DNA from: an uncultured Acidobacteriota bacterium
GTDB taxonomy: Bacteria > Acidobacteriota > Vicinamibacteria > Vicinamibacterales > CAVVIG01
Assembly: GCA_902825985.1 (NCBI GenBank)
Contig: CADEDC010000003.1
Location: 10,926 to 74,925, forward strand
DNA length: 64,000 nt
Reading direction: 5' to 3'
Below, piece after piece: positions 1 through 64,000 of the stretch. A model generated the notes under the pieces. That model was not told where the DNA came from. It saw nothing but the letters and a program-made list of their open reading frames with translations, and did not search any database. How positions within the stretch are numbered: the stretch's first letter is position 1; every line of letters starts with the position of its first letter. A program made the position numbers and the translations under genes.

Positions 1-574
1 CGAACAGGTGCTCGCCATCTTCCGCGAGCCCGGGTCCGACATCATCGCCGAGGACCTCGGCACGGTGCCCGACTTCGTGCGCGCGTCGCTGGCGCGGCTC
101 GGGGTGCCTGGCTTCCGCGTCGCACGGTGGGAGCGCGACTGGCACGCGCCTGGACAGCCGTTCCGCGATCCGGTGGACTATCCGGCCCGGTCGGTCGCCA
201 ACTCGGGCACGCACGATACCGAGCCGCTGGCGGTCTGGTGGCAACAGGCGGCCGAGGACGAACGGGCGGCGGTGGCCCGCATCCCGTCGATCAGCCGCCT
301 CGCCGGGCCGATCGACCTGCTCGACGCGCCGTACAACCCGACTGTCCGCGACATTCTTCTCGCGGCGCTGTTCGAGTCGGGGTCCGACCTGCTGCTGATG
401 CCCATCCAGGATGTGTTCGGCTGGACCGATCGCATCAATCAGCCTGCCACCGTACACGATGGCAACTGGAGCTATCGCCTGCCATGGCCGGTCGACGGTT
501 TCGCCGCCGTCGCCGAGGCGCGCGAGCGTTGCGAGCAACTTCGCGTCTGGGCGCGGGCGTCCGGACGAATCTAG
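1..574 (+). CDS. malQ: 4-alpha-glucanotransferase (amylomaltase, GH77), C-terminal fragment. The 5' end lies upstream of the window.
   Basis: The reading frame is open from the window edge. IIAEDLGTVPDFVR...GVPGFRVARWERDW and the C-terminal WSYRLPW are typical of GH77 MalQ. Confidence 0.8.
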   Translation, partial: EQVLAIFREPGSDIIAEDLGTVPDFVRASLARLGVPGFRVARWERDWHAPGQPFRDPVDYPARSVANSGTHDTEPLAVWWQQAAEDERAAVARIPSISRLAGPIDLLDAPYNPTVRDILLAALFESGSDLLLMPIQDVFGWTDRINQPATVHDGNWSYRLPWPVDGFAAVAEARERCEQLRVWARASGRI

Positions 575-715
575 CGGTCGCCACCCAGGGGCGGCGGCCT
601 GGCGCTTGCGCCCTGCCGTCGGCGTCGCCGCGACCGGCGGCGCCCGGGTCGGCATGCCAGACGGACCGCAATCCGAGAATCACAAATCGGCAATATCAGG
701 GATAATTGAGGGTTC

Positions 716-1948
716 ATGGCGGCTCTCTACCCATTCCGCGCCCTGCGCCCGCGGCCGGCCGATGCGGCCCGCATCGCCGCGGTGCCGTACGATGTCGTCA
801 GCACCGACGAGGCGCGTCGGCTTGCCGGGGACGACCCGCTGAGCTTTCTCCGGGTGTCGCGCGCCGAGATCGAGCTGCCGGAGGGGACCGACCCCTACTC
901 GCCGGCTGTCTACGAACGGGCGGCCCACAACTTCCAGACGCTGAGAGCCACGACCCTCGAGATCGAACGCGAGCCGAGCGTCTATGCGTACCGGCTGCGG
1001 ATGGCCGGCCACGTCCAGACCGGACTCGCCGCCTGTGTGTCGATCGACGAGTACGAGCGCGGTCTCATCAGGAAGCACGAGCGGACCCGCCGCGAGAAGG
1101 AAGACGATCGCACCCGTCACATGCGGGCGGTTGGCGCGCAGACCGGACCGGTCTTCCTCACCTACCGCGCCAGAGCCGACGTCGACGGCATCGTCGCCGG
1201 CGTCGCCCTGCGGCCGCCGCTCTTTGACTTCACCGCCGCCGACGGCGTGCAGCACACGGTGTGGCAGGTGACCGGTAGCGAGCGCACGGCACTCGTCACC
1301 GCGTTCGGCGACGTGGCGTCGCTGTACATCGCGGACGGCCATCACCGTGCGGCCAGCGCGGCGCGTACCTGCAGTGAGATGCGAGACGGCGGACGGCACG
1401 GCGAGGCGCTTGGCGACGGGGCCGACTTCACGACCATGCTGGCCGTGGCGTTTCCGCACGATCAGCTGCACGTGTTGCCGTACAACCGCGTGGTGACCGA
1501 TCTGGCCGGGCTGTCGCCGGATCAGTTCCTGCAGCAGGTCCAGGCCGACTTCACCGTCACGGCCGGGCCGCCGACCCCCGCGGCGCGCGGCGAGGTGGCG
1601 ATGTACCTGCAGGGGCAGTGGCGCACCCTGCGGCCGCGCACCGCGGCCGCGCCCGCCGATCCGATCGGCTCGCTCGACGTGAGCGTGCTGCAGGACCGGC
1701 TGCTCGCCCCGGTGCTGAAGATCGCCGACGTGCGGACCGACAAGCGGATCGACTTCGTCGGCGGCAGCCGTGGCCCGGCCGCACTCGAACAGCTCGTCGC
1801 GAGCGGGAAGGCCGCGGTCGCCTTCTCGATGTTCCCGGTCAGCGTGAGCGACTTGATCTCGGTTTCGGACGCCGGCGCCATCATGCCGCCCAAGAGCACC
1901 TGGTTCGAGCCAAAGCTCCGTGACGGACTGCTGATTCACATCATCTGA
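716..1948 (+). CDS. DUF1015 family protein
   Basis: 410-aa ORF with an N-terminus (FRALRPRP...AAVPYDVVSTDEAR) characteristic of DUF1015. GAGGGT Shine-Dalgarno lies just upstream of the ATG. The 419-aa antisense ORF 680..1939 is an Arg/Gly-rich shadow. Confidence 0.75.
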   Translation: MAALYPFRALRPRPADAARIAAVPYDVVSTDEARRLAGDDPLSFLRVSRAEIELPEGTDPYSPAVYERAAHNFQTLRATTLEIEREPSVYAYRLRMAGHVQTGLAACVSIDEYERGLIRKHERTRREKEDDRTRHMRAVGAQTGPVFLTYRARADVDGIVAGVALRPPLFDFTAADGVQHTVWQVTGSERTALVTAFGDVASLYIADGHHRAASAARTCSEMRDGGRHGEALGDGADFTTMLAVAFPHDQLHVLPYNRVVTDLAGLSPDQFLQQVQADFTVTAGPPTPAARGEVAMYLQGQWRTLRPRTAAAPADPIGSLDVSVLQDRLLAPVLKIADVRTDKRIDFVGGSRGPAALEQLVASGKAAVAFSMFPVSVSDLISVSDAGAIMPPKSTWFEPKLRDGLLIHII

Positions 1949-1972
1949 TCGTTCATTTCTCCGGAGACTTCA

Positions 1973-3073
1973 ATGACCACCGTTCAGCGCGTCCTCAACT
2001 TCTCGGCCGGCCCGGCCGTCCTCCCGGTGCCGGTTCTCGAGGAGATCCAGCGTGACATGCTCGGCCTGCCCGGCGTCGGCATGTCGATTCTCGAGGTCAG
2101 CCACCGCTCGAAGGCGTTCGAGGAGATCCTCGCCAGGACCGAGGCCGACATCCGCGCGCTCGCCGGCGTCCCGGCCCACTACAAGCTGCTCTTCCTGCAG
2201 GGCGGTGCCAGCACGCAGTTCTCGATGGTGCCGATGAACCTGCTGAGCCCCGGCGGCGCCGCCGACTACATCGACAGCGGGTCGTGGGCGGAAAAGGCCT
2301 ACAAGGAAGCCAAGAAGATCGGCAACGCCAAGCTCGCGGCCTCATCCAAGGCCGACACCTATTCGCACCTGCCGCTGCAGTCCGAGCTGGCGCTGACGCC
2401 GAACGCCGACTACGTCCACATGACTTCGAACAACACGATTGAGGGGACCGAGTACAAGGTCCTGCCCGACGTCGGCGACGTGCCGCTGGTCAGCGACACC
2501 TCGTCGAACATGTTCAGCAAGCCGATCGACGTCGCCAGGCACGGGCTCATCTACGCCGGCGCGCAGAAGAACCTCGGGCCGTCCGGCGTGACGCTGGTCA
2601 TCATCCGCGAGGATCTGCTGACCCGCTCGCTCGCCAAGAAGGCGACGCTGCCGACGATGCTCAATTACCAGGTGCACGCCGAGAACACGTCGCTCTACAA
2701 CACGCCGCCGAGCTTCTCGATCTACGTCGTCGGCCTGGTCATGAAATGGCTGCTCGCCAACGGCGGCCTGGCGGCGATGGCGGCAACCAACGAGCGCAAG
2801 GCCGGCAAGTTGTACGCGGAGATCGACCGCAGCGGCTTCTACCGTGGCACTGCAAAGAAGGAAGACCGTTCGCTGATGAACGTCACGTTCCGGCTGGCGA
2901 CCGAAGAGCTCGAGAAGAAGTTCGTGAAGGAATCGACGGCGGCCGGTCTCGACGGCCTGAAGGGCCACCGCTCGGTCGGCGGCATGCGGGCGTCGATCTA
3001 CAACGCGTTCCCTGAGTCTGGCGTCGATACGCTGGTGGCGTTCATGCGGGAGTTCGAGCGGACGAACGGCTGA
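1973..3073 (+). CDS. serC: phosphoserine aminotransferase
   Basis: LNFSAGPAVLPVPVLEEIQRDMLGLPGVGMSILEVSHRSKAFEEIL is a full-length class V aminotransferase SerC signature. Confidence 0.9.
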   Translation: MTTVQRVLNFSAGPAVLPVPVLEEIQRDMLGLPGVGMSILEVSHRSKAFEEILARTEADIRALAGVPAHYKLLFLQGGASTQFSMVPMNLLSPGGAADYIDSGSWAEKAYKEAKKIGNAKLAASSKADTYSHLPLQSELALTPNADYVHMTSNNTIEGTEYKVLPDVGDVPLVSDTSSNMFSKPIDVARHGLIYAGAQKNLGPSGVTLVIIREDLLTRSLAKKATLPTMLNYQVHAENTSLYNTPPSFSIYVVGLVMKWLLANGGLAAMAATNERKAGKLYAEIDRSGFYRGTAKKEDRSLMNVTFRLATEELEKKFVKESTAAGLDGLKGHRSVGGMRASIYNAFPESGVDTLVAFMREFERTNG

Positions 3074-3081
3074 GCGGAGAA

Positions 3082-3103
3082 GCGGGCCCGCCAGTCGGCC
3101 CGC
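3082..3103. terminator. GC-rich hairpin between convergent serC and pcnB; possible bidirectional terminator
   Basis: GCGGGCC (3082-3088) and GGCCCGC (3097-3103) are perfect reverse complements with an 8-nt loop. There is no U-tract. Confidence 0.35.
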
Positions 3104-3143
3104 TCGACGCGGGCGGTGGCGGGGCAGGGCGTGGCTCGCGCTG

Positions 3144-4583
3144 CTATTGTCCGGGTGCGGATCCAAAGCGGCGGCGCCGGCGGCGGCGCCGCCGGCGTGG
3201 TCCCGGCTCGCCGGCCGCCTCGGGCGCCATGTCGTCCGGCGGTTTCTCGCCCAGTTCCGACATCACCCCGATCCAGTGCTCCACCAGCTCCGGTGCGTTC
3301 CCGTGCATCTCGAGCCATGCCAGCGCTTCCGGAAAGATGGCGCGCTGGGCGAGCGCTTCCTGCGCCCGCGGGCTGACCTCGATGTCACGCAGCCGGCGCT
3401 GCAATGACAGCAGATGGCGCAGGTGCTCGACGTCACGGCGGGCCAGCGGCAGATCGCCAAGCTTTGGCAGCGCCGGACGATACTTCTTGCCGTCTTCGGT
3501 TTCGCGCGGCGGCCGTCCGCCCTGCGGCGCCAGTCCGAGCGGCATCAGCAGGCTGCCGAGCAGCACCGCGTTCGTGAACATCGGCGGGCTCGACTCGAAC
3601 TGCTGCCGATAGGCGTCGACGTTGGCCAGCGACTGCCACAACGGGTCGTTGGCGCCGAGGTGGAGCTCGGACGAAATCGGCTCCAGCAGGCCGGCCGACG
3701 CCAACCCGCGGAACGTCTTCTCGGCCGCGCCGGTCCGCATGATCTTGTAATACTCCTCCAGCAGTCGCGGCGGTGAGCTGCTCGCAATCTCATGCCGATG
3801 GATCCCGATCGCGTCGAGAATCGGCTGGTCGATGGCGAAATCGAGCCGGGCCGCCATCGCCACCGCCCGCAGCATCCGCACCGGATCCTCCAGGAACCGC
3901 ACTTCCGGATCGCCGATGCAGCGAACGATACCGGCGCGCAGGTCATCGAGACCGCCGGTGTAGTCGATGATCGAGAACGTCGCGATGTCGTAGAAGAGTG
4001 CGTTGATCGTGAAATCGCGGCGGAAGGCGTCCTCTTCGGGTGTGCCGAAGGTGTTGTCGCGGTGGATGAGATGTTCGTCGCCATGGTCGCGGCGGCCGGC
4101 CGTCGCATCGCCGCCGGGAATCTCGGGCGACCGCGTCGGCCCCCCGGCCGTGGCCACGCCACCGCCCCGGTGGCCGCCGCCGGCCCCGGCATCCAGCGCC
4201 ACATGGGGCGGTGCGTCGCCCGGCGTGTGCAGAATGGGGGCGGGGACGCCGTCGGTCGTGATTTCCTCGCCCGGCTGCACCTGGCGGCGGAACGTCGCCA
4301 CCTCGATGACCTTGGTGCCGAACTTGACGTGGGCAAGGCGGAAGCGCCGGCCGATGATCCAGCAGTTCCGGAACAGCTTCTTCACCTCGTAGGGATGCGC
4401 CGAGGTGCCGATATCAAAATCTTTGGGCCGACGCCCAAGAAGCAGATCCCGTACGCTCCCGCCCACCAGATAGGCGACGTGATTGGCCTGCCGCAGTCGA
4501 TACAGGACCTTCAGCGCATCAGGGTCGATGTCCCGTCGCGAGAGGGTGTGCTCGTCGCGCGGAATTACCCGTGGCTCGGTCAT
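3144..4583 (-). CDS. pcnB: poly(A) polymerase I / class II nucleotidyltransferase
   Basis: LKVLYRLRQANHVAYLVGGSVRDLLLGRRPKDFDIGTSAHPYEVKKLFRNCWIIGRRFRLAHVKFG is a PcnB-type head domain, followed by RDFTINALFYD. Start chosen at MTEPRV (ATG 4583) because the upstream 55 codons overlap the divergent gene. Confidence 0.75.
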   Translation of the reverse strand: MTEPRVIPRDEHTLSRRDIDPDALKVLYRLRQANHVAYLVGGSVRDLLLGRRPKDFDIGTSAHPYEVKKLFRNCWIIGRRFRLAHVKFGTKVIEVATFRRQVQPGEEITTDGVPAPILHTPGDAPPHVALDAGAGGGHRGGGVATAGGPTRSPEIPGGDATAGRRDHGDEHLIHRDNTFGTPEEDAFRRDFTINALFYDIATFSIIDYTGGLDDLRAGIVRCIGDPEVRFLEDPVRMLRAVAMAARLDFAIDQPILDAIGIHRHEIASSSPPRLLEEYYKIMRTGAAEKTFRGLASAGLLEPISSELHLGANDPLWQSLANVDAYRQQFESSPPMFTNAVLLGSLLMPLGLAPQGGRPPRETEDGKKYRPALPKLGDLPLARRDVEHLRHLLSLQRRLRDIEVSPRAQEALAQRAIFPEALAWLEMHGNAPELVEHWIGVMSELGEKPPDDMAPEAAGEPGPRRRRRRRRRRFGSAPGQ

Positions 4584-4680
4584 CGAGGTGGCATTGTACC
4601 AAAACGCTGCAGCCCGACAACTAACTGCCTTGGAACTCAGTAATTTAGCGCCAACTTTCGGCTGTGCTACCATCGCCCGT

Positions 4681-5490
4681 ATGCGTCGCAGGCTCCCGAG
4701 GGCTCTCCTGGCTCTCGCCGTGGCGGTGGTCGGCGTCGGCGTCTCCACCGGCAGCGTGTGGGCGGCCGACGACCCCCTCGCCCGTGCCCGTCATCTCTAC
4801 AACGAGCGGCGATTCGAGGCGGCCGTGCTCGCGGCGGAGGAGGCGCGCAGCCCCGAGCGGGGTGACGCCGTCGATCTCATCGTTGCGCGCGCCTACCTTG
4901 AGCGTTTTCGCGAAAGCGCTTCCCCGTCCGACCTGACCAGTGCTCGCGAACGGCTTCGCCGCATCGACCCCGATCGGCTGAATCACGGCGAACGGGTGGA
5001 ATATCTCATCGGGCTTGGGGAGCACCTCTTCCTGGAAGGGACGGCCGGTGCCGCGGCGAACATTTTCGACAGCGTGCTCACCTCACCGTATGCGCTGACG
5101 GCGGCATCACGCGAGCGGGTGCTCGACTGGTGGGCGAGCGCCGTCGATCGTGACGCGCGTCCCCGCCGAGAGCTGGACCGCCATCCGCTGTACGAGCGGA
5201 TCCTGTCGCGGATGCGCGACGAGCTGGCACAGAATCCCGGCAGCGCCGTCGCGCCGTACTGGCTGGCGGCGGCCGCCAGCGGTCTGGGCGATCATCAAGC
5301 GGCCTGGGATGCCGCGCTGGCCGGCTGGGTGCGTGCGTCGCTCACCGGCGATCATGGCGCCGCGCTGCGCGGTGAGCTCGACCGTCTCGTGTTGCGGATG
5401 ATCATCCCGCAGCGGGCCCGCGCCCTCGCACAGCCGCCCGACAGCGTTCAGCAGGAGTGGGACACGTTCAAAGTCAACTGGGCCAGGTAG
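4681..5490 (+). CDS. secreted hypothetical protein, helical (TPR-like?)
   Basis: Signal peptide MRRRLPRALLALAVAVVGVGVSTGSVWA. The codon bias is consistent with coding. No family recognised. Confidence 0.55.
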   Translation: MRRRLPRALLALAVAVVGVGVSTGSVWAADDPLARARHLYNERRFEAAVLAAEEARSPERGDAVDLIVARAYLERFRESASPSDLTSARERLRRIDPDRLNHGERVEYLIGLGEHLFLEGTAGAAANIFDSVLTSPYALTAASRERVLDWWASAVDRDARPRRELDRHPLYERILSRMRDELAQNPGSAVAPYWLAAAASGLGDHQAAWDAALAGWVRASLTGDHGAALRGELDRLVLRMIIPQRARALAQPPDSVQQEWDTFKVNWAR

Positions 5491-5544
5491 CGCTGACGTC
5501 GGTTCGCCGAGCGTGCCGCTGTCCCGCTCTGCCGACCGCGTTGT

Positions 5545-8352
5545 CTAGGGCTTCGCCGCCTTCCAGTTCCTCCCGATTCCCACGTCGACCGTCAGCGGTA
5601 CGGCGAGTGTCACGGCGTTCTGCATCCGTTCGCGGACGATCGCGGCGATCGTGTCGGCGCCGGCCTCGGGCACCTCGAAGAGCAGCTCGTCGTGCACCGT
5701 GAGGATCATGCGAGCCCCCGAGTGGTCGGCGAGGGCCGCGTGCACGTCGATCATCGCCCGCTTCAGGATGTCGGCCGCCGTGCCCTGAATCGGCAGGTTG
5801 ACCGCCACCCGTTCTGCGGCGCCGCGGATCTGCCCGTTGCGGCTCGTCAACTCCGGCACCAGACGCCGCCGGCCGAACATCGTCTTCACCACGCCCGACA
5901 GCCGGGCCTCGGCGAGCGTCCGGTCGATGAACGCGCGGACGCTCGGGAACCCGGCGAAGTAGGCATCGATGAACTCCTGCGCCGCCTGTTGCGTGACGCC
6001 GATGTCCTTGGCGAGCGTGAACGCCGACTTGCCGTACAGCAGTGCGTAGTTGACCATCTTCGCGGTGCTGCGCAGTTCGTGGCTGTCGCGGCCGCTGTTC
6101 GCCCCGAAGATCTTCAGGGCCGTCTGCTCGTGGAAGTCGGCCCCGTCCCGGAAGGCGGCGATCAGCACCGGATCGTCCGACAGGTGCGCCAGCACGCGGA
6201 ACTCGATCTGCGAGTAGTCGGCCGAAATCAGGAGGTGCCCCGGCTCGGCGATGAAGGCGCCGCGAATTCGCCGCCCGAGCTCGGTGCGAATCGGTATGTT
6301 CTGCAGGTTGGGATCGCTGCTGCTCAAACGTCCGGTCGCCGCCACCCCCTGGTTGAAGCAGGTGTGGACCCGGCCCGTCTCCGGATTGACGAGCAGCGGA
6401 AGCGCGTCGATGTAGGTGCCCTTCAGCTTGGACAGCGCGCGCCATTCGAGGATGAGGCGCGGCAGGTCGTGTGCCAGGGCGAGTTCCTCGAGCACCTCGA
6501 CCGCCGTCGAGGCGGTCTTCGTCTTGGCGTTCCGCTTCAGCGCCGGCAGCTGCAGCTTGTCGAACAGGATGCGCGACAACTGCTGCGGCGAGCCGATGTT
6601 GAACGACTCGCCGGCCAGCGCGTAGATCTGCTCGGTGAGCGACGTCAGCTCGCCGTCGACGTGCTGCGATTGACTGGCAAGGGCCGCCGCGTCGATGCGG
6701 ACACCGGCTCGCTCGATGGCGGCGAGCACCGGTATCAGCGGCCGTTCGAGATCGCGGTAGACACCCGTCAACTGCTCGGCCTCGAGCAGCGGCCCGAGAT
6801 GCGCGGCGAGCTGCAAGGCGAGATCGGCCCGCTCGCAGGCGAAGTCGAGCACCGCGGCCGGCGCGAGCGACACGAACGGCACCGCCTTGGCGCCGCGGCC
6901 GCAGACGTCCTCGTCCGACAGCGCGCGATAGCCGAGGTACTCGAGCGCCGTGCCTTCGAGCGGATGCCCCGAACGCGTCGCATCGAGCAGGTAGCTGGCG
7001 AGCATCGTGTCGAGTCCGACGCCGCGCAGCGTGACGCCGTAGCGGGCCAGGACGATCATGTCGGTCTTGATGTCGTGGCCGACCTTGTCGATCGTCTCGT
7101 CCTCGAGCACCGGCGTCAGGGCGGCCATCGCCTCGGCCATCGACAGCCGCGGGTCGCCGTCGCCGGCCGGCCCGCCGTCGCCGGCCGCCGCCGGTGCCGG
7201 CCGCTCCGGTGCGTCGAGCAGGTGGAACATCGATCCGGACGGTTCAGCGGCGGCTGCCACGACCGGTGGCGGGCCGCTCGGCCTGAGCGGCAGGTAGCGT
7301 GCCCGTCCGCGACCGGTGGCGAACGCCAGGCCGGCGATGCCGGCGCGCACCGTCGTCGGACCGTCGGCCATCACGCGCAGGCCGCAGCGTCCGGCGGCGC
7401 GCACGTCGTCGACCAGGCTGGCCAGTCCGGCGGCATCGGTCACGAGACGGTAGTCCTTCGCGACCGTCGCCGCGGTCGGTGCGAACTCCATCATCAGCGA
7501 CCGGAAGCCGAGGTCGGAGAAGATCTGGAAGCACGCCTGCTGGTCGGGTCCGGGATAGCGGAACTGATCGATAGTGAACTCGATCGGCACATCGGTGTGA
7601 ATCCGCAGGAGTTCGCGGCAGCTGCGGGCGTCGTCGACATGGGCGAGCAGCGCCTCGCGATAGCGCTTCTGCGGAACTTCCGCCGCGTGGTCGAGCAGGG
7701 CATCGAGCGTCCCGTGCGCGGTGATCAGGTCGCGGGCGCCCTTCTCGCCGATGCCCGGTACGCCCTTCACGTTGTCGATGGTGTCGCCCATCAGCGCGAG
7801 GACGTCGACCACCTGGTCCGGCCGGACGCCGAACTTCTCCTGTACGCCGTCGGCGTCGAACCAGGTCCCGTCCTCCCGTGGGTTGAAGACCCGGATGCCG
7901 TCACCGACCAGCTGAAAGAAGTCCTTGTCGCCGGTGACAATCGCCACGTCGTAGCCATCGGCGGACGCCCGCACGGCCAGCGTGCCGATCACGTCGTCGG
8001 CCTCGTAACGCTCGTGCGTCAGAATCGGCACGCCAAGCGCCAGGCAGGCGCGGTGGACGAGTGGAATCTGGACGGCGAGCTCGTCCGGCATCGGCGCACG
8101 GTTCGCCTTGTAGTCGGCGGCCATGTCGTCGCGGAAGGTCCGGCCCGGCAGGTCGAACGAGGCGGCGATGAACTGCGGCGCATGGTCCTTCAGCAGCTTT
8201 CGCAGCATCGTCACGAAGATGTAGACGGCGTTGGTCGGCCGCCCCTGCGCGTCGCGCAGCGGCGCGCCCTCGCCGGTGCGGATCGGCGCATGAAAGGCGC
8301 GGTACATCTGCGAACTGCCGTCGATGAGATACAGGACAGGCTTTGCGCCCAT
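5545..8352 (-). CDS. polA: DNA polymerase I
   Basis: 5' nuclease region (LYLIDGSSQMYRAFHA, VTGDKDFFQL) and polymerase motifs (LISADYSQIEFRVLAH, RSTAKMVNYALLYG, LTVHDELLFE). Start set at MGAKPVLYLIDG (ATG 8352). Confidence 0.93.
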   Translation of the reverse strand: MGAKPVLYLIDGSSQMYRAFHAPIRTGEGAPLRDAQGRPTNAVYIFVTMLRKLLKDHAPQFIAASFDLPGRTFRDDMAADYKANRAPMPDELAVQIPLVHRACLALGVPILTHERYEADDVIGTLAVRASADGYDVAIVTGDKDFFQLVGDGIRVFNPREDGTWFDADGVQEKFGVRPDQVVDVLALMGDTIDNVKGVPGIGEKGARDLITAHGTLDALLDHAAEVPQKRYREALLAHVDDARSCRELLRIHTDVPIEFTIDQFRYPGPDQQACFQIFSDLGFRSLMMEFAPTAATVAKDYRLVTDAAGLASLVDDVRAAGRCGLRVMADGPTTVRAGIAGLAFATGRGRARYLPLRPSGPPPVVAAAAEPSGSMFHLLDAPERPAPAAAGDGGPAGDGDPRLSMAEAMAALTPVLEDETIDKVGHDIKTDMIVLARYGVTLRGVGLDTMLASYLLDATRSGHPLEGTALEYLGYRALSDEDVCGRGAKAVPFVSLAPAAVLDFACERADLALQLAAHLGPLLEAEQLTGVYRDLERPLIPVLAAIERAGVRIDAAALASQSQHVDGELTSLTEQIYALAGESFNIGSPQQLSRILFDKLQLPALKRNAKTKTASTAVEVLEELALAHDLPRLILEWRALSKLKGTYIDALPLLVNPETGRVHTCFNQGVAATGRLSSSDPNLQNIPIRTELGRRIRGAFIAEPGHLLISADYSQIEFRVLAHLSDDPVLIAAFRDGADFHEQTALKIFGANSGRDSHELRSTAKMVNYALLYGKSAFTLAKDIGVTQQAAQEFIDAYFAGFPSVRAFIDRTLAEARLSGVVKTMFGRRRLVPELTSRNGQIRGAAERVAVNLPIQGTAADILKRAMIDVHAALADHSGARMILTVHDELLFEVPEAGADTIAAIVRERMQNAVTLAVPLTVDVGIGRNWKAAKP

Positions 8353-8380
8353 GGGAACGGCCAGCATATCATTGACGTTT

Positions 8381-9154
8381 ATGCGGCTTCGCGCCCTCCT
8401 GGTGCTGGTGCTGATGGCCGCCGCAGCCTGCGGTGGCGGCGGGGCCGATTTCTTCAAGCAGTACGAATACGAAGAAGAGACCTACCTGTCGCTCGACGGC
8501 ACGGCGACCCTCTATGTCAACGCCTCCATATCGGCGCTGAACGCGTTGCGCGGCTCGACGTTCGATGCCCGGCCCGAGGCGGCGCTCGACAAGGGCACCA
8601 TCGCCGCGTTCTTCACGGGGCCCGGGATTCGCGTCACACGCCTGACGTTCTCCCGTCGCAACCGGCGCAACTACGTCCACGTGCGCATGGACGTGGACGA
8701 CGTGCGGACGCTGAGCGCCACGGGTCCCTTCGGCTGGTCGACGTACCGCTTCACGCGGGACGCCGACCTGATGTACTACCGTCAGACCGTCGGCGCGGCG
8801 GCCGGCGGCACGGCGGGCATCCCGTGGACCGGCGACGAAGTCGTCGCGTTCCGCATCCACGTCCCGAGCAAGGTGCCGTATCACAATGCCGGCGCCGACA
8901 ATCTCAAGCGCGGCAACATCCTGGTGTGGGAGCAGTCGCTGGCCGACCGCCTCGCGGGCACGCCGCTCGAGATCGATGCGCGCATGGAATCGCAGTCGAT
9001 CCTCTATCGCACCCTCGCCCTGTTCGGCATCACGATGGTCGTCGTCGCCATGCTGTTCGGCGCCATCCTGTGGTGGGTGGTTCGCGTGAAGGGACGCCAG
9101 GCGCTGGCGTCAGGCAAGGTCGGTGGGGCCGGCCAGGCGAAGGTCGCGAAATAG
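8381..9154 (+). CDS. lipoprotein with C-terminal transmembrane helix, unknown function
   Basis: MRLRALLVLVLMAAAACGG is a lipobox-type signal. There is a C-terminal hydrophobic segment, LALFGITMVVVAMLFGAILWWVV. Confidence 0.6.
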   Translation: MRLRALLVLVLMAAAACGGGGADFFKQYEYEEETYLSLDGTATLYVNASISALNALRGSTFDARPEAALDKGTIAAFFTGPGIRVTRLTFSRRNRRNYVHVRMDVDDVRTLSATGPFGWSTYRFTRDADLMYYRQTVGAAAGGTAGIPWTGDEVVAFRIHVPSKVPYHNAGADNLKRGNILVWEQSLADRLAGTPLEIDARMESQSILYRTLALFGITMVVVAMLFGAILWWVVRVKGRQALASGKVGGAGQAKVAK

Positions 9155-9200
9155 TCCGTCGGGTTTGTGGGGCGGGGCGGCCAGAACCGCCCGGGGGCGG

Positions 9201-10052
9201 CTAGGCGCGGGCGCGCTTCCTCGGGGCCGCGGCCTTCTCGACCGTGGCGGTGGCCGGCGCCGTCTTCTTGCGCGTCGCCGAGATGCTGTCGAGGCTCTTG
9301 CGCAGGGCTTCCATCAGGTTGACGACCTTGGGCGGCGCTTCCACTTCCTGCGCGACCACTTCGCGGCCGGCGACCTTGGCGTCGATGATTTCGCGCAGCC
9401 CCTCCTGGTACTCGTCCTTGTAGGCCGCGAAGTCGAGCTCTCCTTCGAATGTTCCCATCACCTGGCGGGCCAGAGCCACCTCCGCCGGCTTCACCTGGGC
9501 CGGCACGTCGGCGAGCTCCTCGATCGCGTCCATGCTGCGGATCTCGCTGGCATGCCGCAGCGTGTACATGATCAGCCCCTTCTCACGCGGCTGGACCTTG
9601 ATCAGATACTCGCGACCGTAGAGCGCCACCTTGCCGATTCCCGCCTTGCCCTTCATCCCCTCGCGGATGACCGCGAACGCCTCCCGCGCCACCGGCCCGT
9701 CGGGCGCCAGGTAGTAGGGACGCTCCAGATAAATCGGGTCGATCTCGGTATCGTCAGTGAACTTCTCGAGGTTGATCACCCGAGTGGACTCCACCCGGAC
9801 CTTCTCGATGTCCTCTTCGCCCATCACGACGTAGCGCCCCTTCTCGAACTCGTAGCCTTTGACGATGTCCGTGTTGGGCACCTCCTTTTCACACGTCGGG
9901 CACCATCGCTTCTGCTGGATCCGGGTCTGGCACTCCGCATGAAGCTGGTTGAAGCTCAAGGTCGCGCCGGCGTCGGTTGCCGGAAACACCTTGATCGGGA
10001 TGTTGACGAGGCTGATCTTGAGGTAGCCCTTCCAGGTGGAGCGTGCAGCCAT
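9201..10052 (-). CDS. ku: non-homologous end-joining protein Ku
   Basis: MAARSTWKGYLKISLVNIPIKVFPAT...IVKGYEFEKGRYVVM...YYLAPDG with a basic C-terminal tail (RKKTAP...PRKRARA). Only the last ~283 codons of the 568-aa ORF are credible. Confidence 0.9.
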   Translation of the reverse strand: MAARSTWKGYLKISLVNIPIKVFPATDAGATLSFNQLHAECQTRIQQKRWCPTCEKEVPNTDIVKGYEFEKGRYVVMGEEDIEKVRVESTRVINLEKFTDDTEIDPIYLERPYYLAPDGPVAREAFAVIREGMKGKAGIGKVALYGREYLIKVQPREKGLIMYTLRHASEIRSMDAIEELADVPAQVKPAEVALARQVMGTFEGELDFAAYKDEYQEGLREIIDAKVAGREVVAQEVEAPPKVVNLMEALRKSLDSISATRKKTAPATATVEKAAAPRKRARA

Positions 10053-10118
10053 GCGGCCCATCATAACGGATGGACGCCTGAGGCCAGCCCCGTCATGCTG
10101 CGATAATGAGAAGGTCCT

Positions 10119-11870
10119 ATGTCTTGCCCCTCGCTCGATCATCCAGTCCTCCGGCTGTGCGCGGCGGTACTCTGCGGCGCCGGGATGGTGTCTGCCGCCT
10201 GCGCGCCACCGCCCGCTCCGCCTGCCGATGAGTCGAATCCCGGCCCGACACCGACGATTCAGCGGACGTCGCTGGGAGAAATGCCCGATATCGATGCCGA
10301 CGCACTGCTCGCCCACGCCCGCGAGCTGTCGTCCGACCGCTACGAGGGGCGCGCGCCCGGCACCGACGGAGAGTCGTTGACCGTCGGCTACCTCGTCGAC
10401 CAGTTCCGGCGCATCGGTCTCAAGCCGGGCAATACCGACGGCACGTTCATCCAGAAAGTCCCGCTCGTCGGCATCACCGCTGCCGGCGGGCCTCTGACCC
10501 TCACCAAAGGCGCCGAGGAGCGCCAGCTCGTCTGGCAGGACGATATCGTCGCGTGGTCGCCCCGGGTGATTGCCGAGGCCGGGCTCGCCGCCTCCGATCT
10601 GGTATTCGTCGGCTACGGGGTGGTCGCGCCCGAGTACAACTGGGACGACTACAAGGGGCTCGACGTGACGGGGAAGACGGTGGTCGTGCTGGTCGGCGAC
10701 CCGCCGGTGCCCAACCCGGACAATCCCTCGGAGCTCGACGCCAAGGTCTTCGGCGGACGGGCCATGACCTACTACGGCCGGTGGACCTACAAGTTCGAGA
10801 TGGCAGCCGAGAAGGGGGCCGCCGGCGCCCTGATCGTGCATGAAACCGGCGCCGCGGGATACCCGTTCACCGTCGTGCAGGCATCGAACCTCGGCGAGAA
10901 GTTCCATCTATCGACTGCGGACAAGAACATGCACCGGGCGGCCGTCGAAGGGTGGATCACCGACGCGCGGGCGCGCGACGTCTTCACCTGGGGCGCGCAG
11001 GATTTCGACCAGCTGAAGGCGGCAGCGGCGACGCGCGAGTTCACGCCGGTCGCGCTCGGCATCACCGCGTCGATGGCGATCGCGAACACGCTGCGGCCGA
11101 TCGAGTCGCGCAACGTGCTCGCCCGGCTCGACGGCCGCGACGCCACGGTCAGGAGCGAGTTCGTCGTCTATACCGCGCACTGGGACCACCTCGGGATCGG
11201 CCCCCCGGCCGACGGCGACCGCATCTACAACGGCGCCCGCGACAACGCGGTCGGCGTCGCCGGCATGGTCGAGATCGCACGGACCTTCACGAAGCTGCCG
11301 GTGCCGCCGCGCCGCTCCATCCTGTTCATCGCGACGACCGCGGAAGAGCAGGGCCTGCTCGGTTCGGAGTTCTACGCCCGCAAGCCGGTGTATCCGCTGG
11401 CGAAGACCGTCGCGGTCGTCAACATCGACGGCCTCAACGTGCATGGGCGGACGCGTGACCTGATGCTCATCGGCCACGGTGCCTCGGAACTCGACGACTT
11501 CGTCCGCGACGCCGCCGGTGAGCAGGGGCGTATCGTGCGTCCCGATCCCGAACCGGAGAAGGGGTTCTACTACCGGTCGGACCACTTCAACTTCGCCAGG
11601 CAGGGTGTTCCGGCGCTCGACCCGCAGGACGGCACCGACTACATCGGCAAGCCGCCGGACTTCGCCCGCAACATCCGCGACGAATGGACGCTTCACGACT
11701 ACCACAAGCCGTCGGACACGGTGAAGCGGGACTGGGATCTCACAGGCGCGCGTGAGGACTTGAAGGTGTTCTTCGCCGTCGGCTACCGCGTCGCCGAGGC
11801 CGAGGTCCATCCCGTCTGGCGCGACGGCCACGAATTCAAGGCGAAGCGCGACGCGATGCTGGCGAAGTGA
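10119..11870 (+). CDS. M28 family metallopeptidase with PA domain (probable lipoprotein)
   Basis: AHWDHLGIG, NGARDNAVGVAGMVEIARTF and FIATTAEEQGLLGSEFY are M28 zinc-ligand regions. N-terminal signal ending in SAAC. Confidence 0.8.
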   Translation: MSCPSLDHPVLRLCAAVLCGAGMVSAACAPPPAPPADESNPGPTPTIQRTSLGEMPDIDADALLAHARELSSDRYEGRAPGTDGESLTVGYLVDQFRRIGLKPGNTDGTFIQKVPLVGITAAGGPLTLTKGAEERQLVWQDDIVAWSPRVIAEAGLAASDLVFVGYGVVAPEYNWDDYKGLDVTGKTVVVLVGDPPVPNPDNPSELDAKVFGGRAMTYYGRWTYKFEMAAEKGAAGALIVHETGAAGYPFTVVQASNLGEKFHLSTADKNMHRAAVEGWITDARARDVFTWGAQDFDQLKAAAATREFTPVALGITASMAIANTLRPIESRNVLARLDGRDATVRSEFVVYTAHWDHLGIGPPADGDRIYNGARDNAVGVAGMVEIARTFTKLPVPPRRSILFIATTAEEQGLLGSEFYARKPVYPLAKTVAVVNIDGLNVHGRTRDLMLIGHGASELDDFVRDAAGEQGRIVRPDPEPEKGFYYRSDHFNFARQGVPALDPQDGTDYIGKPPDFARNIRDEWTLHDYHKPSDTVKRDWDLTGAREDLKVFFAVGYRVAEAEVHPVWRDGHEFKAKRDAMLAK

Positions 11871-11876
11871 CGGGAT

Positions 11877-12329
11877 TCAGGCGAACGTCCGGCGGACGCG
11901 CGCCGACCGGGCGAGGTAGAGCAGCCAGCCGCCGTGCGCGACGACGGTGAACGCGACGTAGTACAGCGTGTCGCCCGGCATCCGGTTGTTGGGTGCTATC
12001 GACGTTCCGTAGATGAACAGTTGCACGACAGCCGACAGCACGAGCGCGGCACGCGCGAGCGCGGGCGCACCCGTCCGCCGATCCCACAACGCCCGGGCCG
12101 CGGCGAAGCCGACCGCCGTCACGGCCAGGCGCACGATCAGCAGCAGCGCGAGCGGCCAGCCGCGAACCGGCAGCGCCTGAAGCGCCTCGGCGGCCGCGGC
12201 AGCGAAGTTCAGCGGCTGCCACAAACCGAGAAAGGCGCACAGCAGCCCTACCAGCCACCCGCGCCCGGGTGGTGGGCCGGCACGCGGCCGGGCATCGGCC
12301 GGATCGGACGGAGCGGGGCGGTCAGGCAC
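11877..12329 (-). CDS. hypothetical integral membrane protein
   Basis: 150-aa ORF with 4 predicted hydrophobic helices. No family recognised. Confidence 0.45.
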   Translation of the reverse strand: MPDRPAPSDPADARPRAGPPPGRGWLVGLLCAFLGLWQPLNFAAAAAEALQALPVRGWPLALLLIVRLAVTAVGFAAARALWDRRTGAPALARAALVLSAVVQLFIYGTSIAPNNRMPGDTLYYVAFTVVAHGGWLLYLARSARVRRTFA

Positions 12330-12367
12330 GCGGGCTCGAGCATCGCACGAAACCGACGAGGAGCATC

Positions 12368-12823
12368 ATGCAGGTGTACTTGGCGCATCACGGGGAAGCC
12401 GTCGGCCCGGATGTCGACGTCCGACGACCGTTGTCGTCCGACGGGCGTCGCGGCGTGACACTGCTCGCGGCGGCGGCCGCCGCGAAGGGCATCCGTCCGT
12501 CGATCGTCTGGCACAGCGGCAAGCTGCGCGCCCGCCAGACGGCGGAAGAGTACTGGCGCGCCTGCAACGCCCTGGCGCCGCTGGTGGCGACGCGCCACCT
12601 TCAGCCGGACGATCCGCCAGTCTGGATGAGGGACCGCCTCCGCCACGAAGCCGGCGACATCCTCATCGCCGGCCACTTCCCGCATCTGCCGCGGCTGCTC
12701 ACACTGCTGCTCACCGGTCACGACGATGCGTCGACGGGCTTCCCCATCAACGGCATCGTCGCGCTCGAAACCCACGATGACGGCGAGACGTGGGTGGAAC
12801 TCTGGCGGCTGCCGCCGGCCTAG
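12368..12823 (+). CDS. SixA-like histidine phosphatase superfamily protein
   Basis: MQVYLAHHGEAV...SDGRRG...IAGHFPHL matches the SixA layout, but the canonical RHG reads HHG. Start at ATG 12368. Confidence 0.6.
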   Translation: MQVYLAHHGEAVGPDVDVRRPLSSDGRRGVTLLAAAAAAKGIRPSIVWHSGKLRARQTAEEYWRACNALAPLVATRHLQPDDPPVWMRDRLRHEAGDILIAGHFPHLPRLLTLLLTGHDDASTGFPINGIVALETHDDGETWVELWRLPPA

Positions 12824-13392
12824 CGGATCACCAGGCCGAGGTAGGCCCGCCAGAAGTCGAATCCGCCGAGTTCGAGATCGAGCTCGTCATCGTCCTCGTT
12901 GTCGTTCGCGTTGCGGAAGTAGCGGACGTCACCGCGCATGCCGAAGTGATCGTTGAAGAACCCCATGAGGCCGGCGCCGAGATTGAATCCGAAATCGTTG
13001 TTCGAAATGGAGTCGTCATCGAAGATGCCGTTGATGTCGGTTCGGATCAGGCCGATGCCGCCGGTCACGTACGGACGCACGCCGCCGCCGCTCGTGCCGC
13101 CGATCGGGATGCCGATGATGATGTTGCCCATCGCGGTCATCACGTTGTTGTTGCCGAAGTCGTTCTCGGTGCCGAAGAACTTCGGCGAGTAGCCGAAGTC
13201 GAACTCGGCGCCGAAGATACCGGCGCCCATGTATCCGGCCCCGGCACCGAACGCGGCTCGCCCTTCAGCCGGGTCGTGCCCGAAATTGACGCCGAGCCAT
13301 GGACTCACGAATCCTTCGGCTCGCGCCTGAGTCGGTGCGACGATTCCCATCGCCGCCACCATGAATACCAGCATCACGCTCACACGACGCAT
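12820..13392 (-). CDS. outer-membrane beta-barrel protein (OmpW/OmpA-beta-barrel-like)
   Basis: Signal peptide MRRVSVMLVFMVAAMGIVAPTQARA, alternating Gly/aromatic beta-strand pattern, and a C-terminal ...YLGLVIR. Confidence 0.65.
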   Translation of the reverse strand: MRRVSVMLVFMVAAMGIVAPTQARAEGFVSPWLGVNFGHDPAEGRAAFGAGAGYMGAGIFGAEFDFGYSPKFFGTENDFGNNNVMTAMGNIIIGIPIGGTSGGGVRPYVTGGIGLIRTDINGIFDDDSISNNDFGFNLGAGLMGFFNDHFGMRGDVRYFRNANDNEDDDELDLELGGFDFWRAYLGLVIR

Positions 13393-13499
13393 CACACGCA
13401 CTCCTTCTTGCGGCACTGATCACCGCTGCATGTCGTGGTGCAAGCGATGTGCCCCGCAACGGGTGTGACGCCGCTGTCGTGCTGGCGTGGTCGCGCTGG

Positions 13500-14972
13500 C
13501 TACACGGATTCTTGGATCCGTGCCGCGTGATCCTGCAGGAGCTGCCAGGCACGCGAGACATGGTCGATCGTCGTGCGCGCGTGTCCGATCGCCAGCCTGA
13601 GCACGTAGCGGCCGTTCAGCTTGGTGTGTGAGATGAAGATCTCGCCCGACTGATTCACGGCGTCGAGCAGCCGTCCGTTCAACGCGTCGAGCGCCACCTC
13701 ACGCGCGTCGGCGGCCGGCGGTGCAAGCGTCGCGGCGGCGCCGGTGCCATCGGGTTCCCACCGGAAGCAGACGACACTGAACGGCGTTGGCGCCATGCGG
13801 GTGAAGCGGGGATCCGCGTCGACCCACGACGCGAACCGCTGCGCCAGCTCGATGTGGCGTGCGAGGTGTTCACGCAGTCCGCTCGCGCCGAACGAGCGCA
13901 TCACCATCCACAGCTTCAGCGCGCGAAACCGGCGTCCGAGCTGGATGCCGGTGTCCATCAGGTTGCGCACGGCGCCGGCGTCACCCTCGCTCGTCTTCAA
14001 GTACTCGGGCGTCAGAGCGAACGCGGCACGGACGTCGTCCATGCGCCGGCAATAGAACGCGCTGACGTCGACCGGCGTGAACAGCCACTTGTGCGGGTTG
14101 ACGACCAGCGAGTCGGCGGACTCGACGCCGTCGAGGATGTGCCGATGCGTTGGCAGCATCGCAGCGGCCCCGGCATAGGCGGCGTCGACGTGCAGCCAGA
14201 TGTGTTCGCGCCGGCAGATGTCGGCGATCGCCCGCAGCGGGTCGACGCTCGTCGTCGAAGTGGTGCCGACGGCGGCGATCACCGCGAGCGGCACGACGCC
14301 GGCCGCCCGGTCGGCGGCAATCGCCGCCGCCAGCGCCTCGGTCTGCATGCGGAACGCCTCGTCCACCGGCACGCGGGTCAGCGACCGATGACCCAGGCCG
14401 ATGGCGATGACCGCCTTGTCGATCGACGAGTGCGCCTGCGCCGAGCAGTACACGCGATAGCGCGGCAGGTCGCGGCCGCACAGCCCGAGTGCCCGCACCG
14501 CGGGGACCCTGGCCTCGCGCGCCGCGGCCAGTGCGTGGAAGGTCGAGATCGACGCCGTGTCGTAGATCACCCCTTCGAACGTCGCCGGCAGACCCATGAG
14601 CTGACGCAGCCAGCCGAGCGCGACCTGTTCCAGCTCTGTCGCGGCCGGCGACGTGCGCCACAACATGGCCTGCTGATTGAGCGCCGCGGTGAGCAGCTCA
14701 CCAAGGATCCCCGGCCCGCTCGCCGTGGCGGCGAAGTAGGCGAAGAAGCCGGGGTGGTTCCAGTGGGTCAGTCCGGGGACGAGCACACGCTCGAAGTCGG
14801 CGAAGATGGCGCCGAAGGATTCAGGATCCTCCGGCGCCGAGGCGGGCAGTGCGCGGACGATGTCTCCCGGCGAATTGCGGGACAGCACCGGATAGCGTTC
14901 CGGCTCCTCCAGGTAGTCGGCGATCCAGTCGACGAGCTCGTGCCCGTGCTTCCGGAAGGCCGCGGCATCCAT
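13500..14972 (-). CDS. PLP-dependent group II decarboxylase (aromatic-L-amino-acid/tyrosine decarboxylase-like)
   Basis: Contains the HVDAAYAGAA and NPHKWLFTPVD (PLP-lysine) motifs. The N-terminus FRKHGHELVDWIADYL is typical of DDC-like enzymes. Confidence 0.85.
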   Translation of the reverse strand: MDAAAFRKHGHELVDWIADYLEEPERYPVLSRNSPGDIVRALPASAPEDPESFGAIFADFERVLVPGLTHWNHPGFFAYFAATASGPGILGELLTAALNQQAMLWRTSPAATELEQVALGWLRQLMGLPATFEGVIYDTASISTFHALAAAREARVPAVRALGLCGRDLPRYRVYCSAQAHSSIDKAVIAIGLGHRSLTRVPVDEAFRMQTEALAAAIAADRAAGVVPLAVIAAVGTTSTTSVDPLRAIADICRREHIWLHVDAAYAGAAAMLPTHRHILDGVESADSLVVNPHKWLFTPVDVSAFYCRRMDDVRAAFALTPEYLKTSEGDAGAVRNLMDTGIQLGRRFRALKLWMVMRSFGASGLREHLARHIELAQRFASWVDADPRFTRMAPTPFSVVCFRWEPDGTGAAATLAPPAADAREVALDALNGRLLDAVNQSGEIFISHTKLNGRYVLRLAIGHARTTIDHVSRAWQLLQDHAARIQESV

Positions 14973-14993
14973 GACGTGCGTCTGCCGTCGCGA

Positions 14994-15536
14994 CTACTTC
15001 GCGTGCGACTGTCCGGTCTTGATCGCCCAGTCCTTCAGTGCGGCATTCGTCAGGCCGAGCGCCGCCGCTTCGGTGGAGGCGCGCTCGACGTCCCAGCGGT
15101 CCAGGGCGATGCGCTTCACCATCCACATGGCCGCGGCGCGATTCGCGCTGGCACAGTGGACGAAGGCCGGGTTGTTCGCCGGCTTGACGATCTCGGTGAG
15201 GAACTTGTGGGCGGCCGCCGGATCGGGCGCCGCGGTGTTGAACGGGATGTGGATGTAGGTCAGTCCCGCCGCCTTGGCTGCCGCCTCGCCTGCCGGGACG
15301 TCGGCCCCCGCTTCAGTGGCCGGGCGCAGGTTGACGACCGACTTGTAGCCCATCTTCTTCAGCTCGGGCATCGCGTCGGGCGTCGTCGCACCGGCGCACG
15401 CGATTGTCGTCTCGAGCTTCGAGAAATTGGTCACGCCGGGCACCGTCTGCTTGGTCACCTGCTGGGCGGTCAACGTGACTGATGCCAGCGCGGTGGCAAG
15501 GGTGCAAGCGGTTGCGAGGGAACTCCATCTGGTCAT
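14994..15536 (-). CDS. secreted DUF442/PTP-like phosphatase-fold protein
   Basis: Signal peptide followed by ...GYKSVVNLRP...YIHIPF...VHCASANRA (a Cys-X4-Arg P-loop, as in the DUF442 family). Confidence 0.6.
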   Translation of the reverse strand: MTRWSSLATACTLATALASVTLTAQQVTKQTVPGVTNFSKLETTIACAGATTPDAMPELKKMGYKSVVNLRPATEAGADVPAGEAAAKAAGLTYIHIPFNTAAPDPAAAHKFLTEIVKPANNPAFVHCASANRAAAMWMVKRIALDRWDVERASTEAAALGLTNAALKDWAIKTGQSHAK

Positions 15537-15777
15537 GAGTCTGAAACCTCCAGTTTCGGCGTCATCATTTCACGCCTCTCGGGAGCTGGCAAGGCAATCG
15601 ATCCCGGTCATGCCGAGCCGGCGGCCGCCGCACCCCGGCCCGTCGCGTCCCGGCGGTTCCTCCGGCTGTGCTGGGCGATGACCGCTCGACAGCATCGTCA
15701 TTCGATCACCGAATTCGACGGTCGCCGCGGGCGGGCGCGGGCGGCCGCCGCCCGTCCCACCCCGCGGCTTCAGGAGG

Positions 15778-17046
15778 ATGCGCGGTTGGGCACACGGTAC
15801 GGGCATTGATCGCCTGACACGCATGACCGTGCTCCGTCTGCCATTGACGCTTCTCGGCGTCTGCCTGCTGCCGCTGACGGCCGCCGCCCAGGACGTGCCG
15901 CCGTCGCTGCGCACGGCTGCCGCCTGCGCGCCGGTCGGCGTGCCTGTCTCGCCGCGGGCGCCGCGCATCGTCGCGCTGCCGCCAGCGGACGAGACCCACT
16001 TCGACAAGACCCTCTATACCGCGGGTGAACGCGTCGGTATCGACCACGGCACCGAGGGCGGCATCGTCGGGGGCGGCCGTTACGTGGTGCGCCGACCGAT
16101 GCGGTTCTTCGGTGCGCCGCGCGCGCAGCACACCATCGGCTGGCTGCGTGTGACCGAGGCGTCCACGTCCTCGGCCACCGCGGAGATCGAGTTCTCGTGC
16201 GACGCGATTGCCGTCGGCGACGTCATCGAACCGGCGGCCGAGCTCACCTTGCCGGACGGCATCGCGCGCACCTTCGTTGGCGGCACCCTGGACGGTCAGC
16301 AGACCATGCGGGTCAGCTACGGCAGCGACGGGCGCGCGGTGCAGGGCGATCGCGACTTCGTGCTGGCGGACGGCGGGCAGAACCGCGGCCTGACAGCCGG
16401 AGATCGCTACGCGGCGTTCGCTCGTGTGGCAGCGGCTGAGAGCCCGACCGTCGCCGAAGCGGTGGTGGTGGCGGTCTTCCCCGAGCAGTCGCTCCTGCGC
16501 ATCACGGCCGCGAGCGAGGCGGTCTTCGCCGGCGATCGGCTCGTGCGCCGGATGGGCGCCGTTGATCCGGGCATTGCCGGCGCCGACCGCAGCGCGACAG
16601 CGGCGGCGCCCGCGAACGCCGCCGCCGGCGCCGCGGTCTCCGGGGCACCGACCGCGGCACGGTCTGCCGCCGCGGATATCACCGGGTCGCCGGCTTCCGA
16701 ACGCCGCGTCACGTTCGAGGACGTCTATTTCACCCTCGACCGCCATACGCTGCGGCCGGAAGCGACGCGGCTGCTCGATGAAGCGGTCTCGACCCTGCAG
16801 GCCGACCCGACGCTGCGCGTTCAGGTGGAAGGGCACACCTGCAGCATCGGGACGGCCGAGTACAACCTGACGCTGGGCCAACGGCGCGCCGCCGCGGTGC
16901 GCGCCTATCTGCTGGAGAAGGGGATCGCCGCGAGCCGATTGACGACCGTCAGCTACGGGGAGGAACGGCCGGCGCACGACAACGGCACCACCGAGGGGCG
17001 CCGTCTCAACCGTCGCGCGGTGCTGAGCGTCAGCATCCAGCGCTGA
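15778..17046 (+). CDS. OmpA-family protein (C-terminal peptidoglycan-binding OmpA domain)
   Basis: C-terminus FTLDRHTLRPEATRLLDEAVSTLQADPTLRVQVEGHTCSIGTAEYNLTLGQRRAAAVRAYL...NRRAVL. The alternative start at 15823 (MTVLRLPLTLLGVCLL signal) is equally plausible. Confidence 0.8.
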   Translation: MRGWAHGTGIDRLTRMTVLRLPLTLLGVCLLPLTAAAQDVPPSLRTAAACAPVGVPVSPRAPRIVALPPADETHFDKTLYTAGERVGIDHGTEGGIVGGGRYVVRRPMRFFGAPRAQHTIGWLRVTEASTSSATAEIEFSCDAIAVGDVIEPAAELTLPDGIARTFVGGTLDGQQTMRVSYGSDGRAVQGDRDFVLADGGQNRGLTAGDRYAAFARVAAAESPTVAEAVVVAVFPEQSLLRITAASEAVFAGDRLVRRMGAVDPGIAGADRSATAAAPANAAAGAAVSGAPTAARSAAADITGSPASERRVTFEDVYFTLDRHTLRPEATRLLDEAVSTLQADPTLRVQVEGHTCSIGTAEYNLTLGQRRAAAVRAYLLEKGIAASRLTTVSYGEERPAHDNGTTEGRRLNRRAVLSVSIQR

Positions 17047-17118
17047 CGGAGACGGCACGAGGCCGGGCACGCGCCGAGCGCAGGCTCCCGGCTTCGGCGA
17101 TTGGCGTGGGCGGGCAAT

Positions 17119-18141
17119 TCACCGTTCCACCGTCACCGACACCGGCGACAGGATTCGGGCGGTGACTTCGGCGCCCGACTGGAACTCCGCGGCGCTTCGT
17201 TCACCCGCCATCACCATCGCGGTGCCGCCGCCGGCACCGGCGGTGGCGCCAACTGCCGCGCCTCTGGCGCCGCCGATGAGCGCACCGAGGATGGCGCCCG
17301 CGACGGCGCCGCCGCCAATCTTCTTCGCGCTGCGATCGCCGCGTTCCTCGCCATAGCGATAGATTGTGTCGGTCTGAATCGGCAACCGCGCACCGTCGGG
17401 CAGCACCAGCGTGTGGAACCGGATGCCGAGGCGCGCCCGCTCCTTGAACTTGCCGCCGCGCTCGACGAGCATGACCGAGCCGAGGGCGCGCGCGCCGGCC
17501 GGAATCGCCACGAGGCGACCGACCCGGACATCACGGACGACCCGCGCGTCGACGTCATCTTCGACCCGGGCGCGTTCGCTCGTCACGCCGCGATCGAGTT
17601 CGAGCCCGATGACCGAGTCGGCCGACACCACGAGCTCCTCGAACAGATTGACCGGTTCGACCGGTGTCGACGGCAGCGGTTCGGCCTCCGGCAGCGGCTC
17701 GAGCGGCGTCTGACGGCTGCTGTCGGCCTGGATCGTCGCGGGCGGCAGCCCGGTCGAGACCGGCGCGCTGTCGACCGGCGACGGCCGTTCGCCGGCTGGC
17801 TGGGAGGTCGGGAGCCGATTGACCGCCGGCGGCTGCACGGCCGCCGGTCTGCGGACCGGCTCGGGGCGGAGGCGGACGACCGCGGGACGCGAGGTGATCG
17901 CGACCGCTGTCGCGGTGGTATCGGGCGTCGCCTCCGGCGGGGCCGCGGGCGTTGCGTCGGCGTCGGCGTCGGTTGCCCGGATTGGCACCGCCGCGATGGA
18001 AGTGGCCGGCGCGTCGGCGCTGGCCGGAGCCGCCGCCTCGGTGCTGACGTTCGCCTGACGCGTGGCGAGATAGCCGCCGCCTGCCGCCGCGGTGACGCAG
18101 GCCAGCGCGAGGGCCCCGAACGCGAGTCGATTCGAAAGCAT
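17119..18141 (-). CDS. membrane-anchored hypothetical protein with Pro/Ala-rich linker, beta-rich domain and C-terminal glycine zipper
   Basis: N-terminal anchor FGALALACVTAAAGGGYL and C-terminal GGGAVAGAILGALIGGARGAAVGATAGAGGG. The beta-rich region loosely resembles the TrbI/VirB10 pattern. Confidence 0.55.
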   Translation of the reverse strand: MLSNRLAFGALALACVTAAAGGGYLATRQANVSTEAAAPASADAPATSIAAVPIRATDADADATPAAPPEATPDTTATAVAITSRPAVVRLRPEPVRRPAAVQPPAVNRLPTSQPAGERPSPVDSAPVSTGLPPATIQADSSRQTPLEPLPEAEPLPSTPVEPVNLFEELVVSADSVIGLELDRGVTSERARVEDDVDARVVRDVRVGRLVAIPAGARALGSVMLVERGGKFKERARLGIRFHTLVLPDGARLPIQTDTIYRYGEERGDRSAKKIGGGAVAGAILGALIGGARGAAVGATAGAGGGTAMVMAGERSAAEFQSGAEVTARILSPVSVTVER

Positions 18142-18429
18142 TGGGTGTGTCTCCTTGAACCCACCCGGCCTGACGCAAGCCGCGTACCTGAGCCTGGACG
18201 TCGAAAATGGCCTAAGTTCCTCGGAAAATGCAGCTTACCAGAACCGCACCGGGTCGCGGAGTGTCCTCTGGACGGGAAAGTGTCCCTCCTTCGCCGCGGT
18301 CGCGGCGGGCGCGCTGGGCCGTCTGCCGCCGGGCTTTGGGGCAGACGCATGTGCATGTGTCGCTCACCAGCCGATATGACCACTGTCGGCCCTCGCGAGG
18401 TCTGCCGTTGTCCGGGATGTGAGGAACGT

Positions 18430-18723
18430 ATGTCTGTTATCGCCGCGGTGCTCGTTCCGCTGATGATCCAGGCCCTGGTCATCCTTGCCGCCCACGGTGT
18501 GCCGGAGCCCAGCACCCTGCCGGGCGCCGCACTGCTCGGGTTCCTGGCGCCCTACGCGCCGCAGATTGGCGCCATTGCGGTCGGCCTGATCATCATGGGC
18601 CGCCAGTTCGGGGTCTGGACCTTCGCCTTTGCGGCACTGTACGTCCCCGGGATGCTCCAGTTGCTGCAGTGGTTGCTGCTTCCGATGGTCGCCGCGATGG
18701 GATACCCGGTGGCAGCCGCCTGA
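18430..18723 (+). CDS. small integral membrane protein (97 aa)
   Basis: ATG at 18430 preceded by GAGGAA. Three hydrophobic helices. This is the only credible part of the 540-aa ORF 17101..18723. Confidence 0.45.
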   Translation: MSVIAAVLVPLMIQALVILAAHGVPEPSTLPGAALLGFLAPYAPQIGAIAVGLIIMGRQFGVWTFAFAALYVPGMLQLLQWLLLPMVAAMGYPVAAA

Positions 18724-18781
18724 TCGCGGCTCCGACCCGCTGCCCGGGGTTCGAACCACGGCGGCCCGCCGGCACCCAACC

Positions 18782-18820
18782 GACACATCCCACTGACACA
18801 TCCCACCGGCACATCCCACA
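18782..18820 (+). promoter_or_regulatory. three tandem 13-bp direct repeats (GACACATCCCACT / GACACATCCCACC / GGCACATCCCACA) upstream of marR
   Basis: Read directly from the sequence. The repeats are contiguous and lie 108-146 bp upstream of the marR ATG (18928). Confidence 0.5.
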
Positions 18821-18927
18821 CGTCCACGCCGTCACGCCGGGCAGGGCGGTGCACAACCGACCCGTCGATCCATGGTTGACGAGGCAGCCGGCGGACTGAT
18901 AGTTTCCTAGGCAACAAGCGAGCTCCC

Positions 18928-19389
18928 GTGCCGACGCGAAAAACCGTCTCCGGACTGCATCATCACCTCGGCTACTGGCTGCGAACCGTCTCGAACGCGG
19001 TCTCACGCCGCTTTGCTCGCCGAGTGGAGCGCGAAGGGGTGACGGTGGCCGAGTGGGTGTTCCTGCGCGTGCTCTACGACGCCGATTGGGTGGCGCCGTC
19101 CCGGCTGGCGGCGCACCTGGGAATGACCAGAGGCGCGATCTCGAAGCTCGCCGACCGTCTTCTCGAGAAGGCGCTCGTACGGTGGGAAGCGAACCCCGAC
19201 GACGGGCGGGCCCACCGGCTGGCCCTGACGCCCGCCGGTCGGACGCTGGTTCCGCGGCTGGCCCGGATCGCCGATGCGAACGATGCGTCGTTCTTCGGTG
19301 CACTCTCTCCCGGCGAGCGGCGCCGGGTGGAGACGCTTCTCCGAAAGATCGCCGCGGCCCACGAACTCAGGAACCTGCCGATAGACTGA
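18928..19389 (+). CDS. MarR family transcriptional regulator
   Basis: LGYWLRTVSNAVSRRFARRVEREGVTVAEWVFLRVL...LGMTRGAISKLADRLLEKALV...DGRAHRLALTPAGR is a winged-helix MarR pattern. Confidence 0.85.
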   Translation: MPTRKTVSGLHHHLGYWLRTVSNAVSRRFARRVEREGVTVAEWVFLRVLYDADWVAPSRLAAHLGMTRGAISKLADRLLEKALVRWEANPDDGRAHRLALTPAGRTLVPRLARIADANDASFFGALSPGERRRVETLLRKIAAAHELRNLPID

Positions 19390-19436
19390 CGCCATTCGGC
19401 GGCAGCACCACGACGCGGATGACGAGGGAGAGCACG

Positions 19437-19838
19437 ATGGACGCACAACGAATCGCGATTGCCGAAGCCTGTCTGAACGCCGCGTTCGACCGGTCGATGG
19501 CTTTCCCCGAGGTGGTCGGCACGCTGATCGCGGCGGGCTTCGAGGGCTACATGGTCGACTACCGTCGCAGCACCACTACCTACTTCCTGCCGGATGGGGA
19601 TAACGTCGTGCTCGAGCACCGCCGCTCGGAGGGAACGGTGGCCGCCCAGTTCGATCAGGCGGGTGTCGCCAGTCAGGTGAGGTGGGCCCAGGCCGACCCG
19701 CCGGACTATTCGTACGAGGCCTTCTGCTCGAACGTGAAGGCCGTCGGCTGCGCCGGCTACATCGTCTCCTTCTCGGGGCGCCGCGCCCTCTACTTCGGGC
19801 GGACCGCCGAAACGCACGTCGAGCATTTCCCCAGGTAG
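19437..19838 (+). CDS. DUF1398 family protein
   Basis: MDAQRIAIAEACLNAAFDRSMAFPEVVGTLIAAGFEGYMVDYRRSTTTYFLPDG resembles DUF1398 (YbcV-like). Confidence 0.6.
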   Translation: MDAQRIAIAEACLNAAFDRSMAFPEVVGTLIAAGFEGYMVDYRRSTTTYFLPDGDNVVLEHRRSEGTVAAQFDQAGVASQVRWAQADPPDYSYEAFCSNVKAVGCAGYIVSFSGRRALYFGRTAETHVEHFPR

Positions 19839-19985
19839 CCGACCGGGTCCCACCGTTGAGATGCGGCCGGATGGCCGGCTGCGCCGGCGTCGACCCCCAG
19901 GATGCTACTGTGGTGCAGTCCAACCGCGCCCGCATGCGACCCGGTGGGTCGCACTCGCCGTGACCGTCGGCGAACAGGAGCAGCG

Positions 19986-21023
19986 ATGTCCACAGATCGC
20001 GTTCGATTCCTGCACGTTGCCAATGGCACCTGTACCACCCGGCTCATCGAGATGGCCGGCATCCCTGGCGCCCGCTCCATCTGGGCCGATCCGCTCTACG
20101 AGGGCCCGGTGCCGCCGGACCTGGGCGACGACGAGCTGCTCGAGGTGCGGCGGCGATACCTCGCCAGCCCAGGCGGTGACACCGGCGGGTTGGCGGCCGC
20201 ACGCGATTCGTCGCACGATTCGGCGGCCAACGACATGCGAGCGTGGCGCGCGGCGATCGACCGCTACGACTCGTACGACGAACTGGTCCTGTGGTTCGAA
20301 CATGACCTGTTCGATCAGCTCAATCTGATCCAGCTGCTCACATGGATTCGCCGGCGCCTGCCGTCTACCACCGCGGTGTCGCTCGTCTGCGTCGCCGCGT
20401 TTCCCGGACGTCCAGGCTTCAAGGGCCTTGGCGAACTCACGCCCCCCGAACTGGCGTCGCTCGTCGACGCCAGGCAACCGGTCGGCCACGAGCAGTACGC
20501 GCTCGCGGCCCGGGCGTGGCTGGCGTTTCGCGCGCCGACGCCCGAACCGCTCGACGCGGTGCGCGACGACGACACGTCCGCGCTGCCCTGCCTCGGCCCA
20601 GCCATCGCCCGGTTTCTGCAGGAATACCCATCGACGCGCGACGGCCTGTCCAGAACCGAACGGCGCCTTCTCGAGCTGGCGGACGGCACCGGCATCGCAC
20701 TGGCGGACGCGTTCCCTCGCATGCACGACGATGAGACGGCCTACTACGTCACGGACGCCGGACTAGCCGCGATGGCCGCGACCTTGTCCGGCGCCGCGCC
20801 GGCTCTGCTGACGCTCGATCTCCCGGCGGCTGAGGCAGGTCGCGTGTTGCGCGGTCGCGTCACGCTCACGGACGCCGGCCGTTCCGTGTTGTCCGGCAGC
20901 CTGGATCGGGTTGCGACCTGCGGCATCGACAAGTGGCTGGGCGGCGTCCACCTGCAGCCGGGCGGCGGCGGCTGGCGCTGGGACGAGACGCGGCAGCGCG
21001 TCGTCCGGGCGCACCCCGGCTAG
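19986..21023 (+). CDS. DUF1835 (plus DUF3658-like) domain protein
   Basis: VRFLHVANGTCTTRLIEMAGIPG...WADPLYEGPVP...ELLEVRRRYL is typical of the DUF1835 N-terminus. Start at ATG 19986. Confidence 0.6.
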   Translation: MSTDRVRFLHVANGTCTTRLIEMAGIPGARSIWADPLYEGPVPPDLGDDELLEVRRRYLASPGGDTGGLAAARDSSHDSAANDMRAWRAAIDRYDSYDELVLWFEHDLFDQLNLIQLLTWIRRRLPSTTAVSLVCVAAFPGRPGFKGLGELTPPELASLVDARQPVGHEQYALAARAWLAFRAPTPEPLDAVRDDDTSALPCLGPAIARFLQEYPSTRDGLSRTERRLLELADGTGIALADAFPRMHDDETAYYVTDAGLAAMAATLSGAAPALLTLDLPAAEAGRVLRGRVTLTDAGRSVLSGSLDRVATCGIDKWLGGVHLQPGGGGWRWDETRQRVVRAHPG

Positions 21024-24000
21024 TCCTTCAGCACGACCAGCAGGTCGCGGGCTTCGATGACATCGCCCGGACCGACCAGGACGTCGCCGACCGTCGCCTC
21101 CTTCGGACTGTAGACCGCCGTCTCCATCTTCATGGCTTCGATCGACAGCAGCCGGTCGCCGGCCTTCACCCGCTGCCCGACCTTCGCGACCACGGACGAC
21201 ACCTTGCCCGGCATGGGCGCCGAGACGTGCAGCGGGTTCGCCGGGTCCGCCTTGGGACTCTGCTTCGCCGCTTCGACCGACTTGTCGCGCACGCGGATGT
21301 CGCGCGGTTGGCCGTTCAGTTCGAAGAAGACCGTCCGCGTCCCGTCGTCGCGCACCTCGCCGGTCGTCAGGTAGCGGACGATCAACGTCTTGCCGCGCTC
21401 GATCTCGATCGCGATCTCCTGCCCTGGGGTCAGGCCGTAGAAGAACTGCGCCGTCGGGATGCTCGACGTGTCGCCGAACTGCAGGCGGTGTTCGAGGAAT
21501 TCCATGTAGACCTGCGGGTAGAGCAGGTAGGAGAGGACGTCCTCCTCGCGCGGTTCCTGCCGCATCTTCCCGCGCACCGCTTCGGCCGCCTTGCCGAAGT
21601 CCGCCGGCGCCAGCGAGGCGCTGGGTCGCCCCTCGATGGCCTTCACCTGCGCCGAGCGCAGGACGATGTCCTGGAACGCCCGCGGCCAGCCGCCTTCCGG
21701 CTCCCCGAGCAGGCCCTGCATCATCTCGACGACGCTGCGCGGGAAGCTGAGCGGACCCGTGGCGGACATGATGTCGTCGGACGTCAGGCGGTTAGTGACC
21801 ATGAACAGCGCCATGTCGCCGACGACCTTGCTCGACGGCGTCACCTTGACGATGTCGCCGAACAGTCGGTTGGCCTCGGCGTACGCCTGGCAGATTTCCG
21901 GCCACTTGCTCTCGAGGCCGAGGTTCCGGGCCTGCTGGCGCAGGTTCGTGTACTGCCCGCCCGGCATCTCGTGCTGATAGACATCGGGCCCTGGCGCCTT
22001 CAGCCCTTCCTCGAAGGGATAGTAGAGCTCGCGCACCGCCGCCCAATAGCGGCTGAGTGCGTCGAGCGCCTCCTGGTCCAGGCCGGTGTCGCGCGGCGTG
22101 TGGCGCAACGCCGCGGCGATGCTGTTCAGGCACGGTTGGCTGGTCATGCTGCTCATCGACGCGAGCGCCGCATCGGCGATGTCGACCCCGGCATCGGCCG
22201 CGCGCAGGACGCTCGCCGCGTTGATGCCGCTGGTGTCGTGCGTGTGGAAGTGGATCGGAACCCCGATCTCGTCCTTCAGCGCTTTCACGAGCGCATAGGC
22301 CGCGTACGGCTTGCACAGCCCGGCCATGTCCTTGATGGCCAGCACGTGGGTGCCCATCTTGACCAGGTGCTTCGCCATCCGGACGTAGTAGTCGAGCGAG
22401 TACTTGGTGCGTGTCGGATCGAGGATGTCGCCGGTGTAGCAGATCGCCGCCTCGCAGATGGCGTCGGTCTCCTCGCGAACCGACTCGATGGCGAGCCGCA
22501 TGTTGTCGGTCGAGTTCAGCGAGTCGAAGATGCGGAAGACGTCGATGCCGGACTGCGCGCTGCGCCGGATGAACGAGCGGACGACGTTGTCGGGATACGT
22601 CGTGTAGCCGACGGCGTTGCTGGCGCGCAGCAGCATCTGGAAGAGGATGTTGGGAATCCGCTGGCGCAGGACGTCCAGCCGTTCCCACGGGTCCTCCTGC
22701 AGGAAGCGCATCGACGTATCGAACGTCGCGCCGCCCCACATCTCGAGGCTGAACAGGTCGGGCGTCGTCCGCGACACGACGTCGGCAATCGCCGCCATGT
22801 CGTAGGTGCGGACGCGCGTCGCCAGCAGTGACTGGTGCGCATCGCGCATCGTCGTGTCGGTGATGAACAGGCGGTCCTGCTCGCGGATCCACTGCGCGAA
22901 CTTCTCCGGCCCGAGCTCGGTGAGCGTCTGCTTCAGGCCGGGCGGCGGCGGGTCGCCGAGCGACAGACGCGACGGCTTGGGCGGCACCGGCACGGTCAGC
23001 TTGCGGCCGTCGATCGAGCCCTTCACGTCCGAACGCCCGTTGACGATGACGTCGCCGAGGTAGGTGAGCGCGCGGGTCGCGCGATCGCGCGGCACGCGGA
23101 TGTGGAACAGCTCCGGTGTGTCGTCGATGAACGTCGTCGTCGCCGCACCCGAGCGGAACGTCGGGTGGTCGATCAGGTTCAGCAGGAACGCGATGTTCGT
23201 CTTCACGCCGCGGATGCGGAACTCACGCAGCGCCCGGTCGGCGCGCGACGCCGCCTCGACCAGCGTGCTGCCCCAGGTCGTCACCTTGACGAGGAGCGAA
23301 TCGAAGAACGGCGTGATCACCGAGCCGCCGAAGCCGTTGCCGCCGTCGAGCCGCACGGCGAAGCCGCCGGCCGAACGGTAGGTGGTGATGCGGCCGTAGT
23401 CCGGGATGAAGTTGCGGTCCGGGTCCTCGGTCGTGACGCGGCACTGCATCGCGACGCCGCGGCATTCGATCGCCGTCTGGCCGGGCACGGCGAGCGGCGC
23501 CTCGTGCAGGCGGTGGCCCTGGGCGACGAGAATCTGGCTGCGGACCAGATCGATGCCGGTCACCACTTCGGTAACCGTGTGTTCCACCTGGATCCGCGGG
23601 TTCACCTCGATGAAGAAGAAATCACCCCGGTCGAGGTCGAGGAGGAACTCCACCGTGCCGGCGCTGCGGTACTTCACCGACCGGCAGAGCCGGGCGGCGG
23701 CGTCGCAGATCCGCTCGCGCATCTCCTGCGGCAGGTCGATGCTCGGCGCCACCTCGACGACCTTCTGGTGGCGGCGCTGCACCGAGCAATCGCGCTCCCA
23801 CAAATGGACCAGGTTGCCGTGCGCGTCGCCGAGAATCTGCACCTCGATGTGCTTGGCGCGGGCGATGTAGCGCTCGAGGAACACTTCCGGACGGCCGAAG
23901 GCCGAGGCCGCCTCGCGCTGCGCCTCGTCCAGGCGCAGCCGCAGCTCGTCGGCGCTGCGGACGATGCGCATGCCACGGCCGCCGCCGCCGAAGCTGGCCT

Positions 24001-24490
24001 TGATCATCAGCGGATAGCCGATGCGCTCGGCCTCGCCGGCGATGAACTCCGGATCGTCGAGCGCGTCCGCGCTGCCCGGAATCGTCGGCACGCCGGCGGC
24101 GTCGGCCAGCTTCTTCGCCGCCGTCTTGTCGCCGAACATGTCGAGATGATCGGCCGTCGGACCGACGAACTCGATTCCCGCGTCGGCGCAGGCGCGCGCG
24201 AGTGCGGCACTCTCCGACAAGAAGCCGTAGCCGGGATGGATGGCGTCGACCGCCTGCTGCTTTGCAACCTCGATGATCGCCGCGATGTTCAGGTACGACT
24301 TGACCGGCTCGCCCCCTTCGGGCGGGCCAATCAGGAACGCCTCGTCCGCCTTGAAGCGGTGCAGCGAGAACCGGTCTTCGTGGCTGTAGATGGCGACGGT
24401 GCGTAATCCGAGCTCGGTGGCCGCCCTGAAGCAGCGAATGGCGATCTCAGAACGGTTGGCAACGAGCAGTTTCCGCATAGGCCTGAACAA
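21020..24490 (-). CDS. pyc: pyruvate carboxylase (single-chain)
   Basis: Biotin carboxylase N-terminus (KLLVANRSEIAIRCFRAATELG), carboxyltransferase region (DTTMRDAHQSLLATR) and biotinyl-lysine site (SIEAMKMET). The start may instead be MRKLLV (24478). Confidence 0.93.
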   Translation of the reverse strand: MFRPMRKLLVANRSEIAIRCFRAATELGLRTVAIYSHEDRFSLHRFKADEAFLIGPPEGGEPVKSYLNIAAIIEVAKQQAVDAIHPGYGFLSESAALARACADAGIEFVGPTADHLDMFGDKTAAKKLADAAGVPTIPGSADALDDPEFIAGEAERIGYPLMIKASFGGGGRGMRIVRSADELRLRLDEAQREAASAFGRPEVFLERYIARAKHIEVQILGDAHGNLVHLWERDCSVQRRHQKVVEVAPSIDLPQEMRERICDAAARLCRSVKYRSAGTVEFLLDLDRGDFFFIEVNPRIQVEHTVTEVVTGIDLVRSQILVAQGHRLHEAPLAVPGQTAIECRGVAMQCRVTTEDPDRNFIPDYGRITTYRSAGGFAVRLDGGNGFGGSVITPFFDSLLVKVTTWGSTLVEAASRADRALREFRIRGVKTNIAFLLNLIDHPTFRSGAATTTFIDDTPELFHIRVPRDRATRALTYLGDVIVNGRSDVKGSIDGRKLTVPVPPKPSRLSLGDPPPPGLKQTLTELGPEKFAQWIREQDRLFITDTTMRDAHQSLLATRVRTYDMAAIADVVSRTTPDLFSLEMWGGATFDTSMRFLQEDPWERLDVLRQRIPNILFQMLLRASNAVGYTTYPDNVVRSFIRRSAQSGIDVFRIFDSLNSTDNMRLAIESVREETDAICEAAICYTGDILDPTRTKYSLDYYVRMAKHLVKMGTHVLAIKDMAGLCKPYAAYALVKALKDEIGVPIHFHTHDTSGINAASVLRAADAGVDIADAALASMSSMTSQPCLNSIAAALRHTPRDTGLDQEALDALSRYWAAVRELYYPFEEGLKAPGPDVYQHEMPGGQYTNLRQQARNLGLESKWPEICQAYAEANRLFGDIVKVTPSSKVVGDMALFMVTNRLTSDDIMSATGPLSFPRSVVEMMQGLLGEPEGGWPRAFQDIVLRSAQVKAIEGRPSASLAPADFGKAAEAVRGKMRQEPREEDVLSYLLYPQVYMEFLEHRLQFGDTSSIPTAQFFYGLTPGQEIAIEIERGKTLIVRYLTTGEVRDDGTRTVFFELNGQPRDIRVRDKSVEAAKQSPKADPANPLHVSAPMPGKVSSVVAKVGQRVKAGDRLLSIEAMKMETAVYSPKEATVGDVLVGPGDVIEARDLLVVLKD

Positions 24491-24673
24491 CGTGGTGGTG
24501 TGATCCGGGGGGTCGCGCAGGCGAGCAGCCGTGCCGACGGTGAACGCTCAAATTCTAACGGAAAGTTCCGCACCGTGACGCGGCAACCGACCGGCGGGCT
24601 GCGTCGGCCACCGCACCGACCGAGCCAGGTCAGGCGATCGCCGGGTGATCGGGGTTGGCGATAAGATCGGGCT

Positions 24674-25789
24674 GTGACCCCCTCGACCGACATCATTGTC
24701 ATCGGCAGCGGCATCATCGGCTGTGCCGTGGCCTGCGAACTGGGACGGCGCGGCGCGTCCGTGCGCGTCCTCGATGACCGGATGGCCGGCATGGGCGCGA
24801 CGCAGGCGTCCGCCGGCATGCTGGCACCGTACAACGAGATCGACGAGGAAGGGGCGCACCTCGAGCTGACCCTGCGCGCGCTGGACTGCTTCGACGCCTT
24901 CATGGCCGGCGTGACGGCCGACAGCGGCCAGCCGGTGCCGTACCACCGCACCGGCACGCTGACGCTGGCGTTCAGCGACGACGCCGCGGCGCGACTCGGC
25001 CGTCTGCTGGAGCTGATGCGGGCGCGCGGCGTGGCGGCGCAGCTGCTCGACGCCGACGAGGTGCGTCGCGAAGAGCCGGCCGTGTCGCCGGCGGCGCGCG
25101 GCGGATTGGTCATCCGGTCGCACGGCTACGTTGCCGCCACCGTCCTGACGCAGGCGCTGGTCACGGCGGCGCGTCGGTACGGGGTGACGTTCACGGTGGC
25201 GCCGCGGGTCCACACCGTCCGCCAGCACCGGGACGAGGTCGTCGTCGACAACGGCACCGAGACCTTCGTCGCCGCGCACGTCGTCAATGCCGCAGGATCG
25301 TGGGCCGGTCAGGTGCGCGTGGAGGGAGCCGCCGTCGTGCCGGTCCATCCCGTGCGCGGCCAGCTGCTGCATCTCAAGGCGTCCGGACCGAACCTGCGGC
25401 GGGTCACGTGGGGCGAGCGCTGTTATCTCGTTCCGTGGGATGACGGCTCGCTGCTCGTCGGCGCCACGGTCGAGCATGCCGGATTCGACGAGCGGACCAC
25501 ACTGGGCGGGATGCGCGAGCTCATCGCCGCCGCCGCCGCGACGCTGCTGCCGGAGTGGCACGCCACGGTCGTCGGAGTGCGCGCCGGACTGCGGCCCGGA
25601 ACGCCCGACGACCTGCCGATTATCGGCCCGTCGGCCGTTGCGCCCCGCGTGATGTACGCCACCGGGCACTATCGCAACGGCATCCTGCTGGCACCGATCA
25701 CCGCGACGCTGGTCGCCGACGCGCTGCTTGGCGGCACGCTCGATCCCATGCTGTCGGCCACCAGCCCGGCGCGATTCGGTGCTCTGTAG
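24674..25789 (+). CDS. thiO: FAD-dependent glycine oxidase-like oxidoreductase
   Basis: DIIVIGSGIIGCAVACELGRRGASVRVLD is a Rossmann motif, and the C-terminal GHYRNGILLAPITA is typical of ThiO/DAO. Confidence 0.7.
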   Translation: MTPSTDIIVIGSGIIGCAVACELGRRGASVRVLDDRMAGMGATQASAGMLAPYNEIDEEGAHLELTLRALDCFDAFMAGVTADSGQPVPYHRTGTLTLAFSDDAAARLGRLLELMRARGVAAQLLDADEVRREEPAVSPAARGGLVIRSHGYVAATVLTQALVTAARRYGVTFTVAPRVHTVRQHRDEVVVDNGTETFVAAHVVNAAGSWAGQVRVEGAAVVPVHPVRGQLLHLKASGPNLRRVTWGERCYLVPWDDGSLLVGATVEHAGFDERTTLGGMRELIAAAAATLLPEWHATVVGVRAGLRPGTPDDLPIIGPSAVAPRVMYATGHYRNGILLAPITATLVADALLGGTLDPMLSATSPARFGAL

Positions 25790-26155
25790 GTGGCACCGTT
25801 GCTCATCGGCGGTCGCCCGTACCGGATCCGCGCGAGCCAGCGCAACGGTCGCTGGACGGCCCATGCGGTCCGCGGCGACAACGGCGACCGCTTCGGCGGC
25901 GACTTCGTCGGAGAATCCGAGGCGACTGCCGCCGCCGCCGTGATCCGCTGGCTCGAGTGGCAGACCGCTCATGCCGGCGCCCTCGAAGCGCTGCAGGACG
26001 CCGAACGGGCGTACCATCGATCGATTGCCGGGCACCTGTTCGCGAGTTCGGCCGACGAGGCGGCGACGCTTCAGACTCGGCGCGATCGGCTGGACGCGGT
26101 GGAGCTGGCGCGACGGCGGCTCGACGAGGTGCGCGCCCGCCAACCGGACGCCTGA
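25790..26155 (+). CDS. hypothetical protein
   Basis: GTG start immediately after the thiO stop. The codon bias is coding-like. No family recognised. Confidence 0.4.
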   Translation: MAPLLIGGRPYRIRASQRNGRWTAHAVRGDNGDRFGGDFVGESEATAAAAVIRWLEWQTAHAGALEALQDAERAYHRSIAGHLFASSADEAATLQTRRDRLDAVELARRRLDEVRARQPDA

Positions 26156-26212
26156 GTGATACTTGCCGGTGCGGATGACTCGAACACGCGCAGAGAACAG
26201 GAGCGTCACACC

Positions 26213-26491
26213 ATGGCCACCCTCTCGTCGGATGACGTCCGGGACCGGCTGCGCGGCCTGAACGGCTGGCGCCTCGACGGCAACGCGGTCGTGAAGCAGT
26301 TCACGTTTGCCGGGTTTCCCGAAGCAGTCGCCTTCGTCTCGCGTCTGGTACCAGGCGCCGAAGCCGCCGACCATCATCCCGACATCACGATCCACTATCG
26401 CCGGGTCACGCTGGCGTTCACGACCCACAGCGAAGGCGGACTGACCGAGAAGGATTTTGCCGGCGCCGCGGCGGCTGATCGATGCGTCTGA
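26213..26491 (+). CDS. pterin-4-alpha-carbinolamine dehydratase
   Basis: LNGW...FTFAGFPEAVAFVSRL...AEAADHHPDITIHYRRVTLAFTTH is the PCD/DCoH signature. Confidence 0.85.
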   Translation: MATLSSDDVRDRLRGLNGWRLDGNAVVKQFTFAGFPEAVAFVSRLVPGAEAADHHPDITIHYRRVTLAFTTHSEGGLTEKDFAGAAAADRCV

Positions 26492-26952
26492 AGAAGACCT
26501 ACAGCTCGCGCGAGGTGGCGGCGTTCACCGGACTGACGGCCCGCCAGCTGCAGGTCTGGCACGCCGATGGCCTGATGCTGCCGGCCATACCGCCGCATCG
26601 CACCGACGCCGGCGGCTACACCGAACGCCGGTACACGCCGATCGAGCTCTTCGAACTGCAGGTGTTCGCCGACTTGCGGGAGTGCGGCTTCACGGTCCCC
26701 CAGCTCCGCGGCGTCGTCGACGCACTCCGCGAGCACTTCGGCACGCGCATCTTCGAAGCGATCGGCGGCGGTGGCCTCGTCGATCTCCTGACCGATGGGC
26801 ACGACGTCTACGTGCGCACCCCGACCGGTGAGTACTTCAACCTGTTGAACAATCCGACGACACCGCTGCTGGCGATGGGCGATCTCGGGCGCTTGCGGGA
26901 ACTGGGACGAAAGACACGGAGAGCGCGGCGGAAGCAGGTGCCGCGCGGCTGA
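26482..26952 (+). CDS. MerR-family HTH protein
   Basis: YSSREVAAFTGLTARQLQVWHADGLM is a MerR-type HTH. The start overlaps the PCD gene by 10 nt. The C-terminal domain is unassigned. Confidence 0.65.
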   Translation: MRLKKTYSSREVAAFTGLTARQLQVWHADGLMLPAIPPHRTDAGGYTERRYTPIELFELQVFADLRECGFTVPQLRGVVDALREHFGTRIFEAIGGGGLVDLLTDGHDVYVRTPTGEYFNLLNNPTTPLLAMGDLGRLRELGRKTRRARRKQVPRG

Positions 26953-26982
26953 CCCGGCCGGCGCGGCCCGCCAAGCGGAGCG

Positions 26983-27279
26983 TCAGCGAATCGGAAACAC
27001 CTTTTCGAGGTCGTCGGCGGGGCGCGGGATGACATGGACGCCGACCAGTTCGCCGACGCGGCGGGCGGCGGCGGCACCGGCGTCGGTGGCGGCCTTCACG
27101 GATCCGACGTCCCCCCGCACGATGACCGTCACGAGGCCGGCGTCGACCTTCTGCCAGCCGACGATGGTGACGTTCGCGGTCTTGACCATGGCATCCGCCG
27201 CTTCGATCATGCCCACCAGCCCGCGTGTCTCGACCATCCCGAGGGCATCACCGACGTCTCGCTTTGCTTTGTCTGCCAC
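26983..27279 (-). CDS. bacterial microcompartment shell protein, BMC-H (PduA/CcmK/EutM-like)
   Basis: [76 protein letters not shown] is near-colinear with canonical Pfam00936 hexamer proteins. GTG start. Confidence 0.9.
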
Positions 27280-27396
27280 GCGCTCACTTTAGCACTACTC
27301 CGGCCGGGATCGTGCCGCCGCCCGGGCCTCAACGAGAAGGGCCCGCCATCGCCCCGGTCGATGCCACCGGGCGGTCCCGGCGCGGCTCGCCAGCCT

Positions 27397-28638
27397 TCAG
27401 AACAGGCCCGGGAATCGCGTCGGATCGACAGCGTAGCCCGGGAACACAGCGGCGGCCGACCGCAGGCCCAGGTGCTTGACGACGACCTCCGCGAACACGT
27501 CGCGGAAGTCGGTGGTGATCGCGAGGTCGCGTCCGTCGTAGCGCTGGTGCGCGGCCAGCCCCGGCCACCTCCCGTAGACCCGGCCGCCCTTCACGCCACC
27601 GCCGATCAGCAGCATCGCGTTGCCGTGGCCATGATCGGTCCCCCGGTTGCCGTTCTCCGCCACCGCCCGCCCGAATTCCGACATGGTCAGGACGACGGTG
27701 TCGGTCATCCGCTCGCCGAGGTCGGTGACGAGCGCGGCGAGCGACTGGCCGAAGTCGGTCAATCGGGTTGCCAGCGATCCCTGCGTCGTGCCCTGGTTGA
27801 CATGGGTGTCCCATCCGCCGATCTCGGCGAACGCGATCTCGAGACCGACCTCGGCTTTGCACAACTGGGCGATCTGCTGCAGCGCCCGGCCGAAGGGGCT
27901 GCGCGGGTAGCGGACACCATTCTCCGGTCGATAATGTCGCGGGTCGGCCAGGCGCAGCGTCTTCATCGCGTCGAATGCGTCGCGGCCGACGCCGTTCAGG
28001 ACGCGGTCGGCCGCCTGCGCGTACTCCGACTCGAACCCGCCGGCGGCCGGGCCGCGGACGCCGAACTGGCCGAGATCGCGCACCGCCAGCGCCGGCGCGC
28101 GTCCCTGCAACAGGCGCGGCAGCTGCGCCGACAGCGCGACTGCCTGGACGGCGGCGGCCGGACCAGCCGCCACCCGCTCGGTGGCGCGGACCTGGAGATA
28201 GCGGTTCAGCCAGCCGTCCGCGGTGCGCTTCACGCCGGGTGTGCCCGACTCCATGTAGTCCTGCGCGTCGAAGTGCGAGCGGGTGGCCGCCGGCGATCCG
28301 CACGCGTGCACGATCGCCAGGTCGTGCCGGTCCCAGAACGGTTTGAGCGGCGACAGCCGCGGATGCAGCCCGAAGAAGCCATCGAGGTCGAGGGCCGCCT
28401 GGTCGCCGCCGGCCGGACGGGGCACGGCAATCGTCGGGCGGACACGGTAGTAGTCTGCTTCGCCGTACGGGACGACGACACTGAGGCCGTCGACGGCGCC
28501 GCGCTGGAAGATCGCGATCAACCGCCTGGCGCGGCCCGGCGTCGCCGCCATCGCCGTCCGGGCCAGGAACGACGGCGCAAAGCCGAGGCTCACCAGGGCG
28601 AAGCCGCCGCGCTTCAGGATGACTCGACGGGAGATCAT
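27397..28638 (-). CDS. DUF1501 domain protein (sulfatase/alkaline-phosphatase-like fold), Tat-exported
   Basis: Twin-arginine signal MISRRVILKRGGFALVSLGF...AMA. Contains the GGWDTH and TEFGR-like (SEFGR) motifs. Confidence 0.8.
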   Translation of the reverse strand: MISRRVILKRGGFALVSLGFAPSFLARTAMAATPGRARRLIAIFQRGAVDGLSVVVPYGEADYYRVRPTIAVPRPAGGDQAALDLDGFFGLHPRLSPLKPFWDRHDLAIVHACGSPAATRSHFDAQDYMESGTPGVKRTADGWLNRYLQVRATERVAAGPAAAVQAVALSAQLPRLLQGRAPALAVRDLGQFGVRGPAAGGFESEYAQAADRVLNGVGRDAFDAMKTLRLADPRHYRPENGVRYPRSPFGRALQQIAQLCKAEVGLEIAFAEIGGWDTHVNQGTTQGSLATRLTDFGQSLAALVTDLGERMTDTVVLTMSEFGRAVAENGNRGTDHGHGNAMLLIGGGVKGGRVYGRWPGLAAHQRYDGRDLAITTDFRDVFAEVVVKHLGLRSAAAVFPGYAVDPTRFPGLF

Positions 28639-28660
28639 GGGCGTCCCTCTCCGCCTACCG

Positions 28661-30310
28661 TCAGCGCTTCTGGAACTCGGGAGCGCCGAGCGTCAGTGCC
28701 ACGCGTTGCCACTCGGTGGTCGCCCGGCCGACGATGCCGGCGGTCGACTCGGAGAGCGGGCCGATGGCGTTGCGGTCGAGCGACGCCGCGCGGCGCAATC
28801 CCGACCGGGCTCCGCCACGGGCGATGGTCTGAGCGACGTTGATGCGGGCCACGAGTGCGCCGGCGTTCGCCCAGGCATCCGCCGTGTCGCCGTAGCCGGT
28901 CGGCGGCTGGCACTGGTACAGCGGCATGCCGAGATCGGAAATCTGGCGGACGAGGGGCCGCGCATCCGTCACCTCGCCGTCGACGGCGCGGATCGCGCTC
29001 ACGACGAATTCGAGCGGCGTCTTGGTCTTGACGCGCATGACGTCGGGCGACAGGAACTCGGACGAGGACAGGAGTGTGCGCATCACCTCGCGCAGGTCGC
29101 CATCGGTTTCCCGGAAGCGGGCCGCCAGGCGATCGATGAGCGCCAGCGGCGGTTCGTCGCTGACGAAGCGCCGTGCCAGCTTGCCGGCAATGGCGCGCGC
29201 GGTGGCCGGATGCCGCGCGAGCAGGTCGAGCACGGCTTCACCATCACGCGCGCCGTTCCGGGCACCGCCGGGAATAGGGTGTCCAAGCACCACCTTGTCT
29301 CCCGGGTCGTGCCGCCGCGGGTCGAAGTGGAACGCCGCGCCGCCCTGGCGCGGCCGGTCGATCGTCCAGCCGGTGAACGCCCGCGCCACCTCGGTGATGT
29401 CTGCCTGCGTGTAGCCGCCATCGACGCCGAGCGTGTGCAGCTCCATCAGCTCGCGGGCGTAGTTCTCGTTCAGCCCTCGCTTCTGCGGCGTCACGCCAGC
29501 CCCGCGGTCGAGCCGTCCGTCGCTCGACCGTCGATCGACGAACCGGCGGCGACGCGCCTCGCGGCTCGACAACCGGCCGCGGCCGGCCGACCCGTGCGGA
29601 CCGTTCGGGTCGGTGCTCAACCAGTTGTCCAGGTAGAAGAGCATCGCCGGGCTCTTCGCCGTGGCGCCGAGCAGGTCGCGAAAGCGTCCGAGGACGTGCG
29701 GACGGATCGCGGCCCGCTCGTATTCATTGAGGAAGAAGCGGTCGAGCCCCTTCCGTGCATCGACGTTGAAGTGGTTGAACCAGAAGTCGGTGAGCACCGC
29801 TTCGAGCTGGCGCTCGCTGTAGATCGCCCGGAGCACCTTCTGCTGGCTGAGCTCATCGACCGGCAGCGCCGCGGCCCGGACCAGCGCCGGGCCGACCGGA
29901 CGCGGGCCGTCGCCGTCCTGGCTCGATCGCGGTCCCGCGCCCGCCCGGCGGGCGTCGAACAGCGGCCGCGCGAAGCGCCGGACGATGTCCCCCGGGGTCA
30001 TCTCGAGCGTCGGCAGTCCCGTCAGGCGCTGGTCGAGTCCGGGATCGGCGATCCGCTCCGGGTGCAACTGTCGTTCGATGTACGCGGCGAGCCCGATGCG
30101 GTCGACCGCGTCGACGTCGCGACCGCGGGGTCCGAACGTCACCCGGTTGAGGACGTGAAGGACCGTGCGTCGGTCCTGACGGCCCGCGGCAGCTTCCGCC
30201 TGCCGCGTCGACACCGGCCACACCTGCCCCGGCGGGATCGCGAGACCGGCGCCGGGCGCACTGGAGAGGACAATCGCCGCAGTCCAGGCAGCGGTGGTAC
30301 GGCTCGTCAT
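28661..30310 (-). CDS. DUF1800 domain protein
   Basis: LHVLNRVTFGPRGRDVDAVDRIGLAAYIERQLHPERI plus a length and position (directly upstream of DUF1501) typical of the DUF1800/DUF1501 pair. Confidence 0.75.
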   Translation of the reverse strand: MTSRTTAAWTAAIVLSSAPGAGLAIPPGQVWPVSTRQAEAAAGRQDRRTVLHVLNRVTFGPRGRDVDAVDRIGLAAYIERQLHPERIADPGLDQRLTGLPTLEMTPGDIVRRFARPLFDARRAGAGPRSSQDGDGPRPVGPALVRAAALPVDELSQQKVLRAIYSERQLEAVLTDFWFNHFNVDARKGLDRFFLNEYERAAIRPHVLGRFRDLLGATAKSPAMLFYLDNWLSTDPNGPHGSAGRGRLSSREARRRRFVDRRSSDGRLDRGAGVTPQKRGLNENYARELMELHTLGVDGGYTQADITEVARAFTGWTIDRPRQGGAAFHFDPRRHDPGDKVVLGHPIPGGARNGARDGEAVLDLLARHPATARAIAGKLARRFVSDEPPLALIDRLAARFRETDGDLREVMRTLLSSSEFLSPDVMRVKTKTPLEFVVSAIRAVDGEVTDARPLVRQISDLGMPLYQCQPPTGYGDTADAWANAGALVARINVAQTIARGGARSGLRRAASLDRNAIGPLSESTAGIVGRATTEWQRVALTLGAPEFQKR

Positions 30311-30373
30311 GGCGGGTTAGACCGGAGGCGTCGACGGTCGGTTTAACCGGCCGGCGAACCATAATGGTCGGTC

Positions 30374-31342
30374 ATGCAGCTGATCGACGTCGGCGAGGGT
30401 CCGCTTCTCGATGAGATCCTTCGCGAAACCCACACGATTTGGGCCGACCGGATCGATCCGGCGCCGTTCCGGCAGTTCTGGCTGGCCCAGCTCAGGACGG
30501 CCTGGGGCCGCGAGCATCTGTGCCGCGTCGCGCTGGTCGACGGCGGCCGGGTGCTGGCGAGCACCAAGGTGTACGAGTTCACCGCTCGGGTGGACGGCGA
30601 GGCCGTCGGCGTCTGCGGCCTGGGAGCCGTGTTCACGCAGACGGCGCACCGCCGCAGCGGCCACGCCCGCGAGCTGATCGACCGGGTGCTGGCGCGCGCC
30701 GTCGGGCGCGGCCAGCGGCTCGCCCTGCTGTTCTCGGAGATCGGCATGGACTACTATGCGCGCATCGGCTTCACGGCGGTCGCCACGCACGACGCCACCT
30801 TCCGCGTGACGCCGCCCCGGCAGCGCGGCGCGCCGGCCACCATGGTGCGGGCCGGCGACGATCGCGACTACGAGGCCGTCGTCAGGCTCGGTCGTGCGCA
30901 GGCGGCGCCGTTCCGCTTCCACCTCGATCGCGATCGCAGCGTGGTTCAGTACGGCATCGTGAAGCAGCGGCTGCGCGCCGGGTTCGGGCCGGCCGGCCTT
31001 CGCGAGCTGCAGTTCTTCATCGCGGAGGAGGGGACATCCGCGGTGGCCTACGTCGCGATCGGCGTCGAGGGCGACCGCTGGACGCTGCTGGAGTGTGGCG
31101 ATCGTGACGTGACGGGAGCGCGGGTCGGCGCCATCCTGCAGGTGCTGCTGGCCCGCGAGCCGTCGCGCCGCCCGCCGGTGATTGTCGGACGGCTGCCGCC
31201 TGGCTTCCTGCCGCCGCAGATGGCGGTGGTCGACCGGCACGAAGCCAAGGAGCTGATGATGATCCGGCCGCTCGGCGACTTCCGCCTCGCCGCGCCGCTC
31301 GCCGAGGATCAGGTGCTGTACTGGCGCAACGATCTGTTCTGA
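30374..31342 (+). CDS. GNAT family N-acetyltransferase (two-domain, Eis-like layout?)
   Basis: The acetyl-CoA motif VFTQTAHRRSGHARELIDRVLARA. At 322 aa it is longer than a single GNAT domain. Confidence 0.65.
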   Translation: MQLIDVGEGPLLDEILRETHTIWADRIDPAPFRQFWLAQLRTAWGREHLCRVALVDGGRVLASTKVYEFTARVDGEAVGVCGLGAVFTQTAHRRSGHARELIDRVLARAVGRGQRLALLFSEIGMDYYARIGFTAVATHDATFRVTPPRQRGAPATMVRAGDDRDYEAVVRLGRAQAAPFRFHLDRDRSVVQYGIVKQRLRAGFGPAGLRELQFFIAEEGTSAVAYVAIGVEGDRWTLLECGDRDVTGARVGAILQVLLAREPSRRPPVIVGRLPPGFLPPQMAVVDRHEAKELMMIRPLGDFRLAAPLAEDQVLYWRNDLF

Positions 31343-31403
31343 CGCATCGGCGACGGCAGGTCGGCGACAGGCGCGGATGGATGACGATTTCCGGAGACGA
31401 GTG

Positions 31404-33809
31404 ATGGTCGATTTCGAGAAGCTCGGAGCGTTCTACCTCGGTCGCGAGTACGACGCGGCGGCCGGCACGGCGGCTGGCGATCTCGTGTTGTACGATTCCC
31501 GGGATCTCGTCACGCACGCGCTGATCGTCGGCATGACCGGCAGCGGCAAGACCGGCCTCGGCATCTCGCTCATCGAGGAGGCCGCCATCGACGGCGTCCC
31601 GGTCATCGTCGTCGACCCGAAGGGTGACCTGACGAACCTGCTGCTGACGTTTCCGGACCTGCGTCCGGAGGACTTCCAGCCGTGGGTCAGCGAGGACGAA
31701 GCACGGCGCGCCGGCCGGAGCGTCCCCGAGTTCGCCGCCGACCAGGCGGCGCGCTGGCAGACGGGGCTGGCCGACTGGGGGCAGGACGGCGCCCGTATCA
31801 GGCGCCTGAAGGACGCCGCGGACTTCGCCGTCTTCACGCCCGGCAGCACCATCGGCACGCCGGTGTCGGTCCTGCGCTCGTTCACGAAGCCGGATCTCGA
31901 CGATGCCGAGCTGGTGCGCGACCGCGTGCAGTCGACCGTCTCGAGCGTGCTCGCGCTCGCCGGCATCGACGGCGAGCCGGTGAAGAGCCGCGAGCACATC
32001 CTGCTGTCGACGCTGCTGCTCGCCGCGTGGCAGGCGGGCGAGAGCCCCGACCTGGCGACGCTGATCGGCCGCGTGCAGCAGCCGCCGATGGCGACGATCG
32101 GCGTGATGGACATCGACTCGTTCTTCCCGCAGAAGGATCGCTTCGAGTTCGCGATGGCGATCAACTCGCTCCTCGCCTCGCCGGGATTCGCCGTGTGGAC
32201 CGAAGGGGTGCCGCTCGACGCCGCGTCGTTCCTGCGGACCGCGAGCGGCAAGCCGCGCGTCTCGATCTTCTCGATCGCGCACCTCGACGACAGCCAGCGC
32301 ATGTTCTTCGTCACGCTGCTGCTGAATGCGCTGATCGGCTGGATGCGAACCCAGTCCGGCACGTCGAGCCTGCGCGCGATGTTCTACATGGACGAGATCT
32401 TCGGCTTCTTTCCGCCGGTGGCGAACCCGCCGTCGAAGCCGCCGCTGCTCACGCTGCTCAAGCAGGGACGCGCGGCCGGCCTCGGGGTCGTGCTGGCGAC
32501 CCAGAACCCGGTGGATCTCGACTACAAGGGGCTCTCGAACATCGGCACCTGGTGGCTCGGCCGGCTGCAGACCGATCGCGACAAGGCCCGCGTGCTCGAC
32601 GGTCTCGAAGGAGCGAATACCGGCAGCGTCAATCGCGACGAGATCGACGCGCTGCTGTCTGGCCTGTCGAGCCGGGTCTTCCTGATGCGCAACGTGCACG
32701 AGGACGGCAACATCCTCTTCCAGTCGCGGTGGGCGCTGTCGTACCTGCGCGGTCCGCTGAGTCGCGACGAAGTGAAACGGCTCGCCGCGGGCCAACTGGC
32801 GCGCGCCGGCGAGCCAGCTGCCGCGACCGCGACGACCGCGCCTCGTGGGGTCTCGGCGGGTGCCCCGGTGACCGCCACCGCCCCGGCTGCCGCCCCCGCT
32901 GCCGCCGTCCTGCCGGCGACCCGAACGCTCCTGCCGCCTGACGTGCCGCAGTACTTCACCGGGCTGGTCACCGCGACCCGCCCGCTGGCCCCGGCGATTT
33001 ACGGTGCCGCCGACCTTCGCTTCACCGACGCCAGACGCCAGGTGGACGTCACCCGCTCGGTGGCGTACATGACCGGTGTGAGCGACGGCCCGGTGCCGGT
33101 GGACTGGACGGTCGCCGAATCGGTGGACGTCGCGCCCGACCAGCTGCAGACCGTCGCGCCGGACGGGGCGACCTATGACGAGGTGCCGGGCCCGGCGACG
33201 AAGGCGAGAAACTACGCCGCGTGGTCGAAGCAGTTCAGCACCTGGCTGTCGTCGAACGAGTCGATCGAACTGATGGTCAGTCCCACCACCGGCGAAGTCT
33301 CGAAGCCGGACGAATCCGAACGGGACTTCCGCGCCCGTCTCCATCACGCCGGCCGCGAGGTCCGCGACGACGAGATCGAGCGGCTGCGCAAGAAGTACGC
33401 GCCGAAGCAGGCCGCCCTGCAGGAAAAGCTGCGGCGCGCGCGACAGGCGGTCGAGAAGGAGACGGAGCAGGCCTCGGGCGCGAAGCTGCAGACCGCCATC
33501 TCGTTCGGCGCCACGCTGGTCGGGGCGCTGCTCGGCCGCAAGGCGATGTCCGCGGCCAACGTCGGCCGGGCGACGACCGCGGCGCGCAGCGTCGGCCGAA
33601 CGATGAAGGAGTCCGAGGACATCGGGCGGGCCCGGGAGAACGTCGCGACCCTCGAAGCGCAAATTGCGGCGCTCGACGACGAACTCGCCGCCGAGACGGC
33701 GGCCCTGCACGTCAGCACCGACGTCGTGAACGAGAAGCTCGACACGGTGACGCTCAAGCCGAAGCGCGGCCAGGTGACCGTGAAGGTGGTTGCGCTGGTC
33801 TGGCAGTAG
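31404..33809 (+). CDS. HerA/DUF853-like P-loop ATPase with long C-terminal extension
   Basis: Walker A VGMTGSGKTGLGISLIEEAAIDGVPVIVVDPKGDL, Walker B MFYMDEIFGFFPP, and VVLATQNPVDLDYKGL. The C-terminal ~330 aa comprise a Pro/Ala linker plus coiled-coil. Start at MVDFEKLG (31404); ATG 31377 is also possible. Confidence 0.75.
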   Translation: MVDFEKLGAFYLGREYDAAAGTAAGDLVLYDSRDLVTHALIVGMTGSGKTGLGISLIEEAAIDGVPVIVVDPKGDLTNLLLTFPDLRPEDFQPWVSEDEARRAGRSVPEFAADQAARWQTGLADWGQDGARIRRLKDAADFAVFTPGSTIGTPVSVLRSFTKPDLDDAELVRDRVQSTVSSVLALAGIDGEPVKSREHILLSTLLLAAWQAGESPDLATLIGRVQQPPMATIGVMDIDSFFPQKDRFEFAMAINSLLASPGFAVWTEGVPLDAASFLRTASGKPRVSIFSIAHLDDSQRMFFVTLLLNALIGWMRTQSGTSSLRAMFYMDEIFGFFPPVANPPSKPPLLTLLKQGRAAGLGVVLATQNPVDLDYKGLSNIGTWWLGRLQTDRDKARVLDGLEGANTGSVNRDEIDALLSGLSSRVFLMRNVHEDGNILFQSRWALSYLRGPLSRDEVKRLAAGQLARAGEPAAATATTAPRGVSAGAPVTATAPAAAPAAAVLPATRTLLPPDVPQYFTGLVTATRPLAPAIYGAADLRFTDARRQVDVTRSVAYMTGVSDGPVPVDWTVAESVDVAPDQLQTVAPDGATYDEVPGPATKARNYAAWSKQFSTWLSSNESIELMVSPTTGEVSKPDESERDFRARLHHAGREVRDDEIERLRKKYAPKQAALQEKLRRARQAVEKETEQASGAKLQTAISFGATLVGALLGRKAMSAANVGRATTAARSVGRTMKESEDIGRARENVATLEAQIAALDDELAAETAALHVSTDVVNEKLDTVTLKPKRGQVTVKVVALVWQ

Positions 33810-33849
33810 ACGGCCGGTGTCGGTCCCGAGACGGCCGGTGTCGGTCCCG
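33809..33849. repeat. perfect 20-bp direct repeat (GACGGCCGGTGTCGGTCCCG) x2 with 21-bp period
   Basis: Copies at 33809-33828 and 33830-33849, read directly from the sequence. The first copy begins on the last base of the ATPase stop codon. Confidence 0.9.
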
Positions 33850-33890
33850 GCCCGCCACGTCCGGAGCGTCGGCCCGCCGACCGCCGCCGC

Positions 33891-34295
33891 CTAGTCGAGG
33901 AACCGATGCCGGGTCGCCGCGTCCGGCCGCAGGCATTGCCGGCGCGTCACCCGATGGCGATGGCGGGCGACGAGGTCGTAGACAGCGTCGCGGAGCGGCC
34001 GCGGAATCGCGCGCACCACCGTCAGCCACTGCCACCAGCCGCCGAGGTAGGCGACGACGCACAGTGCCGCATCCGAACGGATCGCCGCCGACTCTTCGGT
34101 CGATCCGGATGCCGGCCGCAGCCAGATCACCGAGTCGGCGCCAGCCAGCGCGGGATGGCGGGCCAGCACAGACCGACCGAACGCTCCCTGCTGCGCGGCG
34201 AAGCGCAGCGTGCCTCGCCGATCATGGCGCAGCACGAACTGCACGCTCGCGGCGCACAGCCCGCACGTGCCGTCGTACAGCAGCACCTCCGACAT
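33891..34295 (-). CDS. thiol-disulfide oxidoreductase DCC family (DUF393)
   Basis: LLYDGTCGLCAASVQFVLRHD is the DCC motif. Confidence 0.8.
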   Translation of the reverse strand: MSEVLLYDGTCGLCAASVQFVLRHDRRGTLRFAAQQGAFGRSVLARHPALAGADSVIWLRPASGSTEESAAIRSDAALCVVAYLGGWWQWLTVVRAIPRPLRDAVYDLVARHRHRVTRRQCLRPDAATRHRFLD

Positions 34296-34310
34296 CAGCG
34301 TCGCCGGACG

Positions 34311-35969
<1,659 letters not shown>

Positions 35970-36006
35970 GCGCCAGCGAGTGTACTCGCTTCGCGGCGGC
36001 CGGGCG

Positions 36007-36714
36007 TCAGCGCACCGGCGCGCCGCGCTGGTCGCTCAGCAGCGGCTCGTTGAGAAAGGTCGTCAACGGCGCCACCTGTTTGAACACGTCGAGGACGCCG
36101 GCATAGAAGCGCCGGCTGGTCGCGAAGGCAGCCGGGAACTCACGGCCCGCGAGGAACTGCCGGTACCGCAGGTAGACGGCGGCCGGATGATCGGCGGCGA
36201 AGCCGCGTGGCGTGCGCTGCAGCTGATCGCCGTGCAGTTCGCCCACCGTCTTCGTGAAGGCGGGTGACTCGACGATGGCGCGCAGTCGGCGATGGTTGGC
36301 GGCGATGTGCTCGCGGACCGCGAGGAGCTGCGACGTGTCAGGCGCGTACATGCCGCCGCCGATCCAGACCCAGCCGGGGGCGACCTCCAGATAGAGGCCG
36401 GCGCCCTGGTGCTTCGGCAGGCCGCGTGTCGGAAAGCTGGCGGCGATGTTGGTCTTGAGCGGCGTCTTGTCGTCCGAGAAGCGCGTGTCCCGATAGATGC
36501 GGTAGATCGCCGTCTTCGGGTCGGCGACCAGATGCGGCGCGAACTGCCGCATGTCGTCGGCGAGGCGCTCGACCAGTCCGGTCATCGGCGAGCGCAGCAG
36601 CCGCTCGTAGTGGTCCTTGCGTTCGCGGAACCACTCGCGGTCGTTGTTCCGCTTGAGGGCGCGCAGAAACGACAGCGCCCTGGGGCTGAACGCGGTGAAC
36701 CGTTCGGCTGGCAT
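36007..36714 (-). CDS. DUF2461 (TIGR02453) family protein
   Basis: FLRALKRNNDREWFRERKDHYE...IYRIYRDTRFSDDKTPLKT. Start at MPAERF (ATG 36714); the longer ORF is an upstream run-on. Confidence 0.75.
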   Translation of the reverse strand: MPAERFTAFSPRALSFLRALKRNNDREWFRERKDHYERLLRSPMTGLVERLADDMRQFAPHLVADPKTAIYRIYRDTRFSDDKTPLKTNIAASFPTRGLPKHQGAGLYLEVAPGWVWIGGGMYAPDTSQLLAVREHIAANHRRLRAIVESPAFTKTVGELHGDQLQRTPRGFAADHPAAVYLRYRQFLAGREFPAAFATSRRFYAGVLDVFKQVAPLTTFLNEPLLSDQRGAPVR

Positions 36715-36969
36715 CAGCGGCTCCCGCCGGCGGACGCGGCGCCGGCCGCCGGCATCGGCAGCCGACCTGTCGGCATCGCCCGATAGCCGCGGCGCCGGCT
36801 GGCGGTTTTCCGCGCGATCCGCGGCGTCGAGCCGGCAACCTGCCGGACGCTTACTGCGAGGCGTCGACCGACGGAATACCGCATGCCATCTCCCGCTGTT
36901 TTTGCACGCAAAATCGACGTCGAGCAACTATATTCAGCCCCTTCGACCGTTGTAAAGTTGCGGCTCATC

Positions 36970-37953
36970 ATGAGACTCGCAATCGTCGGTTCCGGCGCCG
37001 TCGGTGGGTTCTTCGGCGCGAAGATGCAGCGCGCAGGACATGAGGTGTTCTTCCTGGCGCGCGGCGCACACCTCCATGCCATGCGGACGCGTGGTCTCAC
37101 CGTCCGCAGCCCGAAAGGCGAGTGGCGCCTCAAGGTCCGGGCCGAAGAGCGCGGCGACGGCCTCGGCGAGATGGACTTCGTCTTCTACGCGGTGAAGACC
37201 TACAGCAATCCCGAGGCGCTGCTGCTGCTGAACGTCGTCGCCGGCGATCACGCCGTCGTGCTCACGTTGCAGAACGGCGTCGACAGCGCCCGCGAGATCG
37301 AGGAGGTCATCGGCCTCGGGCGTGTCATCGGCGGGGCGGCGTATGTCGCGACCGCGCTGACCGAGCCCGGCGTCATCACCCAGACCGGTCCGCATCGCCG
37401 CGTCGCGTTCGGCGAGACCACCGGCGACGTGTCGCGCGTGTCGACGCGGTGTCTGCTGCTCGACACCGTGTTCAAGGAGGCCGACATCGTCTCCGAGCCG
37501 TTCGCGAACGGCTGGGTGCCGCTGTGGGAGAAGTTCGTGTACCTGGCGCCCTTTGCCGCGTTCACCGGAGCGTCCCGCCAGCCGATCGGCGCGCTGTGGA
37601 CCGATCCGGATGCCCGCGCGCTGATGGTGGCGGCGTTCAAGGAGGTGCTCGCCGTCGCGGCGGCAGAGCGGGTGAAGGTGAGGCCCGGCACCTTGAAGCG
37701 GATTCTCGCGTACGTCGACGGCCTCGACCCGACCGTGCGATCGTCATTGCTCATCGATCTCCAGCAGGGCAAGCCGACCGAAGTGGAAGCGCTGCTCGGT
37801 GCGGTCGTTCGTCGGGCCAGGCGGCGGCGCGTGAAGACGCCGATCATGAACACGCTGTACGCCGCCCTGCGCGAACGTCCGCCGGTGGTGGTGCCGCAGC
37901 CGCGCATCCCGCCGCTGCCGCCGAGCGTCTTCACCTACGACCTGCCGCGATAG
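36970..37953 (+). CDS. panE: 2-dehydropantoate 2-reductase
   Basis: MRLAIVGSGAVGGFFGAKMQRAGHEVFFLARGAHL plus C-terminal S-SLLIDLQQGKPTEVEAL (ApbA_C). Confidence 0.8.
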   Translation: MRLAIVGSGAVGGFFGAKMQRAGHEVFFLARGAHLHAMRTRGLTVRSPKGEWRLKVRAEERGDGLGEMDFVFYAVKTYSNPEALLLLNVVAGDHAVVLTLQNGVDSAREIEEVIGLGRVIGGAAYVATALTEPGVITQTGPHRRVAFGETTGDVSRVSTRCLLLDTVFKEADIVSEPFANGWVPLWEKFVYLAPFAAFTGASRQPIGALWTDPDARALMVAAFKEVLAVAAAERVKVRPGTLKRILAYVDGLDPTVRSSLLIDLQQGKPTEVEALLGAVVRRARRRRVKTPIMNTLYAALRERPPVVVPQPRIPPLPPSVFTYDLPR

Positions 37954-40900
37954 GCTTCGAGACACCGTTCCCGCGCCTGCCGCGGCACGAGCGGAAAGGT
38001 CTCGAGCACGTGGGCATACTCCTCCGTCGTCAGGTCGTACAGACGTGCGACCATGGCGTTCAGCCGCGTGTCCATCTCGGTACGAACCGCGGCGTCCGAT
38101 TCCCGCCCGCCGTCCGTCTTCGACCGTGACAGGCGGCGCGCCAGCCCGGCAATCACCGGGAACGCCGCACCAGCCTCGGGCCGGGTTGGCACCGGCAGCC
38201 GCTCGACGATGGCGGTGGTGACATGGGTGGTGACACGCTGCCGGACGAGGTAGTTCACGACAACGCTGTTGAACAGGCCGCACAGAAAGTGCTGCGCGGC
38301 GAGCGGCAGTTGCGTCTTGAGGCAGAACACCGTGTGGGTCGAGGCGCTGCCGGACGGCAGCAGCGCCGCGATCAGCGTCTGGCGATTGGTCGCCGCGGCG
38401 ACGTCGCGATAGGCGAGCCGCGGCCGATGTACGCGGGCCCCCAGCCGGCGTCGCGCGTCAGCCGCGCCGATCGCGTGTTCGACGCGCGCGAGCTCGACGA
38501 CGAACGGATGCAGCCACTTGCCCTCGACGACCGGCAGGCCGTGGCCGGCCGGCCGCAGCAGGTGCCGATCGTCGGTGGCGTTCAGCTCGCGGCCGAACTG
38601 CGCCGACCAGCCATCGCGGGACCCGAGCGGCGCGAATCGCCGGGCGGCGCGCTCGACGAGCGTCAGGTCGATCGGCTGGCGCACGTCCGGCACCGCGAGA
38701 TCGGCGCCGGAGAGCCGCTGCAGCAGGCTGCACGACAGATGCACCGGGAACCAGTCGGCCCGCCCGCTGTCCTCCGCTTCGAGCACCGCCGGATCGCTCT
38801 CGCCGCCGCGGATCCCCAGACGCTGCGTCGGCGATCCTTTCGTCGCTGTCACGAGCGCGAATCGCATGCTGCGGTGAATCGGAAACACGGCGCGGCGATT
38901 GTCGAATGCCACGACGCCGTCGACGTCGCACTGCGAGAACAGGCGGCGGCGTAGCGGGCCGCTGCCATGGTCGCTGAGGACGCCGCCCGGCAGCACCAGG
39001 CCGAATCGGCCGCCCGGACGCAGCAGCGCCATCGTCCGGTCGACGAACAGCTGATAGCGGTTGGCCTGGCCGTGGCTGGTTCCGTCGTAGACGCCGGAAT
39101 CGCGACAGAAGCGAACGGCGCGGGCGGCGTCGGCCTTGGCCGCGGCACGCGGCACGTCGTGTCCGGTATCGCCCCGCATCATGTCCCACGGCGGATTACC
39201 GACGATCGCGTCGAAGCCGGCGTGCGCCAGCCGTCGGCCATCGCGGTCGAAGAAGACCTCCGGGAACTCGAGCTCCCAGTGGAAGAAGCGGCGGGCGGCG
39301 GCGATATCGGCGGCGCTCGCGAGGTACGGTTCGACGATATGGGTCGGCAGCTCGCTGCGGCCGCGAAGGATCGCATCGGCGAGCGCGCCGTAGGTGGCTG
39401 GCGGGGCCGCGGCGCCGGCCGTGAACCATCGCGCACACCAGAGGTCCGCGACCCGGCGCCAGCGGCTCAACGCGGAATCCTGGCGGTCGAGGCCGGCCAG
39501 CAGCCGCTCCTTGGCGCGCACCTGATCCACGGTATCGCCCGGTCCGGCGAGCGAGAAGCGTGCCGGCACGACGGTGCGCGCCGCTGCCTCGAACGCATCG
39601 TCGCCTTCGAAGAGCTGCGGCCCTGGCGCCGGTCGACGGCTGCGGCGGCGCGGTGCGGGCGCCCGCGTGAGCGACGCCAGCCACGCACCAACCAGACTGT
39701 CTCCGGTCCGCAGGTGATGATCGAGGAACGACAGCGGCCGATCGGCGGCGAGCGTTGCCAGCCACAGCGACAGCCGGGCGAGCTGCACGGCCATCGGATT
39801 CAGGTCGACGCCGAACAGGCAGCGTTCGGCAATCAGCCGACGGAAGCGGGCACGGTCGGCCTCCGTCAGGTCGGCGGCGTCGCAGTCGCCGTCGGCGACC
39901 AGTGCGTCCTCGTACGCCGCAGCGAGGAACGCGCACGCGGTGACGAGGCAGGCACCGCTGCCCATCGACGGGTCGAGCACGCGCAACGCGAGAATGTCGT
40001 GCGGCCGGCGGCCGGCCACCAGCGGCATCAACGTCTGGCGCACGAGATAGCGGGCGATCGGCTGCGGGGTATAGAACGAGCCCGTCGCCTTGCGGGCGCC
40101 GGAGCCCGGGGCGAGCCGCAGGGCGCCGTGACCGGCACCGCCATCCCACGTCGGCTCGTAGTCGAGCAGTGTCTCGTAGACCGCGCCGAGCTGCTCGACG
40201 CCCAGATCGCCGTAGGCGATCGGTTCGCGGCCGCCGCGGGCAATCGACGGCCGCGTGGTCAGCGCCAGCACGGCACGTCCGGCGGCCCGGTCGTCGAGAT
40301 TGCGGCGTTCCACGAAGGGCGCACGTCCGGCATCGAACAGCCGGCCGTTGAACGGCGTGACGGTCAGCTGTCCGGTCCGGCAGCCGGCGTGTGCCAGCCG
40401 GCTCACGGCGCGCAGGCCGTCCCACAGGCCGTTGACGCGCCCGCGCTCGGCCGCGGCGCGAAGCGCATCGATGCTGTAGCCGTGGCGGTAGACCGGATGC
40501 CACATCGGCACCAGGCCGCGCGATTCGGCGAACAGCAGGAACAGCATGCGGTAGACGACGGTCAGTGCCTGCGCGAGCGCGGCATGGCTGTCGATCGACC
40601 GGCGCCCCGCGACGACCGCCGCAAGGATCTCTTCAGAAGCGCGCAGCACCCCGTGCCGCAGCGACCGGCAGACGCCGGCGGCGAACGCATCGGACTGGCC
40701 GACGAGCGCGGCGAGCCCCTGCGCCTGCATCTCGGCCCGCCCGATCAGCCACAGCGATGCGAAGACCTCCACGTCGTCGGCAGAAAGATCCAGATCGATC
40801 TCGACCCAGCGGCGAGCCTGGGTCGAGGCCCCGTCGAGGATGCGCAGGTGGATCCCGTTGCAGAGGATCGCCCAGCGCGAGGCGTGAGCCCGCGCCGTTG

Positions 40901-41234
40901 CCAATGCCGACCGCCAGAGCGGCTCGAGCGGCGCGCCCCACGGCGCGACGGTCCATGGGACAACGGCCCGGCCGGCCCGCATCTCCAGCACCAGCAGCGG
41001 CGGCGCCGCTACGGGTGTCGCGGCCGGTTCGTAGCCGAGCGCGCGCGCCACCGGCTCGACCGCACGCTCGGCAATCGCACGCATGCCCGATGCGGGACCA
41101 AGTCCCCGGCTGTGCTCGCGGGCGGCGCGGTAGAGTCGATGGGCGTGTCCGATCTCTGGATGGCCCGACAGTGCGTCGAGCTGCGGCAGGGCGCCCAACG
41201 TGATCAGCTGTCCCCGAATGCCGTGTCGCACCAC
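37935..41234 (-). CDS. large N6-adenine DNA methyltransferase, PglX/DrmMI/Eco57I-type (1,099 aa)
   Basis: GSFYTPQPIARYLV, VLDPSMGSGACL (motif I), FGVDLNPMAVQLARLSLWL, FHWELEFPEVF and FDAIVGNPPW (motif IV). GTG start 1 nt after the helicase stop. Confidence 0.85.
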   Translation of the reverse strand: MVRHGIRGQLITLGALPQLDALSGHPEIGHAHRLYRAAREHSRGLGPASGMRAIAERAVEPVARALGYEPAATPVAAPPLLVLEMRAGRAVVPWTVAPWGAPLEPLWRSALATARAHASRWAILCNGIHLRILDGASTQARRWVEIDLDLSADDVEVFASLWLIGRAEMQAQGLAALVGQSDAFAAGVCRSLRHGVLRASEEILAAVVAGRRSIDSHAALAQALTVVYRMLFLLFAESRGLVPMWHPVYRHGYSIDALRAAAERGRVNGLWDGLRAVSRLAHAGCRTGQLTVTPFNGRLFDAGRAPFVERRNLDDRAAGRAVLALTTRPSIARGGREPIAYGDLGVEQLGAVYETLLDYEPTWDGGAGHGALRLAPGSGARKATGSFYTPQPIARYLVRQTLMPLVAGRRPHDILALRVLDPSMGSGACLVTACAFLAAAYEDALVADGDCDAADLTEADRARFRRLIAERCLFGVDLNPMAVQLARLSLWLATLAADRPLSFLDHHLRTGDSLVGAWLASLTRAPAPRRRSRRPAPGPQLFEGDDAFEAAARTVVPARFSLAGPGDTVDQVRAKERLLAGLDRQDSALSRWRRVADLWCARWFTAGAAAPPATYGALADAILRGRSELPTHIVEPYLASAADIAAARRFFHWELEFPEVFFDRDGRRLAHAGFDAIVGNPPWDMMRGDTGHDVPRAAAKADAARAVRFCRDSGVYDGTSHGQANRYQLFVDRTMALLRPGGRFGLVLPGGVLSDHGSGPLRRRLFSQCDVDGVVAFDNRRAVFPIHRSMRFALVTATKGSPTQRLGIRGGESDPAVLEAEDSGRADWFPVHLSCSLLQRLSGADLAVPDVRQPIDLTLVERAARRFAPLGSRDGWSAQFGRELNATDDRHLLRPAGHGLPVVEGKWLHPFVVELARVEHAIGAADARRRLGARVHRPRLAYRDVAAATNRQTLIAALLPSGSASTHTVFCLKTQLPLAAQHFLCGLFNSVVVNYLVRQRVTTHVTTAIVERLPVPTRPEAGAAFPVIAGLARRLSRSKTDGGRESDAAVRTEMDTRLNAMVARLYDLTTEEYAHVLETFPLVPRQARERCLEAYRGRS

Positions 41235-41235
41235 G

Positions 41236-43671
41236 TCAGGGCACCGCGGCCAGCCACCGGCCGGCCGTCACCGAGGTGTCGACAGCTGCTGACGCCAGGC
41301 GAGCCAGGCGCCGGTCGTTCGCCGCCGCCAGCGACTGCCACTCGGCGTCGAGCAGGTCGCGCCGCCGGTCGGCACGCCGGTCGAACAATCCCGGCTGGAA
41401 GAGTGCCGCGATCGCGGGCGTCGTCGCCCGGGCGATCGCCTCGGCGCGCCGGAGCGCCGTGCTCCAGAACGTCCTGTGTGCAGCCAGCGACGGCTGCATC
41501 GCTGCCAGGTGCTCGCCGATCGCGGCCATCGCCGGTCGGTCGATTCCCGGGCCGGCCGATCGCACCGCCGACCACACGTCCGCCGACAGGCGGAGGGGGA
41601 CGATGGCGGCTGCCACCCGGCGTCCACAGCCGTCGACGGCGACGACCTCGGCGACCAGCAGGGTGTCGCCGGCCAGCCCGGCGCGAAGGCGAGGTCGCGC
41701 CCGCATGACGAGCAGCCGGTCGTGCTGCACCACGCCGGCGGCACGTCGACCCCGCCCCGCAACGCGGCGGCTCAGCGCGATGCGGGCGGCTTCGGCGGCC
41801 GCGCCGTCGGCGTCCGTCGGCGTCCGGTCGCTGCCGGCCGACGCCGGTGCGTTGTCTCGGCCGATGCCTCGCGCCCGGTGGAGTTGCGATTCGAGCGGGT
41901 TCGCCATCGCGACGTCCTGACGCGCCGTCGCGACGCGGTGACGCAGCCGGCGGAGCAGGTCGTCCTCCACCCGATGCCGTGCGACCAGGTGGAACGCGTG
42001 GACCGTCCGTCCCTGGCCGATGCGGTCGACCCGTCCCGTCCGCTGCTCGAGCCGCGCCGGATTCCACGGCAGCTCGAGGTGAATGACACATCGGCAGGCG
42101 TGGTGCAGGTTCAGCCCCTCGCCGGCCGCATCGGTGGCGAGCAGTATCGGCGCGCCGCCACGGGTGAACGCGTCGACCACGGCCCGCCGTTCGCCGCGCG
42201 TCAGGCCGCCGTGCAGGACGAGGGCGTCCGGCGCCACCAGGCGCTGGACGTGGGCCAGGGTGTCGCGGTACTCGGTGAAGACGATGACCGCCTCGTGCCG
42301 CTGCCGCAGGCAGCCGAGCAGCCGCGTCAGACGGGCGAGCTTCGACTCGCGGGCGCAGGCCAGGACCGCGGCGTCGGCCAGCCGCTGCAGCAGATCACGT
42401 TCGCGTTCGACGTCGCGGAGACCGGGACCGTCGAGCGGCGGCGCCTCGTCGCTCACGTCGAACTCACCCTGTCCGTCGTCGAGCGGCAGGCGCAGCTGCG
42501 TGTCGTCGAACGGTGCCGTCCGCTCGAGTGTGGCGAGGCGGCGGACCACCGACCGGCGCAGCGATTCCGCACTCGACAGCGCCCGCTTCCACAGCACCGA
42601 GCGCAGCAGTATCGCGTGCGGCTCGTCACCACGCTCGGCGCGGGTCGCCGCGGCATAGCGGTCGAGCGCCGCGTACATCCGCTGCTCGGCACCGGTCGTC
42701 CGGATGCGGAGCTGATGGACATGCCGGTTCGTCTGCAGGTGAACGTCGGCTCGCGATCGTTGAAAGCGCAGGCATTCGTCGTCGTGCCGACCGAGCGCAC
42801 AGAGCGCGGCGAAGGCGTCGCGGTCGCCGTTGTGTGGCGTGGCGGTGAGCAGGACGACGAAGAGGGCCGTCGCGCAGAGGGCCGACACCGCGGCATGGCG
42901 GTCCGTGCCCGGCGCGACCAGATGCGCCTCGTCGACGATCACGACGTCCCACAGGCCGGCCCGGGTCGACGGCAGCACCTCCGGACGCTTGACGTAGTCG
43001 ACCGATGCGATGGCGAGACCGAGGGTGGTCCACGGGCTCACGCCCAGCGGCAGGTCGGCCGCCCGCCGGGCGACGGCCGGCAGGTCGACGATGTCGGCGT
43101 CGAGCCCGAACCGTTGCCGCAATTCGTGCTGCCACTGGTCGCGCAGACCGGCCGGCGTGAGCACCAGGGCAGAATCCGCCGCACCCCGCCGCAGGAGTTC
43201 GGCCAGCAGGATCCCGGCCTGCACCGTCTTGCCGAGACCGACCGCATCGGCCAGCAGCACGCGGGTTGCGTCCCCTCGCAGTAGCGCACGGGCCGGCTCG
43301 AGCTGGTGCGGCAGCACCTCGATGGCGGCGCCGTCTGCCGAGCGCAGGGCCTCCCAGGGCCCGCTGCCGGCCACCATGTCGCAGCACGCGGCTCGCCAGC
43401 GTCGCCGGCCACATCGCCTGGCGTACGCCGGCAGCGACGCACGCAGATCCGGGCCGCCGGACCCCGGCGCCTGGCGGGCGATCGGTTCGATGATTTCGAA
43501 CGGCTCGAGCAGCAGCCGCTGTTCGCGCCCGTTGTCCGGTCCGAGGCCGGTCACCGTCAGGACGCGGCAGGCCGGCGTGCCGCCGACCGCCGCCACTTGC
43601 CAGCGCTCGCGCCTGACGCGTATCCGATCGCCGATCCGGAAACCCTCGTGTCCAGGAGCACAATCCGCCAT
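41236..43671 (-). CDS. SNF2-family (RapA-like) helicase/translocase
   Basis: LLADAVGLGKTVQAG (motif I), VIVDEAHLV (II), LLTATPHNG (III) and LEQRTGRVDRIGQ (VI). Start chosen at MADCAPGHEGFRIGD (ATG 43671). Confidence 0.85.
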   Translation of the reverse strand: MADCAPGHEGFRIGDRIRVRRERWQVAAVGGTPACRVLTVTGLGPDNGREQRLLLEPFEIIEPIARQAPGSGGPDLRASLPAYARRCGRRRWRAACCDMVAGSGPWEALRSADGAAIEVLPHQLEPARALLRGDATRVLLADAVGLGKTVQAGILLAELLRRGAADSALVLTPAGLRDQWQHELRQRFGLDADIVDLPAVARRAADLPLGVSPWTTLGLAIASVDYVKRPEVLPSTRAGLWDVVIVDEAHLVAPGTDRHAAVSALCATALFVVLLTATPHNGDRDAFAALCALGRHDDECLRFQRSRADVHLQTNRHVHQLRIRTTGAEQRMYAALDRYAAATRAERGDEPHAILLRSVLWKRALSSAESLRRSVVRRLATLERTAPFDDTQLRLPLDDGQGEFDVSDEAPPLDGPGLRDVERERDLLQRLADAAVLACARESKLARLTRLLGCLRQRHEAVIVFTEYRDTLAHVQRLVAPDALVLHGGLTRGERRAVVDAFTRGGAPILLATDAAGEGLNLHHACRCVIHLELPWNPARLEQRTGRVDRIGQGRTVHAFHLVARHRVEDDLLRRLRHRVATARQDVAMANPLESQLHRARGIGRDNAPASAGSDRTPTDADGAAAEAARIALSRRVAGRGRRAAGVVQHDRLLVMRARPRLRAGLAGDTLLVAEVVAVDGCGRRVAAAIVPLRLSADVWSAVRSAGPGIDRPAMAAIGEHLAAMQPSLAAHRTFWSTALRRAEAIARATTPAIAALFQPGLFDRRADRRRDLLDAEWQSLAAANDRRLARLASAAVDTSVTAGRWLAAVP

Positions 43672-43803
43672 GGTCCTGCCGTCGGCGGCTGGCAGATTCC
43701 GCAATGGCGTCCAGGACCCCTTGTCCGATCGGCCACTTGCGGACGGCCGCAGCCGCGTGCCACGAGACAAGGCAACCGCGGTGCCGGCCGCACGCCGTGG
43801 CGG

Positions 43804-46452
43804 CTATCTGCGGCTGGGCGGGCCCGGGGCGGTCAACAACGCGTTGAGGAACAGCCGGAAGGTCCCGAGCGACTGACCGCGATGGTGAGGAGGGAAGCCG
43901 AAAAGCACGATCCGGCCGGCGCCGACGCGCACCTGCAGCACGGCAGGCCGATCGGCGACGACGTCGTCGCCTTCCAGATAGCCGCTGAGCAGCAGGTCGT
44001 TCTTTCCGTAACGGGCGATCGTGTCGATGACCGGGGTGGTCGCGACGCTCCCTTCGGCGGCGTCATCGCGGCCGACGATGGCATAGGCGGCGCTGAACGA
44101 ACAGAAGGCAACGCCTTGCACCGGCATGCCGAAGGCGAGCGGCTGAGACGCGTCGAGCTGCAAGCGGACGAGCGAGCCGGGACAGAAGAAGCGGCTGGCC
44201 GGGTCTCTCGCGACATCGCGAACCGGCAGTCCGAACGTTCGGATGGCCAGTTCGCCGGCCTGGCCGAGGGCGAGCAGCGTCCCACCCTGATCGACGAAGG
44301 CGCGCAGCGCCGCGACACCGGCGTCGTCCAGGCCGCCGACGTAGTCGGCCGGCACGATTCCCGCCGGATTGCCATACAGCAGGCGGTCGGCCGGCGCACC
44401 GGGCAGCACGATGGCGTCGAAGCGGGCGCGCAGCTGCCCGGCTCTGACGTCGGCGTCGCGGACGGTCGTGAACGGCAGGCCGAAGCGATCGAGCAGCCAG
44501 CGCGTCCACCCCTCATCGAGGTTGTCGAACCACGGCGCGTAGACCGCCAGGCGGGCCCGGCCGATCGGCTCGACGCCGCGCGGCGGCCGGCCGCTGACCC
44601 CGTCGGCGCGCAGCCCGAGGTCCGCCGCGATCGCGGCGACGATCGGATCGGCGGCCTTCGACTGCGGCACGACGAGGGAGCCCGGCCCGTAGGCGTAGCC
44701 GTTCACGTCGCGCGCCGCGGTGGTCCAGGCGACCGGCAGCTGCGCTGCGAGCAGACGCGCGATGGCGAGGGCGCCCGCCGTGCCCCGCGCCTCGACGACG
44801 TAGTGTCCCGGCTTGCGGGCGCCCGCCACCTGCGCCGGTTCGATCGCGGCCGTCGTCACGCGCGACAGCGGCGGCGGCTCGAATGGCCGCTGGATGGTGC
44901 GCACGTCCACGCCCATCTGCAGCGGCAGGGTCCAGCCGGTGACGTCGTACGGCCGGTCCGGTGACCCGGGACGGCCGACTGGCGACGGATAGCGCTGCGT
45001 CTCGAGCAGGGTCTTCACGTAGGCGCGGAACGGCTGCGCCAGCAGGATGACGTCGGTGCCGGCGGGATACGGGTCGCCATCGGCGCGAAACGGCTCCATC
45101 GCGCGATGGATCTCGACGCGGCCGTCCAGCAGCAGGTCACGCAGCTTCGCCGCCGCGAGCGGATCGTGCTGCGCCGGCGGCAGCACGAAGGCGAACGGGC
45201 CGCCGCGGCGTCCGGCCTCGACCGCGCGCCATCCCATGTCGTAGAAGTTGCGGACGATCGGTTCGCGATACAGCGTCACCGCCTTGAGCAGCCCGTTCAC
45301 CGCCGTCAGGTCGTAGTCGACGATGTCGCGGAGCGTCCAGGTGCCGCCCGGCCACGGATCGGGGAAGTTGATCTGCGGACGGTAGTGGAGCAGTCCCTTC
45401 TGTTCGCCGCGCAGGTCGGCGGCCGGCACGGTCACCGGCGATGCGACGCGAGCGCTGGCCACTTCGGTCAGCAGGCAGACGGTGTTGTGGCCGAGCGGCG
45501 CCGAATCCTCGTAGCCCGGCCAGTAGTAGTCGTAGATGCCATTCGACAGCACGCCGCGGCGCCCTTCGCGCTGCAGTTCGAAGGCCATCGCGCCGCCCAA
45601 CAGCCCGGCGGTCCGCCAGATGAGCGGGTCGTAGTTGGTGTCGATCGGATCGGTATTCGGCGGGACGAAGAAGCGCGGCCCGTTCGGTCCCATCTGGTGC
45701 ATCGACAACAGCACCTGCGGATGCCATTCCGTGTAGAGGAACGCCGACAGGTTGCGGCTCTCCGCGAGGTTCATCATGAACGCATCGCGGTTGATGTCGT
45801 GGCCGGCGTACTTGTGGTACGGCCACGGCATCATGCCGCCCTCGAAGGCCGTCCCCCGATGCGCGTCGTACCAGTCGGTCACCAGTTGATGGCCATCCGG
45901 ATTCAGCATCGGCACCAGGATGACGACGAGCTGATCGAGCGTCGCGAGCGTGTCGGCGTCGCTCGCGGTTGCCAGGCGGTGGAGCAGTTCGTTGGCGGCC
46001 TGGGTGGCGCCGACCTCCGAGGCGTGGATGCTGCAGCCGATGACGACGACCGCCTTGTGCGTGCGCACCAGGGTGGCGGCGTCCGGTTCGGTGAGCGTAC
46101 GCGGGTCGGAGAGGCGCCGGTTCGCGTCCTTGATCTGCGCCAGGTTGGCGAGATTCCGCGGTGACGAGACGATCGCGGCGATGGTCCGCCGTCCGCCGGT
46201 GGTGCGGCCGATGTCGACCAGGTGGACACGGTCCGACGCGGCCGCCGTCTCGGTGAAGTAGCGTTCGATGCCGTCGGCGTCGGCGAGCCGCCGGTCCTCG
46301 CCCATCCGGAAGCCGAAGAACACGTCCGGCGGCGGGATCGCACCGACGGCCGGCGCCACCGCCGGCTGGGCGAGCGTCGCCGGGGCGGCGACCAGCAGCA
46401 GGGCTGCCATCCAGGCGAGGAGCGGTCGTGCGCGCGCTGTCACCAAGGTCAT
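43804..46452 (-). CDS. M14-family zinc carboxypeptidase-like protein, secreted (882 aa)
   Basis: Signal peptide, then VVVIGCSIHASEVGATQAANELLHRL (HxxE zinc site) and LVPMLNPDG. Confidence 0.75.
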   Translation of the reverse strand: MTLVTARARPLLAWMAALLLVAAPATLAQPAVAPAVGAIPPPDVFFGFRMGEDRRLADADGIERYFTETAAASDRVHLVDIGRTTGGRRTIAAIVSSPRNLANLAQIKDANRRLSDPRTLTEPDAATLVRTHKAVVVIGCSIHASEVGATQAANELLHRLATASDADTLATLDQLVVILVPMLNPDGHQLVTDWYDAHRGTAFEGGMMPWPYHKYAGHDINRDAFMMNLAESRNLSAFLYTEWHPQVLLSMHQMGPNGPRFFVPPNTDPIDTNYDPLIWRTAGLLGGAMAFELQREGRRGVLSNGIYDYYWPGYEDSAPLGHNTVCLLTEVASARVASPVTVPAADLRGEQKGLLHYRPQINFPDPWPGGTWTLRDIVDYDLTAVNGLLKAVTLYREPIVRNFYDMGWRAVEAGRRGGPFAFVLPPAQHDPLAAAKLRDLLLDGRVEIHRAMEPFRADGDPYPAGTDVILLAQPFRAYVKTLLETQRYPSPVGRPGSPDRPYDVTGWTLPLQMGVDVRTIQRPFEPPPLSRVTTAAIEPAQVAGARKPGHYVVEARGTAGALAIARLLAAQLPVAWTTAARDVNGYAYGPGSLVVPQSKAADPIVAAIAADLGLRADGVSGRPPRGVEPIGRARLAVYAPWFDNLDEGWTRWLLDRFGLPFTTVRDADVRAGQLRARFDAIVLPGAPADRLLYGNPAGIVPADYVGGLDDAGVAALRAFVDQGGTLLALGQAGELAIRTFGLPVRDVARDPASRFFCPGSLVRLQLDASQPLAFGMPVQGVAFCSFSAAYAIVGRDDAAEGSVATTPVIDTIARYGKNDLLLSGYLEGDDVVADRPAVLQVRVGAGRIVLFGFPPHHRGQSLGTFRLFLNALLTAPGPPSRR

Positions 46453-46504
46453 ACCGCTGCCGCGAGGTGCGATGGCAGCGATCTTAGCAGAGCGGCCGGG
46501 CGCG

Positions 46505-49267
46505 CTACCGGTGCGGCAGCGCGCCGGGATCGGCAGACGCGCGATTGAGCCGCGCCAGCAGCGGCGCGAAGCCGGTTCGCTGCGGATCGAAGAACCCCCA
46601 CTCGGGAACCGCCGGCTGGAGGGTTACCGGCAGCGCCGCCGGCGCGTGACCCGGCTTGCGCTTCTTCTTGCCCTTCCCGGGTCTCTGCCGGTCCGTTGCC
46701 GGTCCCGACGTGCCGTGCGCCGATGACGGCGGCGGCACGGCTGGCGGCGCTGCCGCCACCACGACGGGCGGTTCGGGTCGCGGTGCGGGCGGTGCCGCGG
46801 CCACCGGCACGGCCCTCGCCACCGGTGCTGCAGCGGGCGTCGGTTCGACGGCGGTGCCCCCGGCGATCGAGTCGTGGGCGTGCGACGCGTCCGCGGTGAA
46901 CGTCCACTCGGCGGTGACCTGCCCGGTCGCCGGTTCGCCAACCGCGACATCACGATCGCGCGACGCTCCGGTAGTGGCGGCGGCGGTCGCCGCGCTGTTG
47001 AGCAGCCAGTCGAGCGTCGCCGGCGGCGGTGCGTCGGTCGCCGAAGCCGCGGTCGGCGTCGCCGGCACCGTCGTGGCCTCGGGCTGCGTGGCGGCGAAGA
47101 GCGCCGTGATCTCGTCAGCCACGCGATCGACGGCTGGCGGGGTGGTCTCCGCCGGCGGTGGGGTCGCGAAGAACACGTCGGTCAGATCCGGCACGCCGGG
47201 CATGCCGGCCGGCGCGTCCGTGCTCGGGCTCACCGGCTTGACGGTGTTCGACGGCTGGAGCGAGACGATCGGCTCGAAGGCCACGGCCGCCAGGCTCGTG
47301 TCGATCGTCGCGTCGAAGATCGACGGCGCGCTGTCGACGGGCAGCGGTGCGGTGGGCTGGAACGCCACGGCGGCGAGGTCGGTGTCGATCCGGGCGTCGA
47401 AGATCGATGGCGTCGGATCGACGGGCAGCGGCTGCGTCACCGCGACGACGCGCGACGCCTCAACGGCAGCGGCGGCGGCGCGCAGCGCTTCCTCGGCGGC
47501 GCGAGCCCGGTCCTGGGCCGCCTGGGCCAGGCGCTCGGCCTCCCGTCCGTTCTCGTCCGACCCGCGTCCCCGCTGAGCCGCGTGCGCGTCGAACTCGCTG
47601 AGGACGCTGGCGGCGACCGCCGGCCGTGACGGGAACACGAGCGGTTCGGCGTTGAATTCCGGCTTCGGCTTGTCGGCCGGCGCCGGGGCATCGTCGGTTT
47701 TCAGCGACTTGATGTCGCGGCGAATCGCCGACAGCATGTCCTGCCAACCGGCCTTGAGTCCCGGCTGCTCCGGTGGCGCTTCCGCCTCGGCCGGTCTGGC
47801 CGGCGAGGGTGGCGGCGGCAGGGCGTCGATCGCGGCACGCCAGTCGGCCTGCGGCCGCTCTTCCCACGTCGGCGTCGGCATCGGTTCCGGCGGCGTGAAC
47901 GCCGGCCACTCGACCTTCGCCACCGCCGGCAGCGTCTCGTGCGGCCTCTCGGTCGCGTCGCCGGCGCGGCCGTCGGCCGCCGACAGCGGCGCGCCCTCGA
48001 TCGATGCCTGACGCCAGCCGCCGCCGCCGGCGTCCGGCACGACGAGCGCCGCCGCGGCGGCCGCCGTTTCGACGGTCGCGACCGCCTCGCCGGCCGCCTC
48101 GGTCGTGCGCTCGATCAGCGGTTCGGCGGCCGGCCCGGCGGGCGAGTCGTCGACCGTCTCGGCCGAGAACACCGCCAGCACCTCGGCGGCGAACAGCGAA
48201 CGCTCTTCCTCGAGCTGTTCCCGGGCGTCGACGACGACCGGTTCCGGCAGGTCGATGTCGCCGGCGAGCACGTGGCTCAGATCGACGACCGGAATCATCG
48301 GTTGCGCGTTCGCCGACGACTTCACCGTGTGCAGCTCGCGGACGAAGTCGTCGAGGTCGACCGCTTCCGACGTCAGCTCCATGCTGCCGTGCGCGGCGGT
48401 CGGCGTCGCGGCGGTCGTCGGCTGGCTCGCCGCGCCGGCGAATTCGTCGGCGTCGAGCGCAATCTCCTCCCACTCCTCCTCGGGGCGGCGCGACGTCTCC
48501 GGCGGCGCCGCCGGCGCGAACGCGACCTCGCCGTCAATCGACGGCGTTTCCGTCTGCGCAGCGCCCCCGGCGTCCGAGGTCCTCGGGTGTTCCACCGCAG
48601 CCCGCTTGATCGGAATGGCAGCGAACTCGCCGAACAGCGCTTCCGGATCCTCGATGACCATGTCCGGATGCACGTCCACGGTGGCGTAGAGCGGTGTCGC
48701 CGCCGGCGCGGCCGCCGCCGTGCCGTGCTCGGGCTGCCACGCGAGTTGCGGCTCCGGCTCGGGGCGCAGCGCCGACGGCGGGGCGATCGGTGGTGCGGCG
48801 GCGGGTTGCTCGGCCCACGCCGCCTCGAGGTCGGCCTGGGCGGCGGCGAGCGCGGCACGTTCGACGGCGCCGCGTGCGAGGTACTCGGTGATCTCGGCGC
48901 TGAACACGGCCGGGTCGCAGCCGTCCTCACCCTTGTCCTCGTCGTGCGAGGCGCGCCGCAGCCGGCCGAGGAGGCCGCCGATCTTCTTCTTCCGTGTCTT
49001 CTCCTCGCCGCGCAGTACCGGAATGACGAGCGTCTGCACGTGGGCGCCGGCGGCGCCGAGTTCGCGCAGCCGTTCGGCGAGCGCCGCTTCGTCCCTGGGG
49101 AGCAGCAGCTGCGACGTCAGGACCAGGTCGGGAACCCGCGGGCCGAGCGCCGCGAGCGCCTCGTCGGCGCTTTCGCCGATGACGAGCTCGGCGCGCAGCT
49201 GCTCGACGAGCAGGCCGACGTTCGCCGCTTGTCGGCGATCGGGTTCGATGGCGAGGATCAGTGACAT
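46505..49267 (-). CDS. pseudo-receiver domain protein with ~800-aa Pro/Ala/Glu-rich low-complexity region
   Basis: The N-terminus MSLILAIEPDRRQ...PDLVLTSQLLLP...VIPVL has a CheY-like layout, but Thr/Ser replace the phospho-acceptor Asp. The rest is compositionally biased. Confidence 0.6.
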   Translation of the reverse strand: MSLILAIEPDRRQAANVGLLVEQLRAELVIGESADEALAALGPRVPDLVLTSQLLLPRDEAALAERLRELGAAGAHVQTLVIPVLRGEEKTRKKKIGGLLGRLRRASHDEDKGEDGCDPAVFSAEITEYLARGAVERAALAAAQADLEAAWAEQPAAAPPIAPPSALRPEPEPQLAWQPEHGTAAAAPAATPLYATVDVHPDMVIEDPEALFGEFAAIPIKRAAVEHPRTSDAGGAAQTETPSIDGEVAFAPAAPPETSRRPEEEWEEIALDADEFAGAASQPTTAATPTAAHGSMELTSEAVDLDDFVRELHTVKSSANAQPMIPVVDLSHVLAGDIDLPEPVVVDAREQLEEERSLFAAEVLAVFSAETVDDSPAGPAAEPLIERTTEAAGEAVATVETAAAAAALVVPDAGGGGWRQASIEGAPLSAADGRAGDATERPHETLPAVAKVEWPAFTPPEPMPTPTWEERPQADWRAAIDALPPPPSPARPAEAEAPPEQPGLKAGWQDMLSAIRRDIKSLKTDDAPAPADKPKPEFNAEPLVFPSRPAVAASVLSEFDAHAAQRGRGSDENGREAERLAQAAQDRARAAEEALRAAAAAVEASRVVAVTQPLPVDPTPSIFDARIDTDLAAVAFQPTAPLPVDSAPSIFDATIDTSLAAVAFEPIVSLQPSNTVKPVSPSTDAPAGMPGVPDLTDVFFATPPPAETTPPAVDRVADEITALFAATQPEATTVPATPTAASATDAPPPATLDWLLNSAATAAATTGASRDRDVAVGEPATGQVTAEWTFTADASHAHDSIAGGTAVEPTPAAAPVARAVPVAAAPPAPRPEPPVVVAAAPPAVPPPSSAHGTSGPATDRQRPGKGKKKRKPGHAPAALPVTLQPAVPEWGFFDPQRTGFAPLLARLNRASADPGALPHR
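47271..47431 (-). repeat. in-frame 84-bp (28-aa) tandem duplication inside the pseudo-receiver gene
   Basis: PLPVDPTPSIFDARIDTDLAAVAFQPTA / PLPVDSAPSIFDATIDTSLAAVAFEPIV. The DNA copies start at ~47271 and ~47355. Confidence 0.85.
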
Positions 49268-49268
49268 G

Positions 49269-49640
49269 TCAGGTCCGGAGCATGACGAGCAGCAGGATGG
49301 TCGCCGCCAGCGCGAAGATGGTGAGGGGTGCGTGGGTCATGCTCTGATCGCGCAATCCGTCCAGGGCGACGAACAGCACGCTCTGCAGCTGATGGGCCGA
49401 CGAGCTCACTTCGGGTGACGGTCCCCGACCCTCCAGCAGGTGTTCAACCTGTTCACGTACGCGTTCGTTCATCAGCATCAGGCCGGCGACGACAGCGGTG
49501 AGGCTGCCGGCTGCCGCCAGTCCACCTCGCACGCGACTCTGCATCTGAGCGTTCATGTGATCGATCTGTCCATGGCGGCACGAGGCAAACCGCGTTCCGC
49601 CGGAGGTCGGCGCGGCCGCTGACATATGGATGCGCGCCAT
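49269..49640 (-). CDS. small two-helix membrane protein, translationally coupled to the pseudo-receiver gene
   Basis: Its stop (49271-49269) lies 1 nt from the downstream ATG (49267). It has two hydrophobic helices. The start is uncertain (49640 or 49556). Confidence 0.5.
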   Translation of the reverse strand: MARIHMSAAAPTSGGTRFASCRHGQIDHMNAQMQSRVRGGLAAAGSLTAVVAGLMLMNERVREQVEHLLEGRGPSPEVSSSAHQLQSVLFVALDGLRDQSMTHAPLTIFALAATILLLVMLRT

Positions 49641-49857
49641 TCGTCACGATCGGCGTGCCGACGGCGTCGCCGGGCCGCCGGGTGTCCCGTTTCGCAACGC
49701 GCCGGTTCGCACGAAATCATCCCGTGCAGTTACGAATGTGCGGTCTCGGGCACCACCGCCGCGGCGGCGCGGCCGACCGCCCGACGCGCCGTGGGCAACC
49801 GAAAACCGCGGTGTTCGCAGGTGTTCGCGGCAGGTCCGCCGCCGGCCGCCTGGTGCG

Positions 49858-49873
49858 TGGCACCACAGTTGCG
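49858..49873 (+). promoter_or_regulatory. sigma-54 (RpoN) -24/-12 promoter upstream of flp1
   Basis: TGGCAC-CACAG-TTGCG is an exact match to TGGCAC-N5-TTGC(A/T), with GG and GC spaced 10 nt apart. It lies 98 bp upstream of the flp1 ATG. Confidence 0.65.
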
Positions 49874-49970
49874 CATTTACCCGGTGTCGCGCGGTCAGGC
49901 TGAACGTCGTGACCGTATTTCGCACACACGGCAATGCGCATCGGCAGCGATGCGCGGGAGGACACCCATC

Positions 49971-50144
49971 ATGCAGTTCATCAATCGCCTTCGCCAGATC
50001 GTTCGTGAAGAGTCCGGCCAGGACCTGCTCGAGTACGCGCTGCTCGTTGCGTTGATCGCGCTCGTCGCGGTCGGCGCCGTCACCGCGGCCGGCACGACGG
50101 TCCAGGGTGTCTTCACGAACATTGCGGCGTCGATCCCTGCCTAG
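49971..50144 (+). CDS. flp: Flp family type IVb pilin (57 aa)
   Basis: MQFINRLRQIVREESG|QDLLEYALLVALIALVAVGAV carries the Flp G/XXXXEY processing motif plus a hydrophobic helix. There is a strong GGGAGGA Shine-Dalgarno. Confidence 0.9.
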   Translation: MQFINRLRQIVREESGQDLLEYALLVALIALVAVGAVTAAGTTVQGVFTNIAASIPA

Positions 50145-50154
50145 CGATGCGGTG

Positions 50155-50192
50155 CTGGCAGCGGGGCGGTCGTCCCGCCTCGCTGCTGCCAG
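50155..50192 (+). terminator. strong GC-rich stem-loop between flp1 and flp2 (attenuator or mRNA stabiliser candidate)
   Basis: GGCGG (50165-69) pairs with CCGCC (50175-79), and the stem extends by G63-C81, C62-G82, G61-C83, A60-T84, C59-G85 and G58-C86 plus wobble pairs. It starts 11 nt after the flp1 stop. There is no U-tract. Confidence 0.5.
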
Positions 50193-50209
50193 CCCGCTGG
50201 AGAACGCCC

Positions 50210-50383
50210 ATGCGACGAGTGCTCATGACGGTCCAGCGTCTGCTGACCCACACGGACGGGCAGGACCTGCTCGAGTACGGGTTCCTGATGGCCCTGATCG
50301 CGATCGTCGCGGTGACGGCAGTCTCGAATCTCGGCAACACCGTCAACACGGTCCTCTGGCAGACCATTGCCCAGAACTTCTGA
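50210..50383 (+). CDS. flp: second Flp family pilin paralog (57 aa)
   Basis: MRRVLMTVQRLLTHTDG|QDLLEYGFLMALIAIVAVTAV. GGAG lies 7 nt upstream of ATG 50210. Confidence 0.85.
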   Translation: MRRVLMTVQRLLTHTDGQDLLEYGFLMALIAIVAVTAVSNLGNTVNTVLWQTIAQNF

Positions 50384-50879
50384 CCCCGTGGCGCTCGCAG
50401 TCGTGATCGTGGGCGCCACGGTCGCTGCCATCGTCGATCTCCGGACGCGCCGCATTCCGAACCTGCTGTCGGGCGGCCTCGCCGCCCTGGGACTGCTGCT
50501 CGCCGGTCTGCAGATGACCGGCACGGGCCTCGCGGCCGCCGCCGGCGGCCTGCTCGTCGGACTCCTGTTGATGCTGCCGGGACATCTCCTCGGCCGCACG
50601 GGGGCCGGCGACGTGAAGTTGCTCGCGGCGCTCGGTACCCTGCTCGGCCCGTCAGGTGCCGCCGTCGCGTTCGTCTACACGCTGATCGCCGGCGGCGTGC
50701 TCGTCGTCATCGTCGCCGCGCAGCGCGGCCGCCTGGAGACGACCGTCTCCCGCACGGCCACCCTTGTCCGCACCGGAGGAGCCAATGTCGCCGAAATCGA
50801 ACGACCGTCCACCGACAATCGATTCGCATACGCGCCGGCGATCGCCGTCGGCGCGTGTCTGGCGGCGATTGGTGGCTGA
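50367..50879 (+). CDS. cpaA: A24-family prepilin peptidase CpaA/TadV
   Basis: AAIVDLRTRRIPN and GAGDVKLLAALG are the two catalytic Asp motifs, and the protein is polytopic. The start is uncertain (TTG 50367 or GTG 50388). Confidence 0.85.
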   Translation: MPRTSDPVALAVVIVGATVAAIVDLRTRRIPNLLSGGLAALGLLLAGLQMTGTGLAAAAGGLLVGLLLMLPGHLLGRTGAGDVKLLAALGTLLGPSGAAVAFVYTLIAGGVLVVIVAAQRGRLETTVSRTATLVRTGGANVAEIERPSTDNRFAYAPAIAVGACLAAIGG

Positions 50880-51327
50880 TTCGCCGCGGCCCGGTCTGGC
50901 GAGCGCGCGCGGCGCGGCGCTGCTCGAGACCGCCATCGCCCTGCCGCTCGTGCTGCTGGTGTCGGTCGGCATCTTCGAGTTCGGCCGTGCCTTCCAGACA
51001 TGGCAGGTCATCACGAACGCGGCGCGCGAGGGCGCCCGCGTCGCCGTGCTGCCGAACCCGGTTGCCGGCGCCGTCGAGGCCAGGGTCACCACCTACCTCC
51101 ACGCCGGCCAGCTCCCCGACGCCGACCACGCTGTCGTCAACGTCAACCGCAACGCGGCGATGAGCATCGGCACCTCGAACGCGAGCGCGTCGATCGTGAC
51201 GGTGCAATACCCGTTCAACTTCATCGTCCTCAACCCGGTCGCCCGGCTGGTGGTCGGCTCGTCGACCCTCGGGTCGGCGCCGATCACGATGACGACGTCG
51301 GCGCAGATGCGGAACGAAGCGCAGTAG
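50872..51327 (+). CDS. tadE: TadE/TadF-like pseudopilin
   Basis: ARGAALLETAIALPLVLLVSVGIFEFGRAF is a TadE N-terminal domain. The proposed GTG start overlaps the cpaA stop. The track ORF 50764..51327 runs further upstream. Confidence 0.75.
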   Translation: MADSPRPGLASARGAALLETAIALPLVLLVSVGIFEFGRAFQTWQVITNAAREGARVAVLPNPVAGAVEARVTTYLHAGQLPDADHAVVNVNRNAAMSIGTSNASASIVTVQYPFNFIVLNPVARLVVGSSTLGSAPITMTTSAQMRNEAQ

Positions 51328-51360
51328 AGCCGGGGACGCCCCGGCGCAACGGAGATTGAT

Positions 51361-52224
51361 ATGGCAAGGATGCGTGTCCTGATCGTGCTGGCGCTCGCGC
51401 TCACCGCCGGGAGCGTGCTCGCGTTCGCCACCTACAACATCGTCCAGAAAGGACCGCAGGGCGGCGCCACCGTGCCGACCTCGCCGGTCGTCGTCGCGGC
51501 GTCCGACCTCGCCATCGGCGCCGAGCTGAAGCCGACCGATCTCAAGGTCGTACAGTGGCCGTCGACCGCGATGCCGGCCGGCGCGATCGCGACGGCCGAG
51601 GAGATCGTCGGCCGCGGCCTCGTGATGCCGGTGATCGAGAACGAGCCGATCCTGCCGATGAAGCTCGCCTCGAAGGAGGCCGGCGCCGGACTGCCGCCGG
51701 TGATTCCACCCGGTCTGCGCGCCATGTCGGTGCGGGTCAACGAGGTCATCGGTGTCGCCGGCTACGTGCTGCCGGGCACGCGCGTCGACGTCATTGCGAC
51801 AGTGAATCCGAGCGACAAGACGTCCGACATGACGTCGAAGGTCATCCTCACCGACGTGCAGGTGCTCGCCGCCGGGACGAAGCTCGAACAGGACGGCGAC
51901 GGCGACAAGCCGATGGCGGTCAGCGTCGTGACGTTGCTCGTCAATCCGGACGAATCGGAGCGTCTGACCCTGGCCAGCGGCGAGGGCAAGATCCAGCTGG
52001 CGCTCCGCAACCCGCTCGACAAGGATGCGCCGGCGACGCGCGGCGCCCGTGCCGCCGTCCTCGTCGGCAGCCCGGCCCCGGCGCCGGCAGCCCGCCAGGC
52101 GGCGTCCCGCCGGGCGGCGGTTCCCGCGCCGGCGCCAGCCGCCGCGGTCGTCGTCGAACCGACGACGGTCGAGATGATCCGCGGCGACAAGCGGGCCCGC
52201 GAAGTCGTGCAGTCGGAGCAGTAG
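51361..52224 (+). CDS. cpaB: Flp pilus assembly protein CpaB/RcpC
   Basis: N-terminal anchor MRVLIVLALALTAGSVLAF, followed by an SAF-like region (VVVAASDLAIGAEL) and an RcpC beta-clip region. Confidence 0.85.
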   Translation: MARMRVLIVLALALTAGSVLAFATYNIVQKGPQGGATVPTSPVVVAASDLAIGAELKPTDLKVVQWPSTAMPAGAIATAEEIVGRGLVMPVIENEPILPMKLASKEAGAGLPPVIPPGLRAMSVRVNEVIGVAGYVLPGTRVDVIATVNPSDKTSDMTSKVILTDVQVLAAGTKLEQDGDGDKPMAVSVVTLLVNPDESERLTLASGEGKIQLALRNPLDKDAPATRGARAAVLVGSPAPAPAARQAASRRAAVPAPAPAAAVVVEPTTVEMIRGDKRAREVVQSEQ

Positions 52225-52227
52225 GCC

Positions 52228-54225
52228 ATGGCGACCATCAGGCAGGAAGGACACACGAGCGTGACGAACACCCACCGCGCCTCAGCTCTCATTCTGGCCA
52301 TCGCCATGTTCGGCGACGCCGCCACGATCTACGCGCAGGCGCCGGCGGCCTCGCCGGTCGCGGCGACGATTGGCGCACCGGCCACCGTGACGGAGGCGAA
52401 CACCGTCCGGCTGCTCGCCGGCCGCTCCACCATCGTCGACGTCGGCATGCCGATCGCGCGCGTGTCGCTGACCAGCCCCGACGTCGCCGATGCCATGGTG
52501 ACGACGCCGAACCAGCTGCTGGTCAACGGCAAGCTGCCGGGCACGATCTCGATGTTCGTCTGGGATCGCGGCGGCGCGCTGCGCCGCTATGAGGTGAACG
52601 TCGGCCGCGATCTCGGCCAGCTGAACGATCAGATGCGCCAGCTGTTTCCCGGCGAGCGCGTCGAGGTGCAGAGCACCGGCAAGAACGTCGTCATCTCGGG
52701 CAATGTCGCGAGCAAGGACGTCGCCGACAAGATGGCCAACGTCGCCGCCGGCTACGTCGAGAAGAAGGAGGAGGTCGTCAGCCTGCTGCAGGTCCGCCAG
52801 GGACCGGCGGCCAACCAGGTGCTGCTGCGCGTCCGCTTTGCCGAAGTGAGCCGCAGCGCGATGACCGATCTCGGCGCGAGCCTCTACGGCGACGGCGCGA
52901 AGCAGCTGATCGGCCGGGCGACGACCGGCCAGTTCGGCCAACCGGCGTCGTTCGACCAGCAGGATCCGATGGTCGGCAACACGCAGATCTTCAGCGACTT
53001 CCTCAACCTGTTCCTGTTCTCCTACAAGCACCAGGTGGGCGCGGTGATCAAGGCGCTGCAGACCAAGGGGCTGTTCCAGAGCCTCGCCGAACCGAATCTG
53101 GTCGCCGAGAGCGGCAAGGAGGCCAGCTTCCTCGCCGGCGGGGAGATTCCGGTGCCGGTCGTCCAGGGCAACGGCGGCAACATCGCGGTCAGCGTGATGT
53201 GGAAGGAGTTCGGCGTCCGGCTCAACTTCACCCCGACGGTCAACGGCAACAACGTCCGCCTCAAGGTGCGACCGGAAGTGAGCACGCTCGACTTCGGCAA
53301 CGCCATCACGCTGCAGGGCTTCCGTATTCCGGCGTTGAGCACCCGGCGCACCGAGACCGAACTCGAGCTCGAGAACGGGCAGACCTTCGCCATCGCCGGC
53401 CTGATGAACAACTCGGTGTCGACGACGATGCGCAAGATTCCCGGCATCGGCGACATCCCGGTGCTCGGCGCCCTCTTCCGCAGCAAGGCGGCACAGAAGG
53501 ATCAAACCGAGCTGGTCGTCATGATCACACCGGAAATCCTGCGTCTCGGCTCGTCCGGCGTCTCGCCGACGCTGCCGCGGGCGCCGGAGAAGTTCCTCCA
53601 GCCGATTCCGGAGAACAAGACGCAGGAGATGCCGCCGGCGGCGTTCACGCCCGGCCGCCCGACCAGCGTCACGGCCGCGGCGGCCAACGCCCCGCTGCCC
53701 GCGGTGACGTCGCCGACGACCGCGCCGGCGCGCACCGCCGCCGCCAAGTCACCCGCCGATGCCGCGGCGGCGCTCTCGGCGCTGACGCCGCATGCGCGAC
53801 CCGTGACCCACGCGCCGCTGCCCGAGCCGGCGGCGCCGTCGCCGGTCCCGGCCGTCGCGGCGGCGACACCGGCGGTGGTCCCGCTGCCGACCCGCGAGCC
53901 GCTGCCCGGCGAACTCGAGGTCGACGACCCGACGATCGACCTCGCGGCCCTGCCGCTGGCGCCGGCCACGGCGGCCGCGGCGGCACCGACCGACAGGGCG
54001 GCCGACAAGCAGCTCGAGCGCGAGCGCCGCGCGCAGGCGAAGGCGGAGAAGAAGGAAGCCGTGGCCCGCGCCCGCGATGCCGAGCGTGCCGCGAAGCTGG
54101 CGCAGGACGAGGAGAAGGCGCAGGCCAAACGTGCCGCCGCGGCGGCCCGCCAGCAGCGCGAGATCGAGAAGCGGATCGCCGCGGCAGAGAAGAAGAACGG
54201 CGGCGCGCTGGCCAGCGCGCAGTAG
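52228..54225 (+). CDS. cpaC: Flp pilus secretin CpaC/RcpA with ~227-aa low-complexity C-terminal extension
   Basis: BON-like N-terminus and a secretin core (LAEPNLVAESGKEASFLAGGEIPVP...IPGIGDIPVLGALFRS...ELVVMITPEI). This is followed by a Pro/Ala-rich tail and then a Lys/Glu/Ala-rich tail. Confidence 0.88.
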   Translation: MATIRQEGHTSVTNTHRASALILAIAMFGDAATIYAQAPAASPVAATIGAPATVTEANTVRLLAGRSTIVDVGMPIARVSLTSPDVADAMVTTPNQLLVNGKLPGTISMFVWDRGGALRRYEVNVGRDLGQLNDQMRQLFPGERVEVQSTGKNVVISGNVASKDVADKMANVAAGYVEKKEEVVSLLQVRQGPAANQVLLRVRFAEVSRSAMTDLGASLYGDGAKQLIGRATTGQFGQPASFDQQDPMVGNTQIFSDFLNLFLFSYKHQVGAVIKALQTKGLFQSLAEPNLVAESGKEASFLAGGEIPVPVVQGNGGNIAVSVMWKEFGVRLNFTPTVNGNNVRLKVRPEVSTLDFGNAITLQGFRIPALSTRRTETELELENGQTFAIAGLMNNSVSTTMRKIPGIGDIPVLGALFRSKAAQKDQTELVVMITPEILRLGSSGVSPTLPRAPEKFLQPIPENKTQEMPPAAFTPGRPTSVTAAAANAPLPAVTSPTTAPARTAAAKSPADAAAALSALTPHARPVTHAPLPEPAAPSPVPAVAAATPAVVPLPTREPLPGELEVDDPTIDLAALPLAPATAAAAAPTDRAADKQLERERRAQAKAEKKEAVARARDAERAAKLAQDEEKAQAKRAAAAARQQREIEKRIAAAEKKNGGALASAQ

Positions 54226-54264
54226 ACGACGCAGCACATCCCCAGCGACTGAAAGGGTAGTCAC

Positions 54265-55389
54265 ATGTTCAAGCGCATCACTCACCTGCGGCGGGACGAA
54301 CGAGGGATGTCGTTCGTCTTCATCGGCATGGGCTTCATGAGCTTCCTGGCGGCGTCGACGCTTGCCATCGACGTTGGCATGCTCATGACCGCACGGACCC
54401 AGGCGCAGACGTCGGCCGACGCCGGCGCGCTCGCCGGCGCAATCGCGCTGGCCTACAACAGCGCCACCAACCTGACGTCCAGCGGACCGGCCGTGCAGGG
54501 CGCCCTGAGCGCCGCCCGCAGCGACCTCGTCATGGGCCAACAGGTGGCGGTGGACGTCGGTGACGTCACCTTCCTGCCGGATCCGGCCACCGGTGCGATG
54601 ACCCGCGTGCAGGTCCAGGTGCACCGCAGCAGCGCCCGCGGCAACCCGGTGTCGACGATGATCGGCCAGTACTTCGGCGTCGCCAACGCCGACATCACGG
54701 CAACCGCGATTGCCGAGGCGATTCCCGCCAATGCCTCGACCTGCGTCAAGCCGTTTGCGATCCCCGACAAGTGGACCGAGAAGCAGACCGCACCGTGGGA
54801 CACGACCGACGCGTTCAACGCCGCGATCCTGCCGCCGACGTTCAGCCCCGACGTCTACAAGACGATCAACGACGCCGGCTACACCGGCTACAAGCGGACC
54901 AACGTCGGCCTGCAGCTGACGATTCAGCCCGGCACCGGCCAGATCGTCGCCAGCGAGTACTACGCGCTCGACCTCGGCGGCCCGTACCAGCAGGACATCG
55001 AGGAGTGCAGCGGCGGGCGCGTCACCATCGGTGACGTGGTCCCGGCCCGGGCATTCAACAACAGCAAGACCTTCGCCGGCGTGAGCACGCTCATCGCAGA
55101 GGACGCCGGCGCCTACTGGGACGGCACCGCCAACCGGGTGATCAGCAGCGTGAACCCGAGCCCGCGCATCGTCACGCTGCCGGTGTACGACCCGGCCGTG
55201 TACGAGGCCGGCATTGCGTCCGGCGGTGCACCGCAGCTGCGCATCGCCGACTTCATCGGGTTCTTCATCACCAACGTCGCCGCCAACGGCGCGATCACCG
55301 GCCGCATCGTCCCGGTCAGCGGGCTCGTGCAGGGGACGACGCCGGTCAACACGCAGGCCTTCCCCCGATCCGTGCGCCTCGTCGGCTGA
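54265..55389 (+). CDS. tadG: TadG-like (Tad_N / TadE-G-like) pilus assembly protein
   Basis: RGMSFVFIGMGFMSFLAASTLAIDVGMLMTARTQAQTSADAGALAGA is the Tad N-terminal domain. Confidence 0.75.
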   Translation: MFKRITHLRRDERGMSFVFIGMGFMSFLAASTLAIDVGMLMTARTQAQTSADAGALAGAIALAYNSATNLTSSGPAVQGALSAARSDLVMGQQVAVDVGDVTFLPDPATGAMTRVQVQVHRSSARGNPVSTMIGQYFGVANADITATAIAEAIPANASTCVKPFAIPDKWTEKQTAPWDTTDAFNAAILPPTFSPDVYKTINDAGYTGYKRTNVGLQLTIQPGTGQIVASEYYALDLGGPYQQDIEECSGGRVTIGDVVPARAFNNSKTFAGVSTLIAEDAGAYWDGTANRVISSVNPSPRIVTLPVYDPAVYEAGIASGGAPQLRIADFIGFFITNVAANGAITGRIVPVSGLVQGTTPVNTQAFPRSVRLVG

Positions 55390-55473
55390 CGCCAGGCGCA
55401 GACAACTCGCGACGGCGCCGCCACGACTGACGTGGCGGTCTCGTCCTTCCCCCTCGTTCGGCAACTACGCCCT

Positions 55474-58400
55474 ATGGAGATAATCGACGTGCGTACCACA
55501 GAGATTCCGTCGTCCGGTGCCGCCGCGCACCGAATCGGCCGACTGGCCCTGGCGTTCGGCGCCGTGGCGCTGCCTTTCGCTGCGTTGATGACGCAGCTCG
55601 ACGCGCAGGTGCCTGCCGGCCGGTCCTTCACTTCGCTCGCGCCGGGCTACACGCAGGAGCTGATCGCGACGGTCGACGTCGGCACCTTCCCGCAGAACCC
55701 GACGATCGCCCGCGTGCTCGGGGGCGTGGCCTTCGCACCAGACGGCGACGTCTGGGCCGCCGACTGCCTGTTCCAGGACACCCGCCTGCATCGCTTCGAT
55801 ATGCAGACGGTGCGCCCGCCCCTCCACGGCACCTCGTCGCTGCGCCAGGAGACCCTGACGGTTGCCACCCAGGGCGGCTGCGGTCTGACGAACCATCCCG
55901 ACGGCGCGTTGTATTCGAACTCGGTCCAGGGCCTCTGGCGCCTCGATGCCGAGACCGGCACGATGCTGGCCGGGCCGCTCGGCCAGCCGGGCAATGCGCT
56001 CGGCGTGACGGTGGATCCGGTCACCCATCACCTCGTCTATGCCGGCGTCGACTGCCACGATCAGCTGGTGCCGAGCGGTGCCACCTGCACTCTTTGGGAC
56101 CACGACCTGGCCACCGGGACCACGGTGCCGTTCGCGATGTTCCCGCGCGCCGAGGTGCCGTTCGTCGACGGCATCTACTTCGATCCGACCGGCGCCTTCC
56201 TCTTCGTCACCAACCGGGTCGAGCGGTTGGTGACCACCCTCGACGGCGACTACGAGCTGAATCAGCTGACGATTGTCAGCCGTCCGGCGGCACCGGTCAC
56301 CGCACCCGACACGAGCCAGATCGTCCGGCATCTGCCGATGCTGAGCGAGCCGGACGGCGTGGCGTTCCACAGCGTCGACCACTTCGTCGTGACCAACGAC
56401 GAAGCCGGCGGCACGATGACGCGCTTCGACTTTCCCGGCGGCGACTTCAGCCAGGCGCCGGCGACCTACAGCGAGCTGCAGCCGGTCGACGGCTTCGGCG
56501 ATCCCGACGGGCCGGCGATCCGTGTCTACGGCACCGCCTTCGCCGCCGGCGGGCATCGCGGCGACATGTCGCAGGTCGGCCCGGACGGCTGCGTCTACGT
56601 GACGCAAGGGCGCGACTTCTTTGCGTCCGCCCGCGGCACCCGGTACGACAACCTGACGGAAACCTCGGAGGACAGCATCGTCCGGATCTGCTCGACGACC
56701 CCTGGCGGCTTCGAGCCGCCGCCGGGTGTCGAGCGCGAGAGCGGCACCGGCAGCATCGCCGGCTCGGCCTATCTGGACACCAACGGCAACCACGCCATCG
56801 ACGCGACCGACGAGTACCTCGCCGGTGTGGAGGTCGCGCTGACGGGTGCCGCGTCGGGCACTGCGACGACGACCGGCGGCCCGGCACCCGCGTACACCTT
56901 CGCCGATCTCGCCGCCGGCTCGTACACGGTGGTCGCACCGGACACGTTCGACGGCTTCGCGCTGTCGGCGGCGACCGCCGCGACCCGGGCGGCCACCATC
57001 ACCGCCGCAGGTGAGGACATCACCGGCATCGACTTCCTCTATGAACCCGGCAGCCTGCAGGGATCGGTCTATCTGGACGACAACGACAGCGGCTCGATCG
57101 ACGCGGGCGACACCTTCCTGGCCGGCGTGTCGGTGACGCTGGCCGGGCCGCGGCCCGGCAGCTCGACGTCGAGCGGCGGTCCGGTTCCGGCGTTCTCCTT
57201 CCTGCAACTGCCGGCCGGCGGCTACACCGCCAGCGTGCCCGAGCTGTTCGCGGGCTACCGTGTCGCAGCGTCGCCGGCATTCCGCGAACTCGCGGCCGGG
57301 GCGGCGGTGACCGGTGTCGACTTCCTGTACGTTCGCGGCTCGCTGTCAGGCTATGCCTACGTCGACGCCAATGCGAATCACATGAAGGATGCGGGTGAAG
57401 CGCCGCTGGCCGGGGTCAGCATCCAGCTGGCCGGCCATCCGGCGGTGATGACGGCCGCCGACGGCAGCTATGCCTTCCGCGGTCTGGCGGCCGGGACGTT
57501 CAGCGTGAGCGCGCCGGCCGAGGCCGGCGGCTACGCGCTCGCCACTTCGAATCCCCTGTCGGTGGCAGTGCCGGCGGGCGGCGCGGTTCCCGACAACAAC
57601 TTCGGCTACGTGCCGGGCGGCGTCTCCGGTTTCGCCTACATCGACTACAACAAGAACGGCGCCAAGGACCCTGGTGAGCCGGGCATCAGCGGCGTCTCGA
57701 TCGCGCTGACCGGCGGTGGCACGGCCGTCACCAGCGCCACGGGTGCCTACGGGTTCTCCAACCTCGCCGCCGGGATGCAGACCGTCACCGCCCCGGCGAC
57801 CGTACCCGGCTTCGTGCTCTCGACCATGAATCCGCTGTCGCCGATCTTGCCGGCCGGCGGCTCGGTGCCGAACCTGAACTTCGGCTATCGCGACGTCACC
57901 GTTCCGGTCTGCGCCGTGTTCGGCAGCGCCAACCCGCCGTACATGACCTACCGCGACACCGGCAGCGGCATCGTCCGCCTCGACGTCACGAAGAACCTGA
58001 ACAGCAACTTCCTCGTGACCATCACGCCCGGACCGACCGCCTTCACCCCATCGACGGTGGCGAATCCGTCGGCCATGCCAACCGCGACGTTCGCCACCTA
58101 TGCGTCGCCGACGACGTCGCTGATCACGGTGACCGCCCAGCGTATCAACACGGCGGTCTCGGCGCAGCTGGTCGTCAAGGCGACCGACGCCTTCGGCAAC
58201 GTCGTGACCTGCGATCCGGTCGAGACGACGGTGACCAAGCTGCGACACGACCGCGGGGTCCAGACGTTCACCGATCTGCCGTTCGAGGAGCACTTCGTGA
58301 CCATCGAGAACGGCACGCCCGGACTGCGCGGCCTCGATGTCGTCGTCAACGGCACCGAGTTCCGGGTTCGCGGTCTGGAAGACGGTGAGGTCAAGCGGCT

Positions 58401-58506
58401 GAACGTCCGTCGCGCGATGCTGCCGGGCCTCAACAACACGATCACCCTGGTGCCCCGCGGCCGTCGCGGTGAAAGCGCGGACGTCACCATCAGCGAGCGG
58501 CAGTAG
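55474..58506 (+). CDS. large secreted protein (1,011 aa) with a beta-propeller-like N-domain, 4 SdrD-B/Cna-B-type repeats and an unknown C-domain, embedded in the tad operon
   Basis: Signal-like RIGRLALAFGAVALPFAALMTQLDAQ. The N-half has recurring blade-like segments, followed by four ~95-aa repeats (see repeat feature). The C-terminal ~200 aa are unassigned. Confidence 0.7.
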   Translation: MEIIDVRTTEIPSSGAAAHRIGRLALAFGAVALPFAALMTQLDAQVPAGRSFTSLAPGYTQELIATVDVGTFPQNPTIARVLGGVAFAPDGDVWAADCLFQDTRLHRFDMQTVRPPLHGTSSLRQETLTVATQGGCGLTNHPDGALYSNSVQGLWRLDAETGTMLAGPLGQPGNALGVTVDPVTHHLVYAGVDCHDQLVPSGATCTLWDHDLATGTTVPFAMFPRAEVPFVDGIYFDPTGAFLFVTNRVERLVTTLDGDYELNQLTIVSRPAAPVTAPDTSQIVRHLPMLSEPDGVAFHSVDHFVVTNDEAGGTMTRFDFPGGDFSQAPATYSELQPVDGFGDPDGPAIRVYGTAFAAGGHRGDMSQVGPDGCVYVTQGRDFFASARGTRYDNLTETSEDSIVRICSTTPGGFEPPPGVERESGTGSIAGSAYLDTNGNHAIDATDEYLAGVEVALTGAASGTATTTGGPAPAYTFADLAAGSYTVVAPDTFDGFALSAATAATRAATITAAGEDITGIDFLYEPGSLQGSVYLDDNDSGSIDAGDTFLAGVSVTLAGPRPGSSTSSGGPVPAFSFLQLPAGGYTASVPELFAGYRVAASPAFRELAAGAAVTGVDFLYVRGSLSGYAYVDANANHMKDAGEAPLAGVSIQLAGHPAVMTAADGSYAFRGLAAGTFSVSAPAEAGGYALATSNPLSVAVPAGGAVPDNNFGYVPGGVSGFAYIDYNKNGAKDPGEPGISGVSIALTGGGTAVTSATGAYGFSNLAAGMQTVTAPATVPGFVLSTMNPLSPILPAGGSVPNLNFGYRDVTVPVCAVFGSANPPYMTYRDTGSGIVRLDVTKNLNSNFLVTITPGPTAFTPSTVANPSAMPTATFATYASPTTSLITVTAQRINTAVSAQLVVKATDAFGNVVTCDPVETTVTKLRHDRGVQTFTDLPFEEHFVTIENGTPGLRGLDVVVNGTEFRVRGLEDGEVKRLNVRRAMLPGLNNTITLVPRGRRGESADVTISERQ
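56749..57894 (+). repeat. four tandem ~95-aa Ig-like (SdrD B-like / carboxypeptidase-regulatory-like) coding repeats
   Basis: Each unit follows the pattern GS(I/L)xGxxY(L/V/I)DxNxNxxxDxxExxLAGVxVxLxG...Yx Fxx LAAGxYTV...P...(F/L)(G/L)Y. The repeats were read from the translation. Confidence 0.8.
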
Positions 58507-59002
58507 GCGTGCTGGTGCGCTGATTTCAGACACGGTCCGGCGTCGGTGAAGTTCTTGCTCACTTCATCGACGTCGGAGCCGTCCGCGGTCCAGCGTTCCC
58601 CACGCTGTCGTGGCGGTGCACGGTTCGGCGGGAGTGCTCGCCGGCATCCGGTCCCGCGATTGGATGGTGCAATGACAGAACTGAGGGAGCGGACCGTGAC
58701 CTGGCAGACCCGGCGACCGCCGTCCTGCCGCCCGTGTCTCGAGTTGGCGCTTCCGAATTCGTCCGCGTCAGCAAGGGAGTTGCGTGTGATGGGCGCCTTC
58801 ATCGATACGAATCCACGAAGAATCATGCACGGACCGCGGAAGAAGTTCGTGTGGAGCCGCGCCGTCGCGACGGCGACGCCGCGGCGTGCGGCACCGGCGA
58901 GGCGGCCGGTGGCGTTCACCGTGTGCGGCAGCCAGGACCGGTGTGGTGCAGCGCTGACGCCGGGGGCCGGCGCTCCGCCCGCCAGATTGTAGGAGCAGGG
59001 CG

Positions 59003-60172
59003 ATGGCTCAGCTCGCGGCGCAGATTCAATCGCAAGACGAGGAGTTCCGGCGTCGCCTCGGACGCCTGCTCCGCTCCGGCCCGATCCCGACCAGCGTCGT
59101 CGACGAGATTCGCGAGGGCGCACCGGCGGATCTCGTCATCATCGACATCCGCTTCGAGGTGTCGTCGGCGATGGCGAACATCGAGCGGCTCAGGGCGACG
59201 TCGCCGAACGTCGGCATCTTCGCGATTGCCGCCGTCGCCGATCCCGATCTGATCCTGCAGTCGATGCGGGCCGGGGCCAACGAGTTCTTCACGTGGCCGC
59301 CCGCCGACGAGACGTTCCACGGCGCCGTCCGCCGGTTGACCGCCCGCCGCGAGACGACGCAGGGGGCCAAGCCGACGTCGACGACGTTCGTGTTCTTCGG
59401 CGCCAAGGGCGGCGCCGGAACGACGACGGTGGCGGTCAACTGCGGCGTCGAGGTGGCGCGGCTGACGAAACGGTCGACGGTGATCCTCGATCTGAAGCCC
59501 GGCCTCGGCGAGGTCGGGCTGTTCCTCGGCGTCCGCCCGCGTTACACCATCGTCGACGCGCTGGACAATCTGCACCGCCTGGATCGGGAGTTCCTCCGCG
59601 AGCTGGTGACGAAGCACAAGTCGGGCCTCGAGATTCTCGCCGGCTCGGACAATTTCGACCGCCCGGGCGCCGCCGACAGCGGCGTGATCGAGGAGCTGTT
59701 CCGGCTGGTCTCGAAGCAGTACGACTACATGCTCATCGACGCCGGCAGCCAGATCAACTCGTGCGCGGTCGCGGCGCTCTACTCCGCCGACCGCATCTTC
59801 CTGATCGCCAACCCCGACGTGCCGTCGGTGCGCAACGCGCAGCGGCTGCTCGAGCGGATTCGCGAACTTGGGGCGAGCGGCGATCGGGTGCGCCTGCTGC
59901 TGAACCGCGCCGTCGAACCGCTGCCGGTGCCGCGCAAGCAGATCGAGAACGCGCTCGGGCATCCCGTGCACCACATGTTCCCGAGCGACTACAAGACGGT
60001 GTCGAACGCGCTCAACTCCGGCGTGCCGCTGACCATGGCCGGCAACTCGGACATGGCGGCGCAGTTCGACCATTTCACCCGGCAGCTGATCGATCCGTCG
60101 TTCACCGCGGCGCCGGCCGAGCCGGCCAAGAAGGGACTGCTCGGCTTCGAGAAGATTGCGTCTCTCTGGTAA
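59003..60172 (+). CDS. cpaE: CpaE/TadZ: atypical receiver domain + ParA/MinD-like ATPase
   Basis: Deviant Walker A FFGAKGGAGTTTVAVN and an N-terminal receiver-like DLVIIDIRF...ANEFFTWP. Confidence 0.88.
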   Translation: MAQLAAQIQSQDEEFRRRLGRLLRSGPIPTSVVDEIREGAPADLVIIDIRFEVSSAMANIERLRATSPNVGIFAIAAVADPDLILQSMRAGANEFFTWPPADETFHGAVRRLTARRETTQGAKPTSTTFVFFGAKGGAGTTTVAVNCGVEVARLTKRSTVILDLKPGLGEVGLFLGVRPRYTIVDALDNLHRLDREFLRELVTKHKSGLEILAGSDNFDRPGAADSGVIEELFRLVSKQYDYMLIDAGSQINSCAVAALYSADRIFLIANPDVPSVRNAQRLLERIRELGASGDRVRLLLNRAVEPLPVPRKQIENALGHPVHHMFPSDYKTVSNALNSGVPLTMAGNSDMAAQFDHFTRQLIDPSFTAAPAEPAKKGLLGFEKIASLW

Positions 60173-60178
60173 CCACCC

Positions 60179-61525
60179 ATGAGCACAGCCGCCGTCACAC
60201 CACTCGTTCGTCCCCAGCCGGCGCCGCCGGGCGGCCGCCCGCAGACGCCGCGCGCCCAGTACGTCGAGCTGAAGGCCAACGTCCATCGCCGCCTGCTGAA
60301 CCGCCTGAACCTCGAGGCGCTGGCGCAGGCCGACCGGGCGCGCGCCGAAAGCGAGATCCGGACGCTGGTCGGCGAACTGCTCGCCGAAGAGGGCGCCCCG
60401 CTCAGCCTCGGTGAGCGCGACCTGCTGTTCAGCGAGCTGGTCGACGAGGTCTTCGGCCTCGGACCGCTCGAGCCGCTGCTGCGCGACCCGTCGATCAGCG
60501 ACATCCTGGTCAACACCTACCAGCACGTCTTCGTCGAGCGCGGCGGCCGCCTCGAGCGGGTGGCGACGTCGTTCCAGGACGACCGCCATCTGTTGCGGGT
60601 CATCGATCGCATCGTCAGCGGCGTCGGTCGCCGGATCGACGACAGTTCGCCGATGGTCGACGCCCGGTTGCCCGACGGCTCGCGCGTCAACGCCATCGTG
60701 CCGCCACTGGCGGTGGACGGGCCGCTGCTCTCGATCCGGCGCTTCCCGGCCGAACGCCTCAAGGCGCAGGACCTCGTCACGCTGAAGGCGCTGACGCAAC
60801 CGATGCTCGACTTCCTGTCGCACTGCGTCCGCGCCCGCCTGAACGCCCTGATCAGCGGCGGCACCGGCGCCGGCAAGACGACGCTGCTGAACGTCCTGTC
60901 GAACTTCATCACCGAGCACGAGCGCATCGTCACCATCGAGGACGCCGCCGAACTGCAGCTGCAGCAGGAGCACGTGGCGCGGCTCGAGACGCGACCGCCG
61001 AACGTCGAAGGCAAGGGCGCCGTGAAGCAGCGGCAGCTCGTGATCAACGCCCTGCGCATGCGCCCCGACCGTATCGTCGTCGGCGAGGTGCGCGGCGAGG
61101 AGGCGCTCGACATGCTGCAGGCGATGAACACCGGCCATGACGGGTCGCTGACCACCGTCCACGCCAACACGCCGCGCGACGCCCTGTCGCGCATCGAGAC
61201 GATGATCGCGATGGGCGCGACGAACCTGCCCGAGCGCGCGATGCGCCAGCAGATCGCCTCGGCCATCCAGATCGTCGTCCAGCAGACGCGGCTGGCCGAC
61301 GGCACGCGCAAGGTGACCAGCATCTCCGAGATCACCGGCATGGAGGGCGACATCATCACCATGCAGGAGATCTTCACGTTCGACAAGCTCGGGATGACCC
61401 AGGACGGCAAGGTCGTCGGCCGGTTCCGCGCCACCGGCGTGCGCCCGAAGGTGTGCGAGCGGCTGAAGGCGGCCGGCATCCACCTGCCGGCCGACATGTT
61501 CGAGGGCGTCATGGAGGTGCGGTAG
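60179..61525 (+). CDS. cpaF: CpaF/TadA secretion ATPase
   Basis: ISDILVN, Walker [40 protein letters not shown] and [14 protein letters not shown]. Confidence 0.93.
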
Positions 61526-62491
61526 ATGACCGTCGTCCTGCTGATGTTCTGCGTCGGCGTCGGCCTCGTGGTCGGTGGCTACGCCGCAGTCATGTACCTG
61601 CCGGAGCGGTTCGAGCAGCGGCGCATCGATCGGCGGCTGCGCGACGTGTCGACGCCGGTCGCCGAGCTCGACCCCAATGGCTCGTCGCTGGTCATGAAGC
61701 CGACCGAAGGTCCGTTGCCGGGCGTCGACCGGCTGCTCGCGCGGACGTCGGCCGGCGGCGGCCTGGCCCGGCTCATCGCGCAGTCGGGCGTCAAGACGAC
61801 GCCCAGCGCGGTGGCGATCATGGCGCTGCTGCTCGGCCTGGCGGCCGGCCTGCTCACCGGCATGTTGACGAAGCCGGTCTTCGGCGTCGTCGCCGGCGTC
61901 GTCGCCGCCTTCCTGCCGCTCGCCGTCCTGATGCAGCGCCGCGGCGCCCGGATGCACCGGTTCGAGGAGCAGTTCCCGGAAGCCCTCGACCTGATGGCGC
62001 GGGCGCTGCGCGCCGGCCACGCCTTCCAGACGTCGCTCGGCATGGCCGCCGACGAGATGAAGGACCCGGTCGGTCCGGAGTTCAAGAAGACGTTCGAGCA
62101 GCAGAACTACGGTCTGCCGCTGCGCGACGCGCTGACGCAGATGTCGGAGCGCGTGCCGCTGCTCGACGTCCGCTTCTTCGTGACCGCGGTGCTGATCCAG
62201 CGCGAGACCGGCGGCAACCTGTCCGAGATCCTCGAGAACCTCGCGCATGTCGTCCGCGAGCGCTTCAAGATCCGGCGCCAGGTGCGGGTCTACACGGCGC
62301 ACGGCCGCTTCACCGCCGGCGTCCTCCTGTCGCTGCCGGCGGCGCTGGCGATTGCCCTCATGTTCATCAACCCGGAGCACATGCAGGTCCTGTTCAAGGA
62401 GCGCATGGGCCAGACGCTGCTGGTCACCGCCATCGTGATGCAGGCCATCGGGTTCGTCTGGATTCGCAACGTGATCAAGATCGAGGTCTGA
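61526..62491 (+). CDS. tadB: TadB (type II secretion system F-family platform protein)
   Basis: [22 protein letters not shown]...[19 protein letters not shown] is a T2SSF domain. The start abuts the cpaF stop. Confidence 0.88.
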
Positions 62492-62492
62492 G

Positions 62493-63401
62493 ATGACGAT
62501 CCTGCTCCCGCTTCTCGCGTTCATCTTCGCCTCGCTCGTCGTCGCGGCCGCGGCGCTGGCGCTGGCGCCGACCTCGGGCACGACCATCGAGCAGCGTCTC
62601 GGCGAGGTGATCGATCACCAGGGCCGGCCCGACGAGGAATCGCGGTTCGGCAAGGCGATGCTCGGCGCGTTCTTCCGGCTCGGGACGATGGCACCGCGCT
62701 CGGTGAAGGAGATGAGCAAGCTGCAGCAGCGGCTCATCCAGTCCGGCTATCGCGGCGGCGAGGCGCTGGTCGTCTTCTTCGGCATCCGCGTCGGCATGTC
62801 GCTGCTGTTCTTCGCGGTGTGCGCCTTCGGCCTGCTCGCCCGGCCGAACCTGGCGTTCGCGCTGGCGGCGGCCGGCCTCGGCTACGTCCTGCCGGGCATG
62901 GCGCTGGCCCGTCTGGCCAAGACCCGGCAGCACAAGATCCGGCTCGGCCTGCCCGACGCGCTCGACCTGCTGGTCGTCAGCGTCGAGGCCGGTCTCGGTC
63001 TCGATCAGGCGATTCAGCGCGTCGGCAACGAGCTCGCCTTCGCGCATCCCGAGCTGTGCGGCGAACTGCGCCTGATCAACCTCGAACTGCGGGCCGGCAA
63101 GGCCCGTTCCGAGGCGCTGCACAACCTCGCCGATCGCACCGGCGTCGACGACATCAGCTCGCTCGTCGGCATGCTCGTCCAGACCGACAAGTTCGGCACC
63201 AGCGTCGCGCAGTCGCTGCGGGTCCATTCCGACACCGTGCGGACCAAGCGGCGTCAGCGCGCCGAGGAGGCGGCGGCGAAGACCGGCGTGAAGATGGTGT
63301 TCCCGCTCGTCTTCTGCGTCTTCCCGGCCATCTGGGTCGTCACGATCGGCCCGGCGGCCATCAAGTTCATCCAGGTGGTCGGCCCGATGGCGAACAAGTA
63401 G
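62493..63401 (+). CDS. tadC: TadC (type II secretion system F-family platform protein)
   Basis: LPDALDLLVVSVEAGLGLDQAI...MLVQTDKFGTSVAQSLRVHSD...AAKTGVKMVFPLVFCVFPA. Confidence 0.88.
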   Translation: MTILLPLLAFIFASLVVAAAALALAPTSGTTIEQRLGEVIDHQGRPDEESRFGKAMLGAFFRLGTMAPRSVKEMSKLQQRLIQSGYRGGEALVVFFGIRVGMSLLFFAVCAFGLLARPNLAFALAAAGLGYVLPGMALARLAKTRQHKIRLGLPDALDLLVVSVEAGLGLDQAIQRVGNELAFAHPELCGELRLINLELRAGKARSEALHNLADRTGVDDISSLVGMLVQTDKFGTSVAQSLRVHSDTVRTKRRQRAEEAAAKTGVKMVFPLVFCVFPAIWVVTIGPAAIKFIQVVGPMANK

Positions 63402-63419
63402 AGGAAGCGAGCGACGATC

Positions 63420-64000: not shown

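Follow-up and report, generated by a model that had tools for sequence, protein, structure and literature searches.

The window, a 64,000-nt stretch of DNA from an uncultured Acidobacteriota bacterium, contains a minus-strand operon in which the gene for a SNF2 ATPase is followed, with 1 nt between them, by that for an Eco57I/N6-adenine methyltransferase (MTase) (Table 1). The two ORFs and the coordinates given in a preliminary description of this DNA were borne out, as was the 1-nt spacing by the sequence at the junction (...GTG CCC TGA C GTG GTG..., with the helicase stop at 41238–41236 and the MTase GTG at 41234), and all of the helicase and MTase motifs quoted there were present in the translations. 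Read from an alternative TTG start at 43770, the helicase ORF (41236–43770, minus strand) would encode 844 aa. The long MTase start is backed by residues that are invariant in the family (G5, G8, L10, R39, G46 and P47); a database entry (P0001) starts at Met51, downstream of these residues. Both ORFs have the GC3-high codon pattern typical of real genes (in a window of 70% GC), and GC content across the pair is 0.72–0.74, versus 0.67–0.75 in the whole window. The neighbors are PanE, which is convergent and overlaps the 3′ end of the MTase gene, and an M14 peptidase; the PolA and pyruvate carboxylase genes mark the window as core chromosome. No tRNA was found in a search of the window and no mobile-element flanks were seen at the pair, in keeping with the native GC content and the lack of such flanks noted earlier. 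Likewise, as originally described, neither the two proteins nor their neighbors contain an intact nuclease, PLD, PglZ or DUF1998.

Table 1. Features of the helicase–methyltransferase operon, in window coordinates.
Feature	Position	Strand	Details
SNF2/RapA-like ATPase, operon's first gene (DrmD/ArmA/BrxHII-like)	41236..43671	-	811 aa from ATG at 43671
Helicase N-terminal beta-rich domain, aa 1-115 (RxGDRVRVRRxRWxV...LTLxGxGxxN...PFE)	43327..43671	-	conserved in helicase alignment (A2)
Helicase C-terminal domain, aa 586-811	41236..41916	-	AF2 model, pLDDT 80.4
QPGLFD loop motif, helicase aa 759-764	41380-41397	-	inside C-terminal domain
Stop/start junction TGA-C-GTG, 1-nt spacer	41234..41238	-	read from sequence; translational coupling
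N6-adenine DNA methyltransferase, operon's second gene (DrmMI/ArmB/PglX-like; type IIG/MmeI-like architecture)	37935..41234	-	1,099 aa, GTG start
MTase N-terminal nuclease-fold domain, aa 1-150, catalytically degenerate (predicted)	40785..41234	-	AF2 pLDDT 88.5
MTase helical spacer, aa 151-370, DrmMI/MmeI_hel-like	40125..40784	-	helices in AF2 model
Gamma-class m6A catalytic domain, aa 371-800	38835..40124	-	FYTP, motif I DPSMGSG, motif IV NPPW
MTase C-terminal target-recognition-type region, aa 801-1099	37935..38834	-	FGRELNATDD, RLAYRDVAxATNR, STHTVFCL, TFPLV

The first protein is a SNF2/RapA-like ATPase, as had been proposed. Pfam recognized SNF2-rel_dom and Helicase_C, and the PADLOC search that the preliminary description had recommended returned DrmD (2.6e-81) and BrxH (1.1e-58) for the helicase and DrmMI (4.8e-95) and PglX (1.8e-10) for the MTase, with HmaA and DpdE among the other best defense-profile matches of the pair. 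The NCBIfam DrmD model scored 302.6 bits over aa 14–622, about half of its cut-off of 610, and the RapA model scored 154 bits against a cut-off of 576. The GLGKT, VDEAH, TATPH and QRTGRVDRIGQ motifs vary little or not at all across family alignments; in the A2 alignment, Walker A, the DEAH box, motif III and motif VI are all invariant. The short beta-rich N-terminal domain, also noticed previously, is conserved in the same alignment; although it had no separate Pfam or PADLOC match, it falls within the NCBIfam DrmD match and is covered by a BLASTP match to an ARMADA-like helicase that begins at aa 9. We predict that this protein belongs to the RapA/BrxHII/DrmD/ArmA lineage and is active as a SNF2-type dsDNA translocase.

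The C terminus of the helicase had been left unassigned. It appears from the AF2 model to be a DrmD/ArmA/RapA-type domain with a small alpha/beta fold, albeit with only a weak likeness to RapA, which gave the best but non-significant Foldseek matches in the PDB (E 0.24–0.44); neither the model nor the Foldseek search revealed a nuclease fold there, so that part of the earlier account stands. A likeness to RapA raises the possibility of a transcription- or repair-coupled remodeler, in which stalled RNA polymerase or DNA-bound proteins would be the target of the ATPase, the MTase would mark the DNA thus exposed, and genome maintenance would be the primary role. Consistent with such a remodeler are the RapA matches themselves (that to the solved structure being non-significant and that to the NCBIfam model sub-threshold), the presence of HU and PolA in the neighborhood, and the conserved QPGLFD loop (found in 101 of 117 helicase homologs, with single-residue variants in another 15), a QxxLF-type motif that resembles a beta-clamp-binding peptide. 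However, the RapA similarity falls under every threshold, the loop lies within a folded domain in the AF2 model, three of the five relatives inspected have no QxxLF counterpart, and the neighboring genes have no functional link to the pair. We consider a remodeler improbable.

The original assignment of the second protein also holds: it is an m6A enzyme resembling PglX, DrmMI and type IIG enzymes, and its C terminus is a target-recognition-type region. Pfam identified Eco57I (2.4e-20) and N6_Mtase (7.6e-13), while PglX profiles gave 28–38 bits against cut-offs of 400–900. Within the catalytic domain, which carries a helical insert at aa 521–640, FYTP, DPSMGSG, FHWELEFPEVF and NPPW are invariant or nearly so (motifs at least 95% conserved). 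The spacer preceding it is matched by the PADLOC DrmMI profile (1.5e-23 on aa 221–380) and weakly by MmeI_hel; Pfam MmeI_N, MmeI_hel and MmeI_Mtase all scored under their gathering thresholds. PADLOC type IIG profiles matched aa 746–1099 (5e-15), and TIGR02987 matched aa 673–1095 with 64.8 bits, below its cut-off. Because the identity of the recognition region follows that of the catalytic core, we see no sign of target-recognition-domain swapping or diversification in the MTase family.

Like the helicase C terminus, the MTase N terminus had been called unassigned, and a search of both for a hidden nuclease fold had been suggested. It contains no active nuclease, as first supposed, but can now be assigned: it appears to comprise an MmeI-type nuclease-fold domain and the helical spacer. 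The model of this domain has the topology alpha-beta-beta-beta-alpha-beta-beta, and its Pfam MmeI_N match is weak (E 0.003, below cut-off). The D...(D/E)xK residues have been lost, with no conserved acidic residue or Lys in the strands at aa 75–100 among 60 sequences. We weighed whether the pair might nonetheless be a cryptic, split Type ISP/Type IIG restriction enzyme, in which the N-terminal domain would retain an unconventional active site, such as one comprising D134, E145 and D147, and translocation by the SNF2 motor would lead to cleavage. That idea would accommodate a well-folded, MmeI_N-type domain (pLDDT 88.5), the conservation of D134 (95%), E145 (77%) and D147 (90%) along with several Arg, and an order of nuclease-like, MTase and recognition regions that, with an SF2 motor, resembles Type ISP. 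Against it, the strands expected to hold PD-(D/E)xK lack its residues, the candidate nuclease domain is the least conserved of the MTase (33% mean pairwise identity), the acidic residues that are conserved come after the stretch that aligns with the post-catalytic segment of MmeI, and no nuclease gave a significant structural match (DrdV being the top, non-significant hit). A restriction enzyme of fixed specificity throughout a lineage would also be unusual, and we give cryptic cleavage only a slim chance. Instead, the MTase appears to be a type IIG-derived enzyme of the MmeI/PglX/DrmMI/ArmB lineage with an N-terminal nuclease fold devoid of catalytic residues.

At least 567 candidate genomic stretches encode a relative. 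Co-conservation, another of the checks that had been proposed, proved strict: the helicase gene lies directly upstream of the MTase gene in all 70 informative loci (those related loci with enough upstream sequence), nearly all of them from Vicinamibacterales. Of 50 loci, 16 have a 4-nt overlap between the helicase stop and the MTase start, and in ~32 the spacing is −14 to +25 nt; this preserved order and mostly preserved overlap or short gap, together with the 1-nt junction, uphold the view that the genes form one coupled operon. Pairwise identities of the MTase and helicase are correlated (Spearman 0.81), as is divergence of the MTase with that of flanking TauE (0.80), amidohydrolase (0.76) and sigma54 regulator (0.86) genes, although the pair evolves somewhat faster than its neighbors (mean pairwise identity of 47% for the MTase and 39% for the helicase versus 54–71%). 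The genes that recur nearby have housekeeping roles (2-oxoglutarate dehydrogenase, HU, QueF, PanE and Tad pilus), and a relative with 62% MTase identity keeps the gene order across roughly 23 kb. Among 80 loci, no recurrent third gene, mobile-element gene or defense island was found within ±10 kb, and no DrmA, DrmB or DrmC within 10 kb; a search of viral contigs found no relatives of the pair. MTases of the compact, ~1,100-aa type make up a separate set of roughly 40 full-length clusters at 50% identity, which are 41–57% identical to the query and rank above relatives of 1,230–1,500 aa (31–39%). The pair is thus a fixed chromosomal fixture, vertically inherited in a large group of soil Acidobacteria, the Vicinamibacterales.

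The absence of an effector, the shortness of both proteins relative to defense homologs, and an MTase ORF that is seemingly split in a minority of loci could be taken to indicate a decaying, non-functional remnant of DISARM or ARMADA. But the split ORFs, which come from some draft MAGs, may reflect frameshifts introduced in assembly, full-length ORFs persist in dozens of the species-level genomes that were examined, translational coupling has been kept, and the catalytic motifs are invariant over roughly 60–120 sequences that are 40–66% identical. This conservation pattern effectively refutes decay, which we regard as extremely unlikely.

To our knowledge, all characterized relatives of both proteins act in anti-phage defense (DISARM class 1, ARMADA and BREX-associated BrxHII). 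The combination of SNF2 with a PglX-like MTase is an already described module common to DISARM class 1 and ARMADA (10.1101/2021.12.28.474362; 10.1101/2025.09.15.676423), and the homologous pair contributes to defense in both (10.1101/2025.09.15.676423; 10.1101/2021.12.28.474362; PMC13463889). DrmMI methylates ACACAG, less completely without other DISARM genes (10.1101/2021.12.28.474362), and mutants of the ArmA ATPase and the ArmB NPPW motif lose defense (10.1101/2025.09.15.676423). Because the DISARM PLD nuclease DrmC is dispensable and BREX works without a known nuclease (10.1101/2021.12.28.474362), nuclease-free defense has precedent. The window pair might be a system that defends against phages or plasmids without needing a nuclease in cis, acting either by BREX-like exclusion, with the SNF2 motor working on unmethylated DNA, or as a self/non-self sensor for an effector encoded elsewhere, and its best profile matches are indeed defense proteins (DrmD, DrmMI, BrxH, HmaA and DpdE). 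Yet the inheritance of the pair is vertical and its housekeeping surroundings are stable, its recognition domain is not diversified (in E. coli, by contrast, the variable gene of the island is armB; PMC13463889), viral contigs lack relatives, and both proteins are trimmed (811 versus 930–1,070 aa for the helicase and 1,099 versus 1,430–1,840 aa for the MTase). Plasmid relatives are larger than the window pair and less than 40% identical to it (an ARMADA-like plasmid MTase was 25% identical over aa 120–1099 and the helicase 32% over aa 9–593, by BLASTP). All five plasmid relatives inspected adjoin a very large DEAD/DEAH or DrmA/DUF1998 (YprA) helicase(-nuclease), in contexts holding integrase, toxin–antitoxin or HNH genes. 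A new two-gene defense module was one of the possibilities put forward for the pair; the pairing is not new, and the defense label is doubtful in view of the vertical inheritance, the lack of recognition-domain swapping and of viral relatives, and the third effector gene in the five mobile relatives. Defense is possible but the less probable role, and a domesticated methylation function seems at least as likely.

The pairing itself is known; here it is found alone, without a DNA-cutting partner and as a chromosomal fixture, which suggests that, instead of conventional restriction, its role may be to mark the DNA of the cell itself. Our preferred reading is that the pair is a module for SNF2-assisted m6A methylation that is vertically fixed and has no effector. 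We are confident in its identity and architecture, those of a probable compact, effector-less homolog of the DISARM class 1/ARMADA helicase-plus-methylase module. The non-defense function that we favor, epigenetic or housekeeping marking, is a much closer call, with about an even chance of being right, and the statement taken as a whole is similarly balanced. In the proposed mechanism, the helicase and MTase would form a complex, whose MTase C-terminal region would read a short, probably asymmetric site and methylate one adenine, like DrmMI at ACACAG. ATP spent by the SNF2 partner would drive the complex along DNA or strip off bound proteins, enabling re-marking of the fully unmethylated sites that replication leaves. 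Given the lack of a nuclease in cis, the output would be a chromosome-wide m6A mark, epigenetic or housekeeping, rather than cleavage of foreign DNA. MTases of asymmetric sites yield no hemimethylated intermediate, which is awkward for classical Dam/CcrM-type regulation.

Among known systems, both proteins match DISARM class 1 best in PADLOC and NCBIfam. As with its DrmD and DrmMI (Ofir et al. 2018; Serratia sp. SCBI, 10.1101/2021.12.28.474362), a SNF2 helicase lies immediately 5′ of a large type IIG-like MTase, and the helicase N-terminal beta domain and MTase helical spacer are held in common. A canonical plasmid example contains drmD, an 'MmeI-like' MTase, drmA and then DUF1998; compared with it, the window proteins are shorter (811 versus 1,026 aa and 1,099 versus 1,484 aa), and the pair, without DrmA, DrmB or DrmC, is chromosomal and vertically inherited rather than on a plasmid or in a defense island. 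Analogously, ArmA and ArmB of ARMADA types I and II (10.1101/2025.09.15.676423; PMC13463889) are a BrxHII/RapA-like SNF2 ATPase adjoining a PglX-like MTase, but the window pair lacks the YprA-like helicase-nuclease ArmC as well as ArmD, its recognition region is not variable, and it lies outside any defense island. BREX, too, combines a nuclease-less MTase of the same superfamily (PglX) with a SNF2-type helicase (BrxHI/BrxHII), whereas the window locus has no PglZ, BrxC, BrxA or BrxB. The MTase shares with type IIG/IIL enzymes (MmeI, DrdV, BpuSI and Eco57I) the order of nuclease fold, helical spacer, gamma-class m6A MTase and recognition region, but differs in having no catalytic D...(D/E)xK and in its obligate SNF2 ATPase partner. 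Type ISP enzymes (LlaGI and LlaBIII) are similar in principle, in that they unite SF2 motor and m6A MTase activities with a recognition region for asymmetric sites; the window pair instead divides these activities between two proteins, has a SNF2/RapA-type motor and lacks an active Mrr/PD-(D/E)xK nuclease. Finally, clade-wide vertical inheritance, a housekeeping context and the lack of a cognate nuclease recall orphan MTases such as Dam and CcrM, but unlike these small, stand-alone enzymes of palindromic sites, the window MTase derives from type IIG enzymes, is 1,099 aa long and has an ATP-dependent partner.

The helicase and methyltransferase (MTase) reading frames are separated by a single base (TGA-C-GTG, helicase stop to MTase start), which bears out the 1-nt spacing given in the preliminary description, and by codon-position GC both have the high-GC3 signature typical of real genes. 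Pfam assigned the helicase to SNF2-rel_dom and Helicase_C and the MTase to Eco57I (73.7 bits, above the 25.3-bit cut-off) and N6_Mtase; a search of solved structures by sequence with the MTase returned only generic MTase-domain matches, such as BsaXI, CamA and type I HsdM. Every motif previously quoted from the two proteins was found in the translations, and the family alignments show little or no variation in any of them. Both enzymes keep their catalytic motifs, and we find it barely credible that the pair is a decaying remnant. The public entry for an identical MTase (P0001) has 1,049 aa and starts at Met51. Because G5, G8, L10, R39, G46 and P47, all N-terminal to Met51, are invariant in 41 homologues, we take the GTG at 41234 to be the real start; the annotated start drops 50 conserved N-terminal residues and masks the 1-nt helicase junction.

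Features of the helicase–MTase pair and its surroundings (window positions)
Feature	Position	Strand	Remarks
GNAT acetyltransferase gene, then HerA/DUF87-like P-loop ATPase gene	30374-33809	+	ATPase of 810 aa
PanE gene	36883-37953	+	convergent with MTase
MTase ORF	37935-41234	-	GTG start, 1,099 aa
MTase N-terminal segment dropped in P0001	41085-41234	-	50 residues
Helicase ORF	41236-43770	-	most plausible ATG at 43671, giving 811 aa
QPGLFD loop	41380-41397	-	helicase aa 759-764
Gene for 920-aa protein	46505-49267	-	

Both proteins have thousands of homologues. The best 120 matches to the MTase were all ~1,100 aa long, with 54–66% identity and nearly all over 95–100% of the query, and a scan of one genome per species returned at least 567 candidate stretches encoding a relative, the best 80 of which came almost entirely from Vicinamibacterales or Acidobacteriota MAGs. 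Among 1.84 billion cluster representatives, the query found ~40 full-length clusters (~1,080–1,160 aa, 41–57% identity), which outranked proteins of 1,230–1,500 aa (31–39% identity, aligning piecewise only) and thus set the compact MTase apart as a distinct subfamily. The co-conservation check proposed in the preliminary description gave a uniform answer: wherever more than ~1.2 kb of upstream sequence is available, the helicase is the gene immediately before the MTase (70 of 70 loci), and each of the other 10 loci, which gave no helicase match, is truncated by a contig end. A 4-nt overlap between helicase stop and MTase start occurs in 16 of 50 loci, and the gap between the genes is −14 to +25 nt in ~32 of 50. 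ORFs flanking the pair in the 80 loci were clustered, and Pfam annotation of the 20 families seen most often returned only metabolic or housekeeping functions (among them TauE, PanE, QueF, amidohydrolase, sigma54 regulator, HU, NrfD/molybdopterin oxidoreductase, 2-oxoglutarate dehydrogenase E1/E2/E3, Tad pilus genes and prolyl oligopeptidase), and the idea of a third conserved gene was rejected.

Gene order around the pair recurs, for example with Pyr_redox, sigma54 regulator, HU and QueF before the helicase and PanE and amidohydrolase after the MTase, and a relative with 62% MTase identity shares the order of the window across ~23 kb (Tad pilus, M14, helicase, MTase, PanE, DUF2461, ALDH, DUF87, DUF1800). 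Pairwise identities of the MTase correlated with those of the helicase (Spearman 0.81), TauE (0.80), amidohydrolase (0.76) and the sigma54 regulator (0.86), and those of housekeeping genes with one another at 0.20–0.80. The C-terminal recognition region of the MTase tracks the catalytic core at all divergence levels, the sole outliers involving one truncated sequence, so that no domain swapping was seen. In agreement with the earlier remark on tRNA flanks and native GC, the window contains no tRNA and no GC deviation (~70% throughout), and no relatives of the pair were found in viral contigs; on these grounds a mobile-element origin was rejected. MAGs labelled Bifidobacteriaceae or Acidimicrobiia also bear the pair at four of the relative loci (L033, L046, L072 and L076); the neighbours in L033 are Vicinamibacterales-type M14 and PanE, and mis-binning, rather than horizontal transfer, may account for these contigs.

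Within the window, the pair is flanked, as first described, by PanE and M14 peptidase genes, the former convergent with the MTase, and the remainder is core chromosome (PolA, pyruvate carboxylase, PcnB, Tad pilus genes). The PanE and MTase genes share 19 nt at their 3′ ends, with no terminator-like structure between them in a promoter/terminator scan that is uninformative for this high-GC acidobacterial sequence, and a tail-to-tail PanE immediately downstream of the MTase is seen in many loci (e.g., L029, L034 and L036). QueF (preQ0 reductase), which is not in the window, immediately precedes the helicase, on its strand, in L001, L004, L022, L037 and L038 (~1–2 kb upstream) and somewhere upstream in 25 loci, often beside HU. 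DpdE-type SNF2 helicases act in 7-deazaguanine DNA modification systems; the adjacency of QueF to the helicase may be plain synteny. The 920-aa protein begins with a ~130-aa segment that looks receiver-like by eye and has no Pfam match, continues as a very long Pro/Ala-rich low-complexity region and carries a basic KKKRK stretch near its C terminus; it matched nothing in Pfam or PADLOC, and 10 loci conserve its N-terminal part upstream of the pair. The GNAT and HerA/DUF87-like genes could form a separate, uncharacterised module. The ATPase, with weak PADLOC mad8/HerA matches, lies 4 kb from the pair on the opposite strand and was found by tblastn in 1 of 80 Vicinamibacterales loci. L086, the closest large contig, has a DUF87 gene as well.

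The preliminary description had seen no nuclease and had left the MTase N terminus unassigned; no intact nuclease emerged here either, but the N terminus can be assigned as an MmeI-type nuclease fold plus helices. An AF2 model of residues 1–380 (41-sequence alignment, pLDDT 88.5) contains an alpha-beta-beta-beta-alpha-beta-beta unit at residues 51–147, followed by a long helical region. Pfam matches to MmeI_N (E 0.003, residues 103–159, 18.4 bits versus a 27-bit cut-off) and MmeI_hel (E 0.05) were sub-threshold, and the helical part is covered by the PADLOC DrmMI and type IIG profiles (1.5e-23). Foldseek against the PDB gave no significant match to the model, its leading matches being the type IIL enzyme DrdV (best, E 0.19) and HsdR nuclease fragments. 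Across 60 aligned sequences, no position in the strands at residues 75–100 holds a conserved Asp or Glu, and Lys is essentially absent there. The N-terminal domain is the least conserved in the MTase (33% mean pairwise identity), and its conserved residues (W121, N126-G127, R131, D134, R137, R141, E145 and D147) sit downstream of the expected MmeI catalytic positions. The N terminus is, we conclude, a nuclease-fold domain of the type IIG kind whose canonical active site has been lost, and an active canonical nuclease was rejected on the Foldseek result, the sub-threshold MmeI_N match and the lack of a catalytic triad in the column statistics. That the domain is instead a cryptic nuclease, with a non-canonical active site within this fold, strikes us as very improbable. 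At the other end of the protein, residues 746–1099 matched type IIG C-terminal profiles (5e-15, PADLOC), in support of the earlier view that this region resembles a target-recognition module.

A hidden nuclease in the last ~240 residues of the helicase, which the preliminary description had suggested looking for, was rejected as well: residues 586–811 fold as a small alpha/beta domain (AF2, pLDDT 80.4) that had no Pfam or PADLOC match, and its best Foldseek PDB matches were to RapA, at a non-significant E of 0.24–0.44, with no nuclease fold among them. The helicase scored 154 bits against the NCBIfam model for RapA, the RNA polymerase–associated SNF2 protein, and so did not reach the equivalog cut-off of 576; we regard a transcription- or repair-coupled role for the pair as improbable. 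The QPGLFD loop, exact in 101 of 117 homologues and with single-residue variants in 15 more, lies 49–77 aa from the helicase C terminus and fits QxxLF, the bacterial beta-clamp-binding pattern; the AF2 model places it inside the folded domain. QxxLF occurs at the matching relative position in two of four bacterial DrmD/ArmA-like plasmid helicases (L082 and L083) and has no counterpart in Deinococcus DrmD, the Mesorhizobium helicase or the archaeal Natrinema helicase.

A RapA/BrxHII-like SNF2 helicase with a PglX-like adenine methylase is the module common to DISARM class 1 and ARMADA (10.1101/2021.12.28.474362; 10.1101/2025.09.15.676423; PMC13463889), accompanied by DrmABC where it is DrmD and DrmMI (10.1101/2021.12.28.474362) and by YprA-like ArmC, plus ArmD in type II, where it is ArmA and ArmB (10.1101/2025.09.15.676423; PMC13463889). 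The best PADLOC models, which carry no curated cut-off, were DrmD for the helicase (2.6e-81) and DrmMI for the MTase (4.8e-95, spanning the helical spacer and catalytic domain only), followed by type IIG, BrxH, HmaA (1.4e-55 for the helicase), DpdE and PglX. The helicase reached 302.6 bits against NCBIfam DrmD (NF038317, cut-off 610) over residues 14–622 only, a score that shows homology to DrmD and not equivalog status; the MTase reached 28–38 bits against PglX models with cut-offs of 400–900. BLASTP values against an ARMADA-like plasmid pair were 2e-69 and 2e-79, with 32% identity to the Natrinema plasmid helicase (residues 9–593) and 25% to its MTase (residues 120–1099). The pair is homologous to DrmD+DrmMI and ArmA+ArmB and is predicted to work likewise.

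The two genes are coupled and co-evolving, their inheritance is vertical and a nuclease in cis is absent, as the comparisons show. Because of this evolutionary pattern we favour, with moderate confidence, a domesticated chromosomal methylation function. The helicase and MTase would form a complex in which the MTase methylates a single adenine at a short asymmetric site that it recognises, with the SNF2 ATPase providing ATP-driven movement along, or access to, DNA. DrmMI methylates one adenine at ACACAG, and its methylation is less complete when the other DISARM genes are missing (10.1101/2021.12.28.474362). The defence module of the preliminary description is retained as a rival and ranked lower: nuclease-free or trans-effector defence is possible, though we doubt it. 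The nearest plasmid relatives are less than 40% identical; the five inspected adjoin integrase, toxin–antitoxin or HNH genes, and all five have an effector-type partner: helicase, MTase and a very large DEAD/DEAH helicase in Natrinema and Streptomyces; a very large helicase, helicase and MTase in Mesorhizobium; drmD, an MmeI-like MTase, drmA and DUF1998 in Deinococcus; and a related arrangement with an inserted toxin–antitoxin pair in Pseudanabaena. Extending the domesticated-methylation reading, we put forward, as a speculative and rather unlikely whole, that a defence module was domesticated into an ATP-dependent machine for adenine methylation of the chromosome throughout the lineage. The SNF2 remodeller would be needed to re-methylate asymmetric sites de novo once they have been replicated, and the QPGLF(D) loop might tether it to the replisome. 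In eukaryotes, DDM1/LSH remodellers partner DNA methyltransferases, and such a machine, if real, would be the bacterial counterpart of that partnership.

In DISARM class 1 and ARMADA, the SNF2+MTase half is entangled with the YprA/DrmAB effector. Here the module is isolated naturally and has been kept by purifying selection in species-level genomes, numerous among them, of soil Acidobacteria that are abundant; it offers a clean system for asking what this half does alone, and whether the SNF2 ATPase is needed for methylation, site discrimination or something else. A housekeeping pair would document how a defence module was domesticated as the epigenetic system of a whole clade, and would be the first known case of an orphan MTase whose remodeller partner is obligatory. 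A defensive pair would instead be a minimal system, nuclease-free or acting in trans, which DefenseFinder/PADLOC would presumably call only as incomplete DISARM or 'DMS_other'. Our literature search found no paper describing the compact, effector-less chromosomal form, and nothing relevant on stand-alone SNF2+Eco57I pairs or Vicinamibacteria methylomes.

In DISARM class 1, drmA (helicase), drmB (DUF1998) and drmC (PLD) adjoin drmD and drmMI, whereas no DUF1998, YprA-like helicase or PLD gene occurs within the 64-kb window or among the recurrent neighbours in the 80 loci. The adjacent ArmA-like SNF2 ATPase and ArmB-like PglX-type MTase of ARMADA are present, but the YprA-family helicase-nuclease ArmC that stands beside them in types I and II (with ArmD in type II) is absent from the window and all loci, whereas the ARMADA-like plasmid relatives do have it next to them. 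BREX combines PglX with the PglZ phosphatase and the BrxC ATPase, neither of which is in the window or loci. In Hma, the HmaC ATPase adjoins helicase and methylase, whereas our pair has no adjacent ATPase, and membership of Hma or MADS via the nearby HerA-like ATPase was rejected (weak matches, opposite strand, gene not conserved). Like type IIG restriction–modification enzymes, the MTase combines a gamma-class m6A domain (motif I, then NPPW) with a target-recognition domain at its C terminus; those enzymes also carry a fused, active PD-(D/E)xK endonuclease, whereas the window MTase has a nuclease-like fold without conserved catalytic residues. We looked for these defining effector or nuclease features without finding them, which places the pair outside DISARM, ARMADA, BREX, Hma and type IIG restriction–modification. 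Like clade-conserved orphan MTases, it is inherited vertically with the chromosome and has no cognate nuclease. The suggestion of a new two-gene module holds in part: the pairing itself is already known from DISARM class 1 and ARMADA, and what is new is its compact, effector-less form, chromosomally fixed and conserved across the lineage.

What the first reader, a model, noticed from the sequence alone, without database searches (positions are those of the whole stretch)
55474..58506. 1,011-aa beta-propeller + SdrD-B-repeat secreted protein inserted in the middle of the Tad operon
**Seen**
- Between tadG (ends 55389) and cpaE/tadZ (starts 59003) lies a same-strand gene.
- It encodes a signal-peptide protein whose N-half has repeated blade-like segments (e.g. 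ALYSNSVQGLWRLD, LGVTVDPVTHHLVYAG, VDGIYFDPTGAFLFVTN, EPDGVAFHSVDHFVVTN).
- These are followed by four ~95-aa Ig-like repeats of the SdrD-B/Cna-B type and a ~200-aa unassigned C-domain.

**Established**
- Canonical tad/cpa loci (Aggregatibacter, Caulobacter) carry pilins, peptidase, RcpCAB/CpaBCD, TadZABC(D) and TadEFG, but no large adhesin-like gene at this position.
- SdrD-B/Cna-B repeats are stalks of surface adhesins.

**Inference**
- It may be a pilus-associated or pilus-secreted adhesin or tip factor, or an effector of a Tad-like contact-dependent apparatus (compare the Myxococcus Kil system).
- This would be a cargo/adhesin class not described for Tad pili.
Basis: partly seen in the sequence, partly recalled or inferred. 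Interest (0 to 1): 0.6.

Follow-up and report, generated by a model that had tools for sequence, protein, structure and literature searches.

The report
Propeller-headed adhesin gene partnered with tadG
A large exported protein, with a propeller-shaped head on a stalk of calcium-binding domains, is encoded next to the pilus-tip gene tadG in the adhesive-pilus (Tad) loci of one group of soil Acidobacteria, so these pili may use a separate adhesin, which has not been described for Tad pili.

Summary
The ORF at 55474-58506 (+) encodes an intact 1010-aa protein. It has a Sec signal peptide, a beta-propeller (AF2 pLDDT 92.8), four SdrD_B repeats, an Ig-like domain and a CBM-like jelly-roll. It lies between tadG and tadZ of a complete sigma-54-driven Tad locus.

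It is not a core Tad gene. Six orthologous loci in relatives join tadG directly to tadZ, and the two same-genus genomes lack a tadG orthologue.

The linkage is nevertheless not random:
- Homologues at 40-74% identity occupy the same slot in ten other Acidobacteriota contigs, often as tandem paralogues.
- A more distant Tad locus carries two copies right after tadC.
- One contig has a detached tadG-BIG-small gene-BIG2 unit with its own exact sigma-54 promoter.

The propeller and the C-terminal domain each belong to large extracellular families with no Pfam model. These occur widely outside Tad contexts.

Best reading (0.45): an accessory adhesin that works physically with the TadG tip complex, following PilY1 or TcpF/CofJ logic. 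However, no PilY1 homology, pilin features or free C-terminal docking strand were found. The main rival (0.35) is a co-expressed but independent adhesin.

The parts
49858..49872 (+). Exact sigma-54 -24/-12 promoter (TGGCAC-N5-TTGC) upstream of flp1. Probable promoter of the whole operon, BIG included.
   Evidence: It is the only exact match in the 64-kb window. The same motif lies upstream of flp in L008, L011, L048-L050, L052, L058 and L059. No promoter-like or terminator-like site was found in 55300-59100.
49971..50383 (+). Two Flp pilin genes: flp1 at 49971-50144 and flp2 at 50210-50383.
   Evidence: Both translations carry G|QDLLEY. Pfam Flp_Fap match.
50367..51327 (+). Prepilin peptidase (A24, 50367-50879) and TadE minor pilin (ORF 50764-51327; the true start is probably later).
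   Evidence: Pfam Peptidase_A24 1.1e-15 and TadE 6.4e-15.
51361..54225 (+). CpaB/RcpC (51361-52224) and CpaC/RcpA secretin (52228-54225).
   Evidence: TIGR03177 6.8e-64; Pfam Secretin 1e-43.
54265..55389 (+). TadG-like minor-pilin-like protein, 374 aa, with no vWA module. It is the gene that stays next to BIG in most loci with BIG.
   Evidence: Pfam Tad PF13400 2.7e-8; sequence. It is 53% identical to the TadG of the detached tadG-BIG module in L060.
55474..55614 (+). BIG: Sec-type signal peptide, residues 1 to about 47.
   Evidence: Read from the sequence and the alignment with orthologues. No lipobox and no prepilin motif.
55618..56730 (+). BIG: beta-propeller head, residues about 49-419, from a family with no Pfam model. 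Three probable disulfides (C98/C136, C194/C205, C373/C406; the pairing is inferred from sequence order, and C136, C194, C205, C373 and C406 are invariant).
   Evidence: AF2 pLDDT 92.8; Foldseek; PDB profile search. More than 100 homologues have other C-terminal parts. Invariant residues.
56749..57891 (+). BIG: four SdrD_B (Ca2+-binding Ig-like) repeats forming a stalk, residues 426-806.
   Evidence: Pfam SdrD_B 5e-34. Repeat starts and pairwise identities. The repeat number varies among homologues, which range from 742 to 1247 aa.
57898..58497 (+). BIG: C-terminal Ig-like sandwich (about 809-905) plus beta-jelly-roll (about 907-1008).
   Evidence: AF2 pLDDT 86.7. Foldseek matches Xyn30D (a GH30-CBM35 xylanase), VesC and CBM domains, at low TM because the query has two domains. 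1039 representative clusters carry this domain, nearly always at the extreme C-terminus. It is single-copy in this genome.
58507..59002 (+). 496-bp gap holding the decayed remnant of a small secreted-protein gene. The 148-aa ORF at 58546-58992 is not coding-like.
   Evidence: GC by codon position is 0.62/0.68/0.75, against 0.63/0.52/0.85 for the intact 160-aa gene in L008. Only the 5' and 3' ends still align. Intact homologues follow BIG in L008, L011, L014 and L060.
59003..63401 (+). TadZ/CpaE (59003-60172), CpaF/TadA ATPase (60179-61525), TadB (61526-62491) and TadC (62493-63401).
   Evidence: Pfam and NCBIfam matches.

Best explanation
BIG is an accessory adhesin of this Tad (type IVc) pilus, genetically partnered with the tip protein TadG.

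Proposed mechanism:
1. It is transcribed with the pilus genes from the sigma-54 promoter upstream of flp (inferred).
2. It is exported to the periplasm by Sec, where disulfides form (inferred from the sequence).
3. It associates with the TadE/TadG tip complex and leaves the cell through the CpaC secretin when the pilus extends. It either stays at the tip (PilY1-like) or is handed off (TcpF/CofJ-like). This step is inferred only from gene linkage.
4. Outside the cell, the beta-propeller head binds a ligand, the four Ca2+-binding SdrD_B domains act as a rigid stalk, and the C-terminal Ig plus jelly-roll module binds carbohydrate.

Shown here: the gene, its domain architecture and folds, the recurrent tadG linkage and the sigma-54 context.
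Not shown: transcription, export route, location and ligand.
For: - Same slot elsewhere. Homologues (40-74% identical) lie in the tadG|tadZ slot of ten other Acidobacteriota contigs. Gaps are as small as 4-30 nt (L057, L058), and tandem paralogues are frequent. All nine genomic look-ups of homologues found the gene next to Tad genes.
- Second arrangement. L015, a distant Tad locus, has two copies directly after tadC.
- Detached module. L060 has tadG (53% identical to the window's) 12 nt upstream of BIG, followed by the small gene and BIG2, with no other Tad gene within 10 kb. An exact sigma-54 promoter sits 86 nt upstream of tadG, with a chance expectation of 0.01 per locus.
- Common origin. 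Tad-linked copies and their genomic paralogues group together in the propeller tree, apart from homologues of other phyla.
- Rate of change. BIG is about 69% identical between the window and L008, in the range of the other exposed parts (CpaC 71%, TadG 79%).
- Operon context. No own promoter or terminator signal was found around BIG.
- Room for a separate adhesin. TadG here is short (374 aa) with no vWA or other adhesive module.
- Extracytoplasmic and adhesin-like features. Sec signal, eight cysteines, SdrD_B stalk and a CBM-like tail.
Against: - Accessory, not required. Six orthologous Tad loci lack BIG, with tadG and tadZ 16-46 nt apart. Their TadG aligns end to end with the window's, so the tip complex does not need BIG.
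- No pilin features and no match to the Pfam PilY1 model. PilY1 is absent from the top 50 Foldseek hits.
- No free docking strand. The C-terminus is the last strand of a confidently folded jelly-roll. Paralogues have at least three unrelated C-termini, so there is no shared PilY1-like C-terminal strand.
- The domains are not Tad-specific. The propeller family is widespread outside Tad loci, including in Arthrobacter and Nocardioides. Paralogues L016 and L017 lie away from Tad genes.
- Another export route is available. The genome has four other secretins, including a probable T2SS.
- The partner is decayed. The conserved small partner gene is a remnant in this window.
Confidence: 0.45

Rival explanations
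1. Co-expressed but physically independent adhesin. BIG sits in the operon only so that it is made when pili are made. It reaches the surface by another route, such as the T2SS, and binds surfaces or polysaccharide on its own.
For: - The propeller and C-terminal domain families are general extracellular modules found without Tad genes.
- Paralogues lie outside Tad loci (L016, L017).
- BIG is absent from six sister loci.
- Other secretins and a probable T2SS are present.
- No docking feature was found.
Against: Regulation alone does not explain why the gene stays next to tadG in particular. That includes the detached tadG-BIG sigma-54 unit. Nor does it explain the repeated placement at the boundary of Tad gene blocks in three different arrangements.
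Confidence: 0.35
2. Passenger exoprotein unrelated to adhesion or pili. For example, a lectin-like or polymer-binding scavenging protein whose gene was inserted by chance and is carried along.
For: - Patchy distribution on the Tad core tree.
- Rare in the class sample (2 of 401 genomes).
- Relatives of the propeller are fused to esterases, M23 peptidase and Ntn-hydrolase, and relatives of the C-terminal domain to a PGAP1-like esterase, a C39-like peptidase and a caspase domain.
Against: Thirteen loci, including the window, show Tad or tadG linkage across 40-74% sequence divergence. Tad-linked copies group together in the propeller tree. A chance insertion would not recur in three arrangements.
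Confidence: 0.12
3. Periplasmic or outer-membrane structural or regulatory part of the machine, for example replacing the TadD/RcpB functions that are missing from this locus.
For: No TadD or RcpB homologue was seen in the locus. In L058, BIG directly follows the secretin and no TadE or TadG is called.
Against: Sister loci work without it. A propeller plus a 1-4-repeat stalk of variable length plus a CBM-like tail is the build of an exposed adhesin, not of a machine part. It also has no lipobox.
Confidence: 0.05

Closest known systems
PilC/PilY1 (and MshQ), the non-pilin tip adhesins of type IVa/MSHA pili
   Same: A large Sec-exported non-pilin protein with a beta-propeller, encoded next to minor-pilin genes. 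The part away from the conserved propeller is variable.
   Different: - No sequence match to the Pfam PilY1 model, and no PilY1 among the top structural hits.
- The propeller is N-terminal here, not C-terminal.
- No free C-terminal beta-strand for strand addition.
- Published work places the strand donor of Tad pili in TadG/CpaL itself (PMC13533445).
- BIG is dispensable in sister loci.
TcpF (V. cholerae TCP) and CofJ (ETEC CFA/III), soluble factors encoded in type IVb pilus operons and exported by docking on the tip minor pilin (from my own knowledge)
   Same: An operon-embedded, Sec-dependent, non-pilin protein that could use the pilus and secretin as its exit.
   Different: No homology detected. 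BIG is four to five times larger, with a stalk typical of surface-retained adhesins. Pilus-dependent secretion is untested.
TadG/CpaL and Myxococcus KilN 'Tip' proteins (PMC12075869, PMC11870444)
   Same: They diversify the Tad pilus tip with variable modules. Tip modules can be detached gene clusters, as in L060 and L047 here.
   Different: In those proteins the variable domain is part of the pilin-like protein. BIG has no pilin-like helix or Tad domain and is a separate polypeptide.
Staphylococcal Sdr MSCRAMM adhesins (SdrC/SdrD)
   Same: SdrD_B Ca2+-binding repeats are used as a stalk between a binding head and a C-terminal end.
   Different: - The head is a propeller, not a DEv-IgG A-domain.
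- No SD repeats and no LPXTG.
- The host is a diderm.
- NCBIfam scores are 34 bits against a cut-off of 2500.

Membership tests
PilC/PilY1 tip adhesins | PilY1/PilC C-terminal beta-propeller domain (homology) | tested here: not met
   No PilY1/PilC family appeared in the Pfam scans even at E<=10. The top 50 Foldseek PDB hits are generic propellers with no PilY1 among them.
PilC/PilY1 tip adhesins | Short conserved C-terminal beta-strand that complements the PilK-type minor pilin | tested here: not met
   The last strand is part of a jelly-roll, with pLDDT 93-98 over residues 100-210 of the fragment model. Tad-linked paralogues end in at least three unrelated sequences. No complex prediction was possible.
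PilC/PilY1 tip adhesins | Non-pilin, Sec-exported, encoded beside minor pilin genes | tested here: met
   Signal peptide. Adjacent to tadG in the window and in most of the Tad-linked loci, including the detached unit in L060.
TadG/CpaL minor-pilin-like proteins | N-terminal pilin-like hydrophobic helix / Tad (PF13400) domain | tested here: not met
   BIG has no PF13400 hit, whereas the neighbouring gene does.
MSCRAMM Sdr adhesins | SdrD_B repeats | tested here: met
   PF17210 at 5e-34; four repeats.
MSCRAMM Sdr adhesins | Full-length family match with A-domain and LPXTG anchor | tested here: not met
   NF012181 scores 33.7 bits against a cut-off of 2500. No LPXTG in the sequence. The head is a propeller.
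Genome-wide C-terminal sorting domains (e.g. T9SS CTD) | The same C-terminal domain on many exported proteins of one genome, or a match to a known sorting-domain model | tested here: not met
   One copy in G000 and none in 60 relatives. No NCBIfam or Pfam sorting-domain hit.
TcpF/CofJ-type pilus-exported factors | Secretion depends on the pilus machine and on binding to the tip minor pilin | not testable with these tools
   This needs secretome analysis of pilus mutants or complex modelling.
Core Tad machinery | Present in all orthologous Tad loci | tested here: not met
   Absent from L048-L053, where tadG and tadZ are adjacent.

The most novel reading that the evidence does not exclude
Tad (type IVc) pili of a group of Acidobacteriota carry a separate, Sec-exported, non-pilin adhesin that is recruited by TadG. 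This would be a functional counterpart of PilY1 that uses a different docking mode. The tadG-BIG(-small gene-BIG2) unit would then be a portable, sigma-54-controlled 'tip cassette' that is gained, lost, duplicated and swapped to change what the pilus sticks to. Earlier scan notes describe propeller-plus-stalk genes of apparently different kinds (Kelch, BNR) in Chloroflexota Tad loci. Taken together, these cases would point to a general, overlooked class of Tad tip accessories.
Probability: 0.2. Interest if true: 0.8.

Novelty: new variant of a known kind. Interest (0 to 1): 0.55.

Why it matters
Current models (2025-2026) build the Tad pilus tip only from TadE, TadF and TadG/CpaL, and state that Tad pili have no PilC/PilY1-type adhesin. 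A conserved non-pilin partner of tadG would add a component class to the most widespread adhesive pilus of bacteria. It would also give a handle on how abundant but poorly cultured soil Acidobacteria attach to surfaces. Separately, the work defines two large extracellular domain families that have no Pfam model: the propeller head and the C-terminal Ig plus jelly-roll module.

Tried and rejected
- Core-component idea: rejected, because six syntenic loci lack the gene.
- Species-specific one-off insertion: this was suggested by the absence from 60 relatives. It was rejected after metagenomic and MAG contigs showed the same slot occupied.
- C-terminal domain as a genome-wide sorting tag: rejected (single copy).
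- C-terminal domain as the Tad-docking module: could not be tested. The domain is rare in the phylum sample (2 of 401).
- Co-variation with BIG presence: neither TadG length or C-terminus nor the CpaC tail tracks BIG (coverage tables).
- Standalone TadE-TadG modules in relatives (L047, L054): they are followed by housekeeping genes, not adhesins.
- The 148-aa ORF as a partner gene: rejected as non-coding.
- Kil-like effector: no supporting feature.
- Genome of L060: not held, so I could not check whether a Tad core lies elsewhere in it.
- Sensitivity caveat: the class and phylum searches scored only 5-8 candidates per genome, so rarity is a lower-sensitivity estimate.
Full report
**1. What is there**

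The + strand frame from 55432 (GTG) or 55474 (ATG) to 58506 is open. From the ATG it encodes 1010 aa. Full-length orthologues align end to end, so the gene is intact. Its GC by codon position (0.65/0.54/0.89) matches tadG and tadZ.

Surrounding genes, from Pfam and NCBIfam:
- two Flp pilins with G|QDLLEY sites (49971-50144 and 50210-50383)
- A24 prepilin peptidase
- TadE
- CpaB
- CpaC secretin
- a 374-aa TadG-like protein (54265-55389)
- the large gene, here called BIG
- a 496-bp gap
- TadZ, CpaF, TadB and TadC
- an AAA+ gene that runs off the window

The only exact sigma-54 promoter in the window lies upstream of flp1, at 49858-49872. Simple scans find no promoter-like or terminator-like site around BIG.

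**2. Anatomy of BIG**

- Residues 1 to about 47 form a Sec signal peptide. There is no lipobox and no prepilin site.
- Residues about 49-419 form a beta-propeller.
  - A profile of 28 homologues hits WD40/YVTN propellers in the PDB.
  - The AF2 model has pLDDT 92.8 and pTM 0.91 with 27 strands, consistent with six or seven blades.
  - Foldseek returns only generic propellers (YncE, strictosidine synthase, NHL, lactonases) at TM 0.4-0.5, so there is no close structural relative.
  - No Pfam model matches.
- Residues 426-806 are four SdrD_B repeats with Ca2+-loop motifs.
- Residues about 809-1008 fold (pLDDT 86.7) into an Ig-like sandwich and a jelly-roll. The best structural matches are Xyn30D (a GH30-CBM35 xylanase), the C-terminal domain of VesC, and other CBMs.
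- Eight cysteines, likely forming four pairs, fit an extracytoplasmic protein.

**3. The two unassigned domains are widespread modules**

The propeller occurs at the N-terminus of more than 100 retrieved proteins. Their C-terminal parts vary: DUF11, He_PIG, Big_1, esterases, M23 peptidase and others. These proteins come from Acidimicrobiia, Arthrobacter, Nocardioides, Chloroflexota, Planctomycetota, Dormibacterota, Polyangia and other groups. No Tad gene lies within 10 kb in those cases.

The C-terminal module matches 1039 representative clusters. It is almost always at the extreme C-terminus of diverse exoproteins. In this genome it is single-copy, and it is absent from 60 relatives. It is therefore not a genome-wide sorting tag here.

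**4. Is BIG part of the Tad system?**

Against a core role:
- The two same-genus genomes lack a tadG orthologue altogether.
- Six orthologous loci in related genera keep the same flanking genes and gene order, but have tadG 16-46 nt from tadZ.
- Only 2 of 401 genomes sampled from the class have the propeller. Only five candidates per genome were scored, so sensitivity was limited.

For a specific link:
- Every homologue whose genomic context I looked up lies next to Tad genes (9 of 9 look-ups).
- The tadG|tadZ slot is occupied in these contigs:

| Locus | Content of the slot |
|---|---|
| JGI 3300067032 contig | two tandem paralogues plus a small gene |
| L008 | two tandem paralogues plus a small gene |
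| L011 | one copy plus the small gene |
| L012 | one copy |
| L014 | two copies |
| L035 | one copy (frameshifted assembly) |
| L057 | one copy; gaps of 13 and 24 nt |
| L058 | one copy directly after the secretin, 4 nt before tadZ; no TadE or TadG called |
| L059 | one copy |
| L061 | one copy (frameshifted assembly) |

- L015, a distant Vicinamibacterales Tad locus, has two copies directly after tadC.
- L060 is the most informative case. Its tadG is 53% identical to the window's over the full length. That tadG lies 12 nt upstream of a BIG homologue, followed by the small gene and a second BIG, with no other Tad gene within 10 kb. An exact sigma-54 promoter sits 86 nt upstream of tadG, with a chance expectation of 0.01 per locus.
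- A copy in G409 lies 5 kb from a TadE-TadE-TadG(vWA) cluster.
- Paralogues L016 and L017, from genomes that also have a Tad-linked copy, lie elsewhere.

**5. Evolution**

On a tree of concatenated Tad core proteins, loci with BIG are interspersed with loci without it. On the propeller tree, the Tad-linked copies and their paralogues group together, apart from homologues of other phyla, with support of 0.87-0.99.

The simplest reading is an old recruitment into this lineage's Tad locus. This was followed by tandem duplication, paralogue sorting, relocation and repeated clean loss, which is the behaviour of an accessory, diversifying surface factor. Stalk length varies among homologues, which range from 742 to 1247 aa. 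Between the window and L008, BIG is about 69% identical, in the range of CpaC (71%) and TadG (79%), while CpaF is 95% identical.

**6. Companion gene**

A small signal-peptide protein of 160-260 aa, with no Pfam match, follows BIG in L008, L011, L014 and L060. In the window only its two ends survive inside the 496-bp gap. The 148-aa ORF there is not coding-like.

**7. Mechanism**

Published work builds Tad tips from TadE/TadF and TadG/CpaL. In that model TadG carries the variable or adhesive domain and donates its own C-terminal strand, and Tad pili are stated to lack PilC/PilY1 (PMC13533445, PMC12075869). Full-text searches found no paper describing a separate adhesin in Tad loci.

The tadG-BIG linkage, including the detached sigma-54 unit, is the gene logic of PilY1 with its minor pilins, or of TcpF/CofJ with type IVb pili. 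My best explanation is therefore a pilus-coupled accessory adhesin (0.45).

The evidence against is substantial:
- There are no pilin features and no PilY1 homology.
- The C-terminus is buried in a folded domain.
- Paralogues have unrelated C-termini.
- Sister loci work without BIG.
- The genome has four other secretins, including a probable T2SS and a second Tad locus.

A co-expressed but independent adhesin is nearly as likely (0.35).

**8. Limits**

- No complex modelling was available.
- Several MAG loci (L011, L035, L061) carry frameshifts, which appear in long-read assemblies.

Noticed in passing
window 58507-59002: The 148-aa ORF (58546-58992) is Arg-rich and not coding-like. The gap is the remnant of a roughly 160-260-aa signal-peptide protein gene that follows BIG intact in L008, L011, L014 and L060. 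Only about 40 nt at each end still align.
   Followed up: yes
L060 8734-17300 (NCBI GCA_016307145.1): A detached unit of tadG, BIG, the small gene and BIG2, with its own exact sigma-54 promoter and no other Tad gene within 10 kb. A sigma-54 activator gene lies 5 kb upstream.
   Followed up: partly
L058 6180-14963 (JGI 3300030620): A Tad locus of the same type in which no TadE or TadG gene is called. BIG directly follows the secretin and ends 4 nt before tadZ.
   Followed up: no
L047 12054-13813 (G026) and L054 5340-7043 (G018): Standalone TadE-TadG gene pairs outside any Tad core locus. The one in L047 has an exact sigma-54 promoter. This is reminiscent of the detached 'Tip' clusters of Myxococcus.
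   Followed up: partly
L051 3825-6612 (G049): Two tandem TadG paralogues (50% and 47% identical to the window's TadG) upstream of tadZ.
   Followed up: no
window 57898-58497 and proteins P0125-P0273: The C-terminal Ig plus jelly-roll module defines a family of more than 1000 clusters with no Pfam model. It is almost always the last domain of diverse exoproteins (He_PIG, NHL plus esterase, C39-like peptidase, caspase). It also occurs nearly alone in roughly 250-aa Cys-rich secreted proteins.
   Followed up: partly
L008 15900-16438, and P0012-P0014, P0018, P0019, P0021, P0023: The second tandem paralogue carries a different conserved C-terminal domain (VTYTQGGWG...NENFDNGTTNNGFLVP) with no Pfam match.
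   Followed up: no
window 46505-49640 (- strand): The divergent gene pair (123 aa plus 920 aa) next to the flp promoter is conserved beside nearly every orthologous Tad locus examined. Only the first ~137 residues of the large protein stay alignable.
   Followed up: partly
G000 contig C47 20295-24547: A second, BIG-less Tad locus in the same genome: a TadG-like gene 35% identical to the window's, a secretin and a CpaF-like ATPase. The genome has five secretins in total.
   Followed up: no
window 55504-55506: The database cluster representative P0002 differs from the window's protein at residue 11 (T instead of I), although it is listed as 100% identical.
   Followed up: no
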